In this document: positions 1-40,062 of the stretch, piece after piece
Layout: every line of letters begins with the position of its first letter
How positions within the stretch are numbered: position 1 is the stretch's first letter
Source: a virus
Taxonomy: Duplodnaviria > Heunggongvirae > Uroviricota > Caudoviricetes
Length of the DNA: 40,062 nucleotides
Reading direction: 5' to 3' (one strand)
Virus record (IMG/VR): IMGVR_UViG_2671180458_000005
Translations under genes and position numbers: made by a program
Notes under the pieces: generated by a model
The model's database searches: none
What the model was told of the DNA's origin: nothing
Seen by the model: only the letters and a program-made list of their open reading frames with translations

Positions 1-1
1 T

Positions 2-622
2 GCAGTCGCAAATATTCCGCAGCCGGCAGACGGTAAAAGTATCACCCCGGATGATGTGCGTCCGATGCTTGAGCAGATGGTGAAGGAGGCGGTAAGCCAT
101 ATTCCTGTTCCGCGTGATGGTCGTGACTATGATCCGGATGTTCTGCAGAAGGCGGTGAATGATGCGGTGAGTGCCCTGCCGGCTCCGCAGGACGGGCGTG
201 ATGCCACTGCACTGGAAATACTCCCTGCCATTGACGATCAAAAATCCTTTCCCCGGGGCACGTATGCCACACACCAGGGCGGACTCTGGCGGGCGTATGA
301 AAAAACGCACGGGATGCGGGGATGGGAATGCCTGGTTGACGGGGTGGCGGATATTGACGTCAGCATGACGGGTGAACGGTTGTTCTCTGTGGTGGTCCGG
401 CAGAGCAGTGGCCAGCGTACGGAAAAAACATTTTCCCTGCCGGTGATGCTCTACCGCGGTGTGTTCAGAGCCGGTGAAACCTACCACCCCGGCGATACGG
501 TGACGTGGGGGGGCTCGCTGTGGCACTGCAACAGTATGACCGGTGATAAACCCGGAGAAGCTCATTCATCAGGCTGGGCCCTGGCTGCAAAACGTGGGCG
601 GGATGCAGGAGGCGGAAAATGA
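2..622 (+). CDS. Phage structural protein, C-terminal part; the frame is open from the window edge so the gene starts upstream. Contains tandem peptide repeats of the form (I/L)PxPxDG(K/R)D
   Basis: Frame 2 has no stop from position 2 to 622; repeats IPQPADGKSITPDDVR / IPVPRDGRDYDPDVLQ / LPAPQDGRDATALEILP visible in translation; sits directly upstream of head-tail connector genes. Function not recognised. Confidence 0.45.
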   Translation, partial: AVANIPQPADGKSITPDDVRPMLEQMVKEAVSHIPVPRDGRDYDPDVLQKAVNDAVSALPAPQDGRDATALEILPAIDDQKSFPRGTYATHQGGLWRAYEKTHGMRGWECLVDGVADIDVSMTGERLFSVVVRQSSGQRTEKTFSLPVMLYRGVFRAGETYHPGDTVTWGGSLWHCNSMTGDKPGEAHSSGWALAAKRGRDAGGGK

Positions 623-945
623 CGGCATTACTGACGCTGGAAGAGATCAAGGCACATCTGCGTGTCGACCATGACGCGGATGATGACATGCTGATGGAGA
701 AGGTTCGTCAGGCTACCGCCGTGCTGCTGGCCTACATTCAGGGCAGCCGGGATAAAGTGATTCGTGAGGACGGTGAACTGATCCCGGGCGAGGCATTAAC
801 CCGGATGAAGGGGGCTGCCATGCGACTGACCGGGATGCTGTACCGGAATCCGGATCTTGCGGAGCGGGAAGAACTGCTTCAGGGGGAGCTGCCGTTTTCT
901 GTTTCCGTGCTGATTTACGATTTGCGTTGTCCGACGGTGTTATGA
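619..945 (+). CDS. Head-tail connector/adaptor protein (HK97 gp6-like family)
   Basis: 108 aa; ATGA start/stop overlap with upstream gene; GGAGG upstream; position and size typical of head-tail adaptor; sequence resemblance recalled, not searched. Confidence 0.6.
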   Translation: MTALLTLEEIKAHLRVDHDADDDMLMEKVRQATAVLLAYIQGSRDKVIREDGELIPGEALTRMKGAAMRLTGMLYRNPDLAEREELLQGELPFSVSVLIYDLRCPTVL

Positions 946-954
946 GGAGGGGGA

Positions 955-1305
955 ATGGCAATATCTGCAGGTCGTCTGACACAGATGATAAGTGTTCTGA
1001 ACCCGGTGTTAACCCGTAATGCTGCCGGAGAAATGACGGAAGAATGGGTGTCATGCGGGAAAATTCATGCGGATATCCGTGGCAGGAGCAGCCGGGAGCG
1101 GATGCAGTCCGGTGCGGAAATGGCGCAGGCGGAAATCCGCATCTGGGTGCGCGGTCAGTCCGGTCGGGAAATCACGGCAGCGTCACGACTTCATGTGCTG
1201 AGTGGTCCATGGCGTGACCGGATCCTGAACGTTGTCGGGCTGCCCGTGCCGGATGAGACCGGCGGACGTCTGGAAATTCTCTGTCGGCTGGGAGGGGAAA
1301 AATGA
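955..1305 (+). CDS. Head-tail joining / head closure protein
   Basis: 116 aa; RBS GGAGGGGG 5 nt upstream; synteny in connector cluster. Confidence 0.55.
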   Translation: MAISAGRLTQMISVLNPVLTRNAAGEMTEEWVSCGKIHADIRGRSSRERMQSGAEMAQAEIRIWVRGQSGREITAASRLHVLSGPWRDRILNVVGLPVPDETGGRLEILCRLGGEK

Positions 1306-1748
1306 TCGAAACCCTGCTGGATTTTTCGGGGCTGGAGGACATCAGCCGCGATTTGCAGCTTCTGAGTGGTGCGGAAAATAACCGGGTGCTGCGTGAGGCA
1401 ACCCGTGCGGGTGCGAATGTGCTGAAAGAAGAAGTGGTGTCACGGGCACCGGTGCGCAGGGGAAAACTGCGCCGCAATGTGGTGGTCCTTTCCCGGCGCT
1501 CCCGCGATGGCGGGATGGAATCCGGTGTCCATATCCGTGGTGTTAATCCGGACACCGGTAACAGCGATAACACCATGAAGGCGGATAACCCGCGCAATGC
1601 TTTCTACTGGCGGTTTGTGGAAATGGGGACCGTGAATATGCCACCGCACCCGTTTGTGCGCCCGGCGTTTGATGTGCGCAGTGAACAGGCAGCGCAGGTG
1701 GCGATTGCGCGGATGAACCGGGCCATTGATGAGGTACTGAGACGATGA
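1302..1748 (+). CDS. HK97 gp10-family tail component
   Basis: 148 aa; ATGA overlap with previous gene; family resemblance recalled. Confidence 0.55.
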   Translation: MIETLLDFSGLEDISRDLQLLSGAENNRVLREATRAGANVLKEEVVSRAPVRRGKLRRNVVVLSRRSRDGGMESGVHIRGVNPDTGNSDNTMKADNPRNAFYWRFVEMGTVNMPPHPFVRPAFDVRSEQAAQVAIARMNRAIDEVLRR

Positions 1749-2089
1749 CGGAGGCGGATTTGTATCCTCATCTGGCGCATCTTGCCGGCGGGCAGGTGTA
1801 CCCGTATGTGGTCCCCCTGCTGGATGGCAGGCCGTCGGTGGCGCTTCCGTGGGTGGTTTTCAGCCTGATTTCATCGGTGTCTGCGGACGTGATGGGCGGG
1901 CAGGCGGAGTCCTCAGTGGCGGTGCAGATAGACGTTTATGCCGGGACTGTGACGCAGGCGCGTCAGATACGTCAGGACGCCCGTGAAGCCATAATGCTGC
2001 TGGCCCCGGGATCCGTCAGTGAAATGCAGGACTATATTCCGGAAAACCGCTGTTACCGTGCAACCCTAGAGTTTCAGGTCACGGTGTGA
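1745..2089 (+). CDS. Tail completion / tail terminator-type protein (occupies lambda U position)
   Basis: 114 aa; ATGA overlap; immediately upstream of major tail protein. Confidence 0.5.
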   Translation: MTEADLYPHLAHLAGGQVYPYVVPLLDGRPSVALPWVVFSLISSVSADVMGGQAESSVAVQIDVYAGTVTQARQIRQDAREAIMLLAPGSVSEMQDYIPENRCYRATLEFQVTV

Positions 2090-2154
2090 CTTTTTCTTTT
2101 TTCTACAAAACCCATACCCCGCCGCGTGCGGATTTTTTATTATCAGGAGGCAGA

Positions 2155-2871
2155 ATGTCTGCTTTGTATGAACGCTCACAGCTGACGCAGGTGATGATTT
2201 CATCTGCCCCGGCGACTGCTGAAACTATGGATAAGGCGGAATATCTGCGCCTGGACTGCACCATCAAGGAAGTCCAGTTCACCGCCGGTCAGAAACAGGA
2301 TATTGATGTGACCACGCTCTGCTCCACAGAGCAGGAGAACATCAACGGTCTGGGGGCGTCGTCCGAGATTTCCATGTCGGGTAATTTCTATCTGAATCAG
2401 GCCCAGAACGCCCTGCGTGATGCCTATGACAATGACGCGTTGTATGCGTTTAAGGTGCAGTTTCCGTCCGGTAAGGGCTTTAAATTCCTGGCGGAAGTGC
2501 GTCAGCACACCTGGTCATCCGGTACCAACGGCGTGGTGGCTGCAACGTTCTCACTGCGTCTGAAAGGCAAACCGGTGTCCTTTGTGGTACCGCTGGCGTT
2601 TGTGAAAAATCTGGATAAGACACTTACCGTGAATACCGGTGTGCTGCTGACAATGTCAGTCAGTGCCAACGGGGGAACGCCGCCGTATAAATACGCCTGG
2701 AAGAAGGATGGTCAGCCGGTTGACGGGCAGACGACAGACACCTTCAGTAAGCCAGGTGCGCAGTCCGCCGATGCGGGGAAATATACCTGCGTGGTGACTG
2801 ATTCGGCAGAGAAAGCACAGAGTGTGACGTCTGTTGAATGCACCGTGACAGTGAGCGCAGCCGCCGGATAA
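2155..2871 (+). CDS. Major tail tube protein with C-terminal Ig-like domain (lambda V analogue)
   Basis: Start moved to ATG 2155 behind AGGAGG; C-terminal segment (VNTGVLLTMSVSANGGTPPYKYAWKKDGQPV...YTCVVTD) is a Big_2/Ig-like motif pattern; position before G/T chaperones. Confidence 0.7.
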   Translation: MSALYERSQLTQVMISSAPATAETMDKAEYLRLDCTIKEVQFTAGQKQDIDVTTLCSTEQENINGLGASSEISMSGNFYLNQAQNALRDAYDNDALYAFKVQFPSGKGFKFLAEVRQHTWSSGTNGVVAATFSLRLKGKPVSFVVPLAFVKNLDKTLTVNTGVLLTMSVSANGGTPPYKYAWKKDGQPVDGQTTDTFSKPGAQSADAGKYTCVVTDSAEKAQSVTSVECTVTVSAAAG

Positions 2872-2885
2872 GGGGATGGGTCATC

Positions 2886-3260
2886 ATGAAAAAGGATCTG
2901 AAAACGCTGGCGCTGGCCAGACTGTCAGGGTTTCGTCATAAAACGGTGAAGGTGCCGGAATGGGGTAATGTCAGCGTGGTGCTGCGGGAGCCTTCGGCAG
3001 AGGCCTGGTATCTGTGGCAGGACGTGCTCAATGGTGATGGAGAGGATGATGATACCCTGTCGGTGGTGGCGAAAACCCGCCGTAACCTGGAAGCGGATGT
3101 GACGCTGTTCTGCGATGTCCTGTGTGATACGGATCTGCAACGGGTGTTCACTCCGGACGACCGTGAGCAGGTGCTGGCCGTCTATGGTCCGGTACATGCC
3201 CGCTTGCTGCGTCAGGCACTGGAACTGATCGCTGATGCAGAGTCGGTCAGAAAAAAGTAG
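2886..3260 (+). CDS. Tail assembly chaperone (lambda G analogue)
   Basis: Start at ATG 2886 behind AAGGGGA; ends in slippery heptamer followed by stop; immediately precedes tape measure. Confidence 0.65.
   Translation: MKKDLKTLALARLSGFRHKTVKVPEWGNVSVVLREPSAEAWYLWQDVLNGDGEDDDTLSVVAKTRRNLEADVTLFCDVLCDTDLQRVFTPDDREQVLAVYGPVHARLLRQALELIADAESVRKK
3251..3257 (+). promoter_or_regulatory. A_AAA_AAG slippery heptamer for programmed -1 ribosomal frameshift
   Basis: Heptamer AAAAAAG in zero frame of the G-like ORF, one codon before its stop; the -1 frame is open from here through the ATG of the 3284..3565 ORF. Confidence 0.65.
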
Positions 3261-3565
3261 CCCGCCCGGAAATTCGCTTTCTGATGCGACTTGCGCTCCG
3301 TCTGGGGCGCACCTTATCCGAACTGCGGCACAGCCTGAGTGCGAGCGAGGCGATGATGTGGATGGAGTTCGACAGGATATCCCCGCTGGGTGATGAGCGC
3401 GGGGATATCCGTAATGCACAGATCGTGAAAGCGGTTTTCGGGGCACAGGGGATGAATGTTGCACTGAAGGACGCCATGCTCTGCTGGGGCGAGGATGAGG
3501 ATAAGCCGGAGGTGGATCCGTTTGCGGCGCTGGAACACGCGCTGAGCTTTGCAGCACAGTCATGA
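3257..3565 (+). CDS. Frameshift extension of tail assembly chaperone (G-T fusion C-terminal part)
   Basis: -1 frame relative to G is open from 3257 to stop at 3565; conserved G/GT arrangement upstream of tape measure in long-tailed phages. Confidence 0.6.
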   Translation, partial: VARPEIRFLMRLALRLGRTLSELRHSLSASEAMMWMEFDRISPLGDERGDIRNAQIVKAVFGAQGMNVALKDAMLCWGEDEDKPEVDPFAALEHALSFAAQS

Positions 3566-3612
3566 ATGATGAGAACCGCTGAGGCGGTTTTTTTACGCCC
3601 GGAGAAAGGTGA

Positions 3613-6600
3613 ATGGCGACGTTACGTGAACTGATTATCAAAATTTCGGCAAATTCACAGTCATTCCAGTCGGAGATCCAGCGGGCGTCCCGTATGGGCA
3701 GTGAATATTACCGGACCCTGCAGAATGGCGGACGTCAGGCTGCTGCGGCAGCCAGGGAGCAGCGCCGGGCTCTGGCTGAGCTGAACAGCCAGTTGACGGA
3801 AATCCGCGCTTCGGCTGTCGGAATGACCGGTGCGTTTGCCGGTGCCTTTGCCACCGGACACCTGATTTCGCTGGCGGATGAATGGAGCTCCGTGAATGCC
3901 CGTCTGAAACAGGCGTCGCAGTCATCGGATGAATTTTCGTCATCACAGAAAGTGCTGATGGACATCAGCCAGCGGACAGGCACCGCATTTTCGGATAATG
4001 CGGCCCTGTTTGCCCGTTCGGCTGCCTCGATGCGTGAATATGGTTACAGTGCTGATGATGTGCTGAAGGTGACGGAGGCCATTTCGACAGGGCTGAAAAT
4101 TTCCGGTGCCAGTGCGGCAGAGGCGGGTTCGGTGATCACCCAGTTCAGCCAGGCGCTGGCACAGGGGGTGTTGCGCGGCGAGGAATTTAATTCGGTCAAT
4201 GAAAGTGGGGACCGGATCATTCGCGCACTGGCTGCAGGCATGGGCGTGGCCCGTAAGGATCTGAAGGCGATGGCGGACGATGGTCAACTGACGGCGGATA
4301 AAGTCGTTCCCGCGTTAATCAGCCAGCTGGGGATATTGCGTGATGAATATGCAGCCATGCCGGAAACGGTGTCTGACGGGATCACGAAGGTGGAAAACGC
4401 CTTTATGGCCTGGGTGGGCGGCGCGAATGAGGCCAGCGGAGCGACGAAAACGCTCTCCGGCGCACTGAACGGTGTGGCCGGAAATATTGATACCGTGGCA
4501 ACAGCTGCGGGTGTGCTGGTTGCTGTCGGGGTGGCCCGGTACTTTGGTAATCTGGCTTCCGGAGCGATGTCTGCCACGGCAGGACTTGTGACCGCTGCAC
4601 GTAATGAAGTGGCACTGGCTGAGGCCCAGTTAAGGGGAACGCAGATTGCCACGGCGCGGGCAAGGGCAGCCGTGTACCGGGCTCAGCAGGCTGTGGCGGC
4701 AGCCCGCGGGACTGAGATGCAGATTGCGGCAGAGGCCCGTCTGGCGGTCACACAGGAACGCCTGAACAGAAATATTGCTGCCAGAACCGCCGCCCAGAAT
4801 GCGCTGAACAGTACAACGGCGGTGGGCTCACGTCTGATGAGCGGTGCGCTGGGACTGGTTGGAGGCGTACCCGGACTGGTGATGCTGGGAGCTGCCGCAT
4901 GGTATACGCTGTACCAGAATCAGGAACAGGCCAGGGAGTCTGCGCACCAGTATGCACTGACGATTGATGAAATCGCGCATAAAACGCCATCAATGTCTCT
5001 GCCTGAAGCCTCAGATAATGAAGGGCGAACACGGGAGGCGCTGACAGAGCAGAACCGGCTGATTGATGAGCAGGCCAGCCGGGTGAAATCCCTGCAGGAA
5101 AAAATCGCCGGGTATCAGTATGTGCTGGCTAATCCGGGCTGGACGACCGGTAACGGCTTCATGATAAACCATCTGACATCGGTGAAAACTGTAACGGAAG
5201 GGCTTGCTCAGGCAACAGAGCAGTTTGCTGTTGAGCAGTCCCGTCTGGCACAGATGCAGGAAAAAGCGCAGTCCATTCAGGATGTGCTTGCCGGACTGGA
5301 AGAGCGCCGTGTTGTGTTAATTCGTCAGCAGGCGGCAGAGCAGAATAAAGCGTATCAGTCACTGCTGATCATGAACGGTCAGCATACGGAATTCAACCGC
5401 CTGCTGGGGCTGGGTAATGAACTGCTGCAACAGCGTCAGGGACTGGCGAGTGTACCGCTGCGACTGCCACAGGCCACTCTGGATGATAAACAGCAGGGCG
5501 CCCTGAATAACACAGAGCGTCAACTTGCCCTGTCCCGGCTGAAAGGGGAAGAAAAAGAGCGTGCCCGGCTGGGGTATGCGGCGGATGACCTTGGTCTGGT
5601 GGGGGATACGTATCAGGAGGCGAGGCAGCGTTACATCCGTAATTCGATGGAAGCCTGGCGCAATAATGAGGCGAATAAACCCAAATCCCGGGCCGGAAAA
5701 TCAGGGGCGGAAAAAGCGGAAGACAGTTTTTCCCGTCTGCTGAAGCAGCAGAAGGAACAACTGGCACTGGCCGGGAAGAATACAGAACTGGCAAAACTGA
5801 AATACCAGACCTCGCAGGGCGAGCTGAAAACCCTGACGGAGATACAGAAGCAGGAGCTGCTGCGCAATGCAGCCCTGATTGACCAGAAGAAAATTCGGGA
5901 GCAGTTACGGGCCCGGGAGGAGACCCTGAAAAATGATAATGCAGACGCAAGGGCATCAAATGACGCTGAGCTGCTGGGGTACGGGCAGGGTGAGCGGGTC
6001 CGTGAACGGATGCGGGAGCTGCAGCAGATTCGTGACGGCTACCGCCAGAAGGATGCGGACCTGCAGTCTCAGTATCAGACAGGGGATATCAGTGAGGATT
6101 TTTACAGACAGGCGCTGGCGCAGAATGCGCAGTATCTGAGTGAACGCCTTAAAGACCAGGAGGCTTTTTATGCCGAATCGGATGCGCAGCGTGCTGACTG
6201 GCAGAAAGGGCTGCAGGAAGGGCTAAGTAACTGGGTGGACAGCGCATCAGATTACGCTTCACAGGCAGCACAGCTTGCGACAGACGGTATCTCAGGGATG
6301 GTGAATAACATCACGGAGATGCTGAACGGAAATAAAGTGGAATGGCGCAGCTGGGCTGCATCAATCCTGCAGGAAATATCAAAAGTTCTTATGAATGCGG
6401 CCATTGTCAACGGCATTAAGATGGCGGCAAACAGTATGTCCGGTGCAGGAGGATTTTTCGGCAGTATAGGCAACTGGCTGGGTGGCGCGGTGGCAAATGC
6501 AAAAGGCGGCGTTTATACCTCGGCAAACCTGAGTGCATACAGTAACAGTATTGTGGACACGCCCACGTACTTTGCCTTTGCAAAAGGGGCAGGGCTGATG

Positions 6601-6855
6601 GGGGAAGCCGGACCTGAAGCCATCATGCCCCTGACCCGGGCAGCGGATGGTTCACTCGGCGTGCGTGCGGTGGGCAGTATGAACGGCAGTGCGGGTCTGG
6701 TGTATTCCCCGGTGTACCACATTGCCATTCAGAATGACGGCGCTAACGGGCAGATAGGGCCGGAAGCGGCGGGCACCCTTGTGCAACTGATTGACCAGCG
6801 GGTACAGGCGGTGATGTTATCCATGCGTCGTGACGGAGGAATGCTGAGTGGATGA
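3613..6855 (+). CDS. Tail tape measure protein
   Basis: 1080 aa; Ala/Gln-rich coiled-coil repeats, hydrophobic Gly-rich C-terminal segment; GGAGAAAGG RBS; position between chaperones and M. Confidence 0.85.
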   Translation: MATLRELIIKISANSQSFQSEIQRASRMGSEYYRTLQNGGRQAAAAAREQRRALAELNSQLTEIRASAVGMTGAFAGAFATGHLISLADEWSSVNARLKQASQSSDEFSSSQKVLMDISQRTGTAFSDNAALFARSAASMREYGYSADDVLKVTEAISTGLKISGASAAEAGSVITQFSQALAQGVLRGEEFNSVNESGDRIIRALAAGMGVARKDLKAMADDGQLTADKVVPALISQLGILRDEYAAMPETVSDGITKVENAFMAWVGGANEASGATKTLSGALNGVAGNIDTVATAAGVLVAVGVARYFGNLASGAMSATAGLVTAARNEVALAEAQLRGTQIATARARAAVYRAQQAVAAARGTEMQIAAEARLAVTQERLNRNIAARTAAQNALNSTTAVGSRLMSGALGLVGGVPGLVMLGAAAWYTLYQNQEQARESAHQYALTIDEIAHKTPSMSLPEASDNEGRTREALTEQNRLIDEQASRVKSLQEKIAGYQYVLANPGWTTGNGFMINHLTSVKTVTEGLAQATEQFAVEQSRLAQMQEKAQSIQDVLAGLEERRVVLIRQQAAEQNKAYQSLLIMNGQHTEFNRLLGLGNELLQQRQGLASVPLRLPQATLDDKQQGALNNTERQLALSRLKGEEKERARLGYAADDLGLVGDTYQEARQRYIRNSMEAWRNNEANKPKSRAGKSGAEKAEDSFSRLLKQQKEQLALAGKNTELAKLKYQTSQGELKTLTEIQKQELLRNAALIDQKKIREQLRAREETLKNDNADARASNDAELLGYGQGERVRERMRELQQIRDGYRQKDADLQSQYQTGDISEDFYRQALAQNAQYLSERLKDQEAFYAESDAQRADWQKGLQEGLSNWVDSASDYASQAAQLATDGISGMVNNITEMLNGNKVEWRSWAASILQEISKVLMNAAIVNGIKMAANSMSGAGGFFGSIGNWLGGAVANAKGGVYTSANLSAYSNSIVDTPTYFAFAKGAGLMGEAGPEAIMPLTRAADGSLGVRAVGSMNGSAGLVYSPVYHIAIQNDGANGQIGPEAAGTLVQLIDQRVQAVMLSMRRDGGMLSG

Positions 6856-7189
6856 GATTAAGACCCTTCACTGGTGTCCCCGGGAAGGGATGCAGGTGAC
6901 GGAGAAACCGTCGGTGGTGACGGTGAAGTTTGGCGACGGTTATCAGCAACGTCGTCCGGCAGGACTGAATGCGCAACTGAAGACCTTTCAGGTGGTTTTT
7001 CGGGTGACAACGGATGCTGAGCGGGAGGCACTGTCCGCGTTTCTGTCATGGCATGGTGGTTACCGGGCTTTTTTGTGGAAGCCCCCGAAACATAACCGGA
7101 CGGTCAGGGTGGTGTGCCGGGAGTGGAGTATTACGGATAACGCCCGGTACAGTGATTTCAGTTGTACGATAGAGCAGGTAGTTGGATGA
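6848..7189 (+). CDS. M: Minor tail protein M
   Basis: 113 aa; GTG start overlapping tape-measure stop; motif FGDGYQQRRPAGLNA...WHGGYRAFLWKPP matches lambda M as recalled. Confidence 0.85.
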   Translation: MDEIKTLHWCPREGMQVTEKPSVVTVKFGDGYQQRRPAGLNAQLKTFQVVFRVTTDAEREALSAFLSWHGGYRAFLWKPPKHNRTVRVVCREWSITDNARYSDFSCTIEQVVG

Positions 7190-7387
7190 GAATTATCCTA
7201 TAAATCACTCTTTATTGTTTAGTTGTTAATTATTTTTAATCTGTCTTGTCAGAAAGTGCGAAATCGATCTTGTATTTACATTTTGTTACATAATATAAAT
7301 TGAACTAAGAATTTGTATTAAAATATTTTAATTTTTGTTCATGACATCTAAATGCATGAATAGTTCAGTTTAAATAAGGATTAAATC

Positions 7388-8542
7388 ATGAAAAAAATGA
7401 CAGTGGCACTTTCTGCTGTAGCAGTGGCAGTGATGTTTGCTGCGGGGGCGCAGGCAGCAGAAGTTTATAATAAAGATGGTAATAAACTGGATCTTTACGG
7501 GCGTGCAACCGCTCTGCATTACTTCTCGGATGATAAAGGTAATGACGGAGACCAGACTTATGCTCGTCTCGGCTTTAAAGGCGAAACGCAGATTAATGAT
7601 CAACTGACCGGATTTGGTCAGTGGGAATACCAGTTCTCTGGTAACAAAACGGAATCTGAAGGTTCCGCGGGAAATAAAACCCGTCTGGCATTTGCAGGTC
7701 TGAGATTTGCAGATGTTGGTACCATTGATTACGGACGTAACTATGGTATTGCTTACGATGTCGGATCATATACTGACGTACTGCCTGAGTTTGGTGGTGA
7801 TGGCTGGACGCAGACCGATAACTTTATGACGGCCCGAACTTCCGGTGTCCTGACATACCGTAATACAGACTTCTTCGGACTGGTTGATGGTCTGAATTTT
7901 GCGGCGCAGTATCAGGGCAAAAATGAGCGTGATGACCTTCAGAAGGCTAATGGCGACGGGTATGGTTTCTCGGCCAGCTATGAGTTTGATGGTTTTGGTT
8001 TTGTCGCTGCGTATACCAAGTCAGATCGTACTGATAAGCAGGTTCAGGGGTTGAATGGTACTGCAGATGTTCTTGATCCTGCATCAGGTAAAAAGGTTGG
8101 AGAAAAAGCAGTTGACTCAGGTAGTGTGGCAAAAGGTAAACATGCTGAATTCTGGGGAACTGGTCTTAAATATGATGCCAATAACCTGTATCTGGCAGCA
8201 GTGTATTCTGAAACCCAGAATATGACGACCTTTGGTGATCAAGGTGTTGCGGATAAAGCTCAGAATATCGAAGCCGTTGTTCAGTATCAGTTTGATTTTG
8301 GTCTGCGCCCGTCCCTTGCCTACCTTCAGTCCCGCGGACAGGATGTTATGGTTGGTGGTGTGAACCATGGCGATCAGGATCTGGTTAAATATATTGATGT
8401 CGGTGCGACTTATTACTTTAACAAGAATATGTCCACCTATGTTGATTATAAAATTAACCTGATTGATGAAAGTGAATTTACCCGGAAAGCCGGTGTTGCG
8501 ACAGATAATATCGTTGCTGTGGGTATGACTTATCAGTTCTGA
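7388..8542 (+). CDS. OmpC/OmpF-family general porin (phage-borne moron)
   Basis: 384 aa; signal peptide ending AQA then [15 protein letters not shown]...; internal PEFGGD and [14 protein letters not shown] motifs and C-terminal ...VGMTYQF; AT-rich 200-bp upstream region; lies between M and L. Confidence 0.9.
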
Positions 8543-8715
8543 TTATTGCTGATAAGTTAATAAATACGGGCCGTCTGCCCTTACAGGCGGCCTGTATCAA
8601 TGAAAACACAGTTTTCATTGGTCACTGCGATCAGCAATTGCCATCTGGCATGTGCTGATTTAACTTTCTGTTATTACCTTTATTGGTTTTATTTTAAATT
8701 GGACTTTTATTGTTC

Positions 8716-8739
8716 GGGGCGCGTCTGCGCCCCTTTTTT
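8716..8739 (+). terminator. Rho-independent terminator downstream of porin gene
   Basis: GGGGCGC-GTCT-GCGCCCC followed by TTTTTT, 12 nt before L start. Confidence 0.7.
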
Positions 8740-8751
8740 ATGGGCGGATAT

Positions 8752-9450
8752 ATGCAGGATATTCACGAAGAAAGCCTGAACGAGTCGGTTAAGTCAGAGC
8801 AGTCACCGCGGGTGGTGCTCTGGGAAATCGACCTGACGGTGCAGGGCGGTGAGCGGTATTTTTTCTGCAATGAGCTGAATGAAAAAGGGGAGCCGGTGAC
8901 CTGGCAGGGGCGTGAATATCAGGCGTACCCGATTGAGGGCAGCGGCTTTGAGATGAACGGAAAGGGCAGCAGTGCCCGCCCGTCGCTGACGGTCTCCAAT
9001 CTTTTCGGCCTTGTCACCGGGATGGCGGAGGATTTGCAGAGCCTGGTGGGTGCCACGGTGGTCCGCCGCCGGGTGTATGCGCGTTTTCTGGATGCGGTGA
9101 ATTTTGTGGCGGGGAATCCGGAGGCCGACCCGGAGCAGGAGCTGACGGACCGGTGGGTGGTGGAGCAGATGTCAGCGCTGACGGCCATGACGGCCTCGTT
9201 TGTGCTGGCGACACCGACGGAGACGGACGGTGCGCTGTTTCCCGGTCGCATCATGCTGGCGAACACCTGTATGTGGGATTACCGGGGCGATGAATGCGGG
9301 TATAACGGTCCGGCAGTGGCGGATGAGTTCGACAACCCCACCACGGATATCCGGAAGGACAGATGCAGTAAATGCATGCGCGGGTGTGAGATGCGCGGCA
9401 TGGTGGCTAATTTCGGCGGTTTCCTTTCCATTAATAAACTTTCGCAGTAA
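8752..9450 (+). CDS. L: Minor tail protein L
   Basis: 232 aa from ATG 8752 (MQDIHEESL...), same length as lambda L; upstream in-frame extension overlaps the terminator and is rejected. Confidence 0.85.
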   Translation: MQDIHEESLNESVKSEQSPRVVLWEIDLTVQGGERYFFCNELNEKGEPVTWQGREYQAYPIEGSGFEMNGKGSSARPSLTVSNLFGLVTGMAEDLQSLVGATVVRRRVYARFLDAVNFVAGNPEADPEQELTDRWVVEQMSALTAMTASFVLATPTETDGALFPGRIMLANTCMWDYRGDECGYNGPAVADEFDNPTTDIRKDRCSKCMRGCEMRGMVANFGGFLSINKLSQ

Positions 9451-9460
9451 ATCCCGCTTT

Positions 9461-10204
9461 ATGACACAGACTGAATCAGCGATTCTGGCGCATGCCCGGC
9501 GGTGTGCGCCGGCGGAGTCGTGCGGCTTCGTGATAAGCACCCCGGAGGGCGAACGGTACCAGCCCTGCGTGAATATCTCCGCAGAGCCGGAGGCGTATTT
9601 TCGTATTACACCGGAAGACTGGCTGCAGGCACAGATGCAGGGGAAGATTGTGGCGCTGGTCCACAGTCATCCCGGTGGTCTGCCCTGGCTGAGCGAGGCG
9701 GACCGGCGGCTGCAGATAAAGAGTGCCCTGCCCTGGTGGCTGGTCTGCCGGGGTGAAATTCACCGGTTCCGCTGTGTGCCGCACCTGACCGGACGGCGCT
9801 TTGAACACGGTGTGACGGACTGTTACACCCTGTTCCGGGATGCATACCATCTGGCGGGGATAACGCTGCCGGATTTTGTGCGTGAGGATGACTGGTGGCG
9901 CAACGGTCAGAACCTGTACCTGGACAACCTGGCAGACAACGGCTTTTACCGGGTGTCTCCGTCCTGTGCACAGGCAGGCGATATCCTGCTGTGCTGCTTT
10001 GGTTCATCGGTGCCGAATCATGCCGCCATTTACTGTGGCAACGGTGAACTGCTTCACCATATACCTGAACAACTGAGTAAACGGGAGAGGTATTCTGAAA
10101 AATGGCAACGACGAACGCATTCTGTCTGGCGTCACCGCCACTGGTCCGCATCTGCCTTCACGGGGATTTACAACGATTTGGTCGCCGCATCAGCCTGTAT
10201 GTGA
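9461..10204 (+). CDS. K: Tail tip assembly protein K (JAB/MPN plus NlpC/P60-like regions)
   Basis: Start chosen at ATG 9461 (MTQTESAILAH...); HSHPGG motif (JAMM-like) and later Cys/His motifs; 103-nt overlap with I as in lambda. Start uncertain (no obvious SD). Confidence 0.75.
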   Translation: MTQTESAILAHARRCAPAESCGFVISTPEGERYQPCVNISAEPEAYFRITPEDWLQAQMQGKIVALVHSHPGGLPWLSEADRRLQIKSALPWWLVCRGEIHRFRCVPHLTGRRFEHGVTDCYTLFRDAYHLAGITLPDFVREDDWWRNGQNLYLDNLADNGFYRVSPSCAQAGDILLCCFGSSVPNHAAIYCGNGELLHHIPEQLSKRERYSEKWQRRTHSVWRHRHWSASAFTGIYNDLVAASACM

Positions 10205-10740
10205 ACACGGCAGCGGAGGCCATCCGTGCCCTGTCGCTGCAGGTGCCGGGATTCCGGCAGAAACTGTATGAGGGATGGTATCAGTTACGCATTGCGGGCA
10301 GGGATGTATCTGAACAGGAGCTTCATTCCAGAGTATGTGAGCCGTTGAATGACGGGGATGTTATCCATCTGGTGCCCCGGACGGAGGGGGCAAAAAACGG
10401 CGGTGTTCTTCAGGTGGTGGCCGGTGCTGTTCTGGCTGTTGTGGGATATGTGTTCAGCTGGACCGGTATTGGTGCTGTCATCGGTAATCTTGGGGTGGCC
10501 ATGATGGTGGGGGGTATCACGCAGATGCTCACCCCCAGGGCGAAAACACCGTCTGCCACGACAACAGATAATGGTAAACGGAACACGTATTTCTCCTCAC
10601 TGGACAACATGATTGCCCAGGGTAACCCGATGCCGGTGCCTTACGGTGAAATGCTGGTTGGTTCACGACGGATATCCCAGGACATCAGCACCCGTGATGA
10701 GGGCGGAGATGGGAAAGTGGTGGTTATCGGGCGGGGATAA
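10102..10740 (+). CDS. I: Tail assembly protein I
   Basis: 212 aa; LASPPLVRICLHGDLQRFGRRI...YFSSLDNMIAQGN...GEMLVGSR matches lambda I as recalled; overlaps K 3-prime end. Confidence 0.85.
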   Translation: MATTNAFCLASPPLVRICLHGDLQRFGRRISLYVNTAAEAIRALSLQVPGFRQKLYEGWYQLRIAGRDVSEQELHSRVCEPLNDGDVIHLVPRTEGAKNGGVLQVVAGAVLAVVGYVFSWTGIGAVIGNLGVAMMVGGITQMLTPRAKTPSATTTDNGKRNTYFSSLDNMIAQGNPMPVPYGEMLVGSRRISQDISTRDEGGDGKVVVIGRG

Positions 10741-10778
10741 AAATAAAAAAATCCCGCAGAGTTAGCGGAGCTGCGGGA
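10741..10778 (-). terminator. Hairpin with A-tract on plus strand (reads as a minus-strand intrinsic terminator)
   Basis: CCCGCAG-11 nt loop-CTGCGGG at 10754..10778 preceded on plus strand by AAATAAAAAAA; no minus-strand gene identified that would use it. Confidence 0.35.
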
Positions 10779-10873
10779 AGAGATACGAAGATTAACTGTA
10801 AGGAGTTATTATTATGTCACAGCAAAAAAAACGGTAACGCAGAGAAATTATAAGCGCCACTGGGATTTTGTGA

Positions 10874-10898
10874 AAATGTGAAGAATTTCAGAAATTTT
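10874..10898. repeat. Copy 1 of conserved 25-nt box AAATGTGAAGAATTTCAGAAATTTT
   Basis: Exact 25-mer repeated at 11053..11077; contains palindrome AATTTC-A-GAAATT. Confidence 0.8.
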
Positions 10899-11052
10899 CT
10901 GTTGCGGAGCTGAACTAAAAAACGCTCCCGCAATACACCTGGATATTAACGGGAGGAACGAATAGTCACCTTAAGGAGTTGCGATTAATTGCTTTTATTG
11001 ACCGCAGGTAATCTACCCATCCGGCAAGGTTTCCTCCACGGGAATTTGCCGG

Positions 11053-11077
11053 AAATGTGAAGAATTTCAGAAATTTT
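11053..11077. repeat. Copy 2 of conserved 25-nt box AAATGTGAAGAATTTCAGAAATTTT
   Basis: Identical to 10874..10898; followed 14 nt later by a strong terminator hairpin. Confidence 0.8.
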
Positions 11078-11090
11078 ATTCCGTCATGAC

Positions 11091-11122
11091 ACAGGCACCC
11101 TCCGGGGTGCCTGTTGTTTTTG
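11091..11122 (+). terminator. Rho-independent terminator immediately upstream of J
   Basis: ACAGGCACCC-TCCG-GGGTGCCTGT followed by TGTTTTT. Confidence 0.7.
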
Positions 11123-11164
11123 GGCATAAACAGATTAAGACATCAGACAGGAGTGGGGGACAGA

Positions 11165-14100
11165 GTGGGTAAAGGGGGCGGCAAGGGGCACACACCGCGT
11201 GAGGCGAAGGACAATCTCAAGTCAACGCAGATGATGAGCGTGATTGATGCCATTGGTGAGGGACCGGTGGAAGGCCCGGTGAAGGGACTGCAGAGTATTC
11301 TGGTGAACAAAACCCCGCTGACGGACACGGACGGTAATCCCGTGATACACGGTGTGACCGCCGTCTGGCGTGCCGGGGAGCAGGAGCAGACACCGCCGGA
11401 AGGCTTTGAGTCCTCCGGGGCGGAAACCGCACTGGGCGTGGAGGTGACGAAGGCAAAGCCGGTGACGCGCACCATCACGTCAGCGAACATTGACCGTCTG
11501 CGGGTCACCTTCGGGGTGCAGTCACTGGTGGAGACCACCTCAAAGGGTGACCGTAATCCCTCTTCTGTCCGCCTGCTGATTCAGCTTGAGCGTAACGGGC
11601 ACTGGGTGACGGAGAAGGATGTCACCATTAACGGCAAGACCACCTCGCAGTACCTGACGTCGGTGATTCTGAATAATCTCCCTGAGCGCCCCTTTAACAT
11701 CCGGATGGTCAGGGAGACGGCGGACAGCACCACGGACCAGCTGCAGAACAGAACGCTGTGGTCGTCATACACCGAAATCATCGATGTGAAACAGTGCTAC
11801 CCGAACACGGCCATTGTGGGGCTGCAGGTGGATGCGGAGCAGTTCGGTGGCCAGCAGATGGTGGTGAACTACCATATCCGCGGCCGCATCATTCAGGTGC
11901 CGTCAAACTATGACCCGGAAAAACGCACCTACAGCGGTATCTGGGACGGGAGTCTGAAACCGGCATACAGCAATAACCCGGCCTGGTGCCTGTGGGACAT
12001 GCTGACCCACCCGCGCTACGGCATGGGAAAACGCCTGGGGGCCGCGGATGTGGACAAGTGGGCACTGTATGCCATCGGGCAGTACTGTGACCAGACGGTC
12101 CCGGATGGTTTCGGGGGAACAGAGCCGCGGATGACTTTCAATGCGTACCTGTCACAGCAGCGTAAGGTGTGGGATGTCCTGGGGGATTTCTGCTCGGCGA
12201 TGCGCTGTATGCCGGTATGGAACGGCCAGACGCTGACGTTCGTTCAGGACCGTCCGTCGGATGTGGTGTGGCCGTACACGAACAGCGATGTGGTGGTGGA
12301 TGATAACGGCGTGGGGTTCCGCTACAGCTTCAGTGCCCTGAAGGACCGGCACACGGCGGTGGAGGTGAATTACACCGACCCGCAGAACGGCTGGCAGACT
12401 TCCACTGAACTGGTGGAAGACCCGGACGCCATCCTGCGCTACGGGCGCAATCTGCTGAAGATGGATGCGTTTGGCTGTACCAGCCGCGGTCAGGCCCACC
12501 GTGCCGGACTGTGGGTGATAAAGACAGAACTGCTGGAAACGCAGACGGTGGATTTCACGCTCGGGTCACAGGGGCTGCGGCACACGCCCGGTGACATCAT
12601 TGAAATCTGTGATAACGACTATGCCGGGACCCTGACCGGTGGACGTATCCTGTCCATCGATGCCGCCAGCCGTACCCTGACGCTGGACCGTGAGGTGACA
12701 CTGCCGGAAGCAGGGACATCGACGGTGAACCTGATTAACGGCAGCGGTAAGCCGGTGCGCGTGGACATCACTGCACACCCCGCCCCGGACCGGATACAGG
12801 TCAGCGCCCTGCCGGATGGCGTGGAGACATACGGTGTGTGGGGACTCTCCCTGCCGTTACTGCGTCGTCGCCTGTTCCGCTGTGTTTCCATCCGGGAAAA
12901 CACGGACGGCACCTTTGCCATCACGGCAGTGCAGCACGTACCGGAAAAAGAAGCCATCGTGGATAACGGGGCCAGCTTTGAGCCGCTCTCCGGCTCACTG
13001 AACAGCGTTATCCCGCCGGCTGTGCAGCACCTCACGGTGGAGGTGAGTGCCTCAGACGGCCAGTATCTGGCGCTGGCGAAATGGGACACGCCGCGGGTGG
13101 TGAAGGGCGTGCGCTTCAGTCTGCGCCTGACCAGTGGCAGTGGTGAAAACAGCCGCCTGGTGACCACCGCCATCACTGCCGACACGGAGCACCGTTTCAG
13201 TGGCCTGCCGCCCGGGGAATACACCCTGACGGTCAGGGCGATAAACAGCTACGGCCGGCAGGGCGAACCTGCCACCACCACATTCCGGATTAATGCGCCT
13301 GCAGCACCGGCCAGCATTGAGCTGACGCCGGGGTATTATCAGATAACAGCAGTACCGGTGCTGGCGGTGTATGACCCGACGGTACAGTATGAATTCTGGT
13401 TCTCAGAAAAACGCATCACGGACATGGCACAGGTGGAAACCTCTGCCCGTTATCTGGGGACAGGCAGCCAGTGGAGTGTCTCCGGCCCGCACATTAAGCC
13501 GGGGAAGGATTTCTGGTTTTATGTGCGCAGCGTCAACCTGGTGGGGAAATCTGCGTTTGTGGAAGCCAGTGGCCGGGCCAGCAATGATGCGGAAGGGTAT
13601 CTGGGGCTGTTTCGGGAAAAGATAGGAAAACTGCATCTGGCACAGGGGATGTGGGAGCTGATTGATAACAGCCAGCTTGACGATGAGATGGCGGAGATGA
13701 AGACCACCATCACCGAAACCCGCAATGAAATCACGCAGACGGTCAGTAAAACCCTGGAAGACCAGAGTGCCACCATACAGCAGATACAGCGGGTGCAGAC
13801 AGACACAAATAACGACCTGGCTGCGCTGTACATGCTGAAGGTGCAGAAAACGAAAAACGGCATTCCGTATGTTGCCGGTATAGGTGCGGGGATTGAGGAT
13901 GCTGATGGTCAGCCCCTGAGCAATATACTGCTGCAGGCGGACCGTATCGCGATGATTAACCCGGAGAACGGCAACACCACGCCGCTGTTTGTGGCGCAGG
14001 GGAATCAGCTGTTCATGAACGATGTGTTCCTGAAGCGACTGTTTGCAGTGAGCATCACCTCGTCCGGCAATCCCCCGACGTTCTCCCTGACGCCGGAGGG

Positions 14101-14632
14101 CAGGCTGACGGCCCGCAATGCTGACATCAGCGGACATATCAGTGCGAACTCGGGCACGCTCAATAATGTCGTGATAGCGGAGAACTGTACGATAAATGGC
14201 ACGCTGAAAGCGGAGAACATTATTGGTGATCTTGTGAAATGTGCAGGGGTGGCTTTTCCGGTGGATGGTAGTTACCTTGCGAACGGTACACGAACGCTGA
14301 CGGTGTATGACGATCACAGCTTTGACCGGCAGATTATAATCCCGCCGATAATCTATGTCGGGTCAAAACAGGAATCCCGTACCAGTAATGACATCTGGAC
14401 AGAGTGCTTCCTGCATGTTGATCAGAACGGACGCCGGATTTATTCCGGCAGGTCAGTGACAGAGCCGGGAATTTTCAGCGGGATCATCGATATGCCAGCC
14501 GGTCATGGTCATATCACCCTGAGTTTTACCGTAAGTTCACGACGTCAGAACGGGAGTTTTGGCAGTTCACGTATCAGTAACCTTCAGGCGATAGTGGTGA
14601 AGAAAAACAGCGCGGGGATCAGCATCCGCTGA
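11165..14632 (+). CDS. J: Tail tip host-specificity protein J
   Basis: GTG start at 11165 giving (M)[21 protein letters not shown], matching lambda J N-terminus as recalled; GGAG 11 nt upstream; about 1155 aa; C-terminal ~150 aa look divergent from lambda J. Confidence 0.85.
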
Positions 14633-14831
14633 ACATCGCGCCCCGGGATTGCCGGAAGGAGACAAAAACCGTACATTATGCGCGGGTGCCTTTGGCTGAT
14701 GGCCGGAGGGAACACCTGAAGGCCGGAAAGACGAAGGCCCCGGACAAACATTCATGTTTAACCCGAGGCCTGACGTTCCTACCTTCAACAAGTGGAAGGT
14801 TAGCGCCTCTCCGTAAAAGGAGCAAGCGTTT

Positions 14832-14972
14832 ATGTCGCAAAAACCGTTAAAAACCACCGTGATTTGTATCACGGTAGTGCTCATTATCTGGATCACCCAC
14901 ACTTCACTGTGCGAGTTCCGGTTCCGGATAGCGGGCGCGGAGATTGCGGCGTTCTTACAGTGTAAGCAGTAA
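14832..14972 (+). CDS. Hok/Gef-family type I toxin (small membrane peptide)
   Basis: 46 aa MSQKPLKTTVICITVVLIIWITHTSLCEFRFRIAGAEIAAFLQCKQ; N-terminal TM helix plus C-terminal LCE-RFR-G-E-AAF motif as in HokB; AAGGAG 8 nt upstream; not in supplied ORF track (under 60 aa). Confidence 0.75.
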   Translation: MSQKPLKTTVICITVVLIIWITHTSLCEFRFRIAGAEIAAFLQCKQ

Positions 14973-15066
14973 GAAACCGTGGCGGGGGAGAATATCCCCC
15001 GCCGACCGGTTGCTGAGGGTGGTCAGCCGGACGGCACCGTTTTAGCACCAACAAACCACAAATTTT

Positions 15067-15101
15067 ACCGCAGGCCGGGAAACCGGTACTGCGGTTTTTT
15101 T
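15067..15101 (+). terminator. Rho-independent terminator between hok-like gene and stf
   Basis: ACCGCAGGCCGGGAAACCGGTACTGCGGT followed by TTTTTTT. Confidence 0.65.
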
Positions 15102-15114
15102 ATGGGGGAAATCC

Positions 15115-16515
15115 ATGACAGTCAGAATATCGGGTGTGCTGAAGGATGGTACGGGAAAAGCGGTACCGGGATGCACGATAGAGCTGAAAGCGCGCCGTAC
15201 AACGGAGACGGTGATTGTCACCACGGTGGCGTATGGTCAGCCGGGGGAAACCGGCAGTTACAGTATGGATGTTGAGCCCGGGTTATACCGGGTGACGCTG
15301 AACACGGAAGGGTACGCGCCGTCATATGTGGGTGACATTCTGGTGAAAGCGGATTCTGCACCGGGAACGCTGAATAAATTTCTGATGGACCTGGAAGACG
15401 CACCGTATTACCCGAAAGCCCTTGCAGAGCTGGAAGCGGTGGCAGCGGAAATCCTGAAACGTGCGGAAGCCTCCGCAGCCAGTGCGGAGGAGGCAAAAAA
15501 ACGGGCAGAGAATGCGCGGGGACCGAAGGGGGATAAGGGGGACACCGGGCCGCAGGGTATTCCCGGGCCAAAAGGCGATACCGGCGAGCGGGGGCCAAAG
15601 GGTGAGCGTGGTGAGACAGGACCACAGGGGCTTCAGGGTGTGAAAGGTGAACGGGGAGAGAAGGGCGAAAAAGGCGAGCCGGGAGGGCCGGATGCGACGA
15701 CGGCACAGAAGGGAATTGTGCAGTTAAGCAGCGCAACGGACAGTGATGATGAAACGAAGGCAGCCACCCTGAAAGCGGTGAAAGCGGCAATGGACAAAGC
15801 GGACGGATGCCTGGAGAAAGCGAAAAACGGTGACGATATCCCGGATAAGGTGAAGTTTCTGAACACCGTGGGAGCAGCCAGAGTATACGGGCGGGACATT
15901 CATACGGGGGCCGGTGAATGGACCACGAGTGAGTTTGTGGCCTGGCTGAAAGAAAAGGGGGCATTTGACCAGCCTTACTGGATGATGAAGGCATCACTGC
16001 TTGCGGAATTTAATAAGGTCATCACGGATGTCGGACCGGGAAAACTCAATCTGGGAGGCTGCGCCATTGAGGTGATGGGGACGTATAACGCAGCCATAGT
16101 CCGGGTCACCATCGGCGAATACGGTGGCGATGGTTTTCTGAACGGCACGGTCTGTACCTGTACAGTTTACGGAGACACACAACGTTTTCACTGGCGGGTG
16201 GATTACAGCACAAAAAACAAGCCCACAACAGCAAGCCTGACAGTAAATGGCTGGGAGCGTGATGAAGTAACCGGTCGTTTGCGGCAATGGGGCAGTATTG
16301 AGGTAAGTGAGGATGATGGTAAGCTTATGACACAACACTCTATCCGTTTTCCTGTCGCTTTTCCGGTTGCTGCTCTGAATGCTCAGGTGTCTGCAGTGGG
16401 AGACCCCAACGTCATTAAGATGTATACCCTGTCGAATCCGTCATTAGTGTCTGTGACTCTGATAACAGTCAGGGGATGCTACGGCAAGTTTTCATGGGAA
16501 GCGATCGGATACTGA
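15115..16515 (+). CDS. stf: Side tail fiber protein with collagen-like Gly-X-Y repeats
   Basis: N-terminus [28 protein letters not shown] matches lambda Stf N-terminus as recalled; [37 protein letters not shown] repeats; [10 protein letters not shown] motif. Confidence 0.85.
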
Positions 16516-16524
16516 GGGCATTGT

Positions 16525-16749
16525 ATGGAACAGTATGTTTTTTCACCGTCAGAGAATATGTTTTATCCCCTGTCCCTGCGGCCGGTTTATGAGGCAGCAG
16601 GGCGCTGGCCGGAAGACGGTATTGTGGTGGATTATGTGGTGTATAAAGTCTTTGCAGCGGATGCTGCACCGGCAGGTATGAAGCGGGGCGTCGGTGCGGA
16701 AAAAATGCCGGTCTGGGTGCCGGTATCGGAGGAGGGCACGGAAACATGA
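16525..16749 (+). CDS. Hypothetical small protein between stf and tfa (possibly tail fiber assembly-related)
   Basis: 74 aa ORF, ATGA overlap with following gene; no confident family recognition. Confidence 0.4.
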   Translation: MEQYVFSPSENMFYPLSLRPVYEAAGRWPEDGIVVDYVVYKVFAADAAPAGMKRGVGAEKMPVWVPVSEEGTET

Positions 16750-17414
16750 TGCATATCAGAAATTTTTCGTATTACACCCCGGCAGAGCCGGATGTTGCAG
16801 GCGCGATGTACCTGAAGTCTGAGGATGGTCAGGACTGGTATGAGTGTCAGGCGTTGTTTTCGCCGGAGACGCTGAAGGTGGTGTATGACAGCCGGGGTGT
16901 GATTACGGGATACGGTAAGGACACTGCGTTACTGTGGCCGGTGAACCAGAGTGTGGCAGAAGTGCCGGATACCCCGGAGAGCCGGAAAATTGACCTGAGC
17001 GGGCGCTGGGGCTTTGACGGGGAGAAAATCACGGACCTGCTGACCGCGGAGAAAGCGCGAGGGATGAAGGGCGATGAAATAAACGCGTGGCGTAATGCGA
17101 TGGAAGCGGCGAACTACACGTTTGAGCACAATGGGCGTAAATGGGACTACGGGAAGTCAACGCAGACGCGTCTTGAGCCGTCGGTGGCTGCAGCGAAAGC
17201 GGGGAAACTGCCGGAGGCGTTTTTCTGGACGGATGCGGAAAACAATGATGTGCCGGTGACAGCAGAAGAGCTTATAGCGCTGAGTGAAGCGGCAGAGCAG
17301 GCGATGTTCACTAAAGGGATGGAAATCCACATTCGCCAGCGCACCATGAAGAAGGAGCTGGAAAAGCTGACCAGTGCGGATGAGATACTGGCATACAGGG
17401 TGGACTGGAAATAA
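16746..17414 (+). CDS. tfa: Tail fiber assembly protein (Tfa family)
   Basis: 222 aa; N-terminal pattern (SEDGQDWYE...VVYDSRGVITG...AEVPD...GRWGFDG) resembles E. coli prophage Tfa proteins as recalled; position after stf. Confidence 0.65.
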   Translation: MMHIRNFSYYTPAEPDVAGAMYLKSEDGQDWYECQALFSPETLKVVYDSRGVITGYGKDTALLWPVNQSVAEVPDTPESRKIDLSGRWGFDGEKITDLLTAEKARGMKGDEINAWRNAMEAANYTFEHNGRKWDYGKSTQTRLEPSVAAAKAGKLPEAFFWTDAENNDVPVTAEELIALSEAAEQAMFTKGMEIHIRQRTMKKELEKLTSADEILAYRVDWK

Positions 17415-17905
17415 AAAGAAGGGGAGCGGATGCTCCCCTGATATCTGAGTAGTATGCTGTTTATCGTTATCATTCATCAAAAGAATATTACCGTATGGCA
17501 CGGCAGCAGAACATGAAATTTGTCTCAGAACTGCAAATCAGCATTACGGGTAGTCAGGCAGATAACACAACGGGATAAAAAAACAGCAAAATGCATTGAT
17601 AAAAAATTTTTACAGGTAGGTTACCGGGCGTTATGTGACGCATATCAAAAACAGAACTGTAACGGGAGATAACAGAATGATGGATTCTGGCGTGGAGTAA
17701 CGGCGCAATGCGTTCCGGGATGGTGTTTCTGAGAATGTGGCTGAAAACGCCCACAATACAGTAAGAAAAATCCTAATCGATTATATTAATTTTTACGGAA
17801 CTATTCGGAATACCCTTATGAAAGGCAACGAAGTGTCAGTATTTTTAATGTGTTCTGACACGCGTTGCTCTGTTTGTATACAAATCATTTCATAGGGTAT
17901 ACCAG

Positions 17906-19177
17906 ATGAACAAAAAATTCTCTAAGACTATTCTTTCTTCTGTTGTTGCCGGACTGTTGCTGGTAAGTAGTGGGGGTGTTGCAAAAGAGATTGATATTGG
18001 TGGTAAATATAAAGTTATTCTGACAGAGGAAACAGGTTCGGCAAGGATTGTGGATATAAATACTAAAAAAGATTTATTTGATGGAATTATTAATGCGAAA
18101 ACAGGCACTGTTACTACTGTAAACAAAAAAGAGATTCAATCTGCTATAGATAGTTTTTATGCCGCTAACCCAAAAATAAATAAAGATGATCCAAACATTA
18201 AACAGATGGTGGCTCAGGCTGCTGGTAATTCGGGGCGTTATACAGTCTCTTTACCCAGTGGGCTCCCTTCGTTAACGACTGAAAATATTTTCAATCTAAA
18301 AGTGACTGATATTGAAAAAATAAAATCTAATATTGATGGTGTTAATTCAGTTATCACCAGTAAAACTGCAAAAGATTACAATATTGCTATCAGTAACGGC
18401 ATGAGTTCAGAAGCTGCGCTAACAGCGGCTAAAGATGGTAATGGAGCGCTGTTACAGGAATTCAACCGTCTCGGCACAAATGTAAATGACCTGAAAAATG
18501 CCACTACATTTGCTCTTGATGAAAATGGTGAAATTACCTATGAAAAAGGAGTGGAAAGCATTCCTGTTAAGGATGTGGTTGCAGAGGTAAAAGCCGATAC
18601 AACAATTCGTAAGAACAAAGATGGCAGCTATACCCTGGATCAGACCGCGCCTGATACTGTTCGTGTGAACGCTGCAATTGTTGATCTGGATAAAAATCTG
18701 AAAGACAGAACCACTGTTGGCGTGAATTCAGACGGCAGCCTGACCACTGCTGAAGGAGCCACAAAAACTGTTGCGGTAAGTGAAGGCCTTGTTTCCCTGT
18801 CGGGAAGAACTGGCCGTATTGATGCTGCGGTTGGTGGCATTGACACCCGTGTCACCAAAAACACTCAGACTATCCAGAATCACTCCCGCCAGCTGCAGGA
18901 GCATAACGCGCGGCTGAACAGTCAGCAGCGTCAGATTCGTGAAAACCACGAAGAAATGAAACGTGCTGCTGCACAGAGTGCGGCACTGGCAGGTTTGTTC
19001 CAGCCGTACAGTGTGGGTAAATTCAACGCCACGGCAGCACTGGGTGGTTACAGTGACAAACAGGCTATGGCCGTTGGTGTGGGTTACCGCTTTAACGAGC
19101 AGACAGCAGCCAAAGCAGGTATTGCAGCCAGCGACGGTGATGTATCCTACAACGTTGGTGTGAACTTCGAGTTTTAA
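17906..19177 (+). CDS. Trimeric autotransporter adhesin with YadA-like C-terminal anchor (Eib-like family)
   Basis: 423 aa; N-terminal signal peptide; coiled-coil stretch ([42 protein letters not shown]); C-terminal beta-barrel anchor ending NVGVNFEF; low-GC, AT-rich upstream region. Confidence 0.65.
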
Positions 19178-19201
19178 TTGCGGACAGTGACATGAAGCAT
19201 G

Positions 19202-19234
19202 ACGGCAGGCAGGGGATTTGGCCTGCCGTTTTTT
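19202..19234 (+). terminator. Rho-independent terminator after adhesin gene
   Basis: CGGCAGGC...GCCTGCCG hairpin followed by TTTTTTT. Confidence 0.6.
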
Positions 19235-19264
19235 TCTCATGTGAGCATGAAACAGGGGGCTGCG

Positions 19265-19738
19265 ATGAAAGTGATTCTGGCGACCCGTAACCGTTATCTG
19301 GAGTACGGTCTGCAACAGATGCTGGAAGGTTACAGGGTGATACTGGCGAGGGAATTTTTTATCCCGGAGAACAGGAAGAGTGTACCGACCCATGATGAGT
19401 CCTGGGTGATTATCTGTGATGCTATGGTGAGTCGTCTGATGCGCTGTATGTTTCAGGGACGCCGTTATCTTCAACTGGATGCGGAGGAGATTACAGGGCG
19501 TCTGGAAACGGACAGGAAAATCCGTAACGGTGACTGGGAACAGAACACATACGCACGTCCGCTGACGATGTCAGAGATGGTGGTGATGTTTGGTTATGTA
19601 TACCGGGAGTCAAAGCCGTGTCATCTTGCCCGTGAAATGGGAATTCACACGAAGACAGTGAACACCTTTCTGTATATGGGGCTTGGTAAAAACGGCCTGA
19701 GGTACAGAAGTGTGAAGCATCTTGTGGGGCGGGCATAG
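19265..19738 (+). CDS. LuxR/GerE-type HTH transcriptional regulator
   Basis: Start at ATG 19265 behind AGGGGG; C-terminal segment LTMSEMVVMFGYVYRESKPCHLAREMGIHTKTVNTFLYMGLGK fits LuxR-type HTH pattern. Confidence 0.5.
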   Translation: MKVILATRNRYLEYGLQQMLEGYRVILAREFFIPENRKSVPTHDESWVIICDAMVSRLMRCMFQGRRYLQLDAEEITGRLETDRKIRNGDWEQNTYARPLTMSEMVVMFGYVYRESKPCHLAREMGIHTKTVNTFLYMGLGKNGLRYRSVKHLVGRA

Positions 19739-20570
19739 CCGCGTTTTGTTATCCGGGGGTGAAGAATAATCTGGTAAATTGTCATGAAACAGGCAAATCT
19801 GAAATACGTAAAGAAGCGCTACACAGCAGGAGCGATGTGTTTCATGCTTTTTGTGTGGCTGGGTACGGTGGTAACGCTCTGTGCAGTGGCTGCCTTAATG
19901 ATGCAATAAAAAAGGGGAGCTGCACAGCTCCCCGACCAGAAGAAAGAAACTTGATTACAATAAGTGAGTTGTTAAGTCGTCAGAATAATGGCATACAAAA
20001 TATGTCATGACAGCGATACCGATCGCGTTTAGTAAAGTGGGGTTAGGTCGTATTTCGCTCGCGCACGGTTACATGCTTCATTAACCACACCATTGTTGCC
20101 GGACATAGGAAATTCCCTGCAGGTGGATGAGCGATTTTCATAAATGCTGTAGCAGGCATTGACTCTCGGTTGACCGCTCAGGACCACACAGCGAGGATTT
20201 TTCTGGTTAGTGCTCTGCATGCATCGATGGTACGGAGAAATCTGTTCTGTCAGTGTTACGGGGATGGTACCGCCAGCATCATCTGCTTCAGCTCAGTAAA
20301 AAGAGACGCGGAAAAATGCACAACAGGCACCACACATCACGCATGGATTAGGATTGTTCATAAATTCACTACGCAAGTATTAGTAATGATAATGGATAAC
20401 AGACAATATTTTATCAGAAAGAAAAAAGTAAGATGGTCAAAAATGCCCCAAAGAAAGCTTGGAATATTCTTCTTAAATTTCACGTGATTTATTGATTTTT
20501 CGTGTATGTTTTTAATACATTTATTCCAAGAAAAATTTATAACCTTTTGATTTTACGATTCGGTATTATC

Positions 20571-20631
20571 GGTCTCGAAAACCGGAGTGGGGGCAACTCC
20601 ACCGGGGGTTCAAATCCCCCTCTCTCCGCCA
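20571..20631 (+). other. 3-prime fragment of a tRNA-Ser (serU-like) gene = attP core
   Basis: GGTCTCGAAAACCGGAGTGGGGGCAACTCCACCGGGGGTTCAAATCCCCCTCTCTCCGCCA matches anticodon-arm-to-CCA portion of E. coli serU as recalled; 5-prime half absent; adjacent to int 3-prime end. Confidence 0.65.
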
Positions 20632-20683
20632 GAATTCAATCACTTACACATCATTAAGTCAATGATGAAAATCACACTTGGAA

Positions 20684-21709
20684 TTACTTGGAATATTTTG
20701 TTGGAATATTCTGGGGTAATGGTACATCCAGTGTGGGTGAGATCTTTACTTTTCTATCATAGATTAGCACCTGTCCTTCGGTCTTGTGACCAGAGAAAAG
20801 TTGCTTATCCCGGCTACTACCTTCGTAATCTGATATCCCCTTGGCTTTAAGGTCATGGAATGTAAAATCCGTCGCGATCCCTGATATTTGTCCAGCCAAA
20901 TTTCTTGCCTCAACCCACATTTCATTAAATCCTTTATACATGTAACGGTTGCCGTACTGATTGCTGATTACATAGGCTGACTTGGGTAGCTGTTTAGCTT
21001 TTTCTATAACTGATTGCAGACGGGGAGTCCAGGCTTTTATCTGTTTCTTTCCTGTTTTACCTTGCTGGATAAAGATCCCGTCGTTTCCGATCTGTTCCCA
21101 TTTCAGAGACAACACATCGGAAATCCTTGCTGCGCACAGGTATGCAATTTCCATTGCGATAAAAACAGGCACAGGAGCCACGCTTAATACGGCCTGGTAT
21201 TCTTTGTCAGTCACATAGCGCTCTCGGTTTTTGGCCTTGAATTTACTTACACCGGCACAAGGATTAGCCTTTACATACCCTCGTTCATACCCCCAACTGT
21301 AAACGCGTGACATGCTGCTTTTTTCATGGTTTGCCTGCGTTTTACTCTGCTCGCCCCTTTTGTCCATGTATCGTCTGATGTGCTCTGGTTTTACAGAATC
21401 GGCCAGCACCTTACCGAATACGGCCAGCAGTTTTTTTTGATGTTGCAGATAATCTTTTTGCGTTCTGGGACTAAGATCGCTGTAATAGGCGCTGGCGAGA
21501 AATTTTTCCCACAAACGCCCAAATGTCATTGCGTGATCATGATGGTTAACCGTTTCTTCATATTTTTTCCATAATGCGGCTAAACCATCCTTGATTGCAG
21601 TTAAGGTTACAGATTCTCTGGATGTTGGTTTCCATACATAACTATATTTATTGGGATATACCTTTGGCGGTAATTTTTCGTGTTCGGGATTTTTCCTTCG
21701 TCTTCCCAT
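20684..21709 (-). CDS. int: Tyrosine site-specific integrase
   Basis: 341 aa; position next to att core and upstream xis; Arg/His/Tyr-containing C-terminal region typical of phage integrases. Confidence 0.85.
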   Translation of the reverse strand: MGRRRKNPEHEKLPPKVYPNKYSYVWKPTSRESVTLTAIKDGLAALWKKYEETVNHHDHAMTFGRLWEKFLASAYYSDLSPRTQKDYLQHQKKLLAVFGKVLADSVKPEHIRRYMDKRGEQSKTQANHEKSSMSRVYSWGYERGYVKANPCAGVSKFKAKNRERYVTDKEYQAVLSVAPVPVFIAMEIAYLCAARISDVLSLKWEQIGNDGIFIQQGKTGKKQIKAWTPRLQSVIEKAKQLPKSAYVISNQYGNRYMYKGFNEMWVEARNLAGQISGIATDFTFHDLKAKGISDYEGSSRDKQLFSGHKTEGQVLIYDRKVKISPTLDVPLPQNIPTKYSK

Positions 21710-21912
21710 TAGATCGCACCGAAATCAGGTTCAGCCTCACGTGGTGGTAAAGTGTTTCTACAGGTAAACAGTTCCCGACTGACGATCGGTTTTCCACTAC
21801 GATTGGTATAGAACGGAAGCCCATTTTTTATTAACCAGTTGCGCTGGTGGCTTGCATATTTGCAGCCCGTTAATATTAGCAATTCATCTTCGGTTAAAAA
21901 TAAGCTGCTCAT
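21709..21912 (-). CDS. xis: Excisionase-like small DNA-binding protein
   Basis: 67 aa; 1-nt overlap with int start; position. Confidence 0.55.
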   Translation of the reverse strand: MSSLFLTEDELLILTGCKYASHQRNWLIKNGLPFYTNRSGKPIVSRELFTCRNTLPPREAEPDFGAI

Positions 21913-21970
21913 AGCTATATCTCATAACCGCCGCTAACTATATGCGGTTAGCGGCGATCAGGGTTGAACA

Positions 21971-24415
21971 TTAAAAATCAGCCTGATTTGGGAACAGTTT
22001 TTGCCAGATAGCTGAAACGTATTTTGCCTGGTAACGCGCATCGTGCAGGGCATTATGGCGTTCACCCTCAAATGTGGTGACGTTGCGGGCATCGAAATCC
22101 ATCACCAACCCCAGAGCGACCATCGTTCTTACATCGCGATCATTGGTGTAACGCCACGGGCAGGGGATCTCCTGCCGTTCATATGAACGGCGTAAAATCA
22201 CGTTGTCGAAGTTGGCTCCATTTCCCCAGACCTGAACAAAAAACTCACCGGAGTTTTCGTCTATAAATTCCCGTAATTGTAAAAGCGCATCATCAAGCGG
22301 TATTCGATCAGCTAAAATGGCGGCACGGGCTTCGCCAGAGCGTTGAAGCCACCATTCGATGGTGCTTATGTCTACAGTGCCGCCACATGTACCCATATCA
22401 ATTATTTTGCTGAATTCAGGCCCCTGCTCTCCGGTTTGTGGATCGAAAAATACAGCGCCTATTGAGGCTATTGGTGCGTCAGGATTTTTGCCCATTGTTT
22501 CAAGGTCAATCATCAGATGGTGCCACAACCTGCTGGTGGATGTGATTTCACGATGACCGTTCACCTTAATTAAGAGATTTGCTGTCTCGCCTGTTTCATT
22601 ATTGCCATTGGCATGTTGATCGCCTTCGGTGCACTCCTTGTTCGGGAGTCCGGCACTTTCCATTTCCTCCGGATCTTTTTCCCGGGCTTCATCCTGGCTT
22701 TCTTCGTTGAATGTCTCCTGGTATGTTGCGTCGCCCATCACCGCGCCACAGTCAGGACAGTTGCCGCCGCCGGTCTGACCGCAGGCTGTGCAGACTTTTT
22801 CCGGTTCCTGTTGCGCTACTGGTTCAGGCTGTTTCGTTTCTGGCTCGTTTTGTTGCGCATTTGGACTGTGTTGTTCCGCTTTATGGCCTTTCTGTTCCGT
22901 TTCTTGCTGGTTATGGTTCACAGAATCGCGGGTTTCAATCCCCTTCACCCATTTTGGATCATTCGGGTCGCTAATCCCTTCAACAAATTCTCCGTGAGAA
23001 GCAGCCAGTAATTTATCTGCATCGACAGGATTTTTGGGTGGAATGTTTTTCCTGGCTTCATAGAGTTCTGCACGCAGTTTCTGATATTTCGCATCAACAG
23101 AATTTATCTGTGGCTGAGCATTCATCGACTGCGTGTCCTGATTATGTTCAGTTGTATCCGGTTCCACTGCTTCAGTCGTTGCCTGTTCATCTGCCATTGC
23201 GCCAGATGGCTGCGGTTTTTCTTCATCATCCTGTTTTCCTTCTTTTGTTACACGCTGCGGCATTGGAGCAGAGGAGCGACCGCAGGCAATATCCACGATT
23301 TCTGGATCAGGGTTGGCATGGTCGGTTTCGGTCAGTACTTTGTTCAGATATTCGGTAACACGGTGGGGAGTAGCCTCGATACCAATTGGTGCTTCTTTCA
23401 CGGACGCAACCACTATCGCGCGGGAATAATCCAGGTGACCAGGCATGGCGATGAATTTGTCACGAAAAACAGAAAAGGGCGGCTTATTCTCTGAAACGAT
23501 TTCTTCAATGCGTTTGGCGTGTGCCGGATGTGGATTGTAAATATCGATGTCCATTGAACGGGCCAGAACGCCAGCGGCAACGTCACGTTCCACTGACGCA
23601 TCATCGTGGACAAAACCTTCACCGCGATCGGTAAGAATTCCTCCGCCAGCATTAGCGCCGGATGGCGTGCGGCTGATGCGTAAAGCACGATTTCCTTTCA
23701 TCCACTCTTTTGTCAGCAGACCTCGATCGGTATAGTCAGCGTCCAGGTATGCTTCGAAAAAAGCAGTCATTAACCCCAGACTGGAATTAACGGGATTAGG
23801 GAAAACTTTGTCTGTGTCGCGTACCAGTTTGTGAAGGTCGCGAATCTCCAGCGGGTCGAGCAGCTTTGTGTTGTGGGAAATAGCCAGGGCAGTAACAGCA
23901 GGCAGTTCTTCAGCTCGTGCGATATGTAATGCCTGAAGTTCTTCCCGTGAAACGTGCGTTACCGGTTTTTCGCTGCCATGTTGCGCAAGCCAGCGAATGG
24001 GCAGTTCCTGACCGGAAATCGGCAGGAGCATATTATCCTCAATCTCAGCCATGTCTTCGCCATTGACGTTGGTATTGTCAGTGCTGGCTGGTTTGTCCTG
24101 AACTGAGGGGGAAGGCGCTATAAATATCATTGTGATGCCATCTTCTCCGCCTTTTTCATAGCGGTTGCAGAATTCGGTATCAAACACACCTTCAGGCGGC
24201 AGGTCATTAACAATGGGCAAATTCACGCGAACAGGTTTTTTGAAATCCTCTTCGTCAAATCCAGCATCGTCCATTGCGACAACACCCCGTGATATTGCAA
24301 CCGATAATTTTTTTGCTGTGCGCCAGTAAAAACCGCCTTTAATCCCAAGGCGTTTTCTGACTTTGTCATTTTTGGCTTCGTAATACAGTGCAATTTCTTC
24401 TTTATCAGTGCTCAT
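21971..24415 (-). CDS. Large exonuclease with C-terminal DnaQ-like DEDDh 3-5 exonuclease domain and central zinc-ribbon motif
   Basis: 814 aa; C-terminus has MIDLETMG (Exo I-like) and [15 protein letters not shown] (Exo III-like) motifs; [16 protein letters not shown] Cys4 motif; acidic linker; N-terminal part resembles prophage proteins annotated exodeoxyribonuclease VIII (recalled). Confidence 0.7.
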
Positions 24416-24507
24416 TGATAAACCTCATAACTATTTTAAGGTTGTACGAATCCCTGCCATTGCTGGCATACTTAATCAACGGGTATGGCGTTAATATGGC
24501 TGGCGGG

Positions 24508-24696
24508 TTATCCAGCCGGTATTTCGTTATTCAGGTACAGCGATACTTTGTTTAACGGGAGACATTCACCGGAAATTTTTTGCTCGTCTCTTGCCTGATG
24601 GCAGGATTCTTTACTGGCATAAATTCCGGTAATCACATTCTGTGGCTCACCCGTTATAAGAAAAACAGTCATTACCAGTGCAAATGCAGAAGTCAC
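24508..24696 (-). CDS. Small membrane protein, YdfD-like
   Basis: 62 aa with N-terminal hydrophobic helix; ATGA overlap with DicB-like gene upstream; synteny with dicB-ydfD of Qin prophage (recalled). Confidence 0.5.
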   Translation of the reverse strand: MTSAFALVMTVFLITGEPQNVITGIYASKESCHQARDEQKISGECLPLNKVSLYLNNEIPAG

Positions 24697-24881
24697 TGCT
24701 GCCCCCCGAAAATACCAAGTTTAAGAAGGGCAATTCTGGAGAGTATGGAATTATCATTGAGAAGATAAGGCTCATATTTTCTCATCTTAATGGCATCTTC
24801 AGTAAACTCCCGGTTACTGAGCAGAACACCAATATCAAAACACCCTTCAGACGTATTAACGTTTGGTAATAACGTTTCCAT
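24693..24881 (-). CDS. dicB: Cell division inhibitor DicB homologue
   Basis: 62 aa METLLPNVNTSEGCFDIGV...FTEDAI... closely resembles E. coli DicB N-terminus and length as recalled; dicF-like RNA upstream. Confidence 0.65.
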   Translation of the reverse strand: METLLPNVNTSEGCFDIGVLLSNREFTEDAIKMRKYEPYLLNDNSILSRIALLKLGIFGGQQ

Positions 24882-24891
24882 TATCGCGTCC

Positions 24892-25449
24892 TCAACAATG
24901 AATTTTTAGTAATTGCTCCACAGTCATATTTTTAATTGCGCTCCGGTTTACAAGAGTCCAGCCTTGTTTCTCCAGATAAAACTGGAAGGTATCCAGGGTG
25001 CAGACCATTGCGCCGTCCGGAACGGTTTCAGTGAATTTGATATTGCCGTGTTCGTCGAGACGGATAACCAGGGTACGTCCGTCCCCGTGAATCATTTTGT
25101 CGGGAGACGGGGCGTTATTCTGGCGCAGTTCTTTCTCCATGCGATCGAACTCAGCGATGTAGGCTTCTTTAAATGCAGCGGCTTTTTTGCCGGTGAAGCC
25201 CATCACCAGGAAAACGAAGCCGTTTTTGGTGATTTGGTACATTGGGAGTTTGCGACTGGTTGAGTCGGTATATTCGCTCGACACAAAATTGTGCTCAGTG
25301 AATTTTGCTGAACAGTCCAGATTGCGAATTTTATCCAACACTCGTTCGTGGCGTTTACCAAAGAACTCAGCGATCGCAATAGACGTAGTGACAGCGCGTC
25401 CATTTTCGATGGTTACGTCAGGGTGAGAAAGGGCAGGGATAGTAGCCAT
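24892..25449 (-). CDS. Rha-family phage regulatory protein
   Basis: Motifs FFGKRHERVLDKIRNL and PMYQITKNGFVFLVMGFTGKKAAAFKEAYIAEFDRME fit Rha family; start set at internal ATG 25449 (GAGG upstream); the longer ORF to 25746 crosses a hairpin plus T-run, so the true start is uncertain. Confidence 0.6.
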   Translation of the reverse strand: MATIPALSHPDVTIENGRAVTTSIAIAEFFGKRHERVLDKIRNLDCSAKFTEHNFVSSEYTDSTSRKLPMYQITKNGFVFLVMGFTGKKAAAFKEAYIAEFDRMEKELRQNNAPSPDKMIHGDGRTLVIRLDEHGNIKFTETVPDGAMVCTLDTFQFYLEKQGWTLVNRSAIKNMTVEQLLKIHC

Positions 25450-25929
25450 GATGGCAGCCTCGATAGTCAGTTTAAATAACTCACCACCAAGGCTTTCCAC
25501 GACCATAAGGGTGGTGAGACGTACAGGGGTGGAAATACCGGTGACTACCGAAACCGGCCAGCCTTTCGGCTGCCCTGCACGCCCCACCATAATCTGAATG
25601 TGGCTGTGCATTACGCATAAAAAAACCGCCTGAGCGCGGTTATGCGCAGTAGTCATCATCGGGTTTCCACGCCCGGCACCCGCTTTATGAGGTGCAGGTG
25701 CACTATAATTCCACCCATTCTGGTTTTCAATAGCTACATTCAACATTTTCTCTTACCCTTCATCACCGAAGTGAACTTTGTTGATGCAGTGCCTGGTGCC
25801 TCCAGGTGACGTTAACCAGTTAACAATTAACGCCGGATTGTTAGTTGATGTCTGTTACGCCAGTAAAAGACCGCTTGTTTTAACTGTTCCGCGTGCGCTT
25901 AGCCGCATTCACCGCATCACAAAATTCAC

Positions 25930-25992
25930 TTTAAAAAGGGTGGCAGAGCAGTCACGGAGTAGAACTGATGCCACCAAAGACTACACATGGGT
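25930..25992 (-). ncRNA. dicF: DicF-like small RNA
   Basis: Minus strand reads ...UCAGUUCUACUCCGUGACUGCUCUGCCACCCUUUUU, near-identical to the 3-prime two-thirds of E. coli DicF as recalled, including terminator hairpin and U-run; downstream flank also matches; 5-prime end less conserved and not mapped. Confidence 0.65.
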
Positions 25993-26241
25993 ATTGTGGC
26001 GGGGCTGTCACTTAATCGTATGGTCAACCTGACAACCCGGTGCATTTTCTGGAGCAATGGAGGAAACCCCAGCCATACTTACCGCCGCGCCATTTCGCGG
26101 ATTGCCACAACCGGAAGCGCACGTTCGAAGAAATCTAACGACAAGCCTTCTAAGGGAAAGAGCTTCGCCGTGCGCTTTCGTGTTATACCCTGACTTTTCA
26201 GGGTAAATTAACCAGTGGCAACCTGTTTTTACTGGTGCTAA

Positions 26242-26394
26242 TCAGTTAGTGTTTCTGGCTAACCAGCGACGCGCGCCAGCTTCGGTTTTAAACTTTTTAC
26301 TTTTGGTATACGTCATCGCGGTAAACGTGCCGTCCTGGTTAGGGAACACACCGCATACCAGAGATTCGTTGTTGCCAAGATTGAGCGTATCCAT
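26242..26394 (-). CDS. Hypothetical small protein, first ORF downstream of the leftward promoter
   Basis: 50 aa MDTLNLGNNESLVCGVFPNQDGTFTAMTYTKSKKFKTEAGARRWLARNTN; not in ORF track; no family recognised. Confidence 0.4.
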   Translation of the reverse strand: MDTLNLGNNESLVCGVFPNQDGTFTAMTYTKSKKFKTEAGARRWLARNTN

Positions 26395-26577
26395 GTTGAC
26401 CTCATTTACCCTTAACGCCGGGTCGCGGAACTAAAAACCTGCTGCGCTGTTATACAAAGTGTTCCCGCCGTCATGTTCATACGCCTCGGGCTGGCTACTT
26501 AACCCCTTGCCACTGCCGGGTAACTCGAAGTATTGCCTGGCGTTCTGTGGGGCGGAGTGGGTTGGTGAGTGCAATCT

Positions 26578-26616
26578 ACAATTAAAAACTGTTTTGTGTC
26601 AACAGTTTTTAATTGT
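26578..26616. promoter_or_regulatory. Operator palindrome (OL-like) containing a leftward promoter
   Basis: ACAATTAAAAACTGTT-TTGTGTC-AACAGTTTTTAATTGT; on minus strand a perfect TTGACA -35 sits in the centre with TAGATT about 18 nt downstream; near-identical palindrome at 27612..27650. Confidence 0.65.
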
Positions 26617-26625
26617 GCATTTAAG

Positions 26626-26649
26626 CAAAAAAATCCCTCGAAAGAGGGA
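26626..26649 (-). terminator. Rho-independent terminator after parE-like gene (minus strand)
   Basis: Minus strand TCCCTC-TTTC-GAGGGA followed by TTTTTTT. Confidence 0.65.
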
Positions 26650-26667
26650 GTATGAAAATAGTTCAGC

Positions 26668-26955
26668 TCAGATAGAGAAGGGAAATTGTCGGCGAGCATG
26701 TGTCACGCTTACAATCTCAATGCTTGAAGCAGCTACTCTGTACAGGATTATGTAGTTAGGGTGGGTCACTATCTCTCTCAACCCAGAAACCCGTTCGCTT
26801 GGTGGATATAGGTACGGATGCTCAGATAGAGGTAATACCGATGTTTCAATACGTATTTTAAGTCTACGCGCTGCCGGTGGGTTCTCCTTGGCGATGTAAG
26901 TTATGATCTGACGCAAATCATCGCGAGCAGATGGTAGCCATAAAATGGGCAACAT
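26668..26955 (-). CDS. ParE/RelE-family type II toxin
   Basis: 95 aa; start codon overlaps antitoxin stop by 1 nt; sequence pattern typical of ParE toxins (recalled). Confidence 0.7.
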   Translation of the reverse strand: MLPILWLPSARDDLRQIITYIAKENPPAARRLKIRIETSVLPLSEHPYLYPPSERVSGLREIVTHPNYIILYRVAASSIEIVSVTHARRQFPFSI

Positions 26956-27146
26956 TACTCGCTCCTGTTAGTTACAGCAATTTGAGCAATAAGATTTTCC
27001 ATTTCAGCTATTACCTCGTCATGTGGAATTGCAGGGCGAGGGTCTGCAAGGCTTGACGCTACTTTAGCGCGCAACCATTCGTTGTAACTGTTTTCTTGTT
27101 CGATAGTTTCGAATTCTGAAACTATCGGAGAAAGGGCTGTACTCAT
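26955..27146 (-). CDS. Small antitoxin, PaaA2-like
   Basis: 63 aa MSTALSPIVSEFETIEQENSYNEWLRAKVASSLADPRPAIPHDEV...; size and sequence resemble PaaA2 of the E. coli O157 paaR2-paaA2-parE2 module as recalled; translationally coupled to toxin. Confidence 0.6.
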   Translation of the reverse strand: MSTALSPIVSEFETIEQENSYNEWLRAKVASSLADPRPAIPHDEVIAEMENLIAQIAVTNRSE

Positions 27147-27173
27147 GGCATAACTCCTCTTCTTGTACTGTGG

Positions 27174-27575
27174 TCACGCCCGGCGGCTTTTTTGTGCCGC
27201 CAGCCACCGGGCAATGGTTTCTTCCATTGATTTTTTTTTGTCTTTGATTTCTTGAAGCATTTTTTCTTGGTCCTCCTCAGGGAACGCACTAAAAGCCTGG
27301 AGTAATTCGCGTTGGCGAGGACCAATTTTCATCGTGTTAGGGGTGAACATTTGCTCCCCCTCTTCAGGAGGCAATAAAAACCAATGCAACGGATGCCCTG
27401 TAACCTCAACCAGTTTATCCAAACTTGAGGCTTTAGGTGTAGCCTTACCGCTGACCCATTGTTGAACAGTTTGTTGTGTCACACCAATTCTACGGGCCAG
27501 CTCAGCCTGGCTCCATCCAGTTTCCTGAAGAAGCTTGCTGATTCTGTACATCGATACTTCTAGGGCGCTCATCAT
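27174..27575 (-). CDS. XRE-family HTH repressor (prophage repressor / PaaR-like regulator)
   Basis: HTH segment WSQAELARRIGVTQQTVQQWVSGK; divergent from cro-like gene across an operator palindrome; no LexA-type autocleavage motifs seen; start (MMSALE or MYRIS) uncertain, no SD. Confidence 0.7.
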   Translation of the reverse strand: MMSALEVSMYRISKLLQETGWSQAELARRIGVTQQTVQQWVSGKATPKASSLDKLVEVTGHPLHWFLLPPEEGEQMFTPNTMKIGPRQRELLQAFSAFPEEDQEKMLQEIKDKKKSMEETIARWLAAQKSRRA

Positions 27576-27611
27576 TATTCAATTTTACAGGTAAATACTG
27601 TTAAAAGCATC

Positions 27612-27650
27612 ACAATAAAAAACTGTTGATCGCGTACAGTTTTTTATTGT
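27612..27650. promoter_or_regulatory. Operator palindrome (OR-like) between divergent repressor and cro-like genes
   Basis: ACAATAAAAAACTGT-TGATCGCGT-ACAGTTTTTTATTGT, perfect 15-bp inverted repeat arms. Confidence 0.7.
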
Positions 27651-27683
27651 AGCCTTTGCCTATAGTTTTTAGAGGAGGGCAAA

Positions 27684-27956
27684 ATGCTAGATAGCACTCG
27701 CAAAAAAATTAGGCAGAAATACACTCAGGCTGAAATAGGTCGTTATATGGGGGGCGCTCAACAGACAGTTTGGCAATGGTTTAGCTTTGGCGTTCCCCCA
27801 AAGCAGGTAATTCCGCTATGTCAGCTAATGAAGTGGGAGGTTACCCCGCATGAAATTCGCCCAGACATTTACCCTAATCCGACCGACGGCTTACCTGTCG
27901 AGTATCAGGCTAACACACAACCAGAGGCGGGGGTGATTCATGAAAATCAAGCATGA
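27684..27956 (+). CDS. Cro-like HTH protein, YdaS family
   Basis: 90 aa; GAGGAGGG RBS; HTH with QQTVWQWF; RPDI motif as in Rac YdaS (recalled). Confidence 0.6.
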   Translation: MLDSTRKKIRQKYTQAEIGRYMGGAQQTVWQWFSFGVPPKQVIPLCQLMKWEVTPHEIRPDIYPNPTDGLPVEYQANTQPEAGVIHENQA

Positions 27957-28365
27957 ACACATCCGCATGGCAATGAATGCCTGGGCGTATCCAGACGGTG
28001 AGAAAGTTCCAGCAGCTGAAATAGCCCGGACTTATTTCGAGCTGGGGATGACGTTCCCGGAACTGTACGACGACAGCCATCCGGAAGCCCTGGCTCGTAA
28101 TACCCAGAAAATTTTCCGCTGGGTGGAGAAGGACACGTCTGATGCTGTTGAAAAAATTCAGGCGCTGTTACCGGCGATCGAAAAGGCGATGCCGCCTTTG
28201 CTGGTGGCCCGTATGCGCAGTCACAGTTCTGAATATTACCGGGAGATCGTCGAACGACGGGATCGGCTGGTGAAAGATGTGGATGATTTTGTCGCTGTAG
28301 CGATCGCCTGGGGCACCCTGACTAACAGTGGTGGTCAGCCTGGTAATGCAGTTGTTGTGCATTGA
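27940..28365 (+). CDS. YdaT-family protein
   Basis: 141 aa beginning MKIKHEHI and ending ...VVVH, resembling Rac YdaT termini as recalled; overlaps ydaS-like gene. Confidence 0.6.
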   Translation: MKIKHEHIRMAMNAWAYPDGEKVPAAEIARTYFELGMTFPELYDDSHPEALARNTQKIFRWVEKDTSDAVEKIQALLPAIEKAMPPLLVARMRSHSSEYYREIVERRDRLVKDVDDFVAVAIAWGTLTNSGGQPGNAVVVH

Positions 28366-28433
28366 CCAACAATATTTATACCGGATTTCTTCCGGAAGTT
28401 CGTGGGTAAAGTTCGGTATCAGAAGAGGTGAGT

Positions 28434-29471
28434 ATGGCTAATGCCTGGCTCAGATTGTGGCATGACATGCCAAATGACCCCAAGTGGCGAACGATTGCCA
28501 GGGTATCAGGACAGCCAATCGCAACAGTGATGGCAGTGTATATCCATCTTCTGGTGAGCGCGTCACGAAATGTCACGACATGTCACGGCGTGTCACTACG
28601 TGGTCACATTGATGTCACGACGGAAGATTTAGCAAGTGCGCTTGATGTGACGGAAGACGTAATTGATTCAATTTTGCATGCAATGCAGGGGCGGGTTCTG
28701 GATGGTGACCTTATTTCCGGATGGGAAAAACGTCAGGTGCTGAAAGAGGACAATGGTAACGTTTCGCAAACGGCAAAATCCCCGGCAGAGCGCAAGAGAG
28801 CGCAGCGGGAGCGCGAAAAGCTGCGGAAATATGATGCTGATTGTCACGATGAGTCACGACGTGTCACGCATCTGTCACGACAAGTCACGACAGATAAAGA
28901 TACAGATACAGAATTAAACCCCACACATAACGCGCGCATGCGCGAGAGTGCTCCAACCGGTGAGTCGAATGGTGCGTCGTTGCAGACAGCCGAACCTGAA
29001 TTCCTGGACGGCCTGAGCGAACCGATCGGGAAATTTTCGATGACCACTGTCTGGCAGCCGTCGCCGGATTTTCGACAACGGGCAGCAGTGTGGGGTATGG
29101 CTCTGCCTGAGCCGGAATTTACACCTGCTGAGCTTGCCGCATTCCGGGATTACTGGATGGCGGAGGGGAAGGTTTTCACGCAGGTTCAGTGGGAGCAGAA
29201 ATTTGCCCGCCACGTGCAGCACGTCAGGGCACAGGTAAAACCAGTCAGCAAGGGGGTAAGCCATGCAGCATCAGGTGGCACGGCATCACGGGCAGTTCAG
29301 AAAATCCGGGCAGCACGAGAACAGTGGGAACGTGAAAACGGATTTATCAGCAACGGAAACGGCCTGGAAGCTGTGGGAACTTATGGGGGAGGTGTATTCG
29401 AACCGATGGACCCAGAAGAACGGGGCTGCGCCGTCGAAACTCTGGATTGCTCAGATTGGCGCGATGACTGA
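28434..29471 (+). CDS. Replication initiation protein (lambda O functional analogue, YdaU/DnaT-domain-like) containing origin iterons
   Basis: RBS GAGGTG then ATG 28434; two internal clusters of GTCAC(G) repeats at ~10-bp spacing; followed by P-like gene. Confidence 0.65.
   Translation: MANAWLRLWHDMPNDPKWRTIARVSGQPIATVMAVYIHLLVSASRNVTTCHGVSLRGHIDVTTEDLASALDVTEDVIDSILHAMQGRVLDGDLISGWEKRQVLKEDNGNVSQTAKSPAERKRAQREREKLRKYDADCHDESRRVTHLSRQVTTDKDTDTELNPTHNARMRESAPTGESNGASLQTAEPEFLDGLSEPIGKFSMTTVWQPSPDFRQRAAVWGMALPEPEFTPAELAAFRDYWMAEGKVFTQVQWEQKFARHVQHVRAQVKPVSKGVSHAASGGTASRAVQKIRAAREQWERENGFISNGNGLEAVGTYGGGVFEPMDPEERGCAVETLDCSDWRDD
28562..28889 (+). repeat. Putative replication origin: 11 GTCAC(G) iterons in two clusters (28562..28619 and 28843..28889)
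   Basis: Six repeats at spacing 10,10,10,11,11 and five at 10,10,11,10, helically phased, inside the O-like ORF. Confidence 0.65.
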
Positions 29472-29925
29472 ACAGCAAATCCGGCAGGTCTGCCGTCAGT
29501 GCATGGACCGCTGCCGGGCGGGTGAAACGTGGCCCCCGGACCTGGCTGAGTTTGTTGCGCTGATTTCGGAGAGTGAGGCAAATCCATTTGGTCTTACGGT
29601 GGATGCCGTGATGGAAGAGTACCGGCGCTGGCGCAATGAATCCTGGCGATACGACGGGAGTGATAAATACCCGTGGCCACAGCCTGTGCTGTACCACATC
29701 TGCCTCGAAATGCGTACCAGAGGGATTGAGCGCCAGATGACGCAGGGTGAGTTAAAACGACTTGCGGAACGGCAACTGACGAAATGGGCAAAGCATGTTG
29801 GTAACGGGATGAGTATTCCGCCGATCCGGAGGCAACTCGCATCGCCGAAGCGCCCGCAAGGGCCAACGCCAATTGAATTACTGAAACAGGAATACGAGCG
29901 CCGGAAGGCGGCTGGTTTTGTTTGA
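29263..29925 (+). CDS. Replication protein P-like (helicase loader)
   Basis: C-terminal two-thirds align by eye with lambda P (recalled). Overlaps O-like ORF by about 200 nt in another frame, so the start is uncertain. Confidence 0.6.
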   Translation: MQHQVARHHGQFRKSGQHENSGNVKTDLSATETAWKLWELMGEVYSNRWTQKNGAAPSKLWIAQIGAMTEQQIRQVCRQCMDRCRAGETWPPDLAEFVALISESEANPFGLTVDAVMEEYRRWRNESWRYDGSDKYPWPQPVLYHICLEMRTRGIERQMTQGELKRLAERQLTKWAKHVGNGMSIPPIRRQLASPKRPQGPTPIELLKQEYERRKAAGFV

Positions 29926-29958
29926 ATTTGAGAAATGATTTTGTCGGAGGACGTTTTA

Positions 29959-30633
29959 ATGGAAACCGTTTTTGACGCACTGCAAGCAATGGGAAAAGCC
30001 ACATCCATAGAACTTGCTGCGCGACTTGGTATCAGTCGTGAAGAAGTGCTGAACGAGTTGTGGGAACTGAAAAGAAATGGCGTCGTTGATAAAACGGGTC
30101 ACACCTGGTTTCTGGCTGGTAAAGGTGAATCCGGGGTAACCGAAGAGCAGCCAGCACAATCTGAAGTACCGGATGTGCTGACCGGGGAGGTCGAACAAAA
30201 AGTTACCGCGGACATGATGATTGAGTTTATCTGTCAGGATGGGGCTAAAACGTGTGAGGAACTGGCGGATAAGTTCGGTGTTAGCATTCGCAAGGTTGCT
30301 TCCACGTTGGCGGTCGTAACAGCAACGGGGCGCCTGGCACGCGTAAATCAGAACGGTAAATTTCGTTACTGCATACCGGGCGCTGATTTACCGGCAGAGC
30401 CGGAAGCTGCATCCGTAGCGGAAACCGATGGTAAAGCCTTTCCTCAGCCAGCAGGTGTTGCGTTACCAGTTCGGGAAGCGGAAACACAGGAAGAAATAAA
30501 AACGGAAAGTGTGGCGGTCACAGTGCAGTCACAGCCGTCGTTCACCAGAAAGCATCCGGATGGTCTGATTTTACCATCGCTGCATGTGGCTAACCGCGAG
30601 CTGCGCCGGGCAAAAGGTCAGGTTCAGAAGTGA
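29959..30633 (+). CDS. Hypothetical protein with winged-helix-like segments (DUF1627-like)
   Basis: Start ATG 29959 behind GGAGG; family assignment from memory only. Confidence 0.45.
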
Positions 30634-31034
30634 GAGCGAGTCTGCGCCGCGCTACGGGAGCTGAACAAGTGCCGGGATATTCTCCGGGATATTACCGCCA
30701 CCAGAGAACAGCAGCGGTGAGTGGCTGGAAGACGTGGTGCCGGGCTGAAATCCTGATACTCCGCCAGTGTGTGGGAACTATGAAGGTGAAAAGCATTGGC
30801 GCACTTATCGGACGAACTGAAGCGGCAGTGAGAACGAAGGCACTGGAGCTGGGCATCAGTATGATGTTACGTGGTGATTTTCACCCGTCGGCAAAATATT
30901 CACAGCGTGATATTGAGCTGGCGCGGCAACTGCATCAGCGCGGTGTACCCCGACGGGAAATTGCCGAAAAGTTCGGAATGAAGTTGCGTGCAGTGAATAA
31001 CTACGTTTATTTCGACAGGAGGATTCAGGCGTGA
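30630..31034 (+). CDS. Hypothetical protein with C-terminal HTH-like segment
   Basis: GTG start overlapping previous stop; alternative start ATG 30780; C-terminal [18 protein letters not shown] looks HTH-like. Confidence 0.4.
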
Positions 31035-31336
31035 GGGTGAGAATTTATATCGCCGGTCCGATGACGGGATATGAAAATTTCAACCGCGAGGCGTTTCACA
31101 GGGCGGAAGAAGCGCTGAAACGGGAAGGGCATACCGTTTTAAACCCGGCAGTACTTCCGGACGGGCTGACTCAGCCACATTACATGGATATTTGCATGGC
31201 AATGATTCGTTGTGTGGATGCAATTTACATGCTGAAAGGCTGGCAGCGGTCGGCAGGCGCTAAGGCAGAACTGGCACTGGCAGAGAAACTGGGACATGCG
31301 GTGATTTTCCAGGAGGCAACCAGTGAGCGAAATTAA
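31031..31336 (+). CDS. Nucleoside 2-deoxyribosyltransferase-like protein (DUF4406-like)
   Basis: 101 aa; GTG start behind AGGAGG; N-terminal RIYIAGPMTG...F motif characteristic of the deoxyribosyltransferase-like fold. Confidence 0.6.
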   Translation: MRVRIYIAGPMTGYENFNREAFHRAEEALKREGHTVLNPAVLPDGLTQPHYMDICMAMIRCVDAIYMLKGWQRSAGAKAELALAEKLGHAVIFQEATSERN

Positions 31337-31483
31337 TTACCAGGAACTACGGCAGGTGAAAGAGAAAGCATAATCCAGAACTGAATAATTAAAATCAGCA
31401 CTGTAAATAAAATTTAATCCTTAACCGGAGGGATTTCTGCACCCTCAGAACATCAGGAGACCGCCCGGCAGGGCGGTAGTGAA

Positions 31484-31666
31484 ATGCGAAAGTTCAAAAT
31501 AATTATTGAAACGGGAATAGCCGGTGGAGATTTTGAGGATGTATTCGAAGTGGACGATGACGCAACACCTGATGAAATTCATGACGAAGCAAAAGAAATT
31601 TTCTTTAACTACTGCAATTACTCATATCACGAAATAAAAGACGAAGAGGAAGAACAAAATGGCTGA
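31484..31666 (+). CDS. Small highly acidic protein (hypothetical)
   Basis: 60 aa, about one third Asp/Glu; stop overlaps start of next small ORF (ATGGCTGA). Confidence 0.5.
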   Translation: MRKFKIIIETGIAGGDFEDVFEVDDDATPDEIHDEAKEIFFNYCNYSYHEIKDEEEEQNG

Positions 31667-31835
31667 TTTTGGTTCAACTAAATACAACGTCAGTTTTGAA
31701 GAATGGCATGAACTGTTAATGGACTATGCAGAGTTACGTGGTGGCAGTGCTGCTGATGCTGAAGCATGGCGTGATGATTATGAAGCAGGAAAAACTCCGG
31801 TCGAAGCATATTGTGATGAGTGGGGCGATGAATGA
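31659..31835 (+). CDS. Small acidic protein (hypothetical)
   Basis: 58 aa MADFGSTKYNVSFEEWHELLMDYAELRGGSAADAEAWRDDYEAGKTPVEAYCDEWGDE; overlaps both neighbours by 4-8 nt; not in ORF track. Confidence 0.5.
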   Translation: MADFGSTKYNVSFEEWHELLMDYAELRGGSAADAEAWRDDYEAGKTPVEAYCDEWGDE

Positions 31836-32347
31836 GCGAGATTAATTATCAGGAAGGGCATGAAACGGCAGGGCAGGCAAAACCAGTTGCATGGCGATAT
31901 CGCTACGTGAAAAAAGACGTTACAGACTTTCAGGGGAAGCCGTGGGCTGGTGACTGGAAATATGTACCGACAAAAGAGGATTGTAACGACAGGCCGAACT
32001 ATGAAATTCAGGCCTTATTCATCGGCCCGCCAGTCCCGGTGACATCAGAAGGACTGGTTAAAGCTGTGCGCTTTTATGAACAGGTAAAGCGTGAGAATCC
32101 GCCAGTCGAAACAGGAGCATGGAAGGATGCTGTTGACTGGGTGCTCAGAGAGGCCTGCTGTGCTGCCATTCTGGGTAAAGCCGACAATCCACCAGCATCC
32201 GGCAATCAGGTTAGCGAATTAGCAATGTGGGTTAAACGGCTGGTCAGCCAACTGAAAAAAGCGAAGCCGGACTGCAAATTACCGGATAAGGCGATGGACT
32301 ACCTGAAGCGAAACGGACTGATAAACGAGGAGGATATTTTACGATGA
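31832..32347 (+). CDS. Hypothetical protein
   Basis: 171 aa; ATGA overlap with upstream ORF; a truncated copy of its first codons lies at 31323..31372. Confidence 0.55.
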   Translation: MSEINYQEGHETAGQAKPVAWRYRYVKKDVTDFQGKPWAGDWKYVPTKEDCNDRPNYEIQALFIGPPVPVTSEGLVKAVRFYEQVKRENPPVETGAWKDAVDWVLREACCAAILGKADNPPASGNQVSELAMWVKRLVSQLKKAKPDCKLPDKAMDYLKRNGLINEEDILR

Positions 32348-32427
32348 CCTGGCCTGAAGCGTTCATAACGGTAGGAATTGCAATGGCGGTGGCGCTGGTG
32401 GTGTATTCGATTTGCCGCTGGGGATAA
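32344..32427 (+). CDS. Putative 27-aa hydrophobic membrane peptide
   Basis: MTWPEAFITVGIAMAVALVVYSICRWG; ATGA overlap with upstream gene; followed by hairpin. Confidence 0.3.
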   Translation: MTWPEAFITVGIAMAVALVVYSICRWG

Positions 32428-32439
32428 ATTGCCGAAAAA

Positions 32440-32476
32440 AGATCCCGCCACAAACATGAGCCGGGATCTTTGATTT
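32440..32476 (+). terminator. Possible intrinsic terminator
   Basis: AGATCCCG...CGGGATCT stem with 14-nt loop followed by T-rich tract. Confidence 0.4.
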
Positions 32477-32549
32477 ATATAGCCTACGAATCCGCAGTAA
32501 GAGAGGGGCAGACGGTTTATTCTAACACCGGAATGATGTGGGTAAAAGT

Positions 32550-32849
32550 TTATAAGAAATCGGTTTCATAACTTTGCCCACCATGATAGATACCGACAAT
32601 AAAGACTTTTCTGCCATCAACGGCAAAAGCAATAATCGTTCTGTGGCGGAAATGAGTTACCCGCATCCCCTGGCGAATATCATCGCGTTTATTGCCCCGA
32701 TGCGGGAATGTAGAAAACCCATCAAGATAATCAAGAAGCGCATTGGCATAATTGTCAGCAATGACGTTCCCTGCTTTCTCCGTTATATATCTGTGCAGGT
32801 TGATTATTTGTTGTTCGGCCTCAGGAGTAATGATGACTTCATATGTCAT
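32550..32849 (-). CDS. parE: ParE-family type II toxin
   Basis: 99 aa; immediately downstream of ParD-like gene on same strand. Confidence 0.7.
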   Translation of the reverse strand: MTYEVIITPEAEQQIINLHRYITEKAGNVIADNYANALLDYLDGFSTFPHRGNKRDDIRQGMRVTHFRHRTIIAFAVDGRKVFIVGIYHGGQSYETDFL

Positions 32850-32854
32850 GCAGA

Positions 32855-33112
32855 TTACTTCCCGGATCGAATCGCGGCGCGAACCTGTGAAATGGAGCGT
32901 CCGTTGTTTGGGTTTTCGCGGATAGAATCAAGAGAGGGGGCGGCTGAATGCGTTAACCACGCTTCGATTGCTTTATCGCGCTCATTCAGTGCGCGAAGCC
33001 CTTCACGAATGACCTCGCTTTCTGAAGCATAGGCACCGGAAGCCACACGGGCGCGCACCATGTCAGCCATCTCGTTAGTTAATGTAATGCTGAATTGTTG
33101 GGTTGTACGCAT
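32855..33112 (-). CDS. parD: ParD-family (RHH) antitoxin
   Basis: Start at ATG 33112 (MRTTQQFSITLTNEMADMVRARV...), GAGG upstream. Confidence 0.65.
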   Translation of the reverse strand: MRTTQQFSITLTNEMADMVRARVASGAYASESEVIREGLRALNERDKAIEAWLTHSAAPSLDSIRENPNNGRSISQVRAAIRSGK

Positions 33113-33247
33113 GGTAAACCTCACGGAGTAGGATAGAACACTATTCGATGATAGCACGCTGCCTGTTGACGACAACAGAAATCAGAGACAATATTGCCGC
33201 ACGCCAGCCTGAACAACTGGCACCTGCTGCGCCAGCAGAGACAACCG

Positions 33248-33526
33248 ATGGCGCAAGATACCAAATTACACAATTCGGATAACTCCGCCGCCCCTGCCAG
33301 CAGGCACGGGCGGCGTTCTCATGCATTCAAATCTGACTGGTTCCAGCATGACCCATGCACTGAAGAACAGGCCGAATGGCTGATCCAGTGCTACCGCAGA
33401 CGTGGTTACGAGTTTCAGAAAGATCTCAGCTTCGATCGTCGTCACTGGATAATCTCCGTCAGGCTCCCTTATTCCGAACGCCCACCGCGTCCGTCCCGCA
33501 CATTCCAGCAGCGTATCTGGAGGTAA
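33248..33526 (+). CDS. Hypothetical protein
   Basis: ORF ends 1 nt before the GTG start of the next gene; start uncertain (TTG 33194 or ATG 33248). Confidence 0.35.
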   Translation: MAQDTKLHNSDNSAAPASRHGRRSHAFKSDWFQHDPCTEEQAEWLIQCYRRRGYEFQKDLSFDRRHWIISVRLPYSERPPRPSRTFQQRIWR

Positions 33527-33527
33527 C

Positions 33528-34577
33528 GTGCGGGTATTACTTCGACCTGTTCTGGTACCGGAACTCGGGATGGTGCTCCTTAAGCCGGGCCGTGAATCAA
33601 TGTCAGCATTCCATAACGGCAGAATATTGGTGGAGCCGGAACCGAAAAACATGCGCGGTCTGCCGTCCGGAGTCGTTCCTGCCGTTCGCCAGCCGCTGGC
33701 AGAGGATAAAACATTACTGCCATTTTTCAGCGATGAGCGGGTTATTCGTGCAGCAGGTGGTGCAGGTGCACTGTCTGACTGGTTATTACGTCACGTGAAA
33801 TCCTGCCAGTGGCCACACGGCGATTATCATCACAGCGAAACCGTCATTCACCGTTACGGTACCGGCGCGATGGTGTTGTGCTGGCACTGTGACAACCAGC
33901 TGCGCGACCAGACATCAGAATCACTCGATCAACTTGCTCAGCAGAATCTGGCAGTCTGGATGATTGATGTTATACGTCACGCAATAAGCGGTACGCAGGA
34001 GAGGGAGTTATCGCTGGCCGAATTATCCTGGTGGGCGGCCTGCAATCAGGTGGTGGATGCACTACCTGAGGCAGTAGCGCGTCGTTCGCTGGGATTACCG
34101 GTGGAAAAAATCCGCTCCGTATACCGTGAGAGTGACATCGTACCGGGAGAACAGACAGCCATCAGCATACTGAAGCAGCGCACAAAAAATATTGCGCTGC
34201 CACTTCACGTCCACCAGCAACAAAATCCACCACAGAAAAAAACGGTTGTCAGTATCGCCGTTGATCCGGAGTCTCCTGAATCGTTTATGAAGCGGCCTAA
34301 ACATCGCCGTTGGGTTAATGAGAAATACACGCGCTGGGTAAAGACACAGCCGTGTGCGTGTTGTGGTAAGCCAGCTGACGATCCGCATCACCTGATTGGT
34401 CATGGTCAGGGGGGAATGGGAACAAAAGCCCACGATATTTTCACGCTACCGCTGTGTCGGGAGCATCATAACGAGCTTCATGCGGATCCGCTGGCGTTCG
34501 AAGAAAAGCATGGTTCTCAGGTTGATTTAATTTTTCGTTTTCTTGATCACGCCTTTGCAACCGGTGTGCTTGGGTAA
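33528..34577 (+). CDS. YdfU-like protein with C-terminal Cys/His HNH-like motif (DUF968-like)
   Basis: 349 aa; GTG start behind GGAGG; C-terminal CACCGKPADDPHHLIGHGQGG...LCREHHNELHADP. Confidence 0.55.
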   Translation: MRVLLRPVLVPELGMVLLKPGRESMSAFHNGRILVEPEPKNMRGLPSGVVPAVRQPLAEDKTLLPFFSDERVIRAAGGAGALSDWLLRHVKSCQWPHGDYHHSETVIHRYGTGAMVLCWHCDNQLRDQTSESLDQLAQQNLAVWMIDVIRHAISGTQERELSLAELSWWAACNQVVDALPEAVARRSLGLPVEKIRSVYRESDIVPGEQTAISILKQRTKNIALPLHVHQQQNPPQKKTVVSIAVDPESPESFMKRPKHRRWVNEKYTRWVKTQPCACCGKPADDPHHLIGHGQGGMGTKAHDIFTLPLCREHHNELHADPLAFEEKHGSQVDLIFRFLDHAFATGVLG

Positions 34578-34590
34578 AAGGGGGGTATTG

Positions 34591-34965
34591 ATGTGTATAG
34601 AGTTTGTTTTGCCTTACCCGCCGACGGTGAATACTTACTGGCGACGTCGTGGCAGCACATATTTTGTATCAAAAGCCGGGGAGCGTTATCGCCGGGCAGT
34701 GGCGTTTATTGTTCGCCAGCAGCGACTGAAATTAAGCCTGTCCGGACGGCTGGCAATAAAAATTATTGCAGAGCCACCGGATAAGCGTCGTCGTGACCTG
34801 GACAACATTCTGAAAGCACCGCTGGATGCGCTGACGCATGCGGGACTGCTTATCGACGATGAACAGTTTGATGAAATCAATATTGTACGTGGTCAGCCAG
34901 TATCTGGTGGACGTCTGGGGGTGAAGATTTACCCCATAATGCTTGAAGGGCAGGTCAAAAAATGA
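34591..34965 (+). CDS. rusA: Holliday junction resolvase RusA
   Basis: LPYPPTVNTYWRRRG and DKRRRDLDNILKAPLDALTHAGLLIDDEQ motifs; start ATG 34591 behind AAAAGGGGGG. Confidence 0.8.
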   Translation: MCIEFVLPYPPTVNTYWRRRGSTYFVSKAGERYRRAVAFIVRQQRLKLSLSGRLAIKIIAEPPDKRRRDLDNILKAPLDALTHAGLLIDDEQFDEINIVRGQPVSGGRLGVKIYPIMLEGQVKK

Positions 34966-35783
34966 AACTGGAAGATTTACCGAAATACTACTCCCCAAAA
35001 TCCCCCGGCCTGACTGATGCATCGGCCTCAACGTCAAAAGATGCGCTGAGTATCACTGATGTGATGGCCGCGCAGGGCATGACACAGAATCGGGCTGAGA
35101 TGGGGTTTTCTGCGTTCCTTGGGAAAATGGGCATTAGTATGAATGACAGAGAGCGGGCAACAGAATTGCTGACAGAATATGCACTCAGTCGGTGTGATCG
35201 CGTGGCGGCGTTAAGAAAACTCCCGGCAGAAATAAAACCGGCAGTGATGCGTATTATGGCTTCGTATGCGTTTGAAGATTATGCCCGTAGCGCGGCGAGC
35301 AAAAAACAGTGCCCCTGCTGTCACGGAAAAAAATTTATTGAAAGCGAGGTTTTTACAAACAAGATCCAGTATCCGGATGGTAAGCCGCCAGTGTGGGCAA
35401 AGTGCACAAAAGGCGTGTATCCGTCTTACTGGGAGGAATGGAAAAAAGTCAGGGAGGTGGTAAAAGTTGCCTGTCCGGAGTGTGGCGGAAAGGGGGAGGT
35501 TTCCACCGCCTGTAAAGATTGTCGTGGGCGCGGTGTTGCCATTCATCGTGAAGAGTCGGAAAAACAGGGTGTGCCGGTTTTCAGAAACTGCCAGCGTTGT
35601 GGTGGGCGTGGCTATGAAAGATTACCTTCAACGGAGGCATTTAATGCCATATGTAATGTAACCGATGCCATATCTCTTGATACATGGAAAAAAACAGTTA
35701 AACGTTTTTACGATACGCTGGTGGTGCAGTTTGATATTGAAGAAGCATGGGCAGAACAACAACTGAAAAAGGTGACCAGATAG
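34962..35783 (+). CDS. Late-gene antitermination protein Q (multi-zinc-finger type)
   Basis: 273 aa with several CxxC pairs; ATGA overlap with rusA; followed by late promoter-like region and terminator. Confidence 0.65.
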   Translation: MKLEDLPKYYSPKSPGLTDASASTSKDALSITDVMAAQGMTQNRAEMGFSAFLGKMGISMNDRERATELLTEYALSRCDRVAALRKLPAEIKPAVMRIMASYAFEDYARSAASKKQCPCCHGKKFIESEVFTNKIQYPDGKPPVWAKCTKGVYPSYWEEWKKVREVVKVACPECGGKGEVSTACKDCRGRGVAIHREESEKQGVPVFRNCQRCGGRGYERLPSTEAFNAICNVTDAISLDTWKKTVKRFYDTLVVQFDIEEAWAEQQLKKVTR

Positions 35784-35863
35784 CTTTGTTGATTTTTCCC
35801 GAATCTGTGGTAAATTTGCCCTAACGATGGGCGTTTTATGCCTGACGTTAGAAGATTTTTACA

Positions 35864-35886
35864 CCCGTCGCCAGGCGGGTTTTTTT
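35864..35886 (+). terminator. Rho-independent terminator downstream of Q (tR-prime analogue)
   Basis: CCCGTC-GCCA-GGCGGG followed by TTTTTTT about 80 nt after Q stop. Confidence 0.6.
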
Positions 35887-36008
35887 ATGACTGAAATCAC
35901 GCCAGTACAGTAAACGCGCTGGTGGCGGTGAATACCGGTCTTTCAGCTTGCTGGCTTTTTTGACAAGAGTTATTGGTGTGTCACGTTAACCGGAAAAGGG
36001 AAAAAGAC

Positions 36009-36206
36009 ATGCTGATACAGCAGGATATGACCGAAACCGCCAGAGTGGTGTTTAATGAATTAAGCGTCACCGAACCGGCGACAGTCGGGGAGATTGCGCA
36101 GAATACTTACCTTTCACGCGAACGCTGCCAGTTAATACTGACCCAGCTTGTTATGGCGGGTCTGGCAGACTATCAGTTCGGTTGTTACAGACGCCTTCAG
36201 TCATGA
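36009..36206 (+). CDS. Small winged-helix DNA-binding protein (hypothetical)
   Basis: 65 aa from ATG 36009; segment VGEIAQNTYLSRERCQLILTQLVMAGLADY looks wHTH-like. Confidence 0.4.
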   Translation: MLIQQDMTETARVVFNELSVTEPATVGEIAQNTYLSRERCQLILTQLVMAGLADYQFGCYRRLQS

Positions 36207-36356
36207 AGGCTTTTTTATTTGTGGTAAATGGGCGGCTGGTGGGTGTTAGGGGCACTCACCAGCCATCTGCTCATGCGTCTGGATCACAAGCAAACCTCAG
36301 GCCCACTGCTTTGCGCAAAAGCAGAATGAGCCTATCAGAGACAGGCTTAATGATCC

Positions 36357-37415
36357 ATGCTTAACACTGTAAAAATATCCAGTTGTGAGTTAATCAACGC
36401 CGACTGCCTGGAATTTATCCGGTCGTTACCCGAAAATTCTGTTGACCTGATAGTCACGGATCCGCCGTACTTTAAAGTGAAGCCTGAGGGCTGGGATAAC
36501 CAGTGGAAGGGCGACGATGATTACCTGAAGTGGCTGGACCAGTGTCTGGCGCAGTTCTGGCGGGTGCTGAAACCTGCCGGAAGTCTTTACCTGTTCTGTG
36601 GCCATCGCCTGGCATCTGATATCGAAATCATGATGCGTGAACGCTTCAGTGTGCTGAACCATATTATCTGGGCAAAGCCGTCCGGACGCTGGAACGGGTG
36701 CAACAAGGAAAGCCTGAGGGCGTATTTCCCCGCCACAGAGCGCATTCTGTTCGCGGAACATTATCAGGGGCCGTATCGTCCGAAAGATGCCGGGTATGAG
36801 GCGAAGGGCAGGGCACTGAAACAGCATGTGATGGCTCCGCTGATTGCTTACTTTCGTGATGCGCGTGCTGCCCTGGGGATAACGGCAAAACAGATAGTGG
36901 ATGCCACAGGAAAGAAAAACATGGTGTCGCACTGGTTCAGTGCCAGTCAGTGGCAACTGCCGAACGAAAGTGATTATCTGAAATTACAGGCGCTGTTTGC
37001 CCGGGTGGCAGAAGAGAAGCATCAGCGGGGTGAACTGGAGAAGCCCCACCACCAGCTGCTGGAGACGTATACTTCACTGAACCGGCAGTATGCGGAACTG
37101 CAGAGTGAATATAAGCATCTGCGGCGGTATTTTGGCGTGACGGCGCAGGTGCCGTACACCGATGTGTGGACGCATAAACCGGTGCAGTACTATCCCGGGA
37201 AACATCCGTGCGAAAAACCGGCAGAAATGCTGCAGCAGATAATCAGCGCGAGCAGTCGTCCGGGGGACCTGGTTGCAGATTTTTTCATGGGGTCGGGTTC
37301 GACAGTCAAAGCCGCGATGGCACTGGGGCGTCGTGCAACTGGTGTTGAGCTGGAGACTGAACGTTTTGAGCAGACGGTCAGGGAAGTTCAGGATTTAGCC
37401 AGTCAGAACGGATGA
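36357..37415 (+). CDS. DNA methyltransferase (N6-adenine/N4-cytosine type, no cognate endonuclease seen)
   Basis: 352 aa; motif IV LIVTDPPY near N-terminus and motif I FMGSGST near C-terminus. Confidence 0.85.
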   Translation: MLNTVKISSCELINADCLEFIRSLPENSVDLIVTDPPYFKVKPEGWDNQWKGDDDYLKWLDQCLAQFWRVLKPAGSLYLFCGHRLASDIEIMMRERFSVLNHIIWAKPSGRWNGCNKESLRAYFPATERILFAEHYQGPYRPKDAGYEAKGRALKQHVMAPLIAYFRDARAALGITAKQIVDATGKKNMVSHWFSASQWQLPNESDYLKLQALFARVAEEKHQRGELEKPHHQLLETYTSLNRQYAELQSEYKHLRRYFGVTAQVPYTDVWTHKPVQYYPGKHPCEKPAEMLQQIISASSRPGDLVADFFMGSGSTVKAAMALGRRATGVELETERFEQTVREVQDLASQNG

Positions 37416-37455
37416 TATTGCAGGATTAGTTACGTACCGTTATTATCCTGCACTC

Positions 37456-37531
37456 GGCCCTTTAGCTCAGTGGTGAGAGCGAGCGACTCATAATCGCCAG
37501 GTCGCTGGTTCAAATCCAGCAAGGGCCACCA
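37456..37531 (+). tRNA. tRNA with CAU anticodon (Ile2-lysidine type or Met), ileZ-like
   Basis: 76 nt; acceptor GGCCCTT/AAGGGCC; anticodon loop CTCATAA; T-loop GGTTCAAATCC; ends CCA. Confidence 0.8.
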
Positions 37532-37540
37532 TATCACATA

Positions 37541-37617
37541 CCGCCATTAGCTCATCGGGATAGAGCGTCAGCCTTCGAAGCTGGTTGCGCGGGGTTCGAG
37601 TCCTCGATGGCGGTCCA
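37541..37617 (+). tRNA. tRNA-Arg (anticodon UCG), argN-like
   Basis: 77 nt; acceptor CCGCCAT/ATGGCGG; anticodon loop CTTCGAA; GGTTCGAGTCC T-arm; ends CCA. Confidence 0.7.
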
Positions 37618-37630
37618 TTATCGGTATTCA

Positions 37631-37707
37631 GCGTTGTTAGCTCAGCCGGACAGAGCAATTGCCTTCTAAGCAATCGGTCACTGGTTCGAATCCAGTACAA
37701 CGCGCCA
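37631..37707 (+). tRNA. tRNA-Arg (anticodon UCU), argO-like
   Basis: 77 nt; acceptor GCGTTGT/ACAACGC; anticodon loop CTTCTAA; GGTTCGAATCC T-arm; ends CCA. Confidence 0.8.
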
Positions 37708-37721
37708 TATTTATTTACCAG

Positions 37722-37746
37722 GCTCGCTTTTGCGGGCCTTTTTTGT
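37722..37746 (+). terminator. Possible terminator after tRNA cluster
   Basis: GGCTCGC-TTTT-GCGGGCC imperfect hairpin followed by TTTTTT. Confidence 0.45.
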
Positions 37747-37876
37747 ATCCGCGCCACGCCCGGCGCATATCAACCACAGAGCCTTTCGGGGGTGAGCTTA
37801 CGGAGTGGTCAGTGTGACTTTCTCTGTGGGCAGATCGCTCCCGGGCGTTGGCTCACCCACCTAAAGGAACGTCACG

Positions 37877-38308
37877 ATGTTTGGTATTTTCAAAAAGAAA
37901 ACCCGCAGAGCAGCAGCGGAAATTAAAAAGTTTGAGAAACGTGATCTGGCACAGGCGGTTATTAATGCTGCCTACCTGGTAGCCTATGCAGATGGTGAAT
38001 GTGAGGCTTCAGAGAAAGCGAAGATCGAGCAGGTCTTGCGTAACCAGCCAGCGTTGTCCGCGTTTACGTCAGAAATTAATGCTATCAGTGCCACGATCAC
38101 AGGTCAGCTTGACACCAACTTTAAAATTGGTCGTCGAGCGGCGTTGCGTGAAATTGAAGATGTGAAACACGATACGCGTGAAGCGGAAGATGTGCTGGAT
38201 GTGGCGGTGGCCATTGCTGAAGCAGATGGTGAAATTGAGCCGGAAGAGCGTAAGGTTCTGGAAGAGATTGCTGGTGTTCTTGGCCTGCGACTGGAGAACC
38301 ACCTGTGA
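37877..38308 (+). CDS. TerB-like domain protein
   Basis: 143 aa; two AxADGE motifs (AYADGECEASEKAKI and AEADGEIEPEERKVLEEI) typical of TerB fold; AAAGGA RBS. Confidence 0.6.
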   Translation: MFGIFKKKTRRAAAEIKKFEKRDLAQAVINAAYLVAYADGECEASEKAKIEQVLRNQPALSAFTSEINAISATITGQLDTNFKIGRRAALREIEDVKHDTREAEDVLDVAVAIAEADGEIEPEERKVLEEIAGVLGLRLENHL

Positions 38309-38469
38309 CGGTAAAACTGCGTCTGGCCGCTGTGGCACTCCTGCTGTTTCTGGTGGTGATGGTGGATTTCACCAGCAGGATCATGTCGGTGCTGGCGGAT
38401 GGAGTGCTGGTGGTCGGTATTGTGGTGGTGCTTTTTCCTTTGGTGAAAAAGGACATGCCAGGTAGTTAG
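38305..38469 (+). CDS. Small hydrophobic membrane protein, translationally coupled to TerB-like gene
   Basis: 54 aa VTVKLRLAAVALLLFLVVMVDFTSRIMSVLADGVLVVGIVVVLFPLVKKDMPGS; GTGA overlap; not in ORF track. Confidence 0.45.
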   Translation: MTVKLRLAAVALLLFLVVMVDFTSRIMSVLADGVLVVGIVVVLFPLVKKDMPGS

Positions 38470-38717
38470 CCGGGTATCAGTCATGCCCCGAAAATTTTAA
38501 ATGTCTCACAATTCAGACGGTTGACAGTTGTCTGTTTTGCGGGGAGTTTGTTAAAAGAAACAGGCATGGTGAATCCCCCTGAGCGGAGGGGCGACTGGTG
38601 CATTAGGTGTTATCTTTGATACCCAGGAAAGTAAACGCGCGGGTTTGGTGGCACCGGGCTGAACTCACCGGGAGGCACCCGGCATCATGCGCATGATGAT
38701 ACAGATACGCGGCTTTA

Positions 38718-38741
38718 GCCCCTCTCCGGAGGGGCTTTTAT
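38718..38741 (+). terminator. Rho-independent terminator
   Basis: GCCCCTC-TCCG-GAGGGGC followed by TTTTATAT. Confidence 0.6.
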
Positions 38742-38770
38742 ATGAATTTTGTAAGATATGAGTAAACTAA

Positions 38771-39106
38771 TTATGGACACTGTTGTTTTAGTCCGTAAGG
38801 GCATATTTGCAGAATGCAATGATTATTAAAGCATTCTTTCAATACGTTATCTGAATTTGCAGGACATTCCTGGCTGTTTTTGATTAAATCCCAGAATCTT
38901 TTATTGAATGGTACAACGTTGTAAATGGTTACAGGTAGCACTTTGTTATTAAGTACGATACCTGTGTGAGTCAACGTAAATATACTTTCAGGAGGTAAGA
39001 AAACATCCGATTGATACCAGATTATTAATTTTATTTTACTCCATATGGCTGAAAAAGATATTCCGCATGATGGCTGGATAACTGTATCAATCACAATCCA
39101 CTTCAT
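38771..39106 (-). CDS. Hypothetical Cys-containing protein in low-GC island
   Basis: 111 aa; strong SD TAAGGAGG 7 nt upstream on minus strand; AT-rich surroundings. Confidence 0.55.
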
Positions 39107-39367
39107 TTAGCCTCCTTATTTATGCTGTGCTGGTGATGTTCTGAAAAGTATAAATGATAATTTTGAATGTAAACCATAGAGCAGAATTATTTTTCTGATG
39201 TTGTTTATTGTTTATTTAAATACAGGTTTTTATATCCCGTCTTGTAGTTTATCCATGCATACCTGCTTTATGATGAGGTTTTCATTTAAGGTATGGTTTT
39301 GTGTTTTTTTTTTCTGTATTTCATGTCAGGTATTTTAAAGAATTGTTTTTAATATGGTGGAAAGAAC

Positions 39368-40062
39368 CATGGCATTTAAACACTATGACGTGGTCAGGGC
39401 GGCGTCGCCGTCAGACCTTGCGGAGCGACTGACTCAAAAACTGAAGGAGGGGTGGCAGCCATTTGGCAGCCCTGTCGCCATCACGCCTTATACCCTGATG
39501 CAGGCCATTGCGGCGGAAGGTGATGTCACCACACCTGTGGTGGTGAAGCCGTCGGATGGAGAAGGCACAGTAATCAGCGCCACCAGTGACCCGGAGTATT
39601 ACTTTGTTGTGGTTCTGGCAGGGCAGTCAAACGGCATGTCGTATGGTGAAGGCCTTCCGCTGCCGGAGACATATGACCGTCCGGACCCGCGTATTAAGCA
39701 GCTGGCGCGCCGCAGTACGGTGACACCGGGCGGTGCCGCCTGTAAGTATAACGACATTATTCCGGCGGACCATTGTCTGCATGATGTGCAGGACATGAGC
39801 CGTCTTAACCATCCGAAAGCGGACCTGTCAAAGGGGCAGTACGGAACCGTGGGGCAGGGGCTGCATATCGCCAAAAAACTGCTGCCGTTTATACCGGCGA
39901 ATGCGGGTATTTTGCTGGTTCCGTGCTGCCGTGGTGCTTCGGCATTCACAACGGGTGCAGACGGCACATACAGCGAATCAGCCGGTGCATCGGAAAATTC
40001 ACTGCGCTGGGGTGTGGGTAAGCCGCTGTATCAGAATTTGGTGAGCCGGACTAAAGCCGCAC
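39368..40062 (+). CDS. NanS-p-like sialate O-acetylesterase (DUF1737 N-terminus), 5-prime part; continues beyond window
   Basis: N-terminus MAFKHYDVVRAASPSDLAERLTQKLKEGWQPFGSPV and following SGNH-like region (VVLAGQSNG) resemble Stx-phage nanS-p genes as recalled; no stop before window end. Confidence 0.65.

Follow-up and report, generated by a model that had tools for sequence, protein, structure and literature searches.

Our analysis supports a complete porin moron, with its own terminator and regulatory region, at the junction of the minor tail genes M and L in the window, the 40,062-nucleotide stretch of Caudoviricetes DNA analysed here (IMG/VR record IMGVR_UViG_2671180458_000005). Judged by its sequence, the 3' untranslated region (UTR) of about 200 nt behind the porin gene is a structured RNA homologous to IpeX, which is a new finding, as is a conserved upstream box whose sequence is close to that of the strongest OmpR sites in ompF and ompC. 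The whole is most likely a "porin swap" module akin to that of PA-2 Lc/ipeX; its site is new and its promoter is of another type.

What marks this DNA as an insertion? In Stx2a_1447 and phage 1720a-02, M and L overlap (TGATG) with zero intervening DNA, and the insertion is therefore 7190-8752, an AT-rich cassette of 1563 bp that fills the gap from the M stop codon to the L start codon exactly. The original prediction had put a porin moron at 7190-8751; the empty site in the relatives bears this out, with borders that agree within 1 nt. Base composition sets the cassette apart from the tail genes as well: GC is 0.31 over the 200 bp before the porin gene and 0.41-0.49 from that gene onwards, vs 0.57-0.65 in the tail genes. 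Extra DNA of differing base composition between genes that adjoin in related phages, with a terminator of its own, corresponds to much of the moron definition of Juhala and Hendrix (cited in PMC4104026), which also calls for a promoter active in the repressed prophage, here a candidate; these features, together with an outer-membrane product, are shared with the lambdoid morons lom, bor and stx. Unlike classical morons, the cassette splits a translationally coupled tail gene pair, places a strong terminator directly before an essential gene, and joins a protein with a putative regulatory RNA. BLAST of both non-coding flanks finds matches solely alongside the cassette, which rules out their derivation from the chromosomal flanks of ompC, ompF or nmpC as well as a repeat or IS-like element. 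The ribosome-binding site of L is probably supplied by the right end of the cassette, and the coupling of L to M was probably lost. Coordinates are collected in Table 1.

Table 1. Features of the cassette and its surroundings, in window coordinates
Feature	Position	Strand	Basis and remarks
Minor tail gene M	6848..7189	+	Left flank, outside the cassette; stop TGA 7187-7189; Pfam Phage_min_tail 3.2e-33
AT-rich (31% GC) regulatory region and 5' UTR	7190..7387	+	Composition; blocks kept across 15 variants
OmpR-box-like 20-mer TTTACATTTTGTTACATAAT	7275..7294	+	Matches ompF F1 at 17/20 and ompC C1 at 15/20 positions
Candidate weak core promoter	7300..7329	+	Predicted -35 TTGAAC 7300-7305, -10 TATTTT 7324-7329, 18-nt spacer
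Alternative -10 TAAAAT	7319-7324	+	Candidate promoter
Porin CDS, 384 aa	7388..8542	+	Family matches, dN/dS; signal peptide encoded at 7388-7456
Hypervariable external loop, residues ~219-246	8042..8125	+	OmpC loop L5 by alignment; length varies by 0-30 aa
Structured IpeX-like 3' UTR	8543..8740	+	SL1 8564-8597, SL2 8598-8620, SL3 8629-8660, U-rich single strand, terminator
Single-stranded MicC-like seed UUUAACUUUCUGUUAUUACCUUUAUUGGUUUU	8659..8690	+	Complementary to the translation initiation regions of ompC and ompF
Intrinsic terminator GGGGCGC-GTCT-GCGCCCC + T6	8716..8739	+	7-bp all-GC stem, 4-nt loop; 13 nt before the L ATG
Cassette right end ATGGGCGGATAT	8740..8752	+	Kept in all variants; similarity to phage 1720a-02 starts at 8752
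Minor tail gene L	8753..9450	+	Right flank, outside the cassette; TIGR01600 1.9e-114, Pfam Phage_tail_L
Phage Q protein gene	34962-35783		Found in the window

The M-porin-L arrangement occurs in 92-109 of 5426 complete E. coli genomes (~2%), in IMG/VR contigs and in one Citrobacter contig (Citrobacter farmeri). It is kept in all 33 related loci with both flanks readable, with M identity down to 48%; the contig of a 34th locus, L033, begins at the porin. The cassette sits in two unrelated virion backgrounds, and many carrier records are named STEC or listed as isolated from people. A literature search on the M/L porin, protein accessions included, found no report and no published expression data; in an LF82 lysogen, expression of an nmpC-type prophage porin exceeds the background 10-fold (PMC9928086).

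The cassette product matches Pfam Porin_1 over its full length (PF00267, E 5.9e-144; residues 29-384 against positions 1-337 of 337). It has a signal peptide cleavage context AQA/AEVYNK, the loop-3 motif PEFGGD at residues 133-138 and a C-terminal YQF, all of which are kept in 19-109 relatives. The complete 384-aa porin with signal peptide that had been read from the DNA is thereby confirmed; it agrees with OmpC, OmpF and PhoE of E. coli and OmpD of Salmonella in family and length as well as in its signal peptide, PEFGGD loop and C-terminal Phe. Solved structures of OmpC, OmpK36 and OmpF align over the full length at about 65% identity (E 1e-131 to 1e-123). Two AF2 runs gave models with a mean pLDDT of 56 and 68 and values below 50 in the N-terminal third, because the alignments held close relatives only; a Foldseek search with these low-pLDDT models still places OmpC, OmpK36 and OmpF on top (E 6e-31, TM 0.65-0.73). 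By homology, the protein is probably a working general porin with 16 strands, from a lineage specific to prophages, with barrel and constriction loop conserved.

Within this family, the assignment to OmpC stands in part. The porin passes the PGAP model for OmpC, a subfamily model (NCBIfam 'porin OmpC' NF007841; 507.7 bits vs a cutoff of 484), and scores under the cutoffs of the PhoE and OmpF equivalog models. It is not an OmpC orthologue, being only 64.5% identical to K-12 OmpC, falling into a separate clade and lying in a prophage tail operon rather than at the chromosomal ompC-micF locus. The nearest branches in the tree are those of the phage porins NmpC/Lc and of OmpD, to which its clade is sister, with 71-73% identity to all three; it is hence a lambdoid-prophage porin related to, yet distinct from, Lc and NmpC, from which it also differs in its external loops, L4 being short and L5 long and variable. 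Compared with OmpC, OmpF and OmpN (62-65% identity), it is prophage-borne and flanked by non-coding DNA unlike that of any chromosomal porin locus, and among 185,579 species-representative genomes there is no chromosomal porin more than 68% identical to it. A dN/dS of 0.05-0.17, with dS up to a saturating 1.3, indicates strong purifying selection; in the hypervariable loop the ratio is 0.33-0.38, vs 0.03-0.05 elsewhere in the porin.

The downstream region resembles that of a known system. Like IpeX, it is bounded by the stop codon of a prophage porin gene on one side and a Rho-independent terminator on the other (8543-8739), and the strong terminator that had been predicted just before L is indeed present; no variant lacks its stem, and two of the stem pairs show compensatory changes. 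Across the UTR the folding z-score is -8.7, 99% of paired cells in the alignment can pair, 11 pairs show compensatory changes, and 0 of 500 shuffles are as good. A covariance model built from the M-L-type UTRs and that of a related porin outside phages (L176) matches K-12 ipeX with 45.1 bits (E 4e-8) and Perceval with 51.6 bits (E 1.6e-9), full length and with rough E-values; PA-2 has an E-value in the same range. Among chromosomal porin loci the best E-value is 0.011, none being below 0.01. The three-hairpin architecture is that of the K-12 nmpC 3' region, and the motif TTCTGTTAT..TACC..TTTAT is common to the UTR and to the DNA that follows about 50 porin genes of the nmpC/lc type, while 79 chromosomal porin loci lack it. 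Rfam, which has no IpeX family, yields no family at threshold, either in 6800-9000 or for ipeX of K-12. An open reading frame at 8600-8779 was rejected as coding because 13-nt and 1-nt indels break its frame in the variants.

The analogy with PA-2 Lc that had been drawn for the protein is thus strengthened by the RNA. PA-2 lc, nmpC with ipeX in DLP12 (qsr') and the cassette alike consist of a lambdoid-prophage porin gene, a structured 3' UTR of about 165-200 nt and a GC-rich terminator; ipeX and the cassette UTR have in common three hairpins, an AU-rich stretch and the terminator, and a covariance model of one finds the other. Their hairpin sequences are unrelated, and the spacer before the terminator is 28 nt longer in the cassette. 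The position differs as well: the cassette lies at M/L and is co-oriented with the late strand, whereas lc and nmpC lie between Q and S/R, opposite to the late operon (Perceval, DLP12, PA-2).

The most conserved part of the UTR is a single-stranded stretch rather than the hairpins, and this stretch contains the predicted seed. Its duplex with ompC from -37 to -4 has -28.5 kcal/mol and 15+8 bp (23 bp) that cover the Shine-Dalgarno sequence (SD). For the 65-nt U-rich stretch that holds the seed, 0 of 300 shuffles are as good, most of the shuffle controls here keeping mononucleotide content only; its best non-self matches in 609 kb are the ompC leaders, and by extrapolation from this background a few equally strong chance sites are expected per genome. 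In cofolding, ddG is -24.1 for ompF (0 of 60 shuffles) and -15.8 for ompC (2 of 60), with MicC:ompC (-27.1) as positive and MicC:ompF (-10.4) as negative control; with intramolecular structure included in this way, the ompC interaction is moderately better than shuffles, which counts against the pairing model. Of 5371 E. coli genomes, 5359 have an ompC leader with at least 99% identity. In variants of the L003/L004 type, complementarity to ompC is largely lost; the value for L004 is not significant with ompC, yet reaches -26.3 with ompF, and both have a contiguous 13-bp ompF match made by a U-to-C change (CCUUUAU to CCUUCAU). The seed segment at 8677-8684 reads CCUUUAUU; in K-12 ipeX, a candidate pairing sets AACCUUCUGUUAUAU against AUAUAACAGAGGGUU. 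The 3' UTR also cofolds with the cassette's own 5' UTR at -18.2 kcal/mol (0 of 60) through a different AU-rich segment, the seed alone giving -11.5, and a cis interaction within the cassette is possible on the basis of this modelling.

A further parallel is offered by MicC, a chromosomal sRNA encoded beside ompN. GUUAU-UACCUUUAUUG followed by UUUUAUUUU in the cassette seed matches the MicC 5' end, GUUAUAUGCCUUUAUUG...UUUUAUUUU, the seed regions agreeing at 15 of 17 positions; the same stretch of the ompC leader is predicted to be paired by both, and both are genetically linked to a porin gene. The cassette seed lies inside a 3' UTR, that of MicC at the 5' end of a free-standing sRNA, and the predicted cassette pairing reaches across the SD and also suits ompF, unlike that of MicC. 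Homology to MicC over the whole length is not supported, given an alignment significance of 25 in 1000 and a covariance model that has no match at E<1 at the micC locus. The element may, by its sequence, work like MicC without being a member of the MicC family. For the lc transcript and IpeX themselves, a lowering of OmpC and also of OmpF has been published (PMC12197685, PMC7177473). By analogy with these systems the 3' UTR of the cassette would repress OmpC and OmpF; the complementarity itself is seen directly. The effect of IpeX on ompC was reportedly Hfq-independent in the original work.

Upstream of the porin gene, the AT-rich region is present in 93 E. coli genomes, never apart from the porin. 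Its OmpR-box-like 20-mer is the sole match in the window (0 of 100 shuffles); when the 198 AT-rich bp are shuffled 20000 times, a match as good turns up 14 times, and TTTACATT within it is invariant in 15 diverged variants. The K-12 ompC and ompF sequences that it matches are those we take to be the OmpR sites C1 and F1, and an OmpR-type upstream box is a trait in common with ompC and ompF. In support of the box, the related porin outside phages (L176) carries direct repeats, TTACAATTTGTTACAATTT. By blastn, the upstream region shows no similarity to phage porin genes, where matches cover the CDS only (query 199-1355), and the PA-2 record annotates CRP sites where the cassette has its OmpR-type box. 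Around 7250-7272, a CRP site like those annotated for lc shows poor resemblance by eye. Of the promoter region in the original prediction, the AT-rich composition stands, joined by the OmpR-type box and by -35/-10-like blocks, ATTGAA and AATATTTT being invariant in the candidate promoter region; the canonical hexamers do not, a simple sigma-70 scan calling zero plus-strand promoters at its threshold in 7190-7387. The candidate promoter is thus weakly confirmed. With 31% GC, the region could be silenced by H-NS.

How might such a module act? We hold it to be fairly probable that the cassette is a lysogenic-conversion moron in which an OmpR-type region, a general porin and an IpeX-like UTR that represses ompC and ompF together bring about a porin swap. 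The box, of the high-affinity type and just upstream of a candidate weak core promoter, would drive transcription in the prophage, which would then depend on EnvZ/OmpR as it does for the host porin genes. The 3' UTR, with three protective stem-loops, the MicC-like seed and the strong terminator, would act within the porin mRNA or after processing, the seed pairing across the SD regions of chromosomal ompC and ompF and repressing them. The lysogen would thereby exchange OmpC and OmpF for the phage porin, keeping solute uptake while removing or changing the receptors of many phages and colicins, with superinfection exclusion as the outcome and without the cost of porin loss. The terminator would end the prophage transcript before L; during lytic growth, as known lambdoid biology suggests, RNA polymerase modified by Q would read through it, and the tail genes L to J would therefore still be made.

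A more specific version, which we rate just short of an even chance, is that the IpeX-type RNAs of the cassette and of nmpC/lc are MicC mimics that pair directly over the SDs of ompC and ompF with seeds tuned to each lineage, and that they form a portable module which has moved at least twice and here came under OmpR. The seed type of the window would then fit ompC and ompF, whereas the L003/L004 types would fit ompF best, and the module would move within lambdoid genomes, with the Q-S and M-L sites as examples. Direct pairing would run contrary to the published view of IpeX, for which reviews describe no complementarity to ompC and a possibly indirect action (PMC10690425, PMC12197685). This same view favors a rather unlikely alternative, in which the protein alone matters, through bile or antibiotic permeability or a new surface; the UTR hairpins would stabilise the mRNA, as stable 3' hairpins commonly do, and terminate it, and OmpC and OmpF would drop through competition for the BAM pathway or envelope-stress feedback rather than base pairing. 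Strong purifying selection on the protein and the fast-evolving surface loop agree with it. What it does not account for is that conservation in the UTR peaks outside the hairpins, and that the motif is kept behind a porin lineage of about 72% identity though the hairpin sequences differ and matches both the ribosome-binding regions of ompC and ompF and the MicC seed.

A role in the lytic cycle appears less probable still. Here, late transcription antiterminated by Q would flood the cell with porin mRNA and UTR and remove receptors before lysis, so that progeny are spared loss on debris (cf. T5 Llp), rather than converting the lysogen. The cassette is co-oriented with M and L, unlike nmpC and lc, and Q is present in the window. 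The J tips of three other cassette-bearing prophages are clearly nearer to the OmpC-binding type, as represented by the OmpC-dependent gpJ of A8 (PMC11338833), while that of the window is equidistant between this type and the LamB-binding lambda J (307 vs 309 bits) and not clearly of the OmpC-binding type. Moreover, an OmpR-type regulatory region and a terminator right before L would be needless for a purely late function, and porins are long-lived, such that late repression would remove few receptors. The phage's own receptor may, to go by the sequence, be a porin, as had been proposed. A tie of the cassette to a single J receptor type is ruled out, since the J tip of the window has only 66-68% identity to those of cassette-bearing prophages. 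Least probable by far is a silent or decaying cargo, a horizontally acquired gene of no present role. The AT-rich upstream region, the lack of a promoter called by the scan and the lack of published expression data found would fit such a cargo, but its reading frame is intact in more than 100 genomes under the purifying selection described above, its non-coding flanks are conserved with compensatory changes, and the cassette is kept across two virion modules and in Citrobacter.

Nutrients and many antibiotics enter the cell mainly through porins, which also serve many phages and colicins as receptors. If the porin swap holds true, the cassette would rewire the displayed porins of its carriers, roughly 2% of complete E. 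coli genomes; lysogens would probably exchange one set of surface pores for another and better withstand infection by other phages. Antibiotic permeability and surface antigenicity would be altered, as would phage susceptibility, with consequences for phage therapy and for delivery vectors targeted to OmpC (PMC11338833). For IpeX, the cassette offers a simple base-pairing mechanism in place of the reviews' description. For the lambdoid phages, it would mean that a module of protein plus sRNA can sit in an essential, translationally coupled tail operon, with antitermination by Q keeping the phage viable.

What delimits the porin cassette, the insert between tail genes M and L? M and L overlap as TGATG, with no DNA between them, in Stx2-phage Stx2a_1447, which has the M side in common with the window, and in phage 1720a-02, which has the L-J side in common (97-99%), so that the inserted DNA is 7190-8752, 1563 bp. 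The complete 384-residue porin of the original prediction is borne out, with M and L as its neighbors, a Pfam Porin_1 match spanning the whole protein (E 5.9e-144) and a signal peptide ending in AQA directly before AEVYNK; the strong terminator expected just before L is also present, and GC content departs from that of the flanking tail genes, with 0.31 upstream of the porin and 0.41-0.49 in the porin gene and downstream region vs 0.57-0.65. At its right end the cassette has ATGGGCGGATAT, kept in every variant; this stretch probably provides L, whose translational coupling to M would have been lost through the insertion, with a ribosome-binding site.

Coordinates of features in the window and, where named, in related loci
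Feature	Coordinates	Strand	Remarks
Minor tail protein M	6848-7189		left neighbor of porin; Phage_min_tail (Pfam)
OmpR-box-like 20-mer TTTACATTTTGTTACATAAT	7275-7294		similarity to K-12 ompF/ompC upstream sites
Porin ORF	7388-8542	+	384 aa
Single-stranded stretch UUUAACUUUCUGUUAUUACCUUUAUUGGUUUU	8659-8690		complementary to K-12 ompC leader -37 to -4
Terminator hairpin	8716-8739		7-bp all-GC stem, then T6; 13 nt before L start
Minor tail protein L	8753-9450		right neighbor of porin; TIGR01600, 1.9e-114
Hok/Gef-like ORF	14832-14972	+	46 aa; directly after J
Side tail fibre	15115-16515
DUF4376 protein	16746-17414
YadA-like protein	17906-19177	+	423 aa
Integrase	20684-21709	-
Exonuclease VIII-like gene	21971-24415	-
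Q protein	34962-35783
DNA methylase	36357-37415
tRNA-Met(CAT)/Arg/Arg	37456-37707
TerB-family gene	37877-38308
J tip, L001 (STEC435)	27282-28181		nearer OmpC-dependent A8 gpJ (PDB 9wca/9wcb) than lambda J
J tip, related locus L172	15975-16874		as for L001
J tip, related locus L173	15692-16591		as for L001

Of 5426 complete E. coli genomes, 109 have the cassette and 92 the M-porin-L arrangement; many of the carrier records listed are named STEC or come from people, and bovine, pig, deer, mouse and healthy-human isolates also occur. In IMG/VR, 30 contigs encode a porin of 84-100% identity, and 0 of 50,697 deposited phage genomes have a porin at M/L. The porin lies between M and L in all 33 loci with both flanks readable, even though M is anywhere from 99% to 48% identical across them and L as little as about 53-62%; in a 34th (L033) the contig begins at the porin, and L alone could be checked. 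A contig of Citrobacter farmeri shares this gene order. The head and tail module is of the lambda type (D, E, FI, U, G, T) in a cassette-bearing prophage of a mouse strain and of the HK97 type in the window. With one genome per species (185,579 species), no chromosomal porin was more than 68% identical, which marks the M/L porin lineage as prophage-specific. At the related locus L176 (3545-5101), a porin 77% identical to the window's lies outside any tail operon, adjoining a CdiI-like gene; it keeps a 3' UTR with stem-loops SL1 and SL2 and the terminator, has OmpR-like direct repeats TTACAATTTGTTACAATTT upstream, and may represent a third genomic context for the porin-plus-UTR unit.

The original prediction had placed the porin in the OmpC family. 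It does pass the NCBIfam 'porin OmpC' cutoff (507.7 bits vs 484), scoring below those of the PhoE and OmpF equivalog models; however, our tree sets the M/L porins apart as a separate clade whose sisters are NmpC, Lc and OmpD, to which the window porin is 71-73% identical, vs 64.5% for OmpC, 62.9% for OmpN and 62.3% for OmpF. Orthology to OmpC is therefore rejected, and 'OmpC' is retained as a pipeline name only. The fold is assigned from sequence homology to solved porins, the protein aligning end to end with OmpC, OmpK36, PhoE and OmpF chains (E 1e-131 to 1e-118) and possessing the loop-3 motif PEFGGD and a C-terminal YQF. Two AlphaFold2 runs gave low confidence in the N-terminal third because the alignment held close relatives only, and Foldseek with these low-confidence models returned OmpC, OmpK36 and OmpF structures as top matches. 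Between variants, dN/dS is 0.05-0.17 at dS of up to 1.1-1.4, the picture of an old lineage under strong purifying selection. Variation is centered on one external loop (residues about 219-246; window 8042-8125), which is OmpC loop L5 by alignment to 2J1N and 3UPG and shows indels of 0-30 residues and a dN/dS of 0.33-0.38, vs 0.03-0.05 in the rest of the porin. Between the window and the related locus L013, dS is 0.98 inside this loop and 0.11 outside, and the loop looks to have been exchanged by recombination.

The 200 nt after the porin stop, found only together with the cassette, fold at -78.2 kcal/mol (z -8.7 vs shuffles) into three hairpins and a U-rich single strand of ~55 nt, followed by the terminator. 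Among 11 variants, pairing holds in 99% of cells and compensatory changes are seen at 11 pairs, a covariation level reached in 0 of 500 shuffles, with slid controls at 4 or fewer. An ORF overlapping the UTR was rejected as coding, its frame being broken by indels in variants. The same architecture is seen downstream of nmpC in the K-12 prophage DLP12 (z -8.0; identical in PA-2 lc), in the region of IpeX, an RNA reported to repress OmpC. A covariance model of ten M/L-type UTRs and that of L176 hits ipeX at full length in K-12, PA-2 and Perceval (45-52 bits; rough E values of 4e-8 to 1.6e-9) and, at chromosomal ompC, ompF, ompN-micC and other porin loci, nothing better than a similarly rough 0.011. 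Each of 20 M/L-type and about 50 nmpC/lc-type loci has a single copy of the motif TTCTGTTAT-N0-5-TACC-N0-1-TTTAT some 115-125 nt past the porin stop, and 79 chromosomal porin loci all lack it. Model and shared motif together support homology of the cassette UTR to ipeX.

The single-stranded stretch with this motif, the seed, is complementary to the ompC leader in two helices, one of 15 bp (UUAACUUUCUGUUAU with AUAACAGAGGGUUAA) covering the Shine-Dalgarno GAGGG and one of 8 bp (CCUUUAUU with AAUAAAGG), with a joint duplex energy of -28.5 kcal/mol. For the 65-nt U-rich stretch containing it (8656-8720), 0 of 300 shuffles of each partner, shuffle controls being mostly mononucleotide, reach the observed energy. 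In 609 kb of enterobacterial DNA (120,966 segments), the top non-self partners of the seed were the ompC leaders of K-12, Enterobacter and Lelliottia (-27.8) and the best unrelated site reached -26.1; extrapolating from this background, a few sites as strong as the ompC pairing are to be expected by chance in each genome. Nearly all E. coli genomes (5359 of 5371) have this ompC leader at 99% identity or more. The chromosomal ompC repressor MicC starts with GUUAUAUGCCUUUAUUG...UUUUAUUUU and the cassette has GUUAU-UACCUUUAUUGGUUUUAUUUU, both covering one and the same ompC site. With intramolecular structure included, cofolding gave a ddG of -27.1 kcal/mol for MicC:ompC as positive control (0 of 60 shuffles as good) and -10.4 for MicC:ompF as negative control (not significant vs shuffles), vs -15.8 (2/60) and -24.1 (0/60) for the window UTR with ompC and ompF, and -16.3 and -15.1 (0/60 each) for K-12 IpeX.

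The invariant seed core UUAUUACCUU also fits the ompF sequence GAGGGUAAUAA, and in variants of the type of the related loci L003 and L004, where three motif positions differ, the ompC pairing is lost and a contiguous 13-bp ompF match (AUGAGGGUAAUAA) gained. K-12 IpeX contains AACCUUCUGUUAUAU, for which a 15-bp pairing with ompC AUAUAACAGAGGGUU is predicted, in conflict with reviews stating that there is no complementarity between IpeX and its target (PMC10690425, PMC12197685). A site inside the porin gene itself (7510-7545, + strand; GAUGAUAAAGGUAAUGACGGAGA, codons about 43-50) ranks with the stronger predicted seed partners at -25.1 kcal/mol, and the cassette UTR cofolds with the cassette 5' UTR at -18.2 kcal/mol; self-regulation via the UTR is possible.

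The proposal that the porin has its own promoter region is weakly supported. The AT-rich 200 bp upstream keep the blocks AAAGTG, TTTACATT, ATTGAA, AATATTTT, GTTCATGACA and TGAATAGTTCAGTT and the Shine-Dalgarno AAGGA in 15 diverged variants; however, a simple sigma-70 scan called no + strand promoter upstream of the porin. The OmpR-box-like 20-mer agrees at 17/20 positions with TTTACTTTTGGTTACATATT upstream of K-12 ompF and at 15/20 with TTTACATTTTGAAACATCTA upstream of ompC, which we take to be the high-affinity OmpR sites F1 and C1, respectively. It is the sole such match in the window (0 of 100 shuffles), an equally good one arising in 14 of 20000 rounds when the AT-rich region alone was shuffled, and it abuts a weak -35-like TTGAAC (7300-7305); OmpR activates transcription from a position abutting the -35. 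We infer that the cassette is under OmpR control. Similarity to the upstream region of PA-2 lc, in whose record CRP sites are annotated, was not detected, blastn matches to phage porin genes being confined to coding sequence.

In its C-terminus, the window's J is closest to that of 1720a-02 (98.8% identity), with lambda J at 54% and phage 434 J at about 50%, and its tip is equidistant from the solved structures of lambda J with LamB (309 bits) and A8 gpJ with OmpC (307 bits), the latter carrying a natural prophage J tip dependent on OmpC (PMC11338833). The tips of three cassette-bearing prophages, from STEC435, a pig and a mouse strain, are only 66-68% identical to that of the window and score 361-425 bits with the OmpC-binding tip vs 301-308, which makes a PA-2-like logic, with infection through OmpC and loss of OmpC in the lysogen, plausible for these relatives.

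The window amounts to a nearly complete lambdoid genome; stx is not seen behind the tRNAs, where it usually lies. The YadA-like protein, encoded downstream of the side tail fibre and the DUF4376 protein, has a YadA-like membrane anchor, resembles Eib-type trimeric autotransporters and reads as a second outer-membrane moron. Hok/Gef is annotated after J in STEC435 and mouse strain 8178 as well. In other strains, a prophage at a tRNA-Ser site, for which RelE/ParE toxin-antitoxin pairs and dicB are annotated, matches the early region of the window at 98-99% identity. The otherwise near-identical prophage of STEC435 is integrated at ompW and encodes, downstream of its tail fibres (L001 31512-37680), a YadA-C-terminal protein and a 1330-residue S6-family (SPATE-type) serine protease autotransporter.

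These features suggest a scenario in which, in the lysogen, the cassette would be transcribed OmpR-dependently, the phage porin would be exported, and the UTR would repress ompC and ompF, acting in cis within the mRNA or as a processed product, such that surface receptors change while pores are kept; in lytic growth, polymerase modified by the late antiterminator Q would read through the cassette terminator. An nmpC-type prophage porin in an LF82 lysogen is expressed about 10-fold over background (PMC9928086), so such morons can be active in lysogens. The closest known systems, PA-2 lc and DLP12 nmpC with ipeX, likewise combine a prophage porin with an IpeX-type UTR, but lie between Q and S in the opposite direction, whereas the cassette is co-oriented with the late genes in the tail operon; the porin lineage and external-loop pattern differ as well, as does the OmpR-type box from the CRP sites annotated for PA-2 lc. 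Our literature search found no paper describing an M/L porin cassette. The kind of module is already known, and its newest element is the MicC-like seed in both UTR families, which, if functional, would provide a conventional mechanism for IpeX.

What the first reader, a model, noticed from the sequence alone, without database searches (positions are those of the whole stretch)
10741..11164. Expanded I-J spacer with a duplicated exact 25-nt palindromic box, SD-led mini-ORFs and terminators
Lambda has about 60 nt between I and J; here there are 424 nt arranged as two diverged units. Each unit has TAAGGAGTT, a short ORF, then the identical 25-mer AAATGTGAAGAATTTCAGAAATTTT (10874 and 11053), then a hairpin; the second hairpin is a strong terminator directly abutting the J start. 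Unit 1 has a 7-codon ORF (ATG 10814) running through an A8 tract, and both upstream reading frames end at the TGA inside the box. Perfect conservation of the box amid diverged flanks suggests a protein- or RNA-level function (cis-regulatory site, sRNA, or frameshift/attenuation element controlling J). I cannot assign it to a known element.
Basis: seen in the sequence. Interest (0 to 1): 0.55.

Follow-up and report, generated by a model that had tools for sequence, protein, structure and literature searches.

The report
Tandem PasB-type prophage sRNA genes
The long gap between tail genes I and J holds two back-to-front small-RNA genes of the known PasB/EcOnc22 family, and the repeated 25-base "box" is most likely their shared upstream control site, so this is a known element in a tandem layout not described before.

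Summary
The sequence facts are right: a 424-nt I-J spacer, two diverged units and an exact 25-mer at 10874 and 11053. Each unit is a minus-strand gene for a small RNA (sRNA) of about 80-97 nt: box, promoter, RNA body, then an intrinsic terminator. Unit 1 (10840..10745) is 78% identical to PasB, an Hfq-dependent sRNA validated in enteropathogenic E. coli (EPEC) E2348/69 at this same I-J position. The enterohaemorrhagic E. coli (EHEC) Sakai Hfq-bound RNAs EcOnc22/23/24 (about 85 nt) map to the same spot. Unit 2 (about 11003..10917) is a distant paralogue, and whether it is active is uncertain.

Among 86 related I-J spacers, 5 hold no unit, 59 hold one, 10 two, 2 three and 10 four. I found no report of these tandem arrays. 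Across 19 unit types the box keeps TGTGA and TCAGA while the 6 bp between them vary. That is the pattern of a CRP-type dimer site. The site lies 60.5-61.5 bp upstream of the start that matches the mapped PasB 5' end. CRP binding is untested.

The "SD" TAAGGAG is the complement of a conserved CUCCUUA in the sRNA. The mini-ORFs are not conserved. The plus-strand terminator before J also occurs in lambda-like 60-nt spacers.

The parts
10102..10740 (+). Tail assembly gene I; stop TAA at 10738-10740
   Evidence: ORF list; Pfam Lambda_tail_I E 1.3e-17; homologues annotated as tail assembly protein I
10745..10840 (-). Unit 1 sRNA gene, PasB/EcOnc22 family. 96 nt if it starts at G10840 (promoter P1); 79 nt if it starts at G10823 (promoter P2). 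Ends in U7 at 10751..10745.
   Evidence: 78% identical to EPEC PasB. Scores 96.3 bits, E 3.8e-14, with model R2, which was built without window sequences. Folds as an open body plus terminator hairpin, z about -3. PasB coordinates and probe are in Table S6 of PMC8550237 and map to the same place in E2348/69.
10753..10777 (-). Unit 1 intrinsic terminator hairpin (CCCGCAG, 11-nt loop, CTGCGGG), followed by A and T7 (10752..10745), directly after the I stop codon
   Evidence: Terminator scan. On 52 distinct family members the helix is 95.6% paired, and 3 of 7 pairs show compensatory changes.
10799..10805 (-). CUCCUUA in the sRNA body. It is part of the conserved AACUCCUUA..GUUAAUCUUCGU core and is a candidate base-pairing region.
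   Evidence: Conserved across 19 unit types. Zhu et al. place the PasB seed in the single-stranded stretch just upstream of the terminator.
10831..10859 (-). Candidate promoter P2 of unit 1: -35 TGGCGC (10859..10854), 17-bp spacer, -10 TACCGT (10836..10831), start near G10823
   Evidence: T, A and the last T of the -10, and T and G of the -35, are invariant or nearly so across all unit types. The start matches the annotated PasB 5' end in EPEC. It is a poor consensus match, and the promoter scan did not call it.
10847..10874 (-). Candidate promoter P1 of unit 1: TTCACA (10874..10869), 16-bp spacer, TATAAT (10852..10847), start at G10840
   Evidence: 11 of 12 consensus match. An xATAAT is kept in most unit types but not all; it is lost in window unit 2.
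10874..10898 (.). Box 1: CRP-like site. 22-mer 10874-10895, half-sites TGTGA 10877-10881 and TCAGA 10888-10892, centre 10884.5, plus a T/A tract
   Evidence: Half-sites are invariant across 19 unit types while the N6 between them varies. The centre is -61.5 from the P2 start and -44.5 from the P1 start.
10899..10916 (.). 18-nt linker between the units. It corresponds to the two ends of the 87-nt linker of the 3-unit (L006) and 2-unit (L037) arrays, with about 55 nt missing from the middle.
   Evidence: Sequence comparison
10917..11003 (-). Unit 2 candidate sRNA gene (type B-like distant paralogue), about 87 nt if it starts at G11003/G11002; activity uncertain
   Evidence: Same order of parts as unit 1: box, GT.G, TAnnnT, AACUCCUUAAGGUGACUAUUCGU, hairpin, U6. 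With the type-A-only model it scores 13.4 bits, E 0.032, in a local search and is missed in the whole-window search. 57-61% identical to PasB and unit 1.
10925..10955 (-). Unit 2 terminator hairpin (CUCCCG..CGGGAG, extended by AAUA/UAUU), then GC and U6 (10922..10917)
   Evidence: Fold. Homologous hairpins in type-B units of L005, L006, L007 and L037.
11010..11038 (-). Unit 2 candidate promoter (P2 type): TGGAGG (11038..11033), 17-bp spacer, TAGATT (11015..11010). The P1-equivalent -10 reads AACCTT.
11053..11077 (.). Box 2: identical CRP-like site (TGTGA 11056-11060, TCAGA 11067-11071, centre 11063.5), -60.5/-61.5 from the unit 2 candidate start
11091..11122 (+). Plus-strand intrinsic terminator (ACAGGCACCC-TCCG-GGGTGCCTGT, then TGTTTTT) upstream of J. 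It is an ancestral feature of the I-J junction and not part of the repeated unit.
   Evidence: Terminator scan and inverted repeat. Equivalent hairpin plus T-run in 60-nt lambda-like, 198-nt and 342-nt spacers. Stem kept with different loops in E2348/69 and L007.
11165..14632 (+). Tail tip / host specificity gene J (GTG start, SD AGGAG at 11149-11153)
   Evidence: ORF list; J homologues annotated; tblastn anchoring

Best explanation
The I-J spacer is a moron-type insertion: extra DNA with its own promoter and terminator inside the late operon. It carries two tandem sRNA genes of the PasB/EcOnc22 family, transcribed on the minus strand, antisense to the tail operon.

Each unit reads, on the minus strand:
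1. the 25-nt box;
2. a promoter;
3. an sRNA of about 80-97 nt with an open, U-rich body holding AACUCCUUA and GUUAAUCUUCGU-like motifs;
4. a GC-rich hairpin and a U-tail.

Unit 1 ends right after the I stop codon. Unit 2 ends 18 nt before box 1.

The exact 25-mer is the upstream control site of each sRNA promoter. It is most likely a binding site for cAMP-CRP (TGTGA-N6-TCAGA) in the class I position, 60.5-61.5 bp upstream of the start. That would switch the sRNAs on when glucose is absent.

By homology with PasB, the products are Hfq-dependent trans-acting sRNAs made in the lysogen that pair with host and prophage mRNAs.

The two-unit layout arose by recombination between different spacer alleles at the conserved box or linker. 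It is one state of a series of 1 to 4 units.

**Shown:** sequence homology, position and strand relative to PasB and EcOnc22-24, terminator covariation, the array series, and the conservation pattern of the box.

**Inferred:** expression from this window, which start site is used, CRP binding, Hfq dependence and targets here, and activity of unit 2.

**My sub-confidences:** unit 1 is a PasB-family sRNA gene, 0.9. The box is a promoter-upstream regulatory site, 0.75. The regulator is CRP, 0.5. Unit 2 is expressed, 0.45. The overall confidence given (0.8) is for the core claim: minus-strand PasB-family sRNA gene units, with the box as their upstream promoter element.
For: **1. Link to PasB.** The PasB northern probe AATCCCGCAGTGATCGCGGAGCT and the coordinates NC_011601 1466343..1466261(-) (Table S6, PMC8550237) fall in the hairpin and body directly after the I stop in E2348/69. 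This is antisense to I and J.

**2. Homology of the spacer.** The window spacer aligns with single-unit spacers of 147 phage records and 748 of 5,426 E. coli genomes.
- Unit 1 is 78% identical to PasB.
- Unit 1 scores 96.3 bits with a covariance model that excludes window sequences.

**3. Link to EHEC.** EcOnc22/23/24 (about 85 nt, destabilised without hfq) lie in the I-J spacers of Sakai prophages Sp15, Sp14 and Sp11, on the antisense strand.
- I measured a coordinate shift of +137 to +146 between genome versions, using AgvB1 as anchor.
- With that shift the peaks fall on the PasB-like RNAs found by the model.

**4. Gene signals in the window.**
- Minus-strand promoter with an 11 of 12 consensus match, and a minus-strand terminator.
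- sRNA-like folds.
- Terminator helix 95.6% paired, with 3 compensatory pairs.

**5. Array series.** Among 86 related spacers, 5 hold no unit, 59 hold one, 10 two, 2 three and 10 four. All 100 model hits lie on the minus strand inside I-J spacers.

**6. The box.**
- Both half-sites are invariant across 19 unit types (<85% identical to each other), while the 6 bp between them vary.
- The geometry is -60.5/-61.5 from the start that matches the EPEC 5' end.
- The TAnnnT and T.G positions of that promoter are the only invariant positions in an otherwise rewritten 40-nt segment of unit 2.

**7. Expression direction.** PasB gives 258 RIL-seq chimeric fragments in glucose-rich DMEM and 1,820 in LB. 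Spot 42, which CRP represses, gives 7,925 and 387. CyaR, which CRP activates, gives 4,299 and 7,362. The text also says PasB is higher in the non-activating condition.
Against: - There are no expression data for this window or for any two-unit array.
- The start site is unresolved.
  - The strongest consensus promoter (P1, TTCACA-16-TATAAT) puts the box centre at -44.5. By established knowledge this is not an activating position for CRP.
  - The promoter that fits CRP geometry (P2) is a poor consensus match (about 5 of 12), and the scan did not call it.
  - The EPEC 5' end comes from RNA-seq coverage, not from mapping of primary 5' ends, so it could be a processing site.
- One half-site departs from the CRP consensus (TCAGA, not TCACA). 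No binding was tested. The LB versus DMEM difference also involves temperature and growth phase.
- Unit 2 lacks the P1 -10, has an interrupted U-tail (GC then U6) and is barely detected by the type-A model (13.4 bits). It may be a decaying copy.
- Zhu et al. report PasB as typically single-copy and do not mention arrays.
Confidence: 0.8

Rival explanations
1. One reading: a plus-strand cis element, part of the late mRNA. It would contain SD-led mini-ORFs, a box and hairpins that attenuate, frameshift or otherwise tune expression of J.
For: The spacer is transcribed on the plus strand during lytic growth. A plus-strand terminator sits 43 nt before J. TAAGGAG with a downstream start codon exists in both window units.
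Against: - Only 11 of 70 distinct units have an SD plus ATG. VT1-Sakai and EPEC units lack the ATG.
- Peptide length and frame change with the A-run length.
- The box dyad cannot form an RNA hairpin because the arms are 1 nt apart.
- The plus-strand terminator also exists in 60-nt lambda-like spacers that have no unit.
- Validated transcripts at this locus are on the other strand.
Confidence: 0.04
2. Type I toxin-antitoxin repeats (as in Ibs/Sib or Zor/Orz): a small plus-strand toxin ORF in each unit, repressed by the overlapping antisense sRNA.
For: The units are tandemly repeated, and an antisense sRNA covers an SD-like sequence and short ORFs.
Against: There is no conserved ORF. The peptides are 6-33 aa, mostly hydrophilic (mean hydropathy about -2.6 to +0.8), with variable frames and stops. 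PasB behaves as a trans-acting sRNA with 37 partners in RIL-seq.
Confidence: 0.02
3. The units are sRNA genes, but the box is not a CRP site. It would be a site for another regulator (host or phage), or simply an UP-like/-35-proximal element of the near-consensus P1 promoter. The sRNA would then be a primary transcript of about 96 nt, processed to about 80 nt.
For: - P1 matches the consensus at 11 of 12 positions.
- xATAAT is conserved in most unit types.
- The box abuts the P1 -35.
- There is an A/T tract beside the box.
- The Sakai RNA is about 85 nt by northern. That lies between the lengths I calculate for it from the P1 and P2 starts (about 91 and 75 nt).
Against: - The P1 -35 is not conserved (TCCGGC in the VT1-Sakai type), yet EcOnc22 is expressed.
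- The P1 -10 is absent in window unit 2 and weak in other types, while the box stays invariant.
- Conserved half-sites around a variable 6-bp centre are typical of a CRP/FNR-type dimer site, not of an UP element.
Confidence: 0.3
4. Unit 2 is a non-functional relic, so the duplicated box in this window is a neutral scar of unequal recombination between spacer alleles.
For: - Unit 2 lacks the P1 -10 (AACCTT).
- Its linker carries a deletion of about 55 nt relative to the L006/L037 arrays.
- Its U-tail is interrupted.
- It scores 13.4 bits with the type-A model.
- Its fold z-score is only -0.26.
Against: - Box 2 is 25 of 25 identical.
- The TAnnnT and T.G promoter positions, the AACUCCUUAAGGUGACUAUUCGU core and a good terminator stem are all kept.
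- The arrangement is held at 98-100% identity in about 27-33 complete genomes from different hosts.
Confidence: 0.45
5. Main role in cis. Because the sRNAs are perfectly complementary to the late mRNA just upstream of J, they would act chiefly as antisense RNAs. They would promote RNase III cleavage or transcriptional interference, limiting J synthesis by the same prophage or by related induced or superinfecting phages.
For: The antisense orientation and the position immediately upstream of J are invariant in all 100 units. Strains carry up to 9 copies of such spacers. Unit bodies have diversified into at least 19 types.
Against: There are no data. PasB has many trans partners in RIL-seq. Antisense orientation is also common for morons that must be expressed independently of late transcription. 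Conserved motifs in the body suggest trans seeds.
Confidence: 0.12

Closest known systems
PasB (pathogenicity-associated sRNA B) of EPEC E2348/69 prophage PP6 (Pearl Mizrahi et al. 2021, PMC8550237; Zhu, Shabalina & Storz 2026 preprint, 10.64898/2026.05.13.724894)
   Same: Same genomic slot (between tail genes I and J) and same antisense strand. The terminator hairpin and conserved core are shared. Unit 1 is 78% identical to PasB. PasB is an 83-nt, Hfq-dependent RNA with 37 RIL-seq partners.
   Different: The window unit 1 is a diverged variant. Its longest exact match to PasB is 15 nt, so the word-size-28 BLAST used in the preprint's bacterial-genome survey would miss it. The window has a second, distant paralogue in tandem, whereas PasB is described as single-copy. 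Neither paper discusses a promoter or a CRP-like site.
EcOnc22 / EcOnc23 / EcOnc24 of EHEC O157:H7 Sakai prophages Sp15, Sp14 and Sp11 (Tree et al. 2014, PMC4104026, Table S2)
   Same: These are Hfq-crosslinked RNAs of about 85 nt, destabilised without hfq. They lie in I-J spacers on the antisense strand. The covariance model places the homologous RNA there at 91 bits.
   Different: They have no assigned function or target, and I found no paper linking them to PasB. The Sakai units are single and of the VT1-Sakai type (AATAAT at P1, TACTTT at P2).
Morons of lambdoid phages (Juhala et al. 2000), including the convergent sRNA pairs AgvB/AsxR downstream of PR'
   Same: An autonomous promoter-gene-terminator cassette inserted between late genes and expressed from the prophage. 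The same I-J slot holds a sodC moron in some relatives.
   Different: The cargo is one to four sRNA genes, not a protein gene. The site is the I-J junction, not the PR' region. There is no sequence similarity to AgvB/AsxR, and Rfam found nothing here.
Tandem sRNA paralogues (OmrA/OmrB, PrrF1/PrrF2, Qrr1-5, SIB repeats)
   Same: Head-to-tail sRNA paralogues with conserved promoter and terminator modules and diverged bodies.
   Different: Here the copy number varies from 1 to 4 between otherwise similar prophages. The copies are of different types that seem to have been assembled by recombination.
CRP-activated sRNA promoters (CyaR, McaS) and the lac P1 class I arrangement (CRP site centred at -61.5); from established knowledge
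   Same: TGTGA-N6-TCAnA with a perfect promoter-proximal half-site, centred 60.5-61.5 bp upstream of a weak TAnnnT promoter. The sRNA is more abundant in LB than in glucose medium.
   Different: Binding and crp dependence are untested. One half-site deviates from consensus. A stronger overlapping promoter (P1) would put the site at -44.5.

Membership tests
PasB / EcOnc22 sRNA family | Located in the I-J intergenic region of a lambdoid prophage, on the strand antisense to I and J, with its 3' end next to the I stop codon | tested here: met
   Window unit 1 at 10840..10745(-) ends 5 nt after the I stop. PasB in E2348/69 and EcOnc22-24 in Sakai have the same layout.
PasB / EcOnc22 sRNA family | Sequence and structure homology to PasB (unit 1) | tested here: met
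   78% identity. 96.3 bits, E 3.8e-14, with a model built without window sequences. BLAST alignment to single-unit spacers.
PasB / EcOnc22 sRNA family | Sequence and structure homology to PasB (unit 2) | tested here: inconclusive
   57% identity. Missed by the type-A-only model in the whole-window search. 13.4 bits, E 0.032, in a 701-nt search with filters off. Type-B intermediates score 22.8-29.7 bits. The order of parts is shared.
PasB / EcOnc22 sRNA family | Rho-independent terminator hairpin followed by a U-tail (the Hfq-binding 3' module) | tested here: met
   Unit 1: 7-bp GC stem plus U7. Unit 2: 6-bp (up to 11-bp) stem, then GC and U6. Helix covariation.
PasB / EcOnc22 sRNA family | Expressed as a discrete RNA of about 80-100 nt whose stability depends on Hfq | not testable with these tools
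   Shown for the EPEC and EHEC homologues only.
cAMP-CRP binding site | Two half-sites TGTGA / TCACA separated by 6 bp (consensus AAATGTGATCTAGATCACATTT; established knowledge) | tested here: met
   AAATGTGA-AGAATT-TCAGAAAT matches 9 of 10 core positions. The half-sites are invariant across 19 unit types and the N6 varies. This is a consensus match recalled from the literature, not a scored matrix.
cAMP-CRP binding site | Centred at an activating position (-41.5, -61.5, -71.5 and so on) relative to a transcription start | tested here: inconclusive
   -60.5/-61.5 from the P2 start, which matches the EPEC 5' end. -44.5 from the P1 start. The start has not been mapped by 5' RACE or dRNA-seq.
cAMP-CRP binding site | CRP binds the site, and expression depends on crp and cAMP | not testable with these tools
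   Only indirect evidence: PasB gives 7-fold more RIL-seq fragments in LB than in DMEM, the opposite of Spot 42.
Moron (autonomous cassette in a late operon) | Own promoter and own terminator, inserted between conserved late genes that are adjacent in relatives | tested here: met
   60-nt spacers in lambda-like relatives against 240-929 nt here. Predicted promoter and terminator. sodC occupies the same slot in L083 and L012.
Type I toxin-antitoxin | Conserved small, usually hydrophobic, toxin ORF overlapped by the antisense RNA | tested here: not met
   No conserved ORF; frames shift with homopolymer length; peptides are hydrophilic.
Any Rfam 15 family | Match at or near a family's gathering score | tested here: not met
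   Best hits over 10000-12000 are at most 21 bits, with E of at least 0.22 and gathering scores of 39-86. AgvB and STnc100 are found in a control Sakai locus.

The most novel reading that the evidence does not exclude
The I-J junction of E. coli lambdoid prophages is an expandable cassette array of one to four diverged, CRP-controlled Hfq sRNA genes. Each cassette acts in trans on host mRNAs. Each is also perfectly antisense to the late tail mRNA just upstream of J. Resident prophages could therefore use the array to throttle J synthesis of themselves or of related induced or superinfecting phages. That would be RNA-level competition between phages, and it would drive diversification of the units.
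Probability: 0.12. Interest if true: 0.7.

Novelty: new variant of a known kind. Interest (0 to 1): 0.42.

Why it matters
**Why it matters**
- It turns an unexplained repeat into an annotatable feature. Neither Rfam 15 nor the phage and genome records I inspected mark an RNA gene in this spacer.
- It links two independently reported sRNAs, EHEC EcOnc22-24 and EPEC PasB, into one family at a fixed phage position.
- It shows that prophages differ in how many copies, and which types, of this sRNA they carry (0 to 4 per I-J junction, several junctions per genome). This changes how the sRNA repertoire of pathogenic E. coli should be counted.
- If the box is a real CRP site, a widespread prophage sRNA family would be under catabolite control. 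That gives a direct, cheap test.

**Limit.** The function of PasB itself is still unknown, so the biological pay-off is uncertain.

Tried and rejected
- **Rfam 15** over 10000-12000 at E up to 10: only chance-level hits.
- **AgvB/AsxR anti-sRNAs.** They sit downstream of PR', not at I-J, and are unrelated in sequence.
- **svsR** (PMC12803456) is at the 3' end of cI and is unrelated.
- **Mini-ORFs and type I toxins:** not conserved. The 53-aa minus-strand ORF 10966-11127 has no Pfam family.
- **sRNA pairing with the J start region.** Duplex energies are -16.1 and -15.5 kcal/mol. 76% and 69% of shuffled J start regions pair at least as well, and the values lie within the range for other genes.
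- **RNAalifold** on the 100-hit alignment predicted no pairs, because type-A and type-B stems are out of register. The named-helix count was used instead.
- **Broad scan of viral contigs** for ATGTGAA-N5-TCANA-N2-TTT returned mostly chance matches in unrelated viruses. Only 14 of the 74 loci I then searched with the model also had the sRNA.
- **Genome-contig scan** with protein I gave only 5 loci, 3 of them probably contaminant contigs. It says little about spread beyond Escherichia.
- **Array linkers as remnants of I-gene 3' ends:** the linkers match only other spacers.
- **Weak model hit** at 18030-18116(-), 15.7 bits, E 0.25: it lies inside an ORF and is probably chance.
- **P1 versus P2 from the Sakai CRAC peak edges:** the coordinate shift between genome versions is known only to about 10-20 nt, so this does not decide the start.
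Full report
**1. Observation check**

Gene I (Pfam Lambda_tail_I) ends with TAA at 10738-10740. J starts with GTG at 11165. The spacer is therefore 424 nt.

- The 25-mer AAATGTGAAGAATTTCAGAAATTTT is present exactly at 10874-10898 and 11053-11077. It lies inside a 42-nt repeat that is 86% identical.
- A second repeat (35 nt, 71% identical) carries TAAGGAGTT.
- The 7-codon ORF at 10814 and the plus-strand terminator at 11091-11122 are real.
- Lambda-like relatives have 60-nt I-J spacers.
- TGTGA-N6-TCA[C/G]A occurs nowhere else in the 40-kb window, against 0.27 expected.

There are two corrections.

- The box is only an imperfect dyad, and its arms are too close to form an RNA hairpin.

**2. What the unit is**

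The spacer matches 147 phage records and 748 of 5,426 complete E. coli genomes. Nearly all of them have a single spacer of about 240 nt. It corresponds to window 10741 to about 10856 joined to about 11036-11164. No gene is annotated there apart from occasional "hypothetical proteins".

The link to the literature is PasB.

- Table S6 of Pearl Mizrahi et al. (PMC8550237) gives PasB as an 83-nt RNA at NC_011601 1466343..1466261 on the minus strand, between E2348C_1436 and E2348C_1437. The northern probe is AATCCCGCAGTGATCGCGGAGCT.
- In the E2348/69 sequence these are genes I and J. The probe lies in the hairpin directly after the I stop, and the RNA is antisense to both genes.
- PasB was validated by northern blot and its stability depends on Hfq. 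[quoted passage not shown]

Window unit 1 is 78% identical to PasB. A covariance model built only from other loci finds it at 10745-10840(-) with 96.3 bits.

The same RNA was seen earlier in EHEC.

- Tree et al. (PMC4104026, Table S2) list EcOnc22, EcOnc23 and EcOnc24 as homologous Hfq-bound RNAs. EcOnc22 is about 85 nt by northern and is destabilised without hfq.
- Their coordinates fall in the I-J spacers of Sakai prophages Sp15, Sp14 and Sp11, on the strand antisense to I and J.
- The paper used an older genome version. Using AgvB1 as an anchor, I measured a shift of +137 to +146. With that shift the peaks fall on the body of the PasB-like RNAs that the model finds at 91 bits.
- I found no paper that links EcOnc22-24 with PasB.

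**3. Anatomy on the minus strand**

Unit 1 has these parts, in order:

- box 1 (10898..10874);
- promoter region;
- RNA;
- hairpin CCCGCAG/CTGCGGG (10777..10753);
- U7 (10751..10745), ending 5 nt after the I stop.

The RNA folds as an open body plus a terminator hairpin, with a z-score of about -3.

Across 52 distinct family members the terminator helix is 95.6% paired. Three of its seven pairs show compensatory changes, and slid controls give 30-58% paired.

This sits in the most conserved part of the body, AACUCCUUA...GUUAAUCUUCGU. Zhu et al. place the likely PasB seed just upstream of the terminator.

Unit 2 repeats the same order:

- box 2 (11077..11053);
- promoter-like positions;
- AACUCCUUAAGGUGACUAUUCGU;
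- hairpin CUCCCG...CGGGAG (10955..10925);
- GC and then U6 (10922..10917).

**4. The spacer is one state of an array series**

I collected 86 I-J spacers from IMG/VR, phage and genome records. The lengths fall into classes:

| Spacer length (nt) | Units | Number of spacers |
|---|---|---|
| 60 (lambda-like) or 198 | 0 | 5 |
| about 240, about 340, or 851 | 1 | 59 |
| 421-489 | 2 | 10 |
| 712-715 | 3 | 2 |
| 907-929 | 4 | 10 |

This set is redundant and biased, so the counts are not prevalences.

- All 100 covariance-model hits are on the minus strand inside I-J spacers.
- The units fall into at least 19 types that are less than 85% identical to each other.
- In complete genomes the window-type two-unit spacer occurs in 33 of 5,426. 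An array-internal linker occurs in 86 of 5,426.
- The window's 18-nt linker corresponds to the two ends of the 87-nt linker of the L006 and L037 arrays, with about 55 nt missing from the middle. Unit 2 belongs with the "type B" units seen singly in L007 and inside longer arrays.
- Unit 2 is a distant paralogue: 57-61% identical to PasB and unit 1. The type-A-only model misses it in the whole-window search. That model finds it only in a local search, at 13.4 bits and E 0.032. Other type-B units score 22.8-29.7 bits.

The preprint by Zhu et al. describes PasB as typically single-copy per genome. Its shortest distance between copies is 28 kb, and it does not mention tandem arrays, promoters or CRP. 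Their bacterial-genome BLAST used a word size of 28. The longest exact match between unit 1 and PasB is 15 nt, so that search would miss it.

**5. The box**

Read on the minus strand, the unit begins AAAA(T/A)T-TCTGA-N6-TCACA-TTT. Across the 19 unit types the two pentamers are essentially invariant, while the six bases between them vary.

By established knowledge this is the signature of a CRP-type dimer site. The consensus is AAATGTGATCTAGATCACATTT. The box matches 9 of the 10 core positions, and the promoter-proximal half-site is perfect.

Two promoters are possible.

- **P1** is TTCACA-16-TATAAT, an 11 of 12 consensus match, starting at G10840. It would put the site centre at -44.5, which is not an activating position.
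- **P2** is TGGCGC-17-TACCGT, starting near G10823. It is weak by consensus. However, its T, A and final T of the -10 and its T and G of the -35 are invariant or nearly so in all units.
  - This holds even in window unit 2, where the surrounding 40 nt are otherwise rewritten and the P1 -10 is lost (AACCTT).
  - The P2 start coincides with the annotated PasB 5' end in EPEC.
  - It places the box centre at -60.5/-61.5, the classical class I position.

PasB yields 258 chimeric fragments in glucose-rich DMEM and 1,820 in LB. This is the opposite of CRP-repressed Spot 42 (7,925 and 387) and the same direction as CRP-activated CyaR (4,299 and 7,362).

This is consistent with CRP activation but does not prove it. 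The two conditions also differ in other ways, and the EPEC 5' end comes from read coverage, not from mapping of primary 5' ends. I put CRP at about 0.5, and "a promoter-upstream regulatory site of the sRNA gene" at about 0.75.

**6. What it is not**

- **Mini-ORFs.** Only 11 of 70 distinct units have an SD plus ATG. An extra A in the homopolymer turns MSQQKKR* into a 22-aa peptide. The peptides are hydrophilic. This rules out conserved coding and a type I toxin.
- **Control of J translation.** The sRNAs pair with the J start region no better than with shuffled sequence.
- **The plus-strand terminator before J** is not part of the repeat. Lambda-like 60-nt spacers, and the 198-nt and 342-nt spacers, all have a hairpin plus T-run there. 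In E2348/69 and L007 the stem is kept with different loops. Its role is not resolved here. It may stop transcripts that are not modified by the antiterminator Q from entering J, or act as a barrier to mRNA decay.
- **Rfam** has no family for this RNA.

**7. Mechanism, with shown and inferred steps marked**

Shown:
- homology, position and strand relative to two experimentally detected Hfq-dependent sRNAs;
- gene-like signals and terminator covariation;
- the 0-4 unit series;
- the conservation pattern and geometry of the box.

Inferred:
- In a lysogen each unit is transcribed leftward from a promoter governed by the box, probably cAMP-CRP. Transcription would terminate after I (unit 1) or before box 1 (unit 2).
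- The RNAs bind Hfq through the U-rich body, hairpin and U-tail.
- They regulate mRNAs in trans through the conserved single-stranded motifs.
- The arrays arise by recombination between spacer alleles at the conserved box and linker.

Whether unit 2 is active is open; I put it at about 0.45.

A cis-antisense role against the late I-J mRNA is possible but has no support yet.

**8. Verdict**

The finding is real and non-random, but it resolves to a known sRNA family seen on the opposite strand. Three things appear to be new relative to the papers I could search:

- the tandem arrays of 2 to 4 units with diverged paralogues;
- the equation of EcOnc22-24 with PasB;
- the conserved CRP-like operator.

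This is a new variant of a known kind and of moderate interest.

Noticed in passing
L083 1067-1594(-) and L012 (851-nt I-J spacers): In some relatives the I-J spacer holds one PasB-like unit plus a minus-strand Cu/Zn superoxide dismutase gene (Pfam Sod_Cu, E 3.9e-32). The I-J junction is therefore a general moron insertion site.
   Followed up: partly
L029 and L011 (60-nt spacers); L070 (198 nt); L069 (342 nt); window 11091-11122: Every I-J spacer examined has a plus-strand hairpin plus T-run just upstream of J. This includes the lambda-like 60-nt spacers that have no sRNA unit. A terminator-like element before J seems to be ancestral, and its role in the late operon is unexplained.
   Followed up: partly
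NC_002695.2: 2902836-2902926, 2676767-2676857, 2166817-2166907 (L093, L095, L094): EcOnc22/23/24 coordinates in Tree et al. 2014 are offset from the current Sakai record. The offset is +137 to +146 at AgvB1. Once shifted, the peaks coincide with PasB-like RNAs. I found no paper that connects EcOnc22-24 with PasB.
   Followed up: yes
window 10824-10831 and homologous positions in other units: The U-run near the 5' end of the sRNA (an A-run on the plus strand) varies from about 5 to 9 residues between otherwise near-identical units. This is homopolymer slippage that would shift either the start site or the 5' end of the RNA.
   Followed up: no
L069, L071, L076, L082, L085, L090 (about 340-nt spacers): These single-unit spacers carry an extra segment of about 100 nt between the box and J. 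It has a different plus-strand terminator (CCCCGGTATC..GATACCGGGG) and a different J upstream region. I did not analyse it.
   Followed up: no
L009 (Streptomyces flavalbus contig), L010 (Parendozoicomonas haliclonae, 460 bp), L012 (Clostridiales MAG): Short contigs filed under unrelated organisms carry this E. coli-phage I-J region with PasB-like units. They are most likely contamination or mis-binning.
   Followed up: no
window 18030-18116 (-): A weak covariance-model hit (15.7 bits, E 0.25) with an AAUAAUUCCAU...AAUCUU-like stretch. It lies inside the AT-rich ORF 17906-19177(+) and is probably chance.
   Followed up: partly
L096 428-620(+) and 621-682(-) (Sakai Sp10): Rfam finds STnc100 and AgvB directly abutting each other on opposite strands downstream of PR' in Sp10. 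This is the convergent sRNA pair described by Tree et al. I used it here only as a coordinate anchor.
   Followed up: no

What the first reader, a model, noticed from the sequence alone, without database searches (positions are those of the whole stretch)
14633..15114. Hok/Gef-family type I toxin in the lom position between J and stf
A 46-aa ORF missed by the ORF track has the Hok architecture (TM helix plus LCEFRFR-G-EIAAF motif) with a strong SD. A 20-codon ORF (ATG 14759) ends 17 nt before it, reminiscent of mok-type coupling. A terminator follows. Type I toxins in phage late regions could serve addiction or abortive infection; an antisense sok-like RNA would be expected but is not identified here.
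Basis: partly seen in the sequence, partly recalled or inferred. Interest (0 to 1): 0.55.

Follow-up and report, generated by a model that had tools for sequence, protein, structure and literature searches.

The report
Hok/Sok toxin–antitoxin cassette in prophage
The short gene between the tail genes J and stf of this lambda-like E. coli prophage is a real Hok-family membrane toxin with its antisense-RNA antidote; databases already annotate the toxin, so it is an ordinary member of a well-known system.

Summary
Observation confirmed. ORF 14832-14972 (+) encodes a 46-aa peptide that passes Pfam HOK_GEF (42.2 bits against a cut-off of 22) and PHROG 251. Identical DNA in E. coli STEC1585 is annotated by RefSeq as "Hok/Gef family protein".

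The whole cassette (14633-15101) has hok/sok anatomy:
- an own promoter;
- a leader matching Rfam RF01794 (57.6 bits, cut-off 59);
- long-range 5'-3' mRNA end pairing with compensatory changes;
- a terminator.

Its -10 (TAACCT) and hairpin are conserved in all 33 homologues checked.

The 20-codon upstream ORF exists, but its ATG is at 14754 and the gap to hok is 15 nt. Its length is not conserved, so mok-type coupling is doubtful.

Related phages (P-EibA, PhiR5_1) carry lom in the same J-stf slot.

The closest relative is an unstudied second hok locus just after lom in Stx phages, not the characterised hokW-sokW. The published "microRNA-size" 24B_1 RNA of phage Φ24B maps onto that locus's Sok-like hairpin.

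Verdict: a known kind, already annotated, low interest. Two side points are modestly new: the link to 24B_1 and the decay of mok.

The parts
14649..14654 (+). -35 hexamer TTGCCG of the inferred hok mRNA promoter
   Evidence: ATTGCC is invariant between the window, phage 1720a-02 and the Stx-phage locus. It lies 17 nt upstream of the -10. Inferred; below the scanner's threshold.
14672..14677 (+). -10 hexamer TACATT of the inferred hok mRNA promoter
   Evidence: The column reads TAnnnT (TACATT/TAGAAT/TAGATT/TAAATT/TACAGT) in nearly all of 34 homologues, 6-7 nt upstream of the conserved GGGTGCC. The 933W hokW locus aligns here with GTAGAAT.
14684..15101 (+). Predicted full-length hok mRNA, from the start of the Rfam model to the end of the terminator T-run
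   Evidence: Rfam RF01794 model position 1 aligns at 14684. The 14684-15103 stretch folded has MFE -187.6 kcal/mol and z -8.3. On 34 homologues the structure is 79% paired, against 35-45% in slid controls.
14685..14700 (+). 5' end-pairing element (tac-like), GGUGCCUUUGGCUGAU
   Evidence: Pairs with 15022-15038 in the MFE structure. Helix 1 is 98% paired and helix 2 is 87% paired, with 4 pairs changed on both sides.
14725..14790 (-). Predicted Sok-like antisense RNA (about 65 nt): a variable single-stranded 5' tail, a GC-rich hairpin (14737-14769) and a U-rich 3' end
   Evidence: Fold -28 kcal/mol, z -3.4. The same architecture is found in 33 of 33 homologues. Its position relative to the hok ATG (-107 to -42) matches the annotated sokW of 933W (-119 to -49). 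The Φ24B RNA 24B_1 maps to the homologous hairpin. The ends are inferred.
14797..14802 (-). -10 hexamer TAACCT of the sok-like promoter (AGGTTA on the + strand)
   Evidence: TAACCT in 31 and TATCCT in 2 of 33 homologues. It is identical to the -10 box CGCTAACCT predicted for p24B_1 in Φ24B (PMC4426718).
14820..14825 (-). -35 hexamer TTGCTC of the sok-like promoter, overlapping the hok Shine-Dalgarno region
   Evidence: 17-nt spacing to the -10. TTGnnn or TTTACT in most homologues; the Stx-phage clade has TTGACT, the box named in PMC4426718.
14754..14816 (+). 20-codon leader ORF (MFNPRPDVPTFNKWKVSASP), probably a truncated remnant of mok
   Evidence: The same ATG gives ORFs of 10, 13, 20, 31 or 69 codons in relatives with the J-hok-stf arrangement, and is ACG, CTG or TAC in many others. 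No Pfam hit.
14780..14795 (+). Variable Sok-target segment of the leader. It is sequestered by pairing with 15006-15021 in the full-length fold and sits in a hairpin loop in the 3'-truncated fold.
   Evidence: Helix 8 has 14 pairs, 7 of them with changes on both sides, and is 81% paired. Truncated fold.
14818..14823 (+). Shine-Dalgarno AAGGAG of hok
   Evidence: Read from the sequence. It pairs with the upstream GCGCCUCUCC in the predicted structure (helix 10, 86% paired).
14832..14972 (+). hok-family toxin CDS, 46 aa
   Evidence: Pfam PF01848, 42.2 bits against 22. PHROG 251. RefSeq WP_000078854.1 'Hok/Gef family protein' on identical DNA. Median dN/dS 0.26.
14981..15003 (+). Hairpin just after the stop codon, GGCGGGGGA-GAAUA-UCCCCCGCC
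   Evidence: Helices 19 and 20 are 85-93% paired, with 3 pairs changed on both sides.
15022..15038 (+). 3' end-pairing element (fbi-like), ending in GGCACC
   Evidence: Partner of 14685-14700. GGCACC is invariant and the neighbouring pairs covary.
15068..15101 (+). Intrinsic terminator (CCGCAGGCCGG-GAAA-CCGGUACUGCGG plus U7), 13 nt before the stf ATG at 15115
   Evidence: Fold. Its 3' arm and T-run are shared with the lom-to-stf junction of P-EibA and PhiR5_1.

Best explanation
Window 14633-15101 is a self-contained hok/sok-type type I toxin-antitoxin cassette. It is a 'moron' sitting between the tail genes J and stf of a lambdoid E. coli prophage, in the slot that lom fills in related phages.

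The + strand makes a roughly 420-nt, highly structured hok mRNA from its own promoter. The mRNA encodes a 46-aa Hok-family peptide with one N-terminal membrane helix. By family analogy, this peptide depolarises the inner membrane.

The full-length mRNA is kept inert in three ways: its 5' end (14685-14700) pairs with a 3' element (15022-15038), the Sok-target segment pairs with the 3' UTR, and the SD/AUG region is paired.

The minus strand makes a roughly 65-nt Sok-like RNA from a promoter that overlaps the hok SD. Its variable 5' tail is complementary to the leader 42-62 nt upstream of the hok AUG.

By analogy with R1 hok/sok and 933W hokW/sokW, the unstable antisense RNA pairs with the 3'-processed, refolded mRNA and blocks or destroys it. 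When Sok synthesis stops (prophage loss, host transcription shut-off by a superinfecting phage, or induction), Hok is made.

Shown here: family membership of the peptide, the leader homology, the conserved and covarying mRNA structure, the conserved antisense promoter and hairpin, and the slot exchange with lom.

Inferred: transcript ends, toxicity, the repression mechanism, and the biological role. For the role I rank a prophage-benefit function first (addiction and/or exclusion of other phages, possibly a lysis assist on induction).
For: - Pfam HOK_GEF, 42.2 bits against a cut-off of 22; PHROG 251 'MokW-like host killing', E 4e-21.
- 100% identical DNA in STEC1585 is annotated Hok/Gef family protein between J and the tail fibre.
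- Rfam RF01794 matches full length (1-157) on the hok-sense strand at 14684-14843, 57.6 bits, E 6e-12.
- The stretch 14684-15103 folds with z = -8.3 and 5'-3' end pairing.
- On 34 non-redundant homologues the structure is 79% paired, against 35-45% for slid controls. It has 181 cells with changes on both sides, against 37-67 for the controls. Covarying pairs occur in the end-pairing helix, the target helix and the post-stop hairpin.
- The antisense promoter (-10 TAACCT or TATCCT) and hairpin are present in 33 of 33 homologues, with a variable 5' tail.
- An antisense RNA from the homologous spot of Φ24B was sequenced (2223 reads) and its promoter was predicted at the same boxes (PMC4426718).
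- The 3'-truncated mRNA refolds so that the target segment lies in a hairpin loop.
- Median dN/dS of the CDS is 0.26.
- lom occupies the same slot in P-EibA and PhiR5_1.
- The paralogous hokW/sokW is experimentally a type I TA pair (PMC8621323).
Against: - No expression or toxicity data exist for this locus or its subfamily.
- The Rfam score is 1.4 bits below the gathering threshold.
- NCBIfam Hok models score far below their cut-offs: 37-38 bits against 73-89.
- Both promoters are weak matches to consensus, and the scanner reported none.
- There is no conserved mok frame, and mok is essential for Hok translation and Sok control in the R1 paradigm. The Sok-like duplex ends about 28 nt upstream of the SD, so the way repression works is not explained by the sequence.
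- Many chromosomal hok loci are known to be inactive (cited in bioRxiv 10.1101/2025.08.07.668861).
- The published Φ24B work interprets the antisense RNA differently, as a trans-acting microRNA-like molecule.
Confidence: 0.85

Rival explanations
1. The cassette is a decaying, non-functional hok/sok relic. The peptide gene and RNA structures persist by descent, but without a working mok the toxin is never translated, as has been proposed for several chromosomal hok loci of E. coli K-12.
For: The leader ORF is cut to 20 codons here and to 6-13 codons in most relatives. Only 3 of 63 unique sequences keep a 69-codon mok-like frame. In most homologues all three frames are closed 5-44 nt upstream of hok. 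The inactivity of chromosomal hok loci is noted in the introduction of bioRxiv 10.1101/2025.08.07.668861.
Against: The hok CDS is intact in every full-length homologue and is under purifying selection (dN/dS 0.26). Long-range helices keep pairing through compensatory changes, and the antisense promoter is invariant. Such maintenance across E. coli, Salmonella and other hosts is not expected of a dead locus. The SD is strong, and a ribosome could load directly once the mRNA refolds.
Confidence: 0.15
2. The cassette is mainly a lysis or late-gene accessory. Q-antiterminated late transcription runs through J into hok and collides with the convergent sok promoter, so Hok is made late in induction and speeds host lysis and phage release. 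This is the role reported for hokW-sokW of Sp5. Prophage addiction or defence would then be secondary.
For: hok lies on the late-operon strand, directly after J and before stf. hokW-sokW doubles Sp5 release after mitomycin C, and SokW disappears on induction (PMC8621323). The Φ24B deletion that removes the homologous leader and sok region alters induction timing and burst (PMC4426718 abstract).
Against: The cassette carries its own promoter and terminator, so it looks like a lysogen-expressed moron in the way lom is. In Φ24B the deletion gave more, not fewer, progeny, and the antisense RNA was detected 80 min after induction rather than lost. There are no data for this locus.
Confidence: 0.3
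3. The minus-strand RNA is primarily a trans-acting regulatory sRNA or 'microRNA-size' molecule that controls other phage or host genes, as proposed for 24B_1. On this reading the adjacent small ORF is incidental.
For: The published 24B_1 work reports phenotypes of deletion and overproduction, Hfq binding of the 80-nt precursor, and weak pairing with sdhB mRNA (PMC4426718, PMC10732415).
Against: The 20-nt 24B_1 sequence is not conserved in the window; the hairpin apex differs. What is conserved is the hok/sok architecture. The 189-nt Φ24B deletion also removed the hok promoter, leader and part of the SD (primers compared), so its phenotypes cannot be assigned to the sRNA alone. Those papers never considered hok (0 mentions).
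Confidence: 0.1

Closest known systems
Unstudied second hok locus immediately downstream of lom in Stx-converting phages (933W 45490-45872 'L0129', Φ24B 45615-45996, Shigella phage 75/02 Stx gp62 'MokW-like host killing')
   Same: About 76.5% nucleotide identity over 383 nt. The 46-aa peptide has the same ends (MSQK...AAFLQCKQ). The leader, the end-pairing boxes GGGUGCC/GGCACC and the sok -10 are the same. Both lie in the late region next to tail and lom genes.
   Different: There it follows lom (31 of the loci fetched). Here it replaces lom between J and stf (35 loci). The variable antisense target and hairpin apex differ. The Stx-phage copies lack the strong terminator, and the next gene starts at the fbi region.
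hokW-sokW(-mokW) of 933W / Sakai prophage 5 (Takada et al. 2021, PMC8621323)
   Same: A prophage-borne hok/sok module in a lambdoid STEC phage, with the same overall layout (-10, GCGGGTGC 5' end, antisense gene upstream of hok). It has been shown experimentally to be a type I TA pair.
   Different: It is a paralogue, not the orthologue. It lies about 13 kb away in 933W on the other strand. HokW is 51 aa and only 41% identical over 34 residues. It has an annotated 70-aa mokW overlapping hokW, which the window lacks.
hok/sok (parB) of plasmid R1, the paradigm of the family (Gerdes laboratory; from established knowledge, and summarised in PMC8621323 and PMC5488031)
   Same: A Hok/Gef peptide, a cis-antisense RNA against the leader, 5'-3' mRNA end pairing (tac/fbi) that keeps the full-length mRNA inert, and a terminator hairpin. 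The leader matches the Rfam model built on this family.
   Different: R1 needs the overlapping mok frame for Hok translation and for Sok control. Here mok is truncated or absent. The cassette sits in a phage late operon rather than on a plasmid. 3' processing has not been shown.
24B_1 'microRNA-size' RNA and its 80-nt precursor of phage Φ24B (PMC4426718, PMC10732415)
   Same: It is transcribed from the strand antisense to the hok leader of the homologous locus. Its predicted promoter boxes (TTGACT / CGCTAACCT) are the sok-like promoter found here.
   Different: It was published as a trans-acting regulator and never linked to hok/sok. The 20-nt sequence itself is not conserved in the window.
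lom of phage lambda and of P-EibA / PhiR5_1
   Same: It occupies the same insertion slot, between the J stop codon and the terminator, T-run and SD of stf. Both are moron-type cargo.
   Different: Lom is an unrelated Ail/Lom outer-membrane protein of about 200 aa. There is no sequence similarity to the hok cassette.

Membership tests
Hok/Gef toxin family (Pfam PF01848) | Profile match above the curated gathering score | tested here: met
   42.2 bits against 22, E 6.1e-11, profile positions 8-42 of 42. PHROG 251, E 4e-21.
Hok/Gef toxin family (Pfam PF01848) | Peptide of about 50 aa with a basic N-terminus, one hydrophobic helix, then a conserved polar C-terminal part containing the LCE motif | tested here: met
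   Read from the sequence: K4 and K7, then TTVICITVVLIIWIT, then SLCEFRFRIAGAEIAAFLQCKQ. S25, C27, A36-C44 and K45 are invariant in the subfamily.
Hok/Gef toxin family (Pfam PF01848) | Kills or arrests the cell when expressed, by damaging the inner membrane | not testable with these tools
   Needs an inducible-expression assay. Shown only for the paralogue HokW (PMC8621323).
HokA orthologue group (NCBIfam NF007290) and generic Hok subfamily (NF007279) | Score above NCBI's curated cut-off | tested here: not met
   37.9 against 89 and 37.1 against 73. The peptide is therefore a distinct Hok subfamily, not HokA-E.
[quoted passage not shown] | Leader RNA matches the family covariance model (Rfam RF01794) | tested here: inconclusive
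   Full-length match, 57.6 bits, E 6e-12, but the gathering score is 59. The match is on the hok-sense strand.
[quoted passage not shown] | Cis-encoded antisense RNA gene (own promoter, hairpin terminator) opposite the toxin leader | tested here: met
   Conserved -10/-35 and hairpin in 33 of 33 homologues; fold z -3.4. The position equals that of the annotated sokW. RNA has been detected at the homologous Φ24B site. Expression from this window itself was not tested.
[quoted passage not shown] | Long-range pairing of the mRNA 5' end (tac) with a 3' element (fbi) | tested here: met
   14685-14700 pairs with 15022-15038 in the MFE structure. The pairing is 87-98% conserved, with 4 compensatory pairs.
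[quoted passage not shown] | Overlapping mok reading frame whose translation is coupled to hok and is the direct target of Sok | tested here: not met
   In the window the only candidate is a 20-codon ORF that ends 15 nt before hok. No overlapping frame with ATG, GTG or TTG is conserved. The same ATG gives 69 codons in only 3 of 63 relatives.
[quoted passage not shown] | Slow 3' processing of the stable mRNA triggers refolding, Sok binding or translation | not testable with these tools
   There is only an in-silico hint: the 3'-truncated RNA refolds and places the target segment in a loop.
Phage 'moron' (independent cargo cassette in a late operon) | Own promoter and terminator, inserted between two conserved late genes, with alternative cargo in relatives | tested here: met
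   Terminator; inferred promoter; lom in the same slot in P-EibA and PhiR5_1, with shared junctions. There is no GC anomaly.

The most novel reading that the evidence does not exclude
The 'lom-slot' Hok subfamily (46 aa, ...AAFLQCKQ) may be a hok/sok lineage that works without a mok frame. On this reading, Sok control would act by RNase III cleavage, by blocking a standby or refolding step, or through a short leader ORF. Its antitoxin would be the RNA published as the Φ24B 'microRNA' 24B_1 precursor. The lysogeny and induction phenotypes attributed to that microRNA would then be, at least partly, consequences of deleting a toxin-antitoxin leader.
Probability: 0.45. Interest if true: 0.55.

Novelty: already known. 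Interest (0 to 1): 0.28.

Why it matters
For annotating this window, the finding settles a gap. The J-stf intergenic 'empty' space is a complete toxin-antitoxin moron whose RNA gene and regulatory elements are not annotated in public records, although the peptide is.

Biologically it adds little. Hok genes are already known to be common in E. coli prophages.

Two side results could matter to specialists:
- The subfamily shows frequent loss of the mok frame while all other regulatory structures are kept. This questions how general the mok-coupling model is.
- The Φ24B small RNA 24B_1, discussed in the literature as a bacterial-virus 'microRNA', maps onto the Sok-like antitoxin of the homologous hok locus. 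The mutant used to study it also removed the hok promoter and leader.

Tried and rejected
I built an alignment first.
- The consensus promoter scan found no sigma-70 site, and the only terminator it reported was the post-stop hairpin read on the wrong strand. Promoters were therefore inferred from conservation and homology, not from the scanner.
- I first assumed the characterised hokW-sokW was the orthologue. Mapping the published primers showed it is a different locus about 13 kb away in 933W, so that assumption was rejected.
- The 54-aa GTG ORF at 14686-14850 and the 20-aa ORF have no Pfam hit.
- PADLOC has no model that matches the peptide.
- There is no base-composition anomaly across the cassette.
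- Only one hok-type leader is present in the 40-kb window.
- I looked for an R1-style alternative pairing of the 5' end with a box just upstream of the SD. I did not find a convincing one by eye. The truncated fold instead pairs the 5' end locally with 14731-14741.
- A literature search for any paper linking 24B_1 with hok found only a mini-review that mentions both in separate contexts.
Full report
OBSERVATION.

A 46-codon ORF runs from 14832 to 14972 on the + strand: MSQKPLKTTVICITVVLIIWITHTSLCEFRFRIAGAEIAAFLQCKQ. It is preceded by AAGGAG at 14818-14823.

Two details need correcting. The upstream 20-codon ORF starts at ATG 14754, not 14759. It ends at 14816, which is 15 nt before the hok ATG, not 17.

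The ORF is not a chance reading frame.
- Pfam HOK_GEF scores 42.2 bits against a gathering score of 22 (E 6e-11).
- PHROG 251 ('MokW-like host killing') gives E 4e-21.
- Across 34 non-redundant homologues the median pairwise dN/dS is 0.26.

NCBIfam's HokA and generic Hok models hit but fall far below their cut-offs. The peptide is therefore a separate Hok subfamily, not one of HokA-E.

ALREADY ANNOTATED.

The 482-nt stretch is 100% identical to E. coli STEC1585 (NZ_CP129252). There PGAP annotates WP_000078854.1 'Hok/Gef family protein' between the J-like tail-tip gene and a tail-fibre N-terminal-domain gene. The stretch is 95% identical to phage 1720a-02, where the ORF is called 'hypothetical'.

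Of 5426 complete E. coli genomes, 1750 have some match, and 117 records match at 90% identity or more. A recent survey found hok genes four-fold enriched in prophages and counted 6290 of them in IMG/VR (bioRxiv 10.1101/2025.08.07.668861).

ANATOMY OF THE CASSETTE.

Leader. Rfam RF01794 is named 'sok'. It matched full length (model positions 1-157) on the same strand as hok, at 14684-14843, and the end of the model lies at the hok start. The score is 57.6 bits against a gathering score of 59, with E 6e-12. The hok-type leader is therefore present.

Promoter of the hok mRNA. Upstream of the leader, a TAnnnT hexamer (TACATT, 14672-14677) and ATTGCC (14648-14653) are conserved among homologues. 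They align with the corresponding boxes of the annotated hokW locus. I read them as the hok promoter, with transcription starting near 14684. This is an inference; the consensus scanner reported nothing.

Fold of the full-length mRNA. The stretch 14684-15103 folds to -187.6 kcal/mol with z = -8.3. In that fold:
- the 5' end (14685-14700) pairs with 15022-15038;
- the leader segment 14780-14795 pairs with 15006-15021;
- the AUG region pairs with codons 38-40;
- a GC hairpin follows the stop codon (14981-15003);
- a terminator hairpin with U7 (15068-15101) ends 13 nt before the stf ATG.

Conservation of the fold. I projected this structure onto a MAFFT alignment of 34 homologues that had not been fitted to any structure.
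- 79% of cells pair, against 35-45% when the partners are slid by 1-3 columns.
- 181 cells show changes on both sides, against 37-67 for the slid controls.
- Compensatory pairs occur in the end-pairing helix (4 pairs), the target helix (7 pairs) and the post-stop hairpin (3 pairs).
This long-range 5'-3' pairing corresponds to the tac/fbi principle of hok mRNAs.

Truncated mRNA. When the fbi-like element and terminator are removed, the RNA refolds. The 5' end pairs locally, and the variable segment moves into the loop of a hairpin. That is consistent with the R1 model, in which only the processed mRNA is accessible. Processing itself is not shown here.

THE ANTISENSE RNA.

It is identifiable on the minus strand.
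- -35 TTGCTC at 14825-14820.
- -10 TAACCT at 14802-14797, after a 17-nt spacer.
- A start near 14790.
- A single-stranded 5' tail of about 20 nt.
- A GC-rich hairpin (complement of 14737-14769).
- A U-rich end near 14725.
The fold is -28 kcal/mol with z -3.4.

In 33 of 33 homologues the -10 is TAACCT or TATCCT, and the -35 is TTGnnn in most of them. The hairpin is kept while its apex varies, and the 5' tail is the most variable part of the whole locus. That is the pattern expected if the tail sets antitoxin specificity. The position relative to the hok ATG (-107 to -42) matches the annotated sokW of 933W (-119 to -49).

LINK TO 24B_1.

Experimental support comes from an unexpected source. The 'microRNA-size' RNA 24B_1 of Stx phage Φ24B has the sequence TAACGTTAAGTTGACTCGGG and lies at residues 45711-45692. 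Its 80-nt precursor and its predicted promoter boxes, TTGACT and CGCTAACCT, are given in PMC4426718.

24B_1 maps to the minus strand, 73-92 nt upstream of an unannotated 46-aa hok ORF. It therefore lies on the Sok-like hairpin of the locus homologous to ours, and the same promoter boxes are involved.

Neither 24B_1 paper mentions hok, sok or toxin-antitoxin. In the library searched, no paper links the two.

The published primers show that the 189-nt Δ24B_1 deletion runs from the lom stop codon to just before the hok ATG. It therefore removes the hok promoter, the leader, the sok gene and part of the SD (one search compared).

MOK.

In R1 and in 933W hokW, a frame of about 70 codons (mok) overlaps hok. 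It is the direct target of Sok. That frame is not conserved here.

In most of the 34 representative homologues, all three frames are closed 5-44 nt upstream of the hok ATG. In those, no ATG, GTG or TTG opens an overlapping frame.

The ORF it opens varies in length among the 63 unique sequences:
- 10 codons in 13 sequences;
- 13 codons in 7 sequences;
- 20 codons in 2 sequences, including the window;
- 31 codons in 1 sequence;
- 69 codons in 3 sequences (L022, L030, L034), which is a full mok-like frame ending 7 nt before the end of hok.
Outside this group the aligned codon is often ACG, CTG or TAC.

I read the 20-codon ORF as a mok remnant. In the window its stop codon (14814-14816) sits next to the SD, inside the predicted anti-SD/SD helix. 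Termination-dependent opening of the SD is therefore conceivable for this particular allele. It cannot be the general mechanism of the subfamily.

The Sok-like duplex would end about 28 nt upstream of the SD. How repression works is not explained by the sequence alone. Candidates are RNase III cleavage, interference with refolding, or blocking of a standby site.

CONTEXT.

Upstream is a 1172-aa J-type tail-tip ORF that ends at 14632. Downstream is a 466-aa side-tail-fibre gene that starts at 15115.

Among the loci fetched from IMG/VR and elsewhere, the arrangements are as follows:
- 35 show the same J-hok-stf arrangement at the same spacing;
- 31, from Stx phages, have lom-hok;
- 20, from Salmonella and others, have other contexts, some of them at contig ends, and some carry two or three tandem hok copies.

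P-EibA and PhiR5_1 have an stf 5' end 88% identical to the window's, and both carry lom between J and stf. Similarity to the window stops at the J stop codon and resumes at the 3' arm and T-run of the terminator before stf. The hok/sok cassette and lom are therefore alternative cargoes of one moron slot. There is no compositional anomaly across the cassette.

RELATION TO KNOWN SYSTEMS.

The nearest relative is the second hok locus of Stx phages, just after lom, at about 76.5% identity over 383 nt. It is annotated 'hypothetical' or 'MokW-like host killing'. As far as I could find, it has not been studied as a TA system.

The experimentally characterised hokW-sokW (PMC8621323) is a paralogue. 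It lies elsewhere in the same phages, and its toxin is 41% identical to ours over 34 residues. That work showed four things:
- HokW is toxic;
- SokW counteracts it;
- HokW is made after mitomycin C in a RecA-dependent way;
- the locus doubles phage release.

MECHANISM AND ROLE.

I commit to the following mechanism with confidence of about 0.85. The cassette is a hok/sok-type type I TA module. It has a stable, self-inhibited toxin mRNA and a short, cis-encoded antisense antitoxin. The toxin is a membrane-depolarising peptide that is released when antitoxin synthesis stops.

The biological role is inferred only. I rank the candidates in this order:
- a function that benefits the prophage while it is a lysogen (addiction and/or abortive infection against superinfecting phages, as reported for R1 hok/sok against T4 in PMC8621323's discussion);
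- a lysis assist on induction;
- a decaying relic.

VERDICT.

The thing itself is a catalogued member of a very well-known system, so interest is low (0.28) and the novelty class is 'already known'.

Two points would interest a specialist: the loss of mok while every RNA element is maintained, and the mapping of the Φ24B 24B_1 RNA onto the Sok-like antitoxin of the homologous locus.

Noticed in passing
L088 1578-1597 (-) = Φ24B HM208303 45711-45692; hok ORF at L088 1670-1810 (+): The published 20-nt 'microRNA-size' RNA 24B_1 and its 80-nt precursor lie on the Sok-like antisense hairpin of an unannotated 46-aa hok gene just after lom. The promoter boxes predicted for it are the sok-type -35 and -10. 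The 189-nt Δ24B_1 deletion also removes the hok promoter, leader and part of the SD. The two 24B_1 papers never mention hok/sok.
   Followed up: partly
L041 2008-2148, 2502-2642 and 3001-3141; L043 3001-3141 and 3497-3637: Some IMG/VR contigs of about 35-38 kb, with the hok loci near a contig end, carry two or three tandem hok/sok copies about 495 nt apart. Their peptides and antisense-target segments have diverged.
   Followed up: no
L022, L030, L034 (ATG at -76 relative to hok): Three close relatives of the window keep a 69-codon mok-like frame that overlaps almost all of hok. Single-base indels in the variable leader segment cut it to 10-31 codons in the others. The mok frame seems to be lost repeatedly while hok and the RNA structures stay intact.
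   Followed up: partly
window 7388-8542 (+): A 384-aa ORF lies inside the tail-gene block. The corresponding gene in STEC1585 is annotated 'porin OmpC'. This would be a second moron in the late operon.
   Followed up: no
window 25507-25989 (-): A cluster of known phage or prophage small RNAs lies on one strand: C4 antisense RNA (25507-25594), isrK (25619-25695), a weak partial STnc100 match (25777-25926) and DicF (25938-25989).
   Followed up: no
window 37456-37707 and 38535-38747 (+): Three tRNA genes, Met(CAT), Arg(TCG) and Arg(TCT), are followed by a full STnc100 sRNA match (139 bits). From my own knowledge, this layout is typical of the region downstream of Q in Stx-converting phages.
   Followed up: no
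L004 (Planococcaceae MAG DEQA01000038) and L005 (Vagococcus sp. NZ_JBQPOM010000071): Genome records labelled as Firmicutes carry an enterobacterial-type hok of this subfamily (63% identity), nearly identical to a Salmonella copy (L006). Contamination or mis-binning is the likely cause.
   Followed up: no
L001 4616-8000 compared with window 11114-14632: The J-type tail-tip gene is annotated as a frameshifted pseudogene in STEC1585. In the window it reads as one open 1172-codon frame. The two sequences are offset by 21 nt upstream of the hok cassette.
   Followed up: no
L088 1855-1870; alignment A3 columns 449-520: In the Stx-phage clade the hok locus has no intrinsic terminator after the fbi-like box. 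The next gene (vb_24B_43, ATG at L088 1867) starts right there. The window clade has a strong terminator instead.
   Followed up: no

Follow-up and report, generated by a model that had tools for sequence, protein, structure and literature searches.

Adhesins of the Eib type are carried by prophages and enable E. coli to bind antibody Fc, to resist serum and to adhere in a chain-like manner. Some Eib proteins bind IgA as well as IgG Fc. The described systems closest to the locus analysed here are EibA, EibC, EibD and EibE, from the P-Eib prophages of E. coli ECOR-9, and EibG from STEC. [quoted passage not shown] The Eib loci and the window also have in common a conserved upstream region of ~170 bp, a terminator, an ORF-156 gene, a small ORF, and a site after the tail fibre assembly gene. 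Unlike the Eib proteins, however, the window protein has a shorter stalk, and its first ~240 residues bear no detectable similarity to the Eib NTD or to a YadA-like beta-roll. EibA is likewise without a beta-roll, but keeps the Eib NTD (PMC7568254, PMC12511318).

In EibG, the D391A mutation abolishes Fc binding, while a protein stripped of its head-to-saddle part still binds Fc; chain-like adhesion, which needs the head-to-saddle part, is thus separable from Fc binding (Kotaka et al. 2026, PMC13534694). The same study describes ClaA and ClaB, which resemble the window protein in being EibG-related trimeric autotransporters without an Eib NTD and with a marked saddle, and it attributes serum resistance to EibG, ClaA and ClaB. 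Among the strains of that study, JNEC-KY202 has a gene 99% identical to that of the window. By their published description, however, ClaA and ClaB lack the Fc-binding aspartate and stand in a context distinct from that of the Eib loci, whereas the window possesses both the aspartate, D306, and an Eib context.

The head of the window protein is instead shared with a second group, here termed class II adhesins, which includes the phage GER2 'adhesin' AVD99023 and RefSeq entries of 350-380 aa. These are alike in head class (34-86% identity), anchor and cassette, but most of them are without the Eib segment of ~55 residues that bears the Fc-binding site. A guess that a common class II allele of 377 aa is claB was dropped; only 4 of 5426 complete genomes contain this allele. 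Candidates for ClaA and ClaB in JNEC-KY208 and FHI_NMBU_10 proved to be 508-aa EibG-type loci. YadA of Yersinia shares the anchor domain and the type Vc architecture, with a partial match of NCBIfam YadA_autotrans to aa 142-423, but this match scores 65 bits against a cut-off of 750 bits, and the window protein possesses neither the beta-roll head nor the neck.

The cassette and its place in the phage

The cassette follows a tfa-like gene (16746..17414; DUF4376), just 3' of which is a GC-rich hairpin, AGGGGAGC/GCTCCCCT (17420..17439), with its T-run on the minus strand. The adhesin gene (17906..19177, plus strand) encodes 423 aa and corresponds to RefSeq WP_062872231, annotated there as 'YadA C-terminal domain-containing protein'. 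It is followed on the same strand by ORF-157 (19265..19738) and by a 41-aa ORF with one hydrophobic helix (19784..19909), which matches PHROG 9340 with E 5.4e-16. This last ORF is akin to the 3' portion of the orf-60 genes in the P-Eib prophages, as seen in a DNA match to orf-60A and orf-60C, and is called as a CDS in the RefSeq relatives KY174 and KY177. The cassette is closed by a strong hairpin, GGGGAGCTG/CAGCTCCCC (19914..19933; -16 kcal/mol, z -4.5), which is preceded by an A-run and whose T-run is on the minus strand.

The integrase gene occupies 20684..21709, and the match to the integrated FHI_NMBU_10 prophage ends at 20646, adjoining yodB in that genome. The adhesin module is accordingly positioned between the tail fibre genes and attP/int, in agreement with the first-pass annotation, which had called it b-region cargo. 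The P-EibA, P-EibC, P-EibD and P-EibE records and RefSeq prophages share the gene order tfa (DUF4376), adhesin, ORF-156, small ORF. Among viral contigs, all 20 loci that hold a relative of ORF-157 with 63% identity or more together with sufficient upstream DNA have an adhesin ending in ...NFEF, 83-91 nt upstream of that relative.

The Eib stalk homology detailed below, the synteny with the P-Eib prophages and the b-region site together support the earlier reading of the module as lysogenic-conversion cargo. We place at roughly 75% the probability that the cassette is Eib-type lysogenic-conversion cargo, carried in its b region by a lambdoid phage whose integration site is the serU tRNA gene. 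It is the kind of cargo expected of a lambda-like E. coli phage and not a new system, and the general picture of prophage cargo is unchanged by it.

The terminator and the predicted fold of ORF-157

An intrinsic terminator lies between the adhesin gene and ORF-157 (19202..19237, plus strand), consisting of the stem ACGGCAGGC/GCCTGCCGT at 19202..19229 and a subsequent TTTTTTT. Its RNA fold of -19.9 kcal/mol (z -2.9) bears out the claim that the adhesin gene has its own terminator, and a stem_loop is annotated at the same spot in the P-EibA, P-EibC, P-EibD and P-EibE records. The start at 19199 that had been proposed for the next ORF falls inside this terminator. The supported start is the ATG at 19265, which has GGGGG ahead of it, agrees with the RefSeq call WP_024175323, and gives a protein of 157 aa that aligns from position 1 of PHROG 6585, the ORF-156 family. 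ORF-157 sits behind a strong terminator, and there is no space for a promoter of its own.

PHROG 6585 is labelled 'unknown function', while the first-pass annotation had described the protein as a LuxR-like HTH protein. The predicted structure supports this description: the AF2 model (pLDDT 83.9, pTM 0.77) suggests a truncated receiver-like domain joined to a four-helix HTH of the LuxR/GerE type. The top 36 Foldseek matches in the PDB are all NarL/FixJ-type (FixJ, StyR, RcsB, LiaR, EvgA, VpsT), with probabilities mostly of 0.75-0.99, and of 0.54-0.60 for two DosR chains, although TM-scores are modest (0.3-0.48) and E-values are near 1e-3. Superposition with the VqmA DNA-binding domain gives 32% identity and 3.4 Å over 68 columns.

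Family searches, on the other hand, did not sustain the LuxR-like description. Neither Pfam, even at E 10, nor NCBIfam yielded a family in ORF-157, GerE (PF00196) and Response_reg included, and the ORF-157 profile searched against the PDB gave only sub-threshold matches to VqmA and GerE HTH domains (E ~0.1), located on the motif LTxxExxV...IAxxMGIxxKTV. An exhaustive search of 1.84 billion representatives with a family-profile HMM returned 37 relatives, members or fragments, with none outside the family. Since all 37 belong to the ORF-156 family, no sequence links the family to LuxR proteins, and the LuxR assignment rests on the predicted fold.

In its predicted two-domain fold and in its HTH pattern, LTxxE...IAxxMGIxxKTV, ORF-157 resembles those NarL/FixJ proteins whose receivers are atypical, among them RcsB with its auxiliary partners as well as EvgA and VpsT. 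Unlike these, its receiver ends after four strands and has T7 and N9 in place of the acidic pair; only D52, which follows strand 3 and is invariant, is kept. Such a degenerate receiver probably cannot be phosphorylated. The prediction for ORF-157 is thus a small DNA-binding protein resembling the NarL/FixJ regulators, of a family that is confined to E. coli prophages.

Candidate control of the adhesin gene

The region upstream of the adhesin gene contains the sequence TAAGAAAAATCCTA (17762..17775, plus strand), which lies 144 nt ahead of the ATG, fits the RcsB box consensus TN(G/A)GAN4TC(T/C)NA (PMC7913699) exactly, and is a candidate site for RcsB or an RcsB-like regulator. The pattern occurs three times in the window against 1.6 expected. 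It recurs with at most one mismatch at the aligned place in 14 of 15 distinct eib-type upstream alleles, and was found in none of the loci in which a relative of ORF-157 occurs without an adhesin.

Closer to the gene is the inverted repeat GTGTCAG-N15-CTGACAC, with the core TCAG-N15-CTGA (17833..17861, -73 to -45 from the ATG). Earlier given as 17834..17860, the repeat is real but extends one base further in each arm. It could be an operator. The alternative is that it has no regulatory role, being either a chance palindrome or a part of the core promoter, and indeed its right arm contains CTGACA, a -35-like hexamer 16 nt from TATACA (both hexamers read by eye). In a spacer as AT-rich as this, perfect repeats of 7 bp are no rarity: the 491-bp intergenic region holds three against 1.3 expected, and as 15% of simulations reach three, the inverted repeat alone is not beyond chance. 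It is also degenerate in the EibC, EibD and EibE alleles, which are expressed, and RNAalifold returned a covariation term of about zero; a reading of the repeat as an RNA hairpin, for which RNAalifold support was weak, was rejected.

However, a TCAG-N15/16-CTGA palindrome recurs at the same place in diverged alleles whose arms differ (GTGTCAG/CTGACAC, ACATCAGAT/ATCTGATGT, TCAGATT/AATCTGA and TCAGAT/ATCTGA), and within the 65-nt region of those alleles the repeat is reached by only 0-7% of shuffles. The repeats were found allele by allele, as indels make the right arm look unconserved when aligned. On this evidence, a repeat devoid of any regulatory role appears rather unlikely.

A further palindrome, TGTATACA (17875..17882), is situated at -31 from the ATG. 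Nearly all eib-type alleles keep it, at positions -30 to -32, and an overlap with the core promoter is probable. A sigma-70 scan, under its own criteria, gave no promoter on the plus strand ahead of the adhesin gene. Together, the three conserved elements, namely the RcsB-box match, the inverted repeat and TGTATACA, suggest that the gene is controlled by regulators of the NarL/FixJ class, from either the host or the phage. The control of eib genes is poorly understood, and the RcsB-box match, the conserved palindrome and the linked gene with a LuxR-type fold are testable candidates for it.

Control of the cassette promoter by ORF-157 itself is possible. Sandt, Hopper and Hill are said to have found in 2002 that K-12 lysogens required ibrAB, which is not linked to eib, for eib expression, and this argues against ORF-156 as a sufficient activator. 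It may also be that ORF-157 is not a regulator of the adhesin at all, but a general lambdoid b-region gene that is the adhesin's neighbour by linkage only, and that acts on host or other phage targets or as a partner or decoy of RcsB-like regulators. Family members at 55-60% identity do follow stf/tfa without an adhesin, one of them adjoining the effector gene nleA, and the RcsB-box match tracks the adhesin promoter rather than these adhesin-less relatives. Moreover, a truncated receiver without the acidic pair after strand 1 is as in the auxiliary partners of RcsB that are known not to be phosphorylated (for the concept of such partners, see PMC5829831). Yet the strict linkage to an adhesin among the closer relatives, in 20 of 20 loci, and the conserved palindrome in the adhesin promoter both argue for a connection, and we consider the linkage-only explanation somewhat doubtful.

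An apparently composite adhesin

The adhesin possesses the features of type Vc membership: a YadA-type anchor, an N-terminal Sec signal peptide and a coiled-coil stalk. The anchor (aa 365-423; 18998..19174, plus strand) matches Pfam YadA_anchor (PF03895) with E 1.2e-15 and 57.8 bits, against a cut-off of 22.7 bits, and matches the structure 2lme with E 3.7e-18; its fold also matches the anchors of YadA, Hia and AtaA. The signal peptide, read from the sequence with its cleavage site inferred, covers aa 1-26 (17906..17983, plus strand) and is followed by KE; this N-terminus is kept across the family. In the structure model, an unbroken helix at aa 291-364 forms a coiled-coil stalk ahead of the anchor. 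The YadA anchor and the secreted coiled-coil protein of the first-pass annotation are thereby both upheld. By analogy with the type Vc family, the four-strand anchors of three chains would form one 12-stranded barrel, which would export the passenger to give a trimeric fibre tipped by the N-terminal head.

Between the signal peptide and the stalk lie the class II head (aa 27-199; 17984..18502, plus strand), a small beta-sheet followed by helices, and three saddle-like beta-hairpin inserts (aa 200-290; 18503..18775, plus strand), assigned by DSSP of the model and by alignment with EibD. Each insert starts with TT-x and has DG/NG-x-x-T inside, and short coiled coils separate the inserts. The third is the Eib saddle; the insert region of the model is tentative (pLDDT 41-69). 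The structure was predicted as a monomer, and the confident fold of the head may differ in the trimer.

The gene had been regarded as a low-GC island, which is true of its head-coding part only: GC is 36-40% at 17501..18500, compared with 53-59% in the tail genes, but rises to 49-52% in the 3' half of the gene. DNA identity to KY174 is similarly uneven, being 95.5% in the upstream region and signal peptide, nil in the head and 87% in the 3' part. The adhesin gene thus looks like a mosaic, in which a hypervariable low-GC head is joined to conserved stalk and anchor parts of the Eib type.

Over the last ~180 residues, identity to EibA, EibC, EibD and EibE is 64-78%. By BLAST, EibE is the closest, at 78% over an alignment of 185 aa (aa 243-423), and EibA, EibC and EibD follow at 64-73%. 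The EibD crystal structure 2xqh is matched by sequence with E 1.3e-20 and by fold with 58% identity and 1.4 Å over 76 columns. On sequence comparison, the last ~100 residues of the passenger, which comprise the saddle and the left-handed coiled coil, are closely homologous to the Fc-binding segment of EibD, EibE and EibG, and the Eib-homologous stalk segment with the putative Fc-binding region spans aa 264-332 (18695..18901, plus strand). The earlier description of the protein as Eib-like consequently holds for its C-terminal ~180 aa, but not for its head, which is a different domain.

Within the stalk segment, D306 (18821..18823), in the motif GRIDAAVGG, is equivalent to D387 of EibD and D391 of EibG. 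The pair D306-A307 aligns with D387-Y388 of EibD, and the same D-A pair is found in EibA and EibG. The fibre stalk would, most likely, bind IgG Fc non-immunely and add to serum resistance, as we infer from the conserved segment, while the head-to-saddle part would mediate self-association or adhesion.

A different possibility is that the adhesin works in the manner of ClaA and ClaB, with self-association, chain-like adhesion and serum resistance provided by the head and the saddle inserts, and with the Eib segment serving as a spacer that does not bind immunoglobulin. The IgG segment is present in 7 of the 34 aligned class II proteins and absent from the other 27, which implies that the class II head works without it, and the separability of chain-like adhesion from Fc binding in EibG is in keeping with such an adhesin. 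In addition, the window allele has a glycine three residues before the critical aspartate, beside the RID motif, a position that is D or E in every other Eib-type sequence aligned there, that is, in the characterised Eibs and the class II relatives that carry the segment (TGRID in the window, TERLD in two relatives, TDRID elsewhere). Nevertheless, the segment is 58-78% identical to those of Fc-binding Eibs and keeps the very aspartate whose loss abolishes binding, its D-A pair is that of EibG and EibA, and EibG without its head-to-saddle part retains Fc binding. An adhesin without immunoglobulin binding is therefore considered unlikely, and an Fc-binding stalk of the Eib type is preferred.

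The head itself has the shape of neither the YadA beta-roll nor the Eib NTD. BLAST detected no Eib match before aa 220, and hhalign of the head against the Eib NTD gave probabilities of 0.1-3%. Equivalence to the Eib NTD was rejected on the basis of BLAST and two hhalign rounds, the later of which drew on 11 sequences of class I and 40 of class II, in which the probability never exceeded 3%. No family for the head was found in Pfam. Class II nonetheless represents a second type of head, one that E. coli prophages commonly carry, with more than 200 clusters.

It is improbable, though conceivable, that the ORF-156 family is an unrecognised, prophage-restricted NarL/FixJ branch with a pseudo-receiver that switches on b-region cargo (Eib-type adhesins and, elsewhere, genes such as nleA) through TCAG-N15-CTGA or by pairing with RcsB at the RcsB box and, separately, that the class II head is a new adhesin tip domain without a solved relative, whose hypervariability sets the specificity of self-recognition. 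Were the former true, the expression of a phage-borne surface virulence factor would be tied to envelope or surface sensing.

Under the preferred reading of Eib-type cargo, the Fc-binding stalk module occurs joined also to a second head class, widespread and uncharacterised, so that PCR or BLAST screens designed from known eib genes would miss such alleles. Of 5426 complete E. coli genomes, only 9 contain the initial ~300 nt of the head-coding sequence present in the window.

The adhesin and its place in the phage

The first-pass annotation had claimed a YadA-type C-terminal anchor for the 423-residue adhesin encoded at 17906..19177, and a YadA_anchor domain is indeed found at residues 365-423 (E 1.2e-15). 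Its further description as an Eib-like protein holds for residues 243-423, which share 78% identity with EibE and 64-73% with EibA, EibC and EibD, but not for the first 240 residues, for which BLAST returned no Eib match. Among solved structures, the best relative by sequence is 2xqh, an IgG-binding fragment of EibD (E 1.3e-20), which is also the best fold match (58% identity, 1.4 Å over 76 columns); the YadA, AtaA and Hia anchors rank after it.

In EibG, the D391A mutation abolishes IgG Fc binding while chain-like adhesion is retained; conversely, EibG lacking the head-to-saddle region retains Fc binding and loses adhesion (Kotaka et al. 2026, PMC13534694). At the Fc-site position the window adhesin carries Asp306-Ala307, the same pair as in EibG and EibA, and residues 387-388 of EibD are the D-Y of its RIDY motif. 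The residues printed as 'EibD D378-Y388' (PMC13534694, section 'Distinct structural domains...') do not fit, EibD residue 378 being an alanine; the correct reading is D387-Y388, because EibG D391 and A392 are adjacent and offset by four. The window motif is TGRID, whereas all the other Eib-type sequences in the alignment carry D or E in place of the glycine, the alternatives being TDRID or, in two relatives with the window type of head (class II), TERLD.

Cassettes of this kind are already known from the P-Eib prophages and EibG. With the Eib proteins the adhesin shares the stalk and anchor at the sequence level, as well as the genomic context, but it does not possess their N-terminal domain. 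Nor is it Cla by the description of Kotaka et al., since both the Fc-binding aspartate and the Eib context are retained. The exact protein is already present in RefSeq, without a name.

The phage is lambdoid, and gene order in the window follows the lambda map. Tail gene J (11114..14632), the side tail fibre gene (15115..16515) and a DUF4376 tail-fibre-assembly-like gene (16746..17414) are followed by the adhesin cassette, a YkgJ-type fragment, attP and the integrase (20684..21709, minus strand). The YkgJ-type fragment, 63 residues of a YkgJ/CxxCxxCC cysteine-cluster protein, is encoded at 20029..20220 on the minus strand, between cassette and attP, and its RefSeq equivalent is a pseudogene with an internal stop. 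attP (~20566..20646) contains ~60 nt from the 3' end of a gene for tRNA-Ser(CGA). We take this gene to be serU; being a fragment, it was not called by ARAGORN. In E. coli FHI_NMBU_10, whose integrated prophage is 97-98% identical to the window, homology ends at window position 20646 and the next gene is yodB. The window has phage order rather than prophage order, and the earlier label of b-region cargo is apt for a cassette lying between the tail fibre genes and attP/int.

A second class of head domain

Pfam detected no head, neck or repeat family in the N-terminal 240 residues, and hhalign did not align a profile of the head with one built from Eib N-terminal domains (probability 0.1-3%). In an AlphaFold2 monomer, residues 26-199 are modelled with confidence (pLDDT 80-92) as a small β-sheet followed by six helices. 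Residues ~200-290 hold three β-hairpin inserts with short helices between them (pLDDT 41-69), and a single long helix runs from these inserts to the anchor. All three inserts have the EibD 'saddle' pattern, the third being the Eib saddle itself. The head fold is provisional, since an obligate trimer was modelled as a monomer.

This head is common, with residues 1-265 as query yielding 208 clusters at 90% identity. All clusters with a named source are of E. coli or Shigella origin, and their annotation goes only as far as 'YadA C-terminal domain-containing' or 'YadA-like family' protein. Most aligned full-length members (27 of 34) are 350-380 residues long and lack a block of ~55 residues, window residues ~264-319, which coincides exactly with the Eib saddle and Fc site; the block is present in seven, the window adhesin included. 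Comparison of 26 adhesins encoded by eib-type cassettes shows two large classes of head, I (the Eib N-terminal domain) and II (the window type), and this two-class view of the heads is one gain of the analysis.

DNA identity to strain KY174 is 95.5% over the upstream region and signal peptide, nil in the head and 87% in the 3' part. Of 5426 complete E. coli genomes, only 9 contain the first ~300 nt of this head; several of the nine are STEC isolates from humans or food, among them JNEC-KY202, a strain from the work of Kotaka et al. This pattern, together with the rarity of the head DNA, points to a gene recombined from a hypervariable head and a conserved Eib stalk and anchor. The GC content is 36-40% across 17501..18500, as expected of the low-GC island noted previously, but rises again to about 50% over the 3' half, so that only the head-coding part forms the island. 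The terminator attributed to the gene is present 3' of the stop codon (19202..19237).

Candidate promoter elements and ORF-157

Approximately 170 bp 5' of the ATG can be aligned across eib-type loci that otherwise differ, a length shared by the eibG promoter fragment of Kotaka et al. (PMC13534694). Three conserved blocks within the upstream alignment are candidate regulatory elements, and they make eib regulation testable. One is a candidate RcsB box, TAAGAAAAATCCTA (17762..17775), which fits the consensus TN(G/A)GAN4TC(T/C)NA (PMC7913699) exactly; the window contains three occurrences of the pattern (1.6 expected), and the aligned place has at most one mismatch in 14 of 15 distinct alleles. 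Another is the inverted repeat recognised in the first reading, GTGTCAG-N15-CTGACAC at 17833..17861. Unremarkable taken alone, it has counterparts at the same distance with other arms, the alleles carrying GTGTCAG/CTGACAC, ACATCAGAT/ATCTGATGT, TCAGATT/AATCTGA or TCAGAT/ATCTGA around a common core of TCAG-N15/16-CTGA; in the EibC/D/E alleles it is degenerate. RNAalifold found two compensatory pairs and zero covariation bonus, making a protein operator the likelier guess, ahead of a hairpin in the RNA. The last block, TGTATACA at -31 from the ATG, is nearly invariant among alleles.

The small ORF reported downstream of the adhesin gene is present, but not with its proposed start at 19199, which lies inside the terminator hairpin. 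The supported start is the ATG at 19265: RefSeq calls this 157-residue form, and the alignment to PHROG 6585 (function label: unknown) begins at its first residue. ORF-157 is the ORF-156 known from P-Eib prophages; it is 89% identical to ORF-156E and matches ORF-156A, C and D at about 68%. Neither Pfam nor NCBIfam has a family that matches it, and an HMM scan covering all 1.84 billion representatives returned only 37 relatives, none outside the ORF-156 family.

The structure is predicted with confidence (pLDDT 83.9, pTM 0.77), and a fold-level identification of ORF-156 is a further gain. In a Foldseek search of the PDB, the first 36 places are all taken by response regulators of the NarL/FixJ type (FixJ, StyR, RcsB, LiaR, EvgA, DesR, VpsT, VraR and DosR), with probabilities mostly of 0.75-0.99 and of 0.54-0.60 for the two DosR chains. 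E-values of only about 1e-3 and TM-scores of 0.3-0.48 are modest, as expected where domain orientations differ. Searched against PDB sequences, the family profile matched only the HTH domains of VqmA and GerE (E ~0.1), through the classic LTxxExxV...IAxxMGIxxKTV pattern. The N-terminal domain has four strands, not five; an invariant Asp (D52) follows strand 3, and the receiver acidic-pair positions are occupied by invariant T7 and N9. The fold and the HTH pattern lead us to accept the earlier 'LuxR-type' designation for the predicted fold, though not at the level of Pfam or NCBIfam sequence families. The receiver-like domain is degenerate and probably not phosphorylated.

Linkage to the adhesin is strict among close relatives: of the viral-contig loci, all 20 in which the relative shares 63% identity or more and sufficient DNA is available on the upstream side have an adhesin ending in ...NFEF that stops 83-91 nt upstream. 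Relatives at 55-60% identity (loci L034-L059) directly follow stf/tfa in prophages without an adhesin. In one of these, L039, the family member (3501..4043, plus strand) has as its opposite-strand neighbour (4525..5847, minus strand) the type III effector NleA, 83-84% identical to NleA4795. Because ORF-157 starts about 28 nt past a strong terminator, it is probably expressed by read-through. Sandt, Hopper and Hill reportedly observed in 2002 that eib expression in K-12 lysogens needed the unlinked ibrAB genes. Strains with the window allele or its relatives have a second cassette elsewhere (FHI_NMBU_10, 30377..32463, locus L062; JNEC-KY208, L061), in the order 508-residue EibG-type adhesin, ORF-156 and S6-family (Eaa-like) autotransporter, and some genomes have up to seven matching places.

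Other genes in the phage

A gene for a 384-residue Gram-negative porin (7388..8542, plus strand; Pfam Porin_1, E 5.9e-144) is inserted in the tail region, where it follows the tape-measure and gpM-like genes and lies within a low-GC stretch (7000..9000). The FHI_NMBU_10 prophage, otherwise 97-98% identical, lacks this gene. An RcsB-box match, TGAGAATTATCCTA (7187..7200), lies ~190 nt upstream of it. Late in the genome are three tRNA genes (Met-CAT, Arg-TCG and Arg-TCT; 37456..37707), an arrangement similar to that upstream of stx in Stx phages. On their 3' side are a TerB-domain ORF (37877..38308) and then a low-GC stretch, in which there is no stx-sized ORF. In the early region, an 814-residue protein (21971..24415, minus strand) begins with the N-terminal domain of exonuclease VIII and has a 3'-5' exoribonuclease domain of the Rv2179c-like type in its C-terminal part.

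Follow-up and report, generated by a model that had tools for sequence, protein, structure and literature searches.

The exonuclease gene and its operon

The window, that is, the whole stretch of DNA that was analysed (40,062 nucleotides), carries on its minus strand an intact ORF of 814 amino acids plus the stop codon, as given in the ORF list. The encoded protein is 100% identical to RefSeq WP_044809020.1, there named “3'-5' exonuclease”, and the identical protein is present on 989 contigs. The gene and its surroundings are as follows.

20684-21709, minus strand: tyrosine integrase gene (int), downstream neighbour (ORFs, PGAP names)
21709-21912, minus strand: DUF4224 excisionase-like gene (xis), downstream neighbour (ORFs, PGAP names)
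21971-24415, minus strand: complete ORF of 814 aa, a RecE-type N-terminal region fused to a DEDDh 3'-5' exonuclease
24508-24696, minus strand: gene of a YdfD-like DUF1482 protein, upstream (PGAP name in the near-identical locus L002, PHROG match)
24693-24881, minus strand: gene of DicB, upstream (PGAP name in L002, PHROG match)
25938-25989, minus strand: DicF sRNA gene (Rfam RF00039, 61.1 bits against a gathering score of 48)
26573-26602, minus strand: candidate pL/dicBp-like promoter, TTGACA-18-TAGATT (consensus scan, 10 of 12 matches)

The upstream neighbours are transcribed in the same direction as the exonuclease gene, and the order matches dicB-ydfD-ydfE of the Qin prophage of K-12. The exonuclease gene occupies a distal position in the early-left cluster, which reads DUF1391/ydfA, DicF, antirepressor insert, dicB, ydfD-like, exonuclease, xis, int. 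DicF marks the operon of the exonuclease gene as an early-left operon of the dicBF type; isrK and C4 are further regulatory RNAs of this operon, and the phage also carries RusA and DUF968 genes. In K-12, ydfABC-dicF-dicB-ydfDE forms one transcript from the pL-like promoter dicBp, which is repressed by DicA (bioRxiv 10.1101/2023.04.14.536235). By analogy with K-12 Qin, the exonuclease gene would be co-transcribed from a pL-like promoter. The candidate for this promoter is preceded by a terminator-like hairpin (26634-26649), has the ydfA-like DUF1391 gene downstream of it, and is assigned by its position, in analogy with dicBp. A weak promoter-like site is located just upstream of the exonuclease gene, at 24433-24460. 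Scanning 20.5-27.8 kb for promoters and terminators gave no enrichment of promoters over shuffles, and therefore no independent promoter can be claimed for the exonuclease gene.

Does the locus encode an annealase partner? The original prediction held that no single-strand annealing protein is encoded between xis and the immunity region, and we found none there or elsewhere in the window. This result is based on the PGAP annotation of near-identical loci, on Pfam or PHROG scans of the window ORFs from 17.9 to 38.3 kb, and on a six-frame tblastn search of all 40 kb with RecT and a Rad52-like annealase. Three ORFs of the 17.9-38.3 kb region have no match in the library applied to them, the tail-gene half (1-17.9 kb) lies outside the profile scan, and lambda Bet, Erf and Sak4 were not among the tblastn queries. 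The gap between the exonuclease gene and xis is 58 bp, and recT, ralR and rcbA are all absent from it. The two components of the Red, RecET and “SynExo” systems are a 5'-3' exonuclease and an annealase; neither was found in the window. Without a RecT/Bet/Erf-type partner, classical two-component Red/RecET recombination by the locus alone is thus excluded. The arrangement is exonuclease-xis-int or exonuclease-int, with no annealase, in all seven loci that were compared (the window, L001, L002, L010-L012 and Citrobacter phage Chris1, the last with about 39% identity). In Pseudomonas Hollowayvirus phages, an association of PF16473 exonucleases with Rad52-like annealases was looked for and not confirmed; in phage Max, no annealase occurs within 4 kb.

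A RecE-type region joined to a DEDDh domain

Sequence comparison shows a mosaic gene built from three modules, A1 (aa 1-462), B (aa 463-616) and C (aa 632-804), in which the front 616 residues of RecE are retained and RecE's own nuclease is swapped for a DexA-like 3'-5' exonuclease domain. Its features, all on the minus strand, are as follows.

22568-24415: RecE-homologous non-nuclease region, aa 1-616, modules A1 and B (NCBIfam, BLASTP)
23849-24250: PF06630 Exonuc_VIII, aa 56-189 (Pfam, E 6.6e-34)
23216-23743: conserved core of the N-terminal region, aa 225-400 (phmmer domain maps)
22568-23029: module B, aa 463-616, comprising linker, Cys4 motif and acidic linker (seven-protein alignment)
22748-22792: Cys4 motif C542-C556, putative zinc ribbon (regular expression on the translation)
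22523-22567: junction between the RecE-like part and the exonuclease domain, aa 617-631 (RecE homology ends at aa 616)
22004-22522: DEDDh 3'-5' exonuclease domain, aa 632-804 (PF16473, Rv2179c/DexA family)
22505-22507: catalytic D637, motif LMIDLET
22499-22501: catalytic E639, motif LMIDLET
22205-22207: catalytic D737, motif NFDN
22055-22057: catalytic H787, motif HNALHD
22040-22042: catalytic D792, motif HNALHD

Residues 58-616 are 74% identical to residues 50-591 of K-12 RecE in BLASTP. The NCBIfam RecE equivalog NF007259 reaches no further than aa 616 (aa 1-616, profile positions 1-602 of 877), and the whole-protein score of 1069.9 bits is below the curated cut-off of 1269, which places the protein outside the RecE equivalog, while its front part has both PF06630 and RecE-like residues up to about position 600. 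The nuclease domain of RecE is missing: the window protein has no PF12684 match in Pfam and no BLASTP or tblastn similarity to this domain, whereas K-12 RecE itself matches PF12684 at E 4e-28. The Rac RecE of K-12 (b1350) shares PF06630, the conserved core, the Cys4 motif and the acidic linkers with the window protein, and both genes are situated late in the early-left operon, upstream of xis-int. In contrast, RecE ends in a PD-(D/E)xK nuclease (domain at aa 564-866, PF12684 match at aa 615-850), the Rac order is recE-recT-ralR-rcbA-xisR-intR instead of xis directly after the exonuclease gene, and the expected polarity is 3'-5' in the window protein as opposed to 5'-3' in RecE.

The core at aa 225-400 is where the A1 module overlaps with A2, its counterpart in the Qin-type exonuclease described below, in the phmmer domain maps of 150 cluster representatives, and it is common to the Qin-type exonuclease, the annealase-fused relatives and those with other tails. 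The A2 motifs DRGLL.KEW.KGNR, NAGGG.TDR and LDYSRA are invariant in an alignment of 15 fusion proteins of the E. coli and Citrobacter types. Module B is common to RecE, the window protein and the Qin-type exonuclease. As predicted, a Cys4 motif and an acidic linker precede the exonuclease domain; the segments flanking the motif are 19-27% acidic, and the motif is a putative zinc-binding site. The motif is kept in K-12 RecE and the Qin-type copies and is absent from the Chris1 homologue. As the motif and the acidic linkers also occur in genuine RecE sequences, they are not special to the window protein. The junction peptide is common to the Qin-type copies and is not found in the stand-alone mEp460 gp26. 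A full-length AF2 model, based on the 15-sequence alignment with its two clades, was unusable (mean pLDDT 32); homologue searches with the window protein and the Chris1 protein returned near-identical proteins only and gave no alignment depth.

The exonuclease domain matches PF16473 (Rv2179c-like) over profile positions 1-177 of 177, with E 1.5e-62 and 210.9 bits against a cut-off of 27. The DEDDh motifs of the original prediction, which assigned the C-terminus to the DnaQ type and not to the PD-(D/E)xK nucleases, are real. Residues D637, E639, D737, H787 and D792 align one to one with D7, E9, D119, H186 and D191 of T4 DexA (8KEL, 8KEN), are invariant in a 74-sequence alignment, and are kept in all of the homologues compared, both fused and stand-alone (E. 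coli, Citrobacter and Vibrio phages). The AF2 model of the domain has a pLDDT of 90.2 and a pTM of 0.86. Its best Foldseek match is T4 DexA 8KEL (E 5e-12, TM 0.73), followed by RNase T, DnaQ, oligoribonuclease (Orn) and REXO2; DexA, RNase T, DnaQ and Orn are matched at probability 1.00. According to this model, the C-terminal domain has a DnaQ/RNase T-like fold. T4 DexA is also the only PDB match by sequence (E 1.6e-5), at 22-24% identity, although it is a stand-alone protein of 227 aa with extra loops.

Relatives, prevalence and selection

The closest architecture is that of the Qin-type exonuclease (823 aa, e.g. WP_000048357.1, phrog_2082), which occupies the same locus, dicB-ydfD-exo-xis-int. 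Its DEDDh domain is 77-82% identical in amino acids to that of the window protein, the junction peptide is the same, and phrog_2082 matches aa 463-814 of the window protein. In contrast, its N-terminal region of about 460 aa, A2, is only 16% identical to A1, lacks a PF06630 match and is related in the central core alone. The window allele thus combines a RecE-type N-terminal region with a Qin-type module B and exonuclease domain. The K-12 pseudogene ydfE is an IS2-truncated form of the Qin-type exonuclease, with 98.8% identity to its first 256 aa. A stand-alone relative is found in mEp460 gp26 and in SfV/ST64B-type phages: this 190-aa protein is 57% identical to the window C-terminal domain and lacks the N-terminal region, and its gene is directly upstream of the excisionase gene, in the position of the window DEDDh domain.

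The gene is one allele of a widespread exonuclease of enterobacterial lambdoid prophages. The DEDDh domain is present in 4071 of the 5426 complete E. coli genomes (75%) and the RecE nuclease domain in 1730 (32%), so that the DEDDh-bearing form is the commoner one in E. coli. A genome may contain up to 8 copies of the gene, often alongside a Rac-type recET, and Atlantibacter, Kluyvera, Enterobacter and Salmonella have the fusion as well. The unusualness implied by the original prediction is not borne out by this prevalence; the protein and its architecture are already catalogued in RefSeq, Pfam and PHROGs, and as a sequence feature they are ordinary. The annotation labels are inconsistent (“exodeoxyribonuclease VIII”, “RecE family”, “exonuclease”, “3'-5' exoribonuclease”). 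No study of the fused protein turned up in literature searches on Rv2179c, ydfE and exodeoxyribonuclease VIII/DEDDh; the Gifsy-1/Rtc paper proved unrelated. We also set aside an internal start at M635, which would give a stand-alone exonuclease, as no convincing ribosome-binding site was seen on reading the sequence.

All three modules are under purifying selection. Among copies with dS of 0.25-0.9, dN/dS is 0.12-0.34 across modules A, B and C: 0.24-0.34 for aa 1-616 against K-12 recE, 0.23-0.25 for module B against the Qin-type copies (68-79% amino acid identity), and 0.17-0.19 for the DEDDh domain. Selection in each module means that the gene is not a decayed recET remnant.

The C-terminal part is exchanged among the relatives; those with an annealase or with another tail belong to other enterobacterial phages. 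In the 150 cluster representatives matching aa 1-616, it is a RecE nuclease in 18, a DEDDh domain in 13, a Rad52-like annealase (“T2” tail) in 9 and another tail (“T1”) in 25. The “T1” tail matched no family. Of seven “T2” tails tested, six matched PF04098, though weakly (best E 0.0024). Searching PDB profiles with this tail gave no significant match; the tail has the motif KKSLTDA.KKAL..LGF.AD, which we take to be Rad52-like. These repeated weak matches, the motif and the gene context tentatively point to a Rad52-like tail.

Possible function

What does the fused protein do? The best explanation, to which we assign a probability of about 0.6, is an induction-expressed 3'-5' DNA-end exonuclease on a RecE scaffold. 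The repressor would silence the cluster in the lysogen, and the protein would be made upon prophage induction. The C-terminal domain would remove nucleotides from free 3' ends by two-metal-ion catalysis, and its substrate is most probably DNA, either ssDNA or the 3' ends of linear duplexes, as for T4 DexA. Since the N-terminal 616 residues carry a 5'-3' nuclease in Rac RecE and the core carries a Rad52-like annealase in relatives, they can be regarded as a targeting or scaffold region, which may bring whichever C-terminal domain it bears to the same DNA-end, recombination or replication intermediate. Having no annealase of its own, the system would not perform single-strand annealing of the RecET/Red type; more probably, it acts in lytic growth by trimming or degrading 3' tails and linear DNA. 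The purpose may be end processing that feeds host pathways or the annealases of co-resident prophages, or nucleotide recycling. The original prediction had proposed a role outside Red-type recombination, either in DNA end processing or in anti-defence. The former fits DexA as the closest solved relative and the N-terminal region of RecE, while the latter finds no support. Several points count against the best explanation: identity to DexA is low (22-24%), the pL-like promoter is placed by analogy with K-12 Qin while a weak promoter-like site precedes the gene, the scaffold is deduced from domain shuffling, the substrate may be RNA, as for Rv2179c, and 3'-5' degradation would remove the very 3' tails on which RecA and annealases depend, so that a pro-recombination role is not obvious.

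The loss of 3' tails also bears on a recombination exonuclease with its partner in trans, which we consider unlikely. Such an enzyme would resect ends for host RecA/RecFOR or for the annealases of co-resident prophages, and it would then genuinely substitute for RecE, in a pathway organised differently. The N-terminal region shared with RecE improves linear-linear recombination when present (PMC11611040), the RusA and DUF968 genes accompany the exonuclease gene, and E. coli genomes with several prophages are common. In Pseudomonas phage LKA5, a Rad52-like annealase, DUF1351, an RNase_T-type DEDDh exonuclease and an SSB are encoded within about 3.5 kb. However, the exonuclease of LKA5 belongs to a different DEDDh family (PF00929) and has no detectable similarity to that of the window, and none of the seven loci has a conserved partner in cis. 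An unannotated gene lies between DUF1351 and the exonuclease in LKA5.

An RNA- or nucleotide-directed enzyme, that is, a 3'-5' exoribonuclease that acts during lytic growth on host or phage RNAs or on linear oligonucleotide signals, seems quite unlikely; this reading also takes in the earlier idea of anti-defence. It is suggested by M. tuberculosis Rv2179c, the name-giver of PF16473, to which the window domain gives a full-length family match and which Pfam describes as a 3'-5' exoribonuclease; Rv2179c is absent from the sequence matches and from the 50 fold matches listed. RNase T, oligoribonuclease and REXO2 among the structural neighbours after DexA, and the richness of the operon in regulatory RNAs, also agree with it. 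Nevertheless, the best match among the solved proteins, in both sequence and structure, is a DNA exonuclease, and the scaffold to which the domain is fused belongs to a dsDNA exonuclease and carries a DNA annealase in relatives, which points to DNA. Moreover, no linked defence system or signalling enzyme was found in any locus examined. As DNA and RNA are often both substrates for DEDDh enzymes of this type, the two readings are not mutually exclusive.

A prophage defence nuclease, with a DEDDh domain that degrades incoming 5hmC phage DNA and shields the lysogen from T-even phages, is in our estimate very unlikely. EcD, or “HREX” (HAK9828821.1), is a stand-alone member of the same Pfam family. 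PMC12153337 tested it for defence and reports digestion of T4 DNA and protection of E. coli against this phage; among the E. coli homologues, EcD is the only one with an experimental claim. With the forward primer of that study, we recovered from viral contigs an EcD-like protein of 189 aa (locus L016, 2067-2636); the published reverse primer differs by one base from this locus, and the protein is thus EcD-like, a near-identical relative. It has Ala at position 78 and is 40% identical to aa 617-814 of the window protein, with the catalytic residues conserved. In addition, PMC6832061 reports that DicB, the product of the neighbouring gene, protects against some phages. The specific residues argue otherwise. 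W152 of DexA is required for activity on T4 DNA, and the replacement of D90 with Ala in EcD gives the claimed specificity (PMC12153337). The equivalents of W152 and D169, which are implicated in the recognition of 5hmC by DexA, are T757 and V771 in the window protein, the D169 column being in a poorly aligned loop. The Trp is kept in the EcD-like protein, mEp460 gp26 and the Chris1 homologue, while the Qin-type copies have Tyr or Ser. EcD has Ala78 at the position of D90, the tetramer-forming Asp, and the window protein retains this Asp as D709. The window protein therefore has neither the Trp nor the loss of the Asp that mark HREX/EcD. Furthermore, a repressor-controlled early-left operon should, by analogy, be silent in the lysogen, PADLOC gives nothing beyond a generic Cas-associated DEDDh match (E 1.8e-4), and a defence role leaves the 616-residue RecE region unexplained. 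Overall, a defence or anti-defence role has little support.

Finally, a recET module left without selected function after illegitimate replacement of its nuclease domain and recT is extremely unlikely: the truncated ydfE of K-12 Qin, the IS3 insertions in some E. coli copies and the seven O157 Sakai prophages with Exo VIII-type recombination systems, intact only in Sp10 (PMC2669165), are compatible with decay, a reading implicit in the scoring of the Sakai systems as defective, but thousands of genomes carry an intact ORF, conservation of the five catalytic residues extends down to about 39% identity in other genera, several enterobacterial genera retain the architecture, and the selection analysis, the DEDDh domain included, largely refutes this reading.

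These results have modest consequences beyond the window. The O157 Sakai study scored most of the Exo VIII-type systems as defective, whereas the selection data indicate that the DEDDh-type gene is maintained. As the residues specific to EcD/HREX are not conserved, the defence claim should not be transferred to the fused proteins. The occurrence of several C-terminal domains on one N-terminal region makes the role of the RecE N-terminus directly testable, which is relevant to RecET recombineering. The shuffling of these domains suggests a scaffold role, and it is conceivable, though doubtful, that enterobacterial temperate phages use the RecE N-terminal region as a general delivery scaffold with at least four interchangeable C-terminal domains (the 5'-3' PD-(D/E)xK nuclease, the 3'-5' DEDDh nuclease, the Rad52-like annealase and an uncharacterised tail of about 200 aa), of which the DEDDh form would represent a distinct, annealase-independent DNA-end-processing pathway replacing RecET/Red in most lambdoid prophages. 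If true, such a scaffold could influence recombination between prophages, and hence the mosaic evolution of Stx phages.

Architecture and fold of the exonuclease

The exonuclease and its two Pfam domains are as follows.

21971-24415, minus strand: intact ORF of the exonuclease, 814 aa (ORF list)
aa 56-189: PF06630 (Exonuc_VIII; Pfam, E 6.6e-34)
aa 632-804: PF16473 (Rv2179c-like 3'-5' exoribonuclease; Pfam, full-length, E 1.5e-62)

The original prediction, a RecE-like front followed by a DnaQ-type exonuclease end, describes this protein correctly. In BLASTP against K-12 RecE (the copy from the Rac prophage), residues 58-616 align with RecE residues 50-591 at 74% identity, and the RecE nuclease domain has no match in the window protein. 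The NCBIfam RecE equivalog covers only residues 1-616, corresponding to profile positions 1-602 of 877, and its score of 1070 lies below the cut-off of 1269; in agreement with the original prediction, the C-terminus is not the RecE nuclease. In RecE, the nuclease domain comprises residues 564-866, and the N-terminal part is described as “of unknown function” (review, PMC11611040). The Cys4 motif (C542-C556) and acidic linkers noticed in the window protein are present in genuine RecE as well. The DEDDh residues are D637, E639, D737, H787, and D792.

A model of residues 617-814, built on 74 diverse stand-alone homologues, has a mean pLDDT of 90.2 and a pTM of 0.86. Foldseek against the PDB returned T4 DexA (8KEL/8KEN) as the top match (E 5e-12, TM 0.73), followed by RNase T, a DnaQ domain, oligoribonuclease, and REXO2, and DexA was the sole match in a sequence search of the PDB. 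The modelled fold is DnaQ/RNase T-like.

Three modules emerge when seven proteins are aligned, namely the window protein, a copy 98% identical to it, three proteins of the 823-aa Qin type from E. coli lambdoid prophages, K-12 RecE, and the homologue in Citrobacter phage Chris1.

Module A, aa 1-462: RecE type in the window protein, RecE, and Chris1; Qin type in the three Qin-type proteins
Module B, aa 463-616: contains the Cys4 motif; common to RecE, the window protein, and the Qin type; lacking in Chris1
Module C, nuclease domain: PD-(D/E)xK nuclease in RecE; DEDDh domain in all other aligned proteins

The two types of module A are only 16% identical and have a central core (about aa 225-400) in common. 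This comparison indicates that the window's allele combines a RecE-type module A with a Qin-type module B and exonuclease domain. The source of the DEDDh domain could have been a stand-alone gene such as that for gp26 of phage mEp460, an exonuclease 57% identical to the window domain and encoded directly upstream of the mEp460 xis.

How does the domain compare with DexA and its defensive homologue? T4 DexA is reported to act on 5hmC DNA through W152 and D169, and EcD, a stand-alone E. coli DexA homologue reported to protect against T4, has Ala in place of the tetramer-forming D90 of DexA (PMC12153337). Using the published EcD forward primer, we found in viral contigs an EcD-like protein of 189 aa; its sequence begins with MIDTET and carries Ala at position 78, and its identity to the window DEDDh domain is 40%. 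At the position of DexA W152, the window protein has T757 and the Qin-type proteins have Tyr or Ser, whereas the EcD-like, mEp460, and Chris1 proteins have Trp; DexA D90 is kept in the window protein as D709. With T757 and D709, the window protein lacks the features described as defining HREX, the EcD type of defence exonuclease. PADLOC returned only a generic Cas-associated DEDDh match.

Gene neighbourhood and expression context

In near-identical E. coli loci annotated by PGAP, the order from the repressor to int is RelB/RelE, DUF1391, a Rha-family regulator, DicB, DUF1482, the exonuclease, and a DUF4224 excisionase. Scans of window ORFs from 17.9 to 38.3 kb with either Pfam or PHROG identified a DnaT-like O protein, P, DUF1627, DUF968, RusA, Q, and a methylase; three ORFs have no match in whichever library scanned them, and no RecT, Bet, Erf, Sak, or Rad52 family was detected. 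Six-frame tblastn over the whole 40 kb with three queries, RecT, a Rad52-like annealase, and the RecE nuclease domain, gave no match; in the tail-gene half (1-17.9 kb), the search consisted of this tblastn. Together with the PGAP lists, these searches agree with the earlier claim that a partner annealase is absent. While Rac has the order recE-recT-ralR-rcbA-xisR-intR, the window exonuclease is followed after 58 bp by xis.

This 58-bp gap between the exonuclease stop and the xis start contains a perfect 10-bp inverted repeat (21929-21956: CGCCGCTAAC, an 8-nt loop, and GTTAGCGGCG). As no T-run follows, the repeat does not resemble a standard intrinsic terminator, and it may serve in RNA processing or protein binding. 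When window positions 17000-33000 are compared with bacterial chromosomes, the best matches start at about 20570, adjoining tRNA-Ser; left of this point, the window runs on with tail genes and the gene for an adhesin-like protein of 423 aa (17906-19177). Therefore, the window either has the circularly joined gene order of the phage or spans tandem prophages.

The following features lie upstream of the exonuclease.

25507-25594, minus strand: C4 antisense RNA (Rfam)
25619-25695, minus strand: isrK (Rfam)
25938-25989, minus strand: DicF (Rfam)
26573-26602: candidate pL-like promoter between relE and the ydfA-like gene, with 10/12 consensus matches in a promoter scan that as a whole was no better than shuffles
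26634-26649: terminator-like hairpin between relE and the ydfA-like gene

In K-12, ydfABC-dicF-dicB-ydfDE form a single transcript from the DicA-repressed, pL-like dicBp (bioRxiv 10.1101/2023.04.14.536235). By analogy, the exonuclease would be an early-left gene, silent in the lysogen and produced on induction. A weak sigma-70-like site (ATGGCA-16-TAAAAT; 24433-24460, minus strand; 9/12), of a kind whose count is within chance expectation, lies just 5' of its start codon and would bear on whether the gene is expressed in lysogens.

The three RNAs are consecutive. Two of them, C4 and isrK, are contained in the 5' part of an ORF annotated as a “Rha family” antirepressor (24892-25746; 284 aa), the first 110 aa of which match Pfam Phage_ASH. 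Therefore, this ORF may be over-extended, or RNAs and coding sequence may overlap, as they do in the c4/icd/ant region of P1. A RelB/RelE toxin-antitoxin pair (26668-27146, minus strand) comes directly after the repressor gene, with which it shares the strand, and before the hairpin and the pL-like promoter. As this position is analogous to that of lambda rexAB, the pair is probably expressed in the lysogen.

C-terminal domains carried by the RecE N-terminal region

A full HMMER search with residues 1-616 over 1.84 billion cluster representatives yielded 229 clusters, the best 150 of which were classified by local phmmer. Among these 150, the C-terminal part is the DEDDh domain in 13, the RecE nuclease in 18, a tail family designated T1 in 25, and a second tail family, T2, in nine.

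The T1 proteins (P0285, P0328, P0379, and 22 others) share the N-terminal core and have a tail of about 200 aa with the consensus end YRQQLT.AALQGLCANPA. The tail has no Pfam domain, and its sole full-length PHROG match is phrog_26058, of unknown function. It is the fourth kind of C-terminal domain seen with the RecE-type N-terminal region and is uncharacterised.

The T2 tails (phrog_2489/7838, annotated “exonuclease”) carry the motif KKSLTDAIKKALSLLGFSADIWLGLYD, which we take to be a hallmark of Rad52/Sak. PF04098 (Rad52_Rad22) matches six of the seven tails tested, weakly (best E 0.0024), and the tail's stand-alone homologues from Pseudomonas phages bear the annotation “DNA repair protein”. 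Since a PDB profile search gave no match, we regard the T2 tail as only a probable Rad52/Sak-type annealase. The public names “RecE family exodeoxyribonuclease”, “putative exonuclease”, and “exonuclease” (phrog_7838) are probably wrong for this tail.

The T2 fusion proteins measure 690-814 aa, and their tail of about 265 aa follows a RecE/Qin-type N-terminal region; they include ZF40 gp07 (L040:3645-5810), P0275 (Salmonella bongori, WP_079779093.1), P0250, P0311, P0314, P0321, P0332, and P0371. In the genome of Pectobacterium phage ZF40, a Sipho_Gp157 gene comes after the fused gene. Pseudomonas phage LKA5 (L041 2983-6541, about 3.5 kb) encodes, in this order, a stand-alone T2 homologue (the Rad52-like annealase), DUF1351, the product of an unannotated gene, a DEDDh exonuclease of the RNase_T type (PF00929), and SSB, and thus has its annealase near a 3'-5' rather than a 5'-3' exonuclease. 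P0243 has 703 aa, of which residues 1-528 are the RecE N-terminal region, fused in frame to a RecT-like annealase (phrog_148, E 1.5e-72); the protein is either a natural recE-recT deletion fusion or an assembly or gene-call artefact.

From the DEDDh, RecE nuclease, T1, T2, and RecT C-terminal parts, we conclude that the RecE N-terminal region is a recombination-associated module to which differing C-terminal domains are attached.

Selection, prevalence, and role

The dN/dS values are 0.12-0.34 for every module in all informative pairs (Nei-Gojobori; dS 0.25-0.9), and the five catalytic residues are kept in every homologue examined and invariant in the 74-sequence alignment. Chris1 has the same fusion at about 39% identity, directly upstream of int and without an annealase. 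Fusions of this kind are often found in Citrobacter and Salmonella, and further examples come from Atlantibacter, Kluyvera, and Enterobacter. This purifying selection, the intact active site, and the retention of the fusion across genera exclude a decaying remnant.

Several STEC chromosomes carry the gene at 100% nucleotide identity, under the name “3'-5' exonuclease” or “exonuclease”, and an Stx2a-converting phage record (LC727874.1) matches it at 97%. The identical protein is found in NCBI and UniRef, occurs on 989 contigs, and has PF06630+PF16473 as its precomputed architecture. At least 80% of the gene is covered by a copy in 1213 of 5426 complete E. coli genomes. The DEDDh domain (the last 600 bases as the query, at least 80% covered) has a match in 4071 of them, mostly at about 80% nucleotide identity, with a median of two and a maximum of eight copies per genome, as compared to only 1730 genomes for the RecE nuclease domain. 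In O157 Sakai, Exo VIII-type recombination systems reportedly occur in seven prophages and are intact only in Sp10 (PMC2669165). At three sampled Qin-like prophage loci, the gene order is dicB-ydfD-exo-xis-int, exo encoding the 823-aa “exonuclease”, and the xis/int genes are of two types. The K-12 Qin order is dicB-ydfD-ydfE(pseudogene)-IS2-intQ, where ydfE shares 98.8% identity with residues 1-256 of the 823-aa protein.

Made on induction, the exonuclease would attack DNA 3' ends in the 3'-5' direction, as DexA does, and the N-terminal region may target the enzyme. Candidate roles are end processing, host-DNA breakdown, help to recombination in trans, action on RNA, and defence.

The unusualness that the original prediction implied did not hold: the protein is an ordinary one, and its gene is one allele of a prophage gene that is among the commonest in E. 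coli, already catalogued under vague names. Two points are mildly new, namely that the C-terminal domains on the RecE N-terminal region are interchangeable, and that the gene is selectively maintained and therefore not a defective recET.

What the first reader, a model, noticed from the sequence alone, without database searches (positions are those of the whole stretch)
24508..25992. dicF-like sRNA, Rha-family gene, dicB-like and ydfD-like genes: a Qin-type division-inhibition/exclusion module in the leftward early operon
The minus strand at 25930..25992 carries a sequence nearly identical to the 3-prime part of DicF sRNA (ftsZ-targeting) with its terminator, followed by a 62-aa DicB-like protein and a 62-aa YdfD-like membrane protein. 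DicB is known to inhibit division via MinC and to block ManYZ-dependent phage DNA entry. Unlike Qin as I recall it, a Rha-family gene is interposed between dicF and dicB. A hairpin plus T-run at 25616..25640 (minus) lies inside the long form of the Rha ORF.
Basis: partly seen in the sequence, partly recalled or inferred. Interest (0 to 1): 0.55.

Follow-up and report, generated by a model that had tools for sequence, protein, structure and literature searches.

The report
dicBF module with embedded antirepressor RNA switch
This phage's cell-division-inhibitor operon (DicF RNA, DicB, YdfD-like protein) is real, and the extra "Rha gene" between dicF and dicB is a complete, self-promoted small-RNA switch (IsrK plus C4 antisense RNA) that most likely controls an antirepressor; every part is a known kind and the layout occurs in about 7% of complete E. 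coli genomes.

Summary
On the minus strand lie DicF (25989-25938, Rfam 61 bits), a Rha-domain gene, DicB (24881-24693, Pfam 124 bits, 61% identical to K-12) and a DUF1482/YdfD-like protein (24696-24508, 48% identical to K-12 YdfD). They sit in the leftward early operon of a lambdoid phage.

It is a Gifsy-1 isrK-type / P1 immI-type cassette:
- a sigma-70-like promoter (25730-25702)
- C4 antisense RNA (25594-25507)
- a leader ORF fused in frame to rha
- the Rha protein, whose likely start is ATG 25449

Two C4 segments (a', b') pair with sites in IsrK and with the rha Shine-Dalgarno region. Across 38 distinct related sequences these six patches are hypervariable and covary (12 a' and 6 b' variants). 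The upstream "long form" of the ORF shows no codon periodicity.

The Rha C-terminal domain matches the AnrP antirepressor family. No strong terminator separates rha from dicB.

The dicF-to-isrK junction occurs in 388 of 5426 complete E. coli genomes. I found no paper describing it. All parts are ordinary; the combination is a modestly interesting mosaic variant.

The parts
26573..26602 (-). Sigma-70-like promoter (TTGACA-18-TAGATT) downstream of the ParE-like gene. Candidate PL/dicBp equivalent for the leftward operon.
   Evidence: Consensus scan only, 10 of 12 matches. Its position matches dicBp upstream of ydfA in K-12 (PMC10448788). Function is inferred.
26242..26394 (-). YdfA homologue (DUF1391, 50 aa), first gene of the dicBF-type operon. 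ydfB and ydfC are absent.
   Evidence: Pfam PF07151 at 101.8 bits. 86% nucleotide identity to K-12 ydfA.
25938..25989 (-). DicF sRNA with its terminator hairpin. A T-run follows, to about 25933.
   Evidence: Rfam RF00039, 61.1 bits, E 3.7e-11. 37 of 41 identical to the K-12 DicF 3' part, with one compensatory stem change.
25772..25937 (-). Conserved dicF-dicB spacer, also present in K-12 Qin. Contains a sub-threshold STnc100-like similarity.
   Evidence: Lies within the ~79%-identical block shared with K-12 L002 3155-3592. STnc100 hit of 31.2 bits against a gathering score of 47.
24907..25771 (-). About 865 bp that K-12 Qin lacks: the isrK-C4-rha cassette.
   Evidence: Homology to K-12 stops at 25772 and resumes at 24906. 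The junction sequences can be read directly.
25702..25730 (-). Sigma-70-like promoter TTGAAA-17-TATAGT, 7 nt upstream of the IsrK 5' end (PisrK equivalent).
   Evidence: Consensus scan, 10 of 12 matches. The flanking sequence is 91-100% conserved across the related loci. A PisrK promoter was shown experimentally in Gifsy-1 (PMC4825925).
25619..25695 (-). IsrK sRNA. It carries C4 target copies b1 (25670-25664) and a1 (25655-25647).
   Evidence: Rfam RF01394, 63.5 bits, E 1.9e-11. Terminator found by the scan. Complementarity to C4. Covariation across loci.
25507..25594 (-). C4 antisense RNA (STnc1160 equivalent). Specificity segment a' is C4 nt 39-53 and b' is nt 60-66.
   Evidence: Rfam RF01695, 79.3 bits, E 4.4e-14, full-length match. 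Predicted fold -49.3 kcal/mol.
25450..25590 (-). Leader ORF of 47 codons, homologous in position to Gifsy-1 orf45. Its AUG is C4 nt 5-7, and here it is fused in frame to rha. It contains C4 targets b2 (25500-25494) and a2 (25469-25455); a2 covers the GAGG Shine-Dalgarno of ATG 25449.
   Evidence: The Gifsy-1 orf45 frame and start were identified (PMC4825925). The ORF is fused and open in 34 of 38 distinct variants. There is no codon periodicity. The a'-a2 helix is 15 bp.
24892..25449 (-). Rha-domain protein, short form of 185 aa. It combines an N-terminal Rha domain with a C-terminal domain shared with AnrP-type antirepressors. Predicted antirepressor.
   Evidence: Pfam PF09669 at 105 bits. 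Multiple PHROG anti-repressor families match, and aa 100-172 match phrog_2379 at E 9.5e-9. AnrP itself is a full-length phrog_2379 member. Third-codon-position excess of 36/29/81 variable columns. The GAGG-N8-ATG start context is kept in all 38 variants, with only scattered spacer substitutions.
24693..24881 (-). DicB homologue (62 aa). Its ATG lies 10 nt after the rha stop, with the same Shine-Dalgarno/leader sequence as K-12 dicB.
   Evidence: Pfam PF05358 at 124.4 bits. 61% identical to K-12 DicB. The leader sequence is shared with K-12.
24508..24696 (-). YdfD-like DUF1482 protein (62 aa). Its start overlaps the dicB stop by 4 nt.
   Evidence: Pfam PF07358 at 57.2 bits. 48% identical to K-12 YdfD, which RefSeq annotates as 'lysis protein'.

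Best explanation
The region is the dicBF-type segment of the leftward (PL-like) early operon of a lambdoid E. coli phage. A self-contained riboregulated antirepressor cassette of the Gifsy-1 isrK / P1 immI kind is nested between dicF and dicB.

Shown by sequence and comparison:
- The order on the minus strand is ydfA, DicF with terminator, conserved spacer, sigma-70-like promoter, IsrK with terminator, C4 RNA, leader ORF fused to rha, dicB, then the ydfD-like gene.
- Two C4 segments, a' and b', are complementary to a1/b1 inside IsrK and to b2/a2 in the rha leader. a2 covers the rha Shine-Dalgarno sequence.
- These six patches covary across related phages.

Inferred mechanism:
1. Transcripts from the internal promoter mostly stop at the IsrK terminator and yield IsrK.
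2. Read-through transcripts, or transcripts arriving from PL, are processed to give C4.
3. C4 pairs with b2/a2 and blocks rha translation, as P1 c4 does for icd/ant.
4. IsrK, which carries mimic sites a1/b1, pairs with the C4 sequence and relieves the block, as IsrK does for orf45-anrP in Gifsy-1.
5. Rha (Rha N-domain plus AnrP-like C-domain) then acts as an antirepressor against a phage repressor and promotes induction.
6. DicF (through ftsZ mRNA), DicB (through MinC/FtsZ and ManYZ) and the YdfD-like protein act as their K-12 homologues do. Because no strong terminator lies between rha and dicB, they may also be fed by the cassette promoter.
For: Identity of the parts:
- Rfam hits above gathering score for DicF, isrK and C4.
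- Pfam hits for DicB, DUF1482, Rha and DUF1391.
- Identities to K-12 of 61% for DicB and 48% for YdfD.
- Extra segment relative to Qin mapped to 24907-25771.
- Promoter TTGAAA-17-TATAGT 7 nt upstream of IsrK, and the IsrK terminator.

RNA pairing:
- C4 nt 39-53 pair over 15 bp with 25469-25455, which includes the GAGG 8 nt before ATG 25449.
- C4 UUUCCAC pairs with GUGGAAA at 25500-25494 and at 25670-25664.
- C4 CGGUAGUCA pairs with 25655-25647.

Covariation in 38 distinct sequences from 80 related loci:
- Variation is concentrated in exactly these patches.
- There are 12 a' and 6 b' variants.
- Cognate a'-a2 helices average 10.9 bp against 5.6 bp for non-cognate pairs. For b'-b2 the figures are 7.5 and 4.1.
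- Permutation test: 0 of 100,000 permutations reach the observed value for a'-a2 and a'-a1, and about 3 in 1,000 do for b'.

Comparison with Gifsy-1:
- Gifsy-1 has the same RNA order: isrK, c4-a1b1, C4, then anrP.
- Experiments there show a promoter, terminator read-through, a processed ~80-nt RNA, IsrK-dependent translation of orf45-anrP, and prophage induction by AnrP (PMC4825925).

Coding evidence:
- The Rha C-terminal domain matches the AnrP family phrog_2379.
- The rha CDS shows codon periodicity and the upstream extension does not.
- The leader ORF is open and fused in 34 of 38 variants.
Against: - Nothing was measured. No transcripts, processing, pairing, translation starts or protein activities were observed.
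- The promoter is only a consensus match, and the scan found no more promoter-like sites in the region than in shuffled sequence.
- The N-terminal domain of the cargo protein (Rha) differs from AnrP (ORF6N) and from P1 Ant. Whole-protein similarity to AnrP is weak: 23% over 75 aa, pairwise E 0.006. Rha-family proteins are also annotated as transcriptional regulators.
- In Gifsy-1 the authors attributed control to IsrK opening an mRNA structure, not to C4 (STnc1160) repression. Constitutive STnc1160 did not counteract IsrK there (PMC4825925), so the repressor role of C4 is by analogy with P1.
- Here the leader ORF is fused to rha rather than separate, so an N-terminally extended protein cannot be excluded.
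- The DicF 5' end differs from K-12.
- The DicB C-terminal half and the YdfD-like protein are diverged.
Confidence: 0.72

Rival explanations
1. This is a Qin-type division-inhibition/exclusion operon into which an ordinary Rha-family regulatory gene, read as one long 284-aa ORF, has been inserted. The internal hairpin is incidental or an attenuator.
For: - RefSeq annotates exactly this 284-aa 'Rha family phage regulatory protein' and no RNA genes in a 99%-identical prophage.
- The long ORF matches PHROG phrog_995 end to end, and its N-terminal part matches Pfam Phage_ASH at E 4e-20.
- The long frame is open in most variants.
Against: - The N-terminal 99 codons coincide with two full-length Rfam RNA genes.
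- A promoter lies downstream of the long-form ATG.
- Variable columns in the extension show no third-position excess (20/17/20), against 36/29/81 in rha proper.
- The variable patches covary to keep RNA pairing.
- Frameshifts upstream of the leader AUG occur in natural variants.
- Typical Rha proteins begin at the short-form start: phrog_518 aligns aa 12-113 to profile positions 15-116.
Confidence: 0.06
2. The cassette is an insulated moron. IsrK and C4 act only on rha, or IsrK acts as a trans-acting Hfq sRNA on host targets. The cassette is transcriptionally and functionally unrelated to dicF, dicB and ydfD, which are expressed only from the repressor-controlled PL-type promoter, as in K-12.
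For: - The same isrK-C4 cassette sits in other genomic contexts, upstream of antirepressor, Ant, Rha and Icd-like genes. Examples are after Q in Gifsy-1 and at other positions in Stx phages, ST64B and phiP27.
- In several related loci rha is not followed by dicB.
- K-12 dicB works without the cassette (PMC10448788).
Against: - Between the rha stop (24892) and the dicB ATG (24881) the scan finds only one weak 5-bp hairpin with a T-run, and that lies inside rha.
- Gifsy-1 ends its operon with the IsrJ terminator, which is missing here.
- The last four rha codons and its stop codon are supplied by the conserved dicB leader.
- PL-derived transcripts must cross the cassette to reach dicB, so some coupling is unavoidable.
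Confidence: 0.17
3. The module is a decaying relic. The DicF-like RNA and the diverged DicB and YdfD-like proteins are no longer functional, and the RNA-family hits merely reflect recent common ancestry.
For: - The DicF 5' 11 nt differ from K-12.
- DicB is only 61% and the YdfD-like protein only 48% identical to the K-12 proteins.
- Qin itself is a cryptic prophage.
Against: - The window carries an apparently complete lambdoid gene set: tail genes, integrase, exonuclease, repressor, replication genes and Q.
- All ORFs in the module are intact with full-length Pfam matches.
- The DicF terminator stem carries a compensatory change.
- The cassette shows ongoing covariation across at least 16 specificity types.
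- The layout is kept in nearly all of 80 related loci and in 388 genomes.
Confidence: 0.05

Closest known systems
dicBF operon of cryptic prophage Qin, E. coli K-12 (ydfABC-dicF-dicB-ydfDE)
   Same: - Same order and strand logic: a repressor-side promoter, ydfA, DicF with its terminator, a conserved spacer, dicB with an identical leader and Shine-Dalgarno sequence, and ydfD overlapping the dicB stop.
- The DicF 3' part matches at 37 of 41 positions.
   Different: - ydfB and ydfC are absent.
- About 865 bp carrying the isrK-C4-rha cassette lie between the spacer and the dicB leader.
- The DicF 5' end is unrelated.
- DicB is 61% and YdfD 48% identical.
- The repressor region carries a PaaA2/ParE-type toxin-antitoxin pair.
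Gifsy-1 isrK-orf45(STnc1160)-anrP-isrJ locus of Salmonella (Hershko-Shalev et al. 2016, PMC4825925)
   Same: - Same RNA architecture: own promoter, a 77-nt IsrK with terminator, then C4/STnc1160.
- The leader ORF starts at the same AUG inside the C4 5' end.
- The downstream gene's Shine-Dalgarno sequence is complementary to the C4 a' segment.
- The cargo C-terminal domain belongs to the same PHROG family.
   Different: - Location: the PL operon between dicF and dicB here, against downstream of Q in Gifsy-1.
- The cargo N-domain is Rha here and ORF6N in AnrP.
- The leader ORF is fused in frame here instead of ending in an overlapping stop/start.
- There is no IsrJ terminator, so dicB-ydfD follow directly.
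- No adjacent antQ.
immI operon of phages P1/P7 (c4-icd-ant1/2)
   Same: - A C4-family antisense RNA is processed from the same transcript as its target.
- There are two recognition segments with target copies both upstream (a1b1) and downstream (a2b2).
- The downstream copy covers a ribosome-binding site.
- Sequence differences in these segments define heteroimmune types (established knowledge: Citron & Schuster 1990; Biere et al. 1992; summarised in PMC6906374).
- The cargo is an antirepressor.
   Different: - There is no Icd homologue and no P1-type Ant.
- The a1b1 copy is part of a terminated sRNA (IsrK).
- The setting is a lambdoid, not a P1, genome.
- There are many more specificity types than the classic P1/P7 pair.
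P4 immunity region (seqA-CI RNA-seqC)
   Same: The CI-type RNA is flanked by complementary sites. The Gifsy-1 authors call IsrK a structural homologue of SeqA (PMC4825925). The Pfam 'Ash' family hit covers this RNA region.
   Different: P4 CI causes premature transcription termination of replication genes. Here the downstream target overlaps a Shine-Dalgarno sequence and the cargo is an antirepressor-like protein. This was not tested.

Membership tests
DicF sRNA (Rfam RF00039) | Covariance-model match above the gathering score, over the full length | tested here: met
   61.1 bits against 48, model positions 1-52 of 52, E 3.7e-11.
DicF sRNA (Rfam RF00039) | Conserved 3' region that pairs with the ftsZ ribosome-binding site, plus a Rho-independent terminator | tested here: met
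   37 of 41 identical to K-12, a 20-nt identical run, a compensatory change in the stem, and a T-run. PMC5069750 states that the 3' region is the ftsZ-pairing part.
DicF sRNA (Rfam RF00039) | Conserved 5' end, used by K-12 DicF to pair with xylR (PMC5069750; my notes also list pykA, but the excerpt I read states only xylR) | tested here: not met
   The first 11 nt are unrelated to K-12. PMC5069750 assigns xylR pairing to the 5' end.
DicF sRNA (Rfam RF00039) | Represses ftsZ translation; processed by RNase E/III from the operon transcript | not testable with these tools
   The RNAduplex energy against the K-12 ftsZ leader was no better than for shuffled sequences (-33.9 against a mean of -32.4), so that computation is uninformative.
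DicB (Pfam PF05358) | Full-length HMM match; a 62-aa protein directly downstream of dicF in a prophage early operon | tested here: met
   124.4 bits, positions 1-62 of 62. 61% identical to K-12 DicB, with the conserved part mostly N-terminal.
DicB (Pfam PF05358) | MinC-dependent division block and inhibition of ManYZ-dependent phage entry | not testable with these tools
   Known for K-12 DicB (PMC6832061). The C-terminal half is diverged here.
YdfD / DUF1482 (Pfam PF07358) | HMM match; a ~62-aa protein with a hydrophobic N-terminus overlapping the dicB stop | tested here: met
   57.2 bits. 48% identical to K-12 YdfD. 4-nt overlap with dicB. Lysis activity was not tested.
IsrK sRNA locus (Rfam RF01394; Gifsy-1 type) | Covariance-model match above the gathering score, with a Rho-independent terminator | tested here: met
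   63.5 bits against 50, model positions 1-77 of 77. Terminator stem 25641-25624 plus seven T.
IsrK sRNA locus (Rfam RF01394; Gifsy-1 type) | Own promoter immediately upstream | tested here: inconclusive
   TTGAAA-17-TATAGT lies 7 nt upstream and is conserved in relatives. This is a consensus match only, with no transcript data.
IsrK sRNA locus (Rfam RF01394; Gifsy-1 type) | Followed by C4/STnc1160, a leader ORF starting inside the C4 5' end, and an antirepressor gene | tested here: met
   Same order and same AUG as Gifsy-1 orf45. The leader is fused rather than separate.
C4 antisense RNA / P1 immI-type control (Rfam RF01695, RF03163) | C4 covariance-model match | tested here: met
   79.3 bits against 45, full length.
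C4 antisense RNA / P1 immI-type control (Rfam RF01695, RF03163) | Two C4 segments complementary to target copies upstream (a1b1) and downstream (a2b2), with the downstream copy at a ribosome-binding site | tested here: met
   Helices of 15, 9, 7 and 7 bp. Covariation across 12 a' and 6 b' variants with permutation support. The c4-a1b1 model itself is sub-threshold here, at 24.6 bits against 46.7.
C4 antisense RNA / P1 immI-type control (Rfam RF01695, RF03163) | Cargo genes icd and P1-type ant | tested here: not met
   There is no Icd or P1 Ant domain. The cargo is Rha N-domain plus an AnrP-like C-domain.
Rha family (Pfam PF09669) | Rha domain HMM match above the cut-off | tested here: met
   105.3 bits against 29.9.
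AnrP-type antirepressor (PHROG phrog_2379) | Full-length similarity to AnrP; antirepressor activity | tested here: inconclusive
   Only the C-terminal aa 100-172 match (E 9.5e-9). Pairwise identity to AnrP is 23%, E 0.006. The AnrP N-domain is ORF6N. Activity is not testable.
Ash protein family (Pfam PF10554) | A real protein-coding N-terminal domain | tested here: not met
   The HMM matches aa 14-109 of the long ORF at E 4e-20. That stretch is the IsrK and C4 RNA genes and shows no codon periodicity.

The most novel reading that the evidence does not exclude
The nested cassette rewires the division-inhibition/exclusion genes. No strong terminator separates rha from dicB, and PL transcripts must cross the cassette. 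On this reading, dicB and ydfD expression, and not only the antirepressor, would be gated by the IsrK/C4 RNA switch from a repressor-independent promoter. When C4 blocks translation, Rho-dependent polarity would also shut off dicB-ydfD. The combinatorial a'/b' 'address codes' (at least 12 by 6 variants) would let several co-resident prophages keep their induction, division-block and exclusion circuits insulated from one another, or let them cross-talk.
Probability: 0.25. Interest if true: 0.55.

Novelty: new variant of a known kind. Interest (0 to 1): 0.35.

Why it matters
DicF and DicB are the best-studied examples of prophage genes that reprogram host division, metabolism and phage resistance. 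Their regulation has been worked out only for K-12 Qin, where control is by DicA, Rem and RNases.

About 7% of complete E. coli genomes, many of them Shiga-toxin-producing strains, carry a version in which an RNA-controlled antirepressor cassette sits inside the operon. If the cassette feeds or gates dicB-ydfD, then filamentation, superinfection exclusion and prophage induction would be coupled through an sRNA switch.

The data also have practical consequences for annotation:
- RefSeq annotates a 284-aa 'Rha' protein that swallows two RNA genes.
- The Pfam 'Ash' family appears to be a conceptual translation of those RNAs.

The many covarying a'/b' types extend the classic P1/P7 heteroimmunity principle to lambdoid prophages.

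Tried and rejected
1. RNAduplex of DicF against the K-12 ftsZ leader gave -33.9 kcal/mol, against a mean of -32.4 for shuffled sequences. It was uninformative and I dropped it. I relied on sequence identity of the published ftsZ-pairing 3' region instead.

2. I first took the 45-aa ORF at 25618-25481 to be the orf45 homologue. I rejected this. It is truncated to 2 aa in the commonest variants. Gifsy-1 orf45 lies in the other frame and starts at C4 nt 5-7. The matching frame in the window is the one fused to rha.

3. The long 284-aa Rha/Ash protein was rejected on codon-position statistics and RNA covariation.

4. I asked whether the conserved dicF-dicB spacer or the DicF precursor region is an HK022 put-like antiterminator. 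No HK022 match appeared in a blastn search of the phage collection. The only hint is a sub-threshold STnc100 similarity. This is left open.

5. I asked whether the P1 'dicF-like region' lies next to P1 immI, which would make the DicF-C4 association old. It does not; it lies in the ban operon leader.

6. I looked for literature describing the composite arrangement (DicF/DicB with Rha or antirepressor; IsrK with C4) and found none.
Full report
**Context.** The window reads as a lambdoid phage genome in vegetative gene order.
- Tail genes (tape measure, J, tail fibre) occupy about 3.6-16.5 kb.
- An integrase lies at 21709-20684 and a RecE-like exonuclease at 24415-21971.
- Next come the region in question, a 133-aa HTH repressor (27575-27174) followed by a PaaA2/ParE-type toxin-antitoxin pair, and rightward replication genes.
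- Q is at 34962-35783. It is followed by a methylase, three tRNAs, a TerB-domain ORF and STnc100.
- The finding region is 99% identical to a prophage of a human STEC isolate.
- The features therefore lie where a PL-type leftward early operon is expected.

**Observation.**
- Rfam finds DicF at 25989-25938 on the minus strand (61.1 bits, gathering score 48, E 3.7e-11, full model).
- Aligned with K-12 dicF, the 3' 41 nt match at 37 positions. They include a 20-nt identical run that covers the loop and the 3' stem arm.
- One stem pair is changed on both sides, which keeps the terminator hairpin. The first 11 nt are unrelated to K-12.
- Published work places ftsZ pairing in the DicF 3' region and xylR pairing in the 5' end (PMC5069750). 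Only ftsZ regulation can therefore be inferred.
- DicB (24881-24693) is a full-length Pfam match and 61% identical to K-12 DicB.
- The 62-aa DUF1482 protein (24696-24508) is 48% identical to K-12 YdfD, which RefSeq calls a lysis protein.
- The Rha domain sits at aa 120-205 of the 284-aa ORF.
- The hairpin plus T-run is at 25641-25619.

**What the interposed DNA is.** In K-12, dicF and dicB are 174 nt apart.
- Homology between the window and K-12 runs through DicF and a conserved spacer to 25772. It resumes at 24906, in the dicB leader.
- The intervening ~865 bp contain two further full-length Rfam RNA genes: isrK (25695-25619, 63.5 bits) and C4 antisense RNA (25594-25507, 79.3 bits).
- A sigma-70-like promoter, TTGAAA-17-TATAGT, ends 7 nt before the IsrK 5' end.
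- Gifsy-1 of Salmonella has the same order: isrK (overlapping the c4-a1b1 motif), C4, the antirepressor gene anrP, then isrJ.
- Experiments in Gifsy-1 showed a PisrK promoter, partial read-through of the IsrK terminator, and a processed ~80-nt RNA (STnc1160). They also showed IsrK-dependent activation of orf45-anrP translation and prophage induction by AnrP (PMC4825925).

**RNA-RNA wiring.** Within the window, C4 pairs with four sites.
- C4 nt 39-53 (a') form a 15-bp helix with 25469-25455. That target includes the GAGG located 8 nt upstream of ATG 25449.
- C4 nt 60-66 (b', UUUCCAC) match GUGGAAA at 25500-25494 (b2) and again at 25670-25664, inside IsrK (b1).
- C4 nt 45-53 match 25655-25647, inside IsrK (a1).
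- This is the P1 immI design, known from the literature on P1/P7 c4. There, two c4 segments recognise a target copy upstream and a second copy covering a ribosome-binding site downstream. Small differences in these segments make P1 and P7 heteroimmune (summarised in PMC6906374).
- The c4 and c4-a1b1 motifs were catalogued by Weinberg et al. 2010.

**Evolutionary test.** A scan of viral contigs with the Rha protein returned 80 loci at 78-100% identity.
- Nearly all show the same layout: dicF, spacer, promoter, isrK, C4, rha, then usually dicB, ydfD and exo.
- The 38 distinct isrK-to-rha-start sequences are almost invariant except in six patches. Those patches are exactly a1, b1, a', b', b2 and a2.
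- They define 12 a' and 6 b' variants in 16 combinations, and each variant matches its own targets.
- The longest ungapped helix averages 10.9 bp for cognate a'-a2 pairs against 5.6 bp for non-cognate pairs. For b'-b2 the figures are 7.5 and 4.1 bp.
- In 100,000 permutations of partners, none reached the observed value for a'-a2 or a'-a1, and about 0.3% did for b'-b2 and b'-b1.
- This is strong evidence that C4 contacts both IsrK and the rha leader, and that the pairing defines specificity types.

**Which ORF is real.** RefSeq annotates the 284-aa form and no RNA genes. Its N-terminal part even hits the Pfam 'Ash' family. Several observations argue against that form.
- Its ATG (25746) lies upstream of the cassette promoter.
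- Its first 99 codons are the IsrK and C4 genes.
- Across relatives, variable columns there are spread evenly over codon positions (20/17/20 outside the patches). In rha proper they show the coding signature (36/29/81).
- The GAGG-N8-ATGGCTACT start context is kept in all 38 variants, including one with an unrelated upstream region.
- Typical Rha proteins start at this point.

The frame upstream of ATG 25449 nevertheless stays open in most variants.
- The explanation came from Gifsy-1. Its orf45 starts at an AUG that is C4 nt 5-7 and ends in a stop overlapping the anrP AUG.
- The same AUG in the window (25590-25588) is in the rha frame with no stop. The leader ORF is therefore fused to rha (47 codons).
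- This fusion is kept in 34 of 38 variants even though the encoded residues vary freely.
- A 45-aa ORF in another frame (25618-25481), which I first mistook for orf45, is not conserved.

**The cargo protein.** The N-terminal 108 aa are a widespread Rha domain. The C-terminal ~75 aa vary among phages.
- PHROG families annotated as anti-repressors match both parts.
- Residues 100-172 match phrog_2379 (E 9.5e-9), the family to which AnrP belongs over its full length.
- Direct similarity to AnrP is weak, and the AnrP N-domain is ORF6N, not Rha.
- The antirepressor role is therefore an inference from domain sharing and from the identical regulatory cassette.
- That cassette also precedes genes annotated as antirepressor, Ant, Rha or Icd-like in Stx phages, ST64B and phiP27.

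**Most likely mechanism** (inferred steps are marked).
1. Shown by sequence: the parts list and the pairing scheme above.
2. Inferred: the internal promoter makes IsrK. Read-through or PL-derived transcripts yield C4.
3. Inferred: C4 occludes b2/a2 and the rha Shine-Dalgarno sequence.
4. Inferred: IsrK, carrying the mimic sites, pairs with the C4 sequence and permits leader and rha translation.
5. Inferred: Rha antagonises a repressor and promotes induction.
6. Inferred by homology: DicF, DicB and the YdfD-like protein act as in K-12. DicF targets ftsZ mRNA (PMC5069750), DicB blocks division and inhibits ManYZ-dependent phage entry (PMC6832061), and YdfD causes lysis.
7. Open question: the scan finds only one weak terminator-like hairpin (5 bp, inside rha) between rha and dicB. 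The last rha codons are supplied by the conserved dicB leader. The cassette may therefore also feed or gate dicB-ydfD.

**How common, and how new.**
- The dicF-spacer sequence occurs in 4647 of 5426 complete E. coli genomes.
- The K-12-like direct dicF-dicB junction occurs in 4002 genomes. The dicF-promoter-isrK junction occurs in 388.
- Earlier work noted that dicF occurs in varied prophage contexts (PMC5069750). I found no paper describing this composite.
- Every component belongs to a curated family, and lambdoid mosaicism is expected. I therefore rate this a new variant of a known kind, of modest interest.

Noticed in passing
window 25420-25707 (minus); the same stretch in L001: Pfam 'Ash protein family' (PF10554, E 4e-20) and several PHROG 'transcriptional regulator/repressor' families match the conceptual translation of the IsrK and C4 RNA genes. 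RefSeq annotates the 284-aa fusion (WP_000935583.1) and no RNA genes. The stretch shows no codon periodicity, so these protein families probably partly model an RNA locus.
   Followed up: partly
window 25777-25926 (minus) and 38535-38747 (plus): A full STnc100 sRNA (139 bits) lies downstream of the tRNA/TerB block. The conserved dicF-dicB spacer, also present in K-12 Qin, gives a sub-threshold STnc100-like hit (31 bits, E 2e-4) that shares the CACCNGGAGGCACCNGGCAC hairpin. Its function is unknown. I found no similarity to HK022 put.
   Followed up: partly
window 26668-27575 (minus): The immunity region encodes a 133-aa HTH protein, a PaaA2-type antitoxin (PF21217) and a ParE toxin (PF05016) in one direction. 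This resembles the paaR2-paaA2-parE2 module of O157 prophages as I recall it. The prophage repressor and the toxin-antitoxin regulator may therefore be the same protein. A terminator-like hairpin (26649-26634) and a promoter-like site (26602-26573) follow.
   Followed up: no
L004-L083 (IMG/VR loci), segments aligned: The a' and b' specificity segments assort independently. For example, the same a' occurs with three different b'. This gives 16 combinations among 38 distinct sequences and suggests recombination between the two recognition modules.
   Followed up: partly
window 37456-38308 (plus); P1 locus L085 5053-7084: Three tRNAs (CAT, TCG and TCT anticodons) are followed by a TerB-domain ORF. 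Phage P1 has a similar tRNA plus TerB-like (tciA) block downstream of its annotated 'dicF-like region' in the ban operon leader. That P1 region matches the DicF precursor region of the window (26100-26000) at 77%.
   Followed up: partly
window 21971-24415 (minus): The 814-aa exonuclease combines an N-terminal RecE/exonuclease VIII region with a C-terminal Rv2179c-like 3'-5' exoribonuclease domain (211 bits). They are separated by a long acidic, low-complexity linker.
   Followed up: no
window 17906-19177 (plus): A 423-aa ORF with a YadA-like membrane anchor domain lies between the tail-fibre genes and the integrase. It is probably a surface-adhesin moron.
   Followed up: no
window 25760-25783 and 24900-24925 (minus): The cassette is flanked by an imperfect short direct repeat (ACAAAGTTCA / TAAAAATTCA), and K-12 has a single copy (ACAAAATTCA). 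This fits either insertion or deletion through short homology. The direction was not resolved.
   Followed up: no
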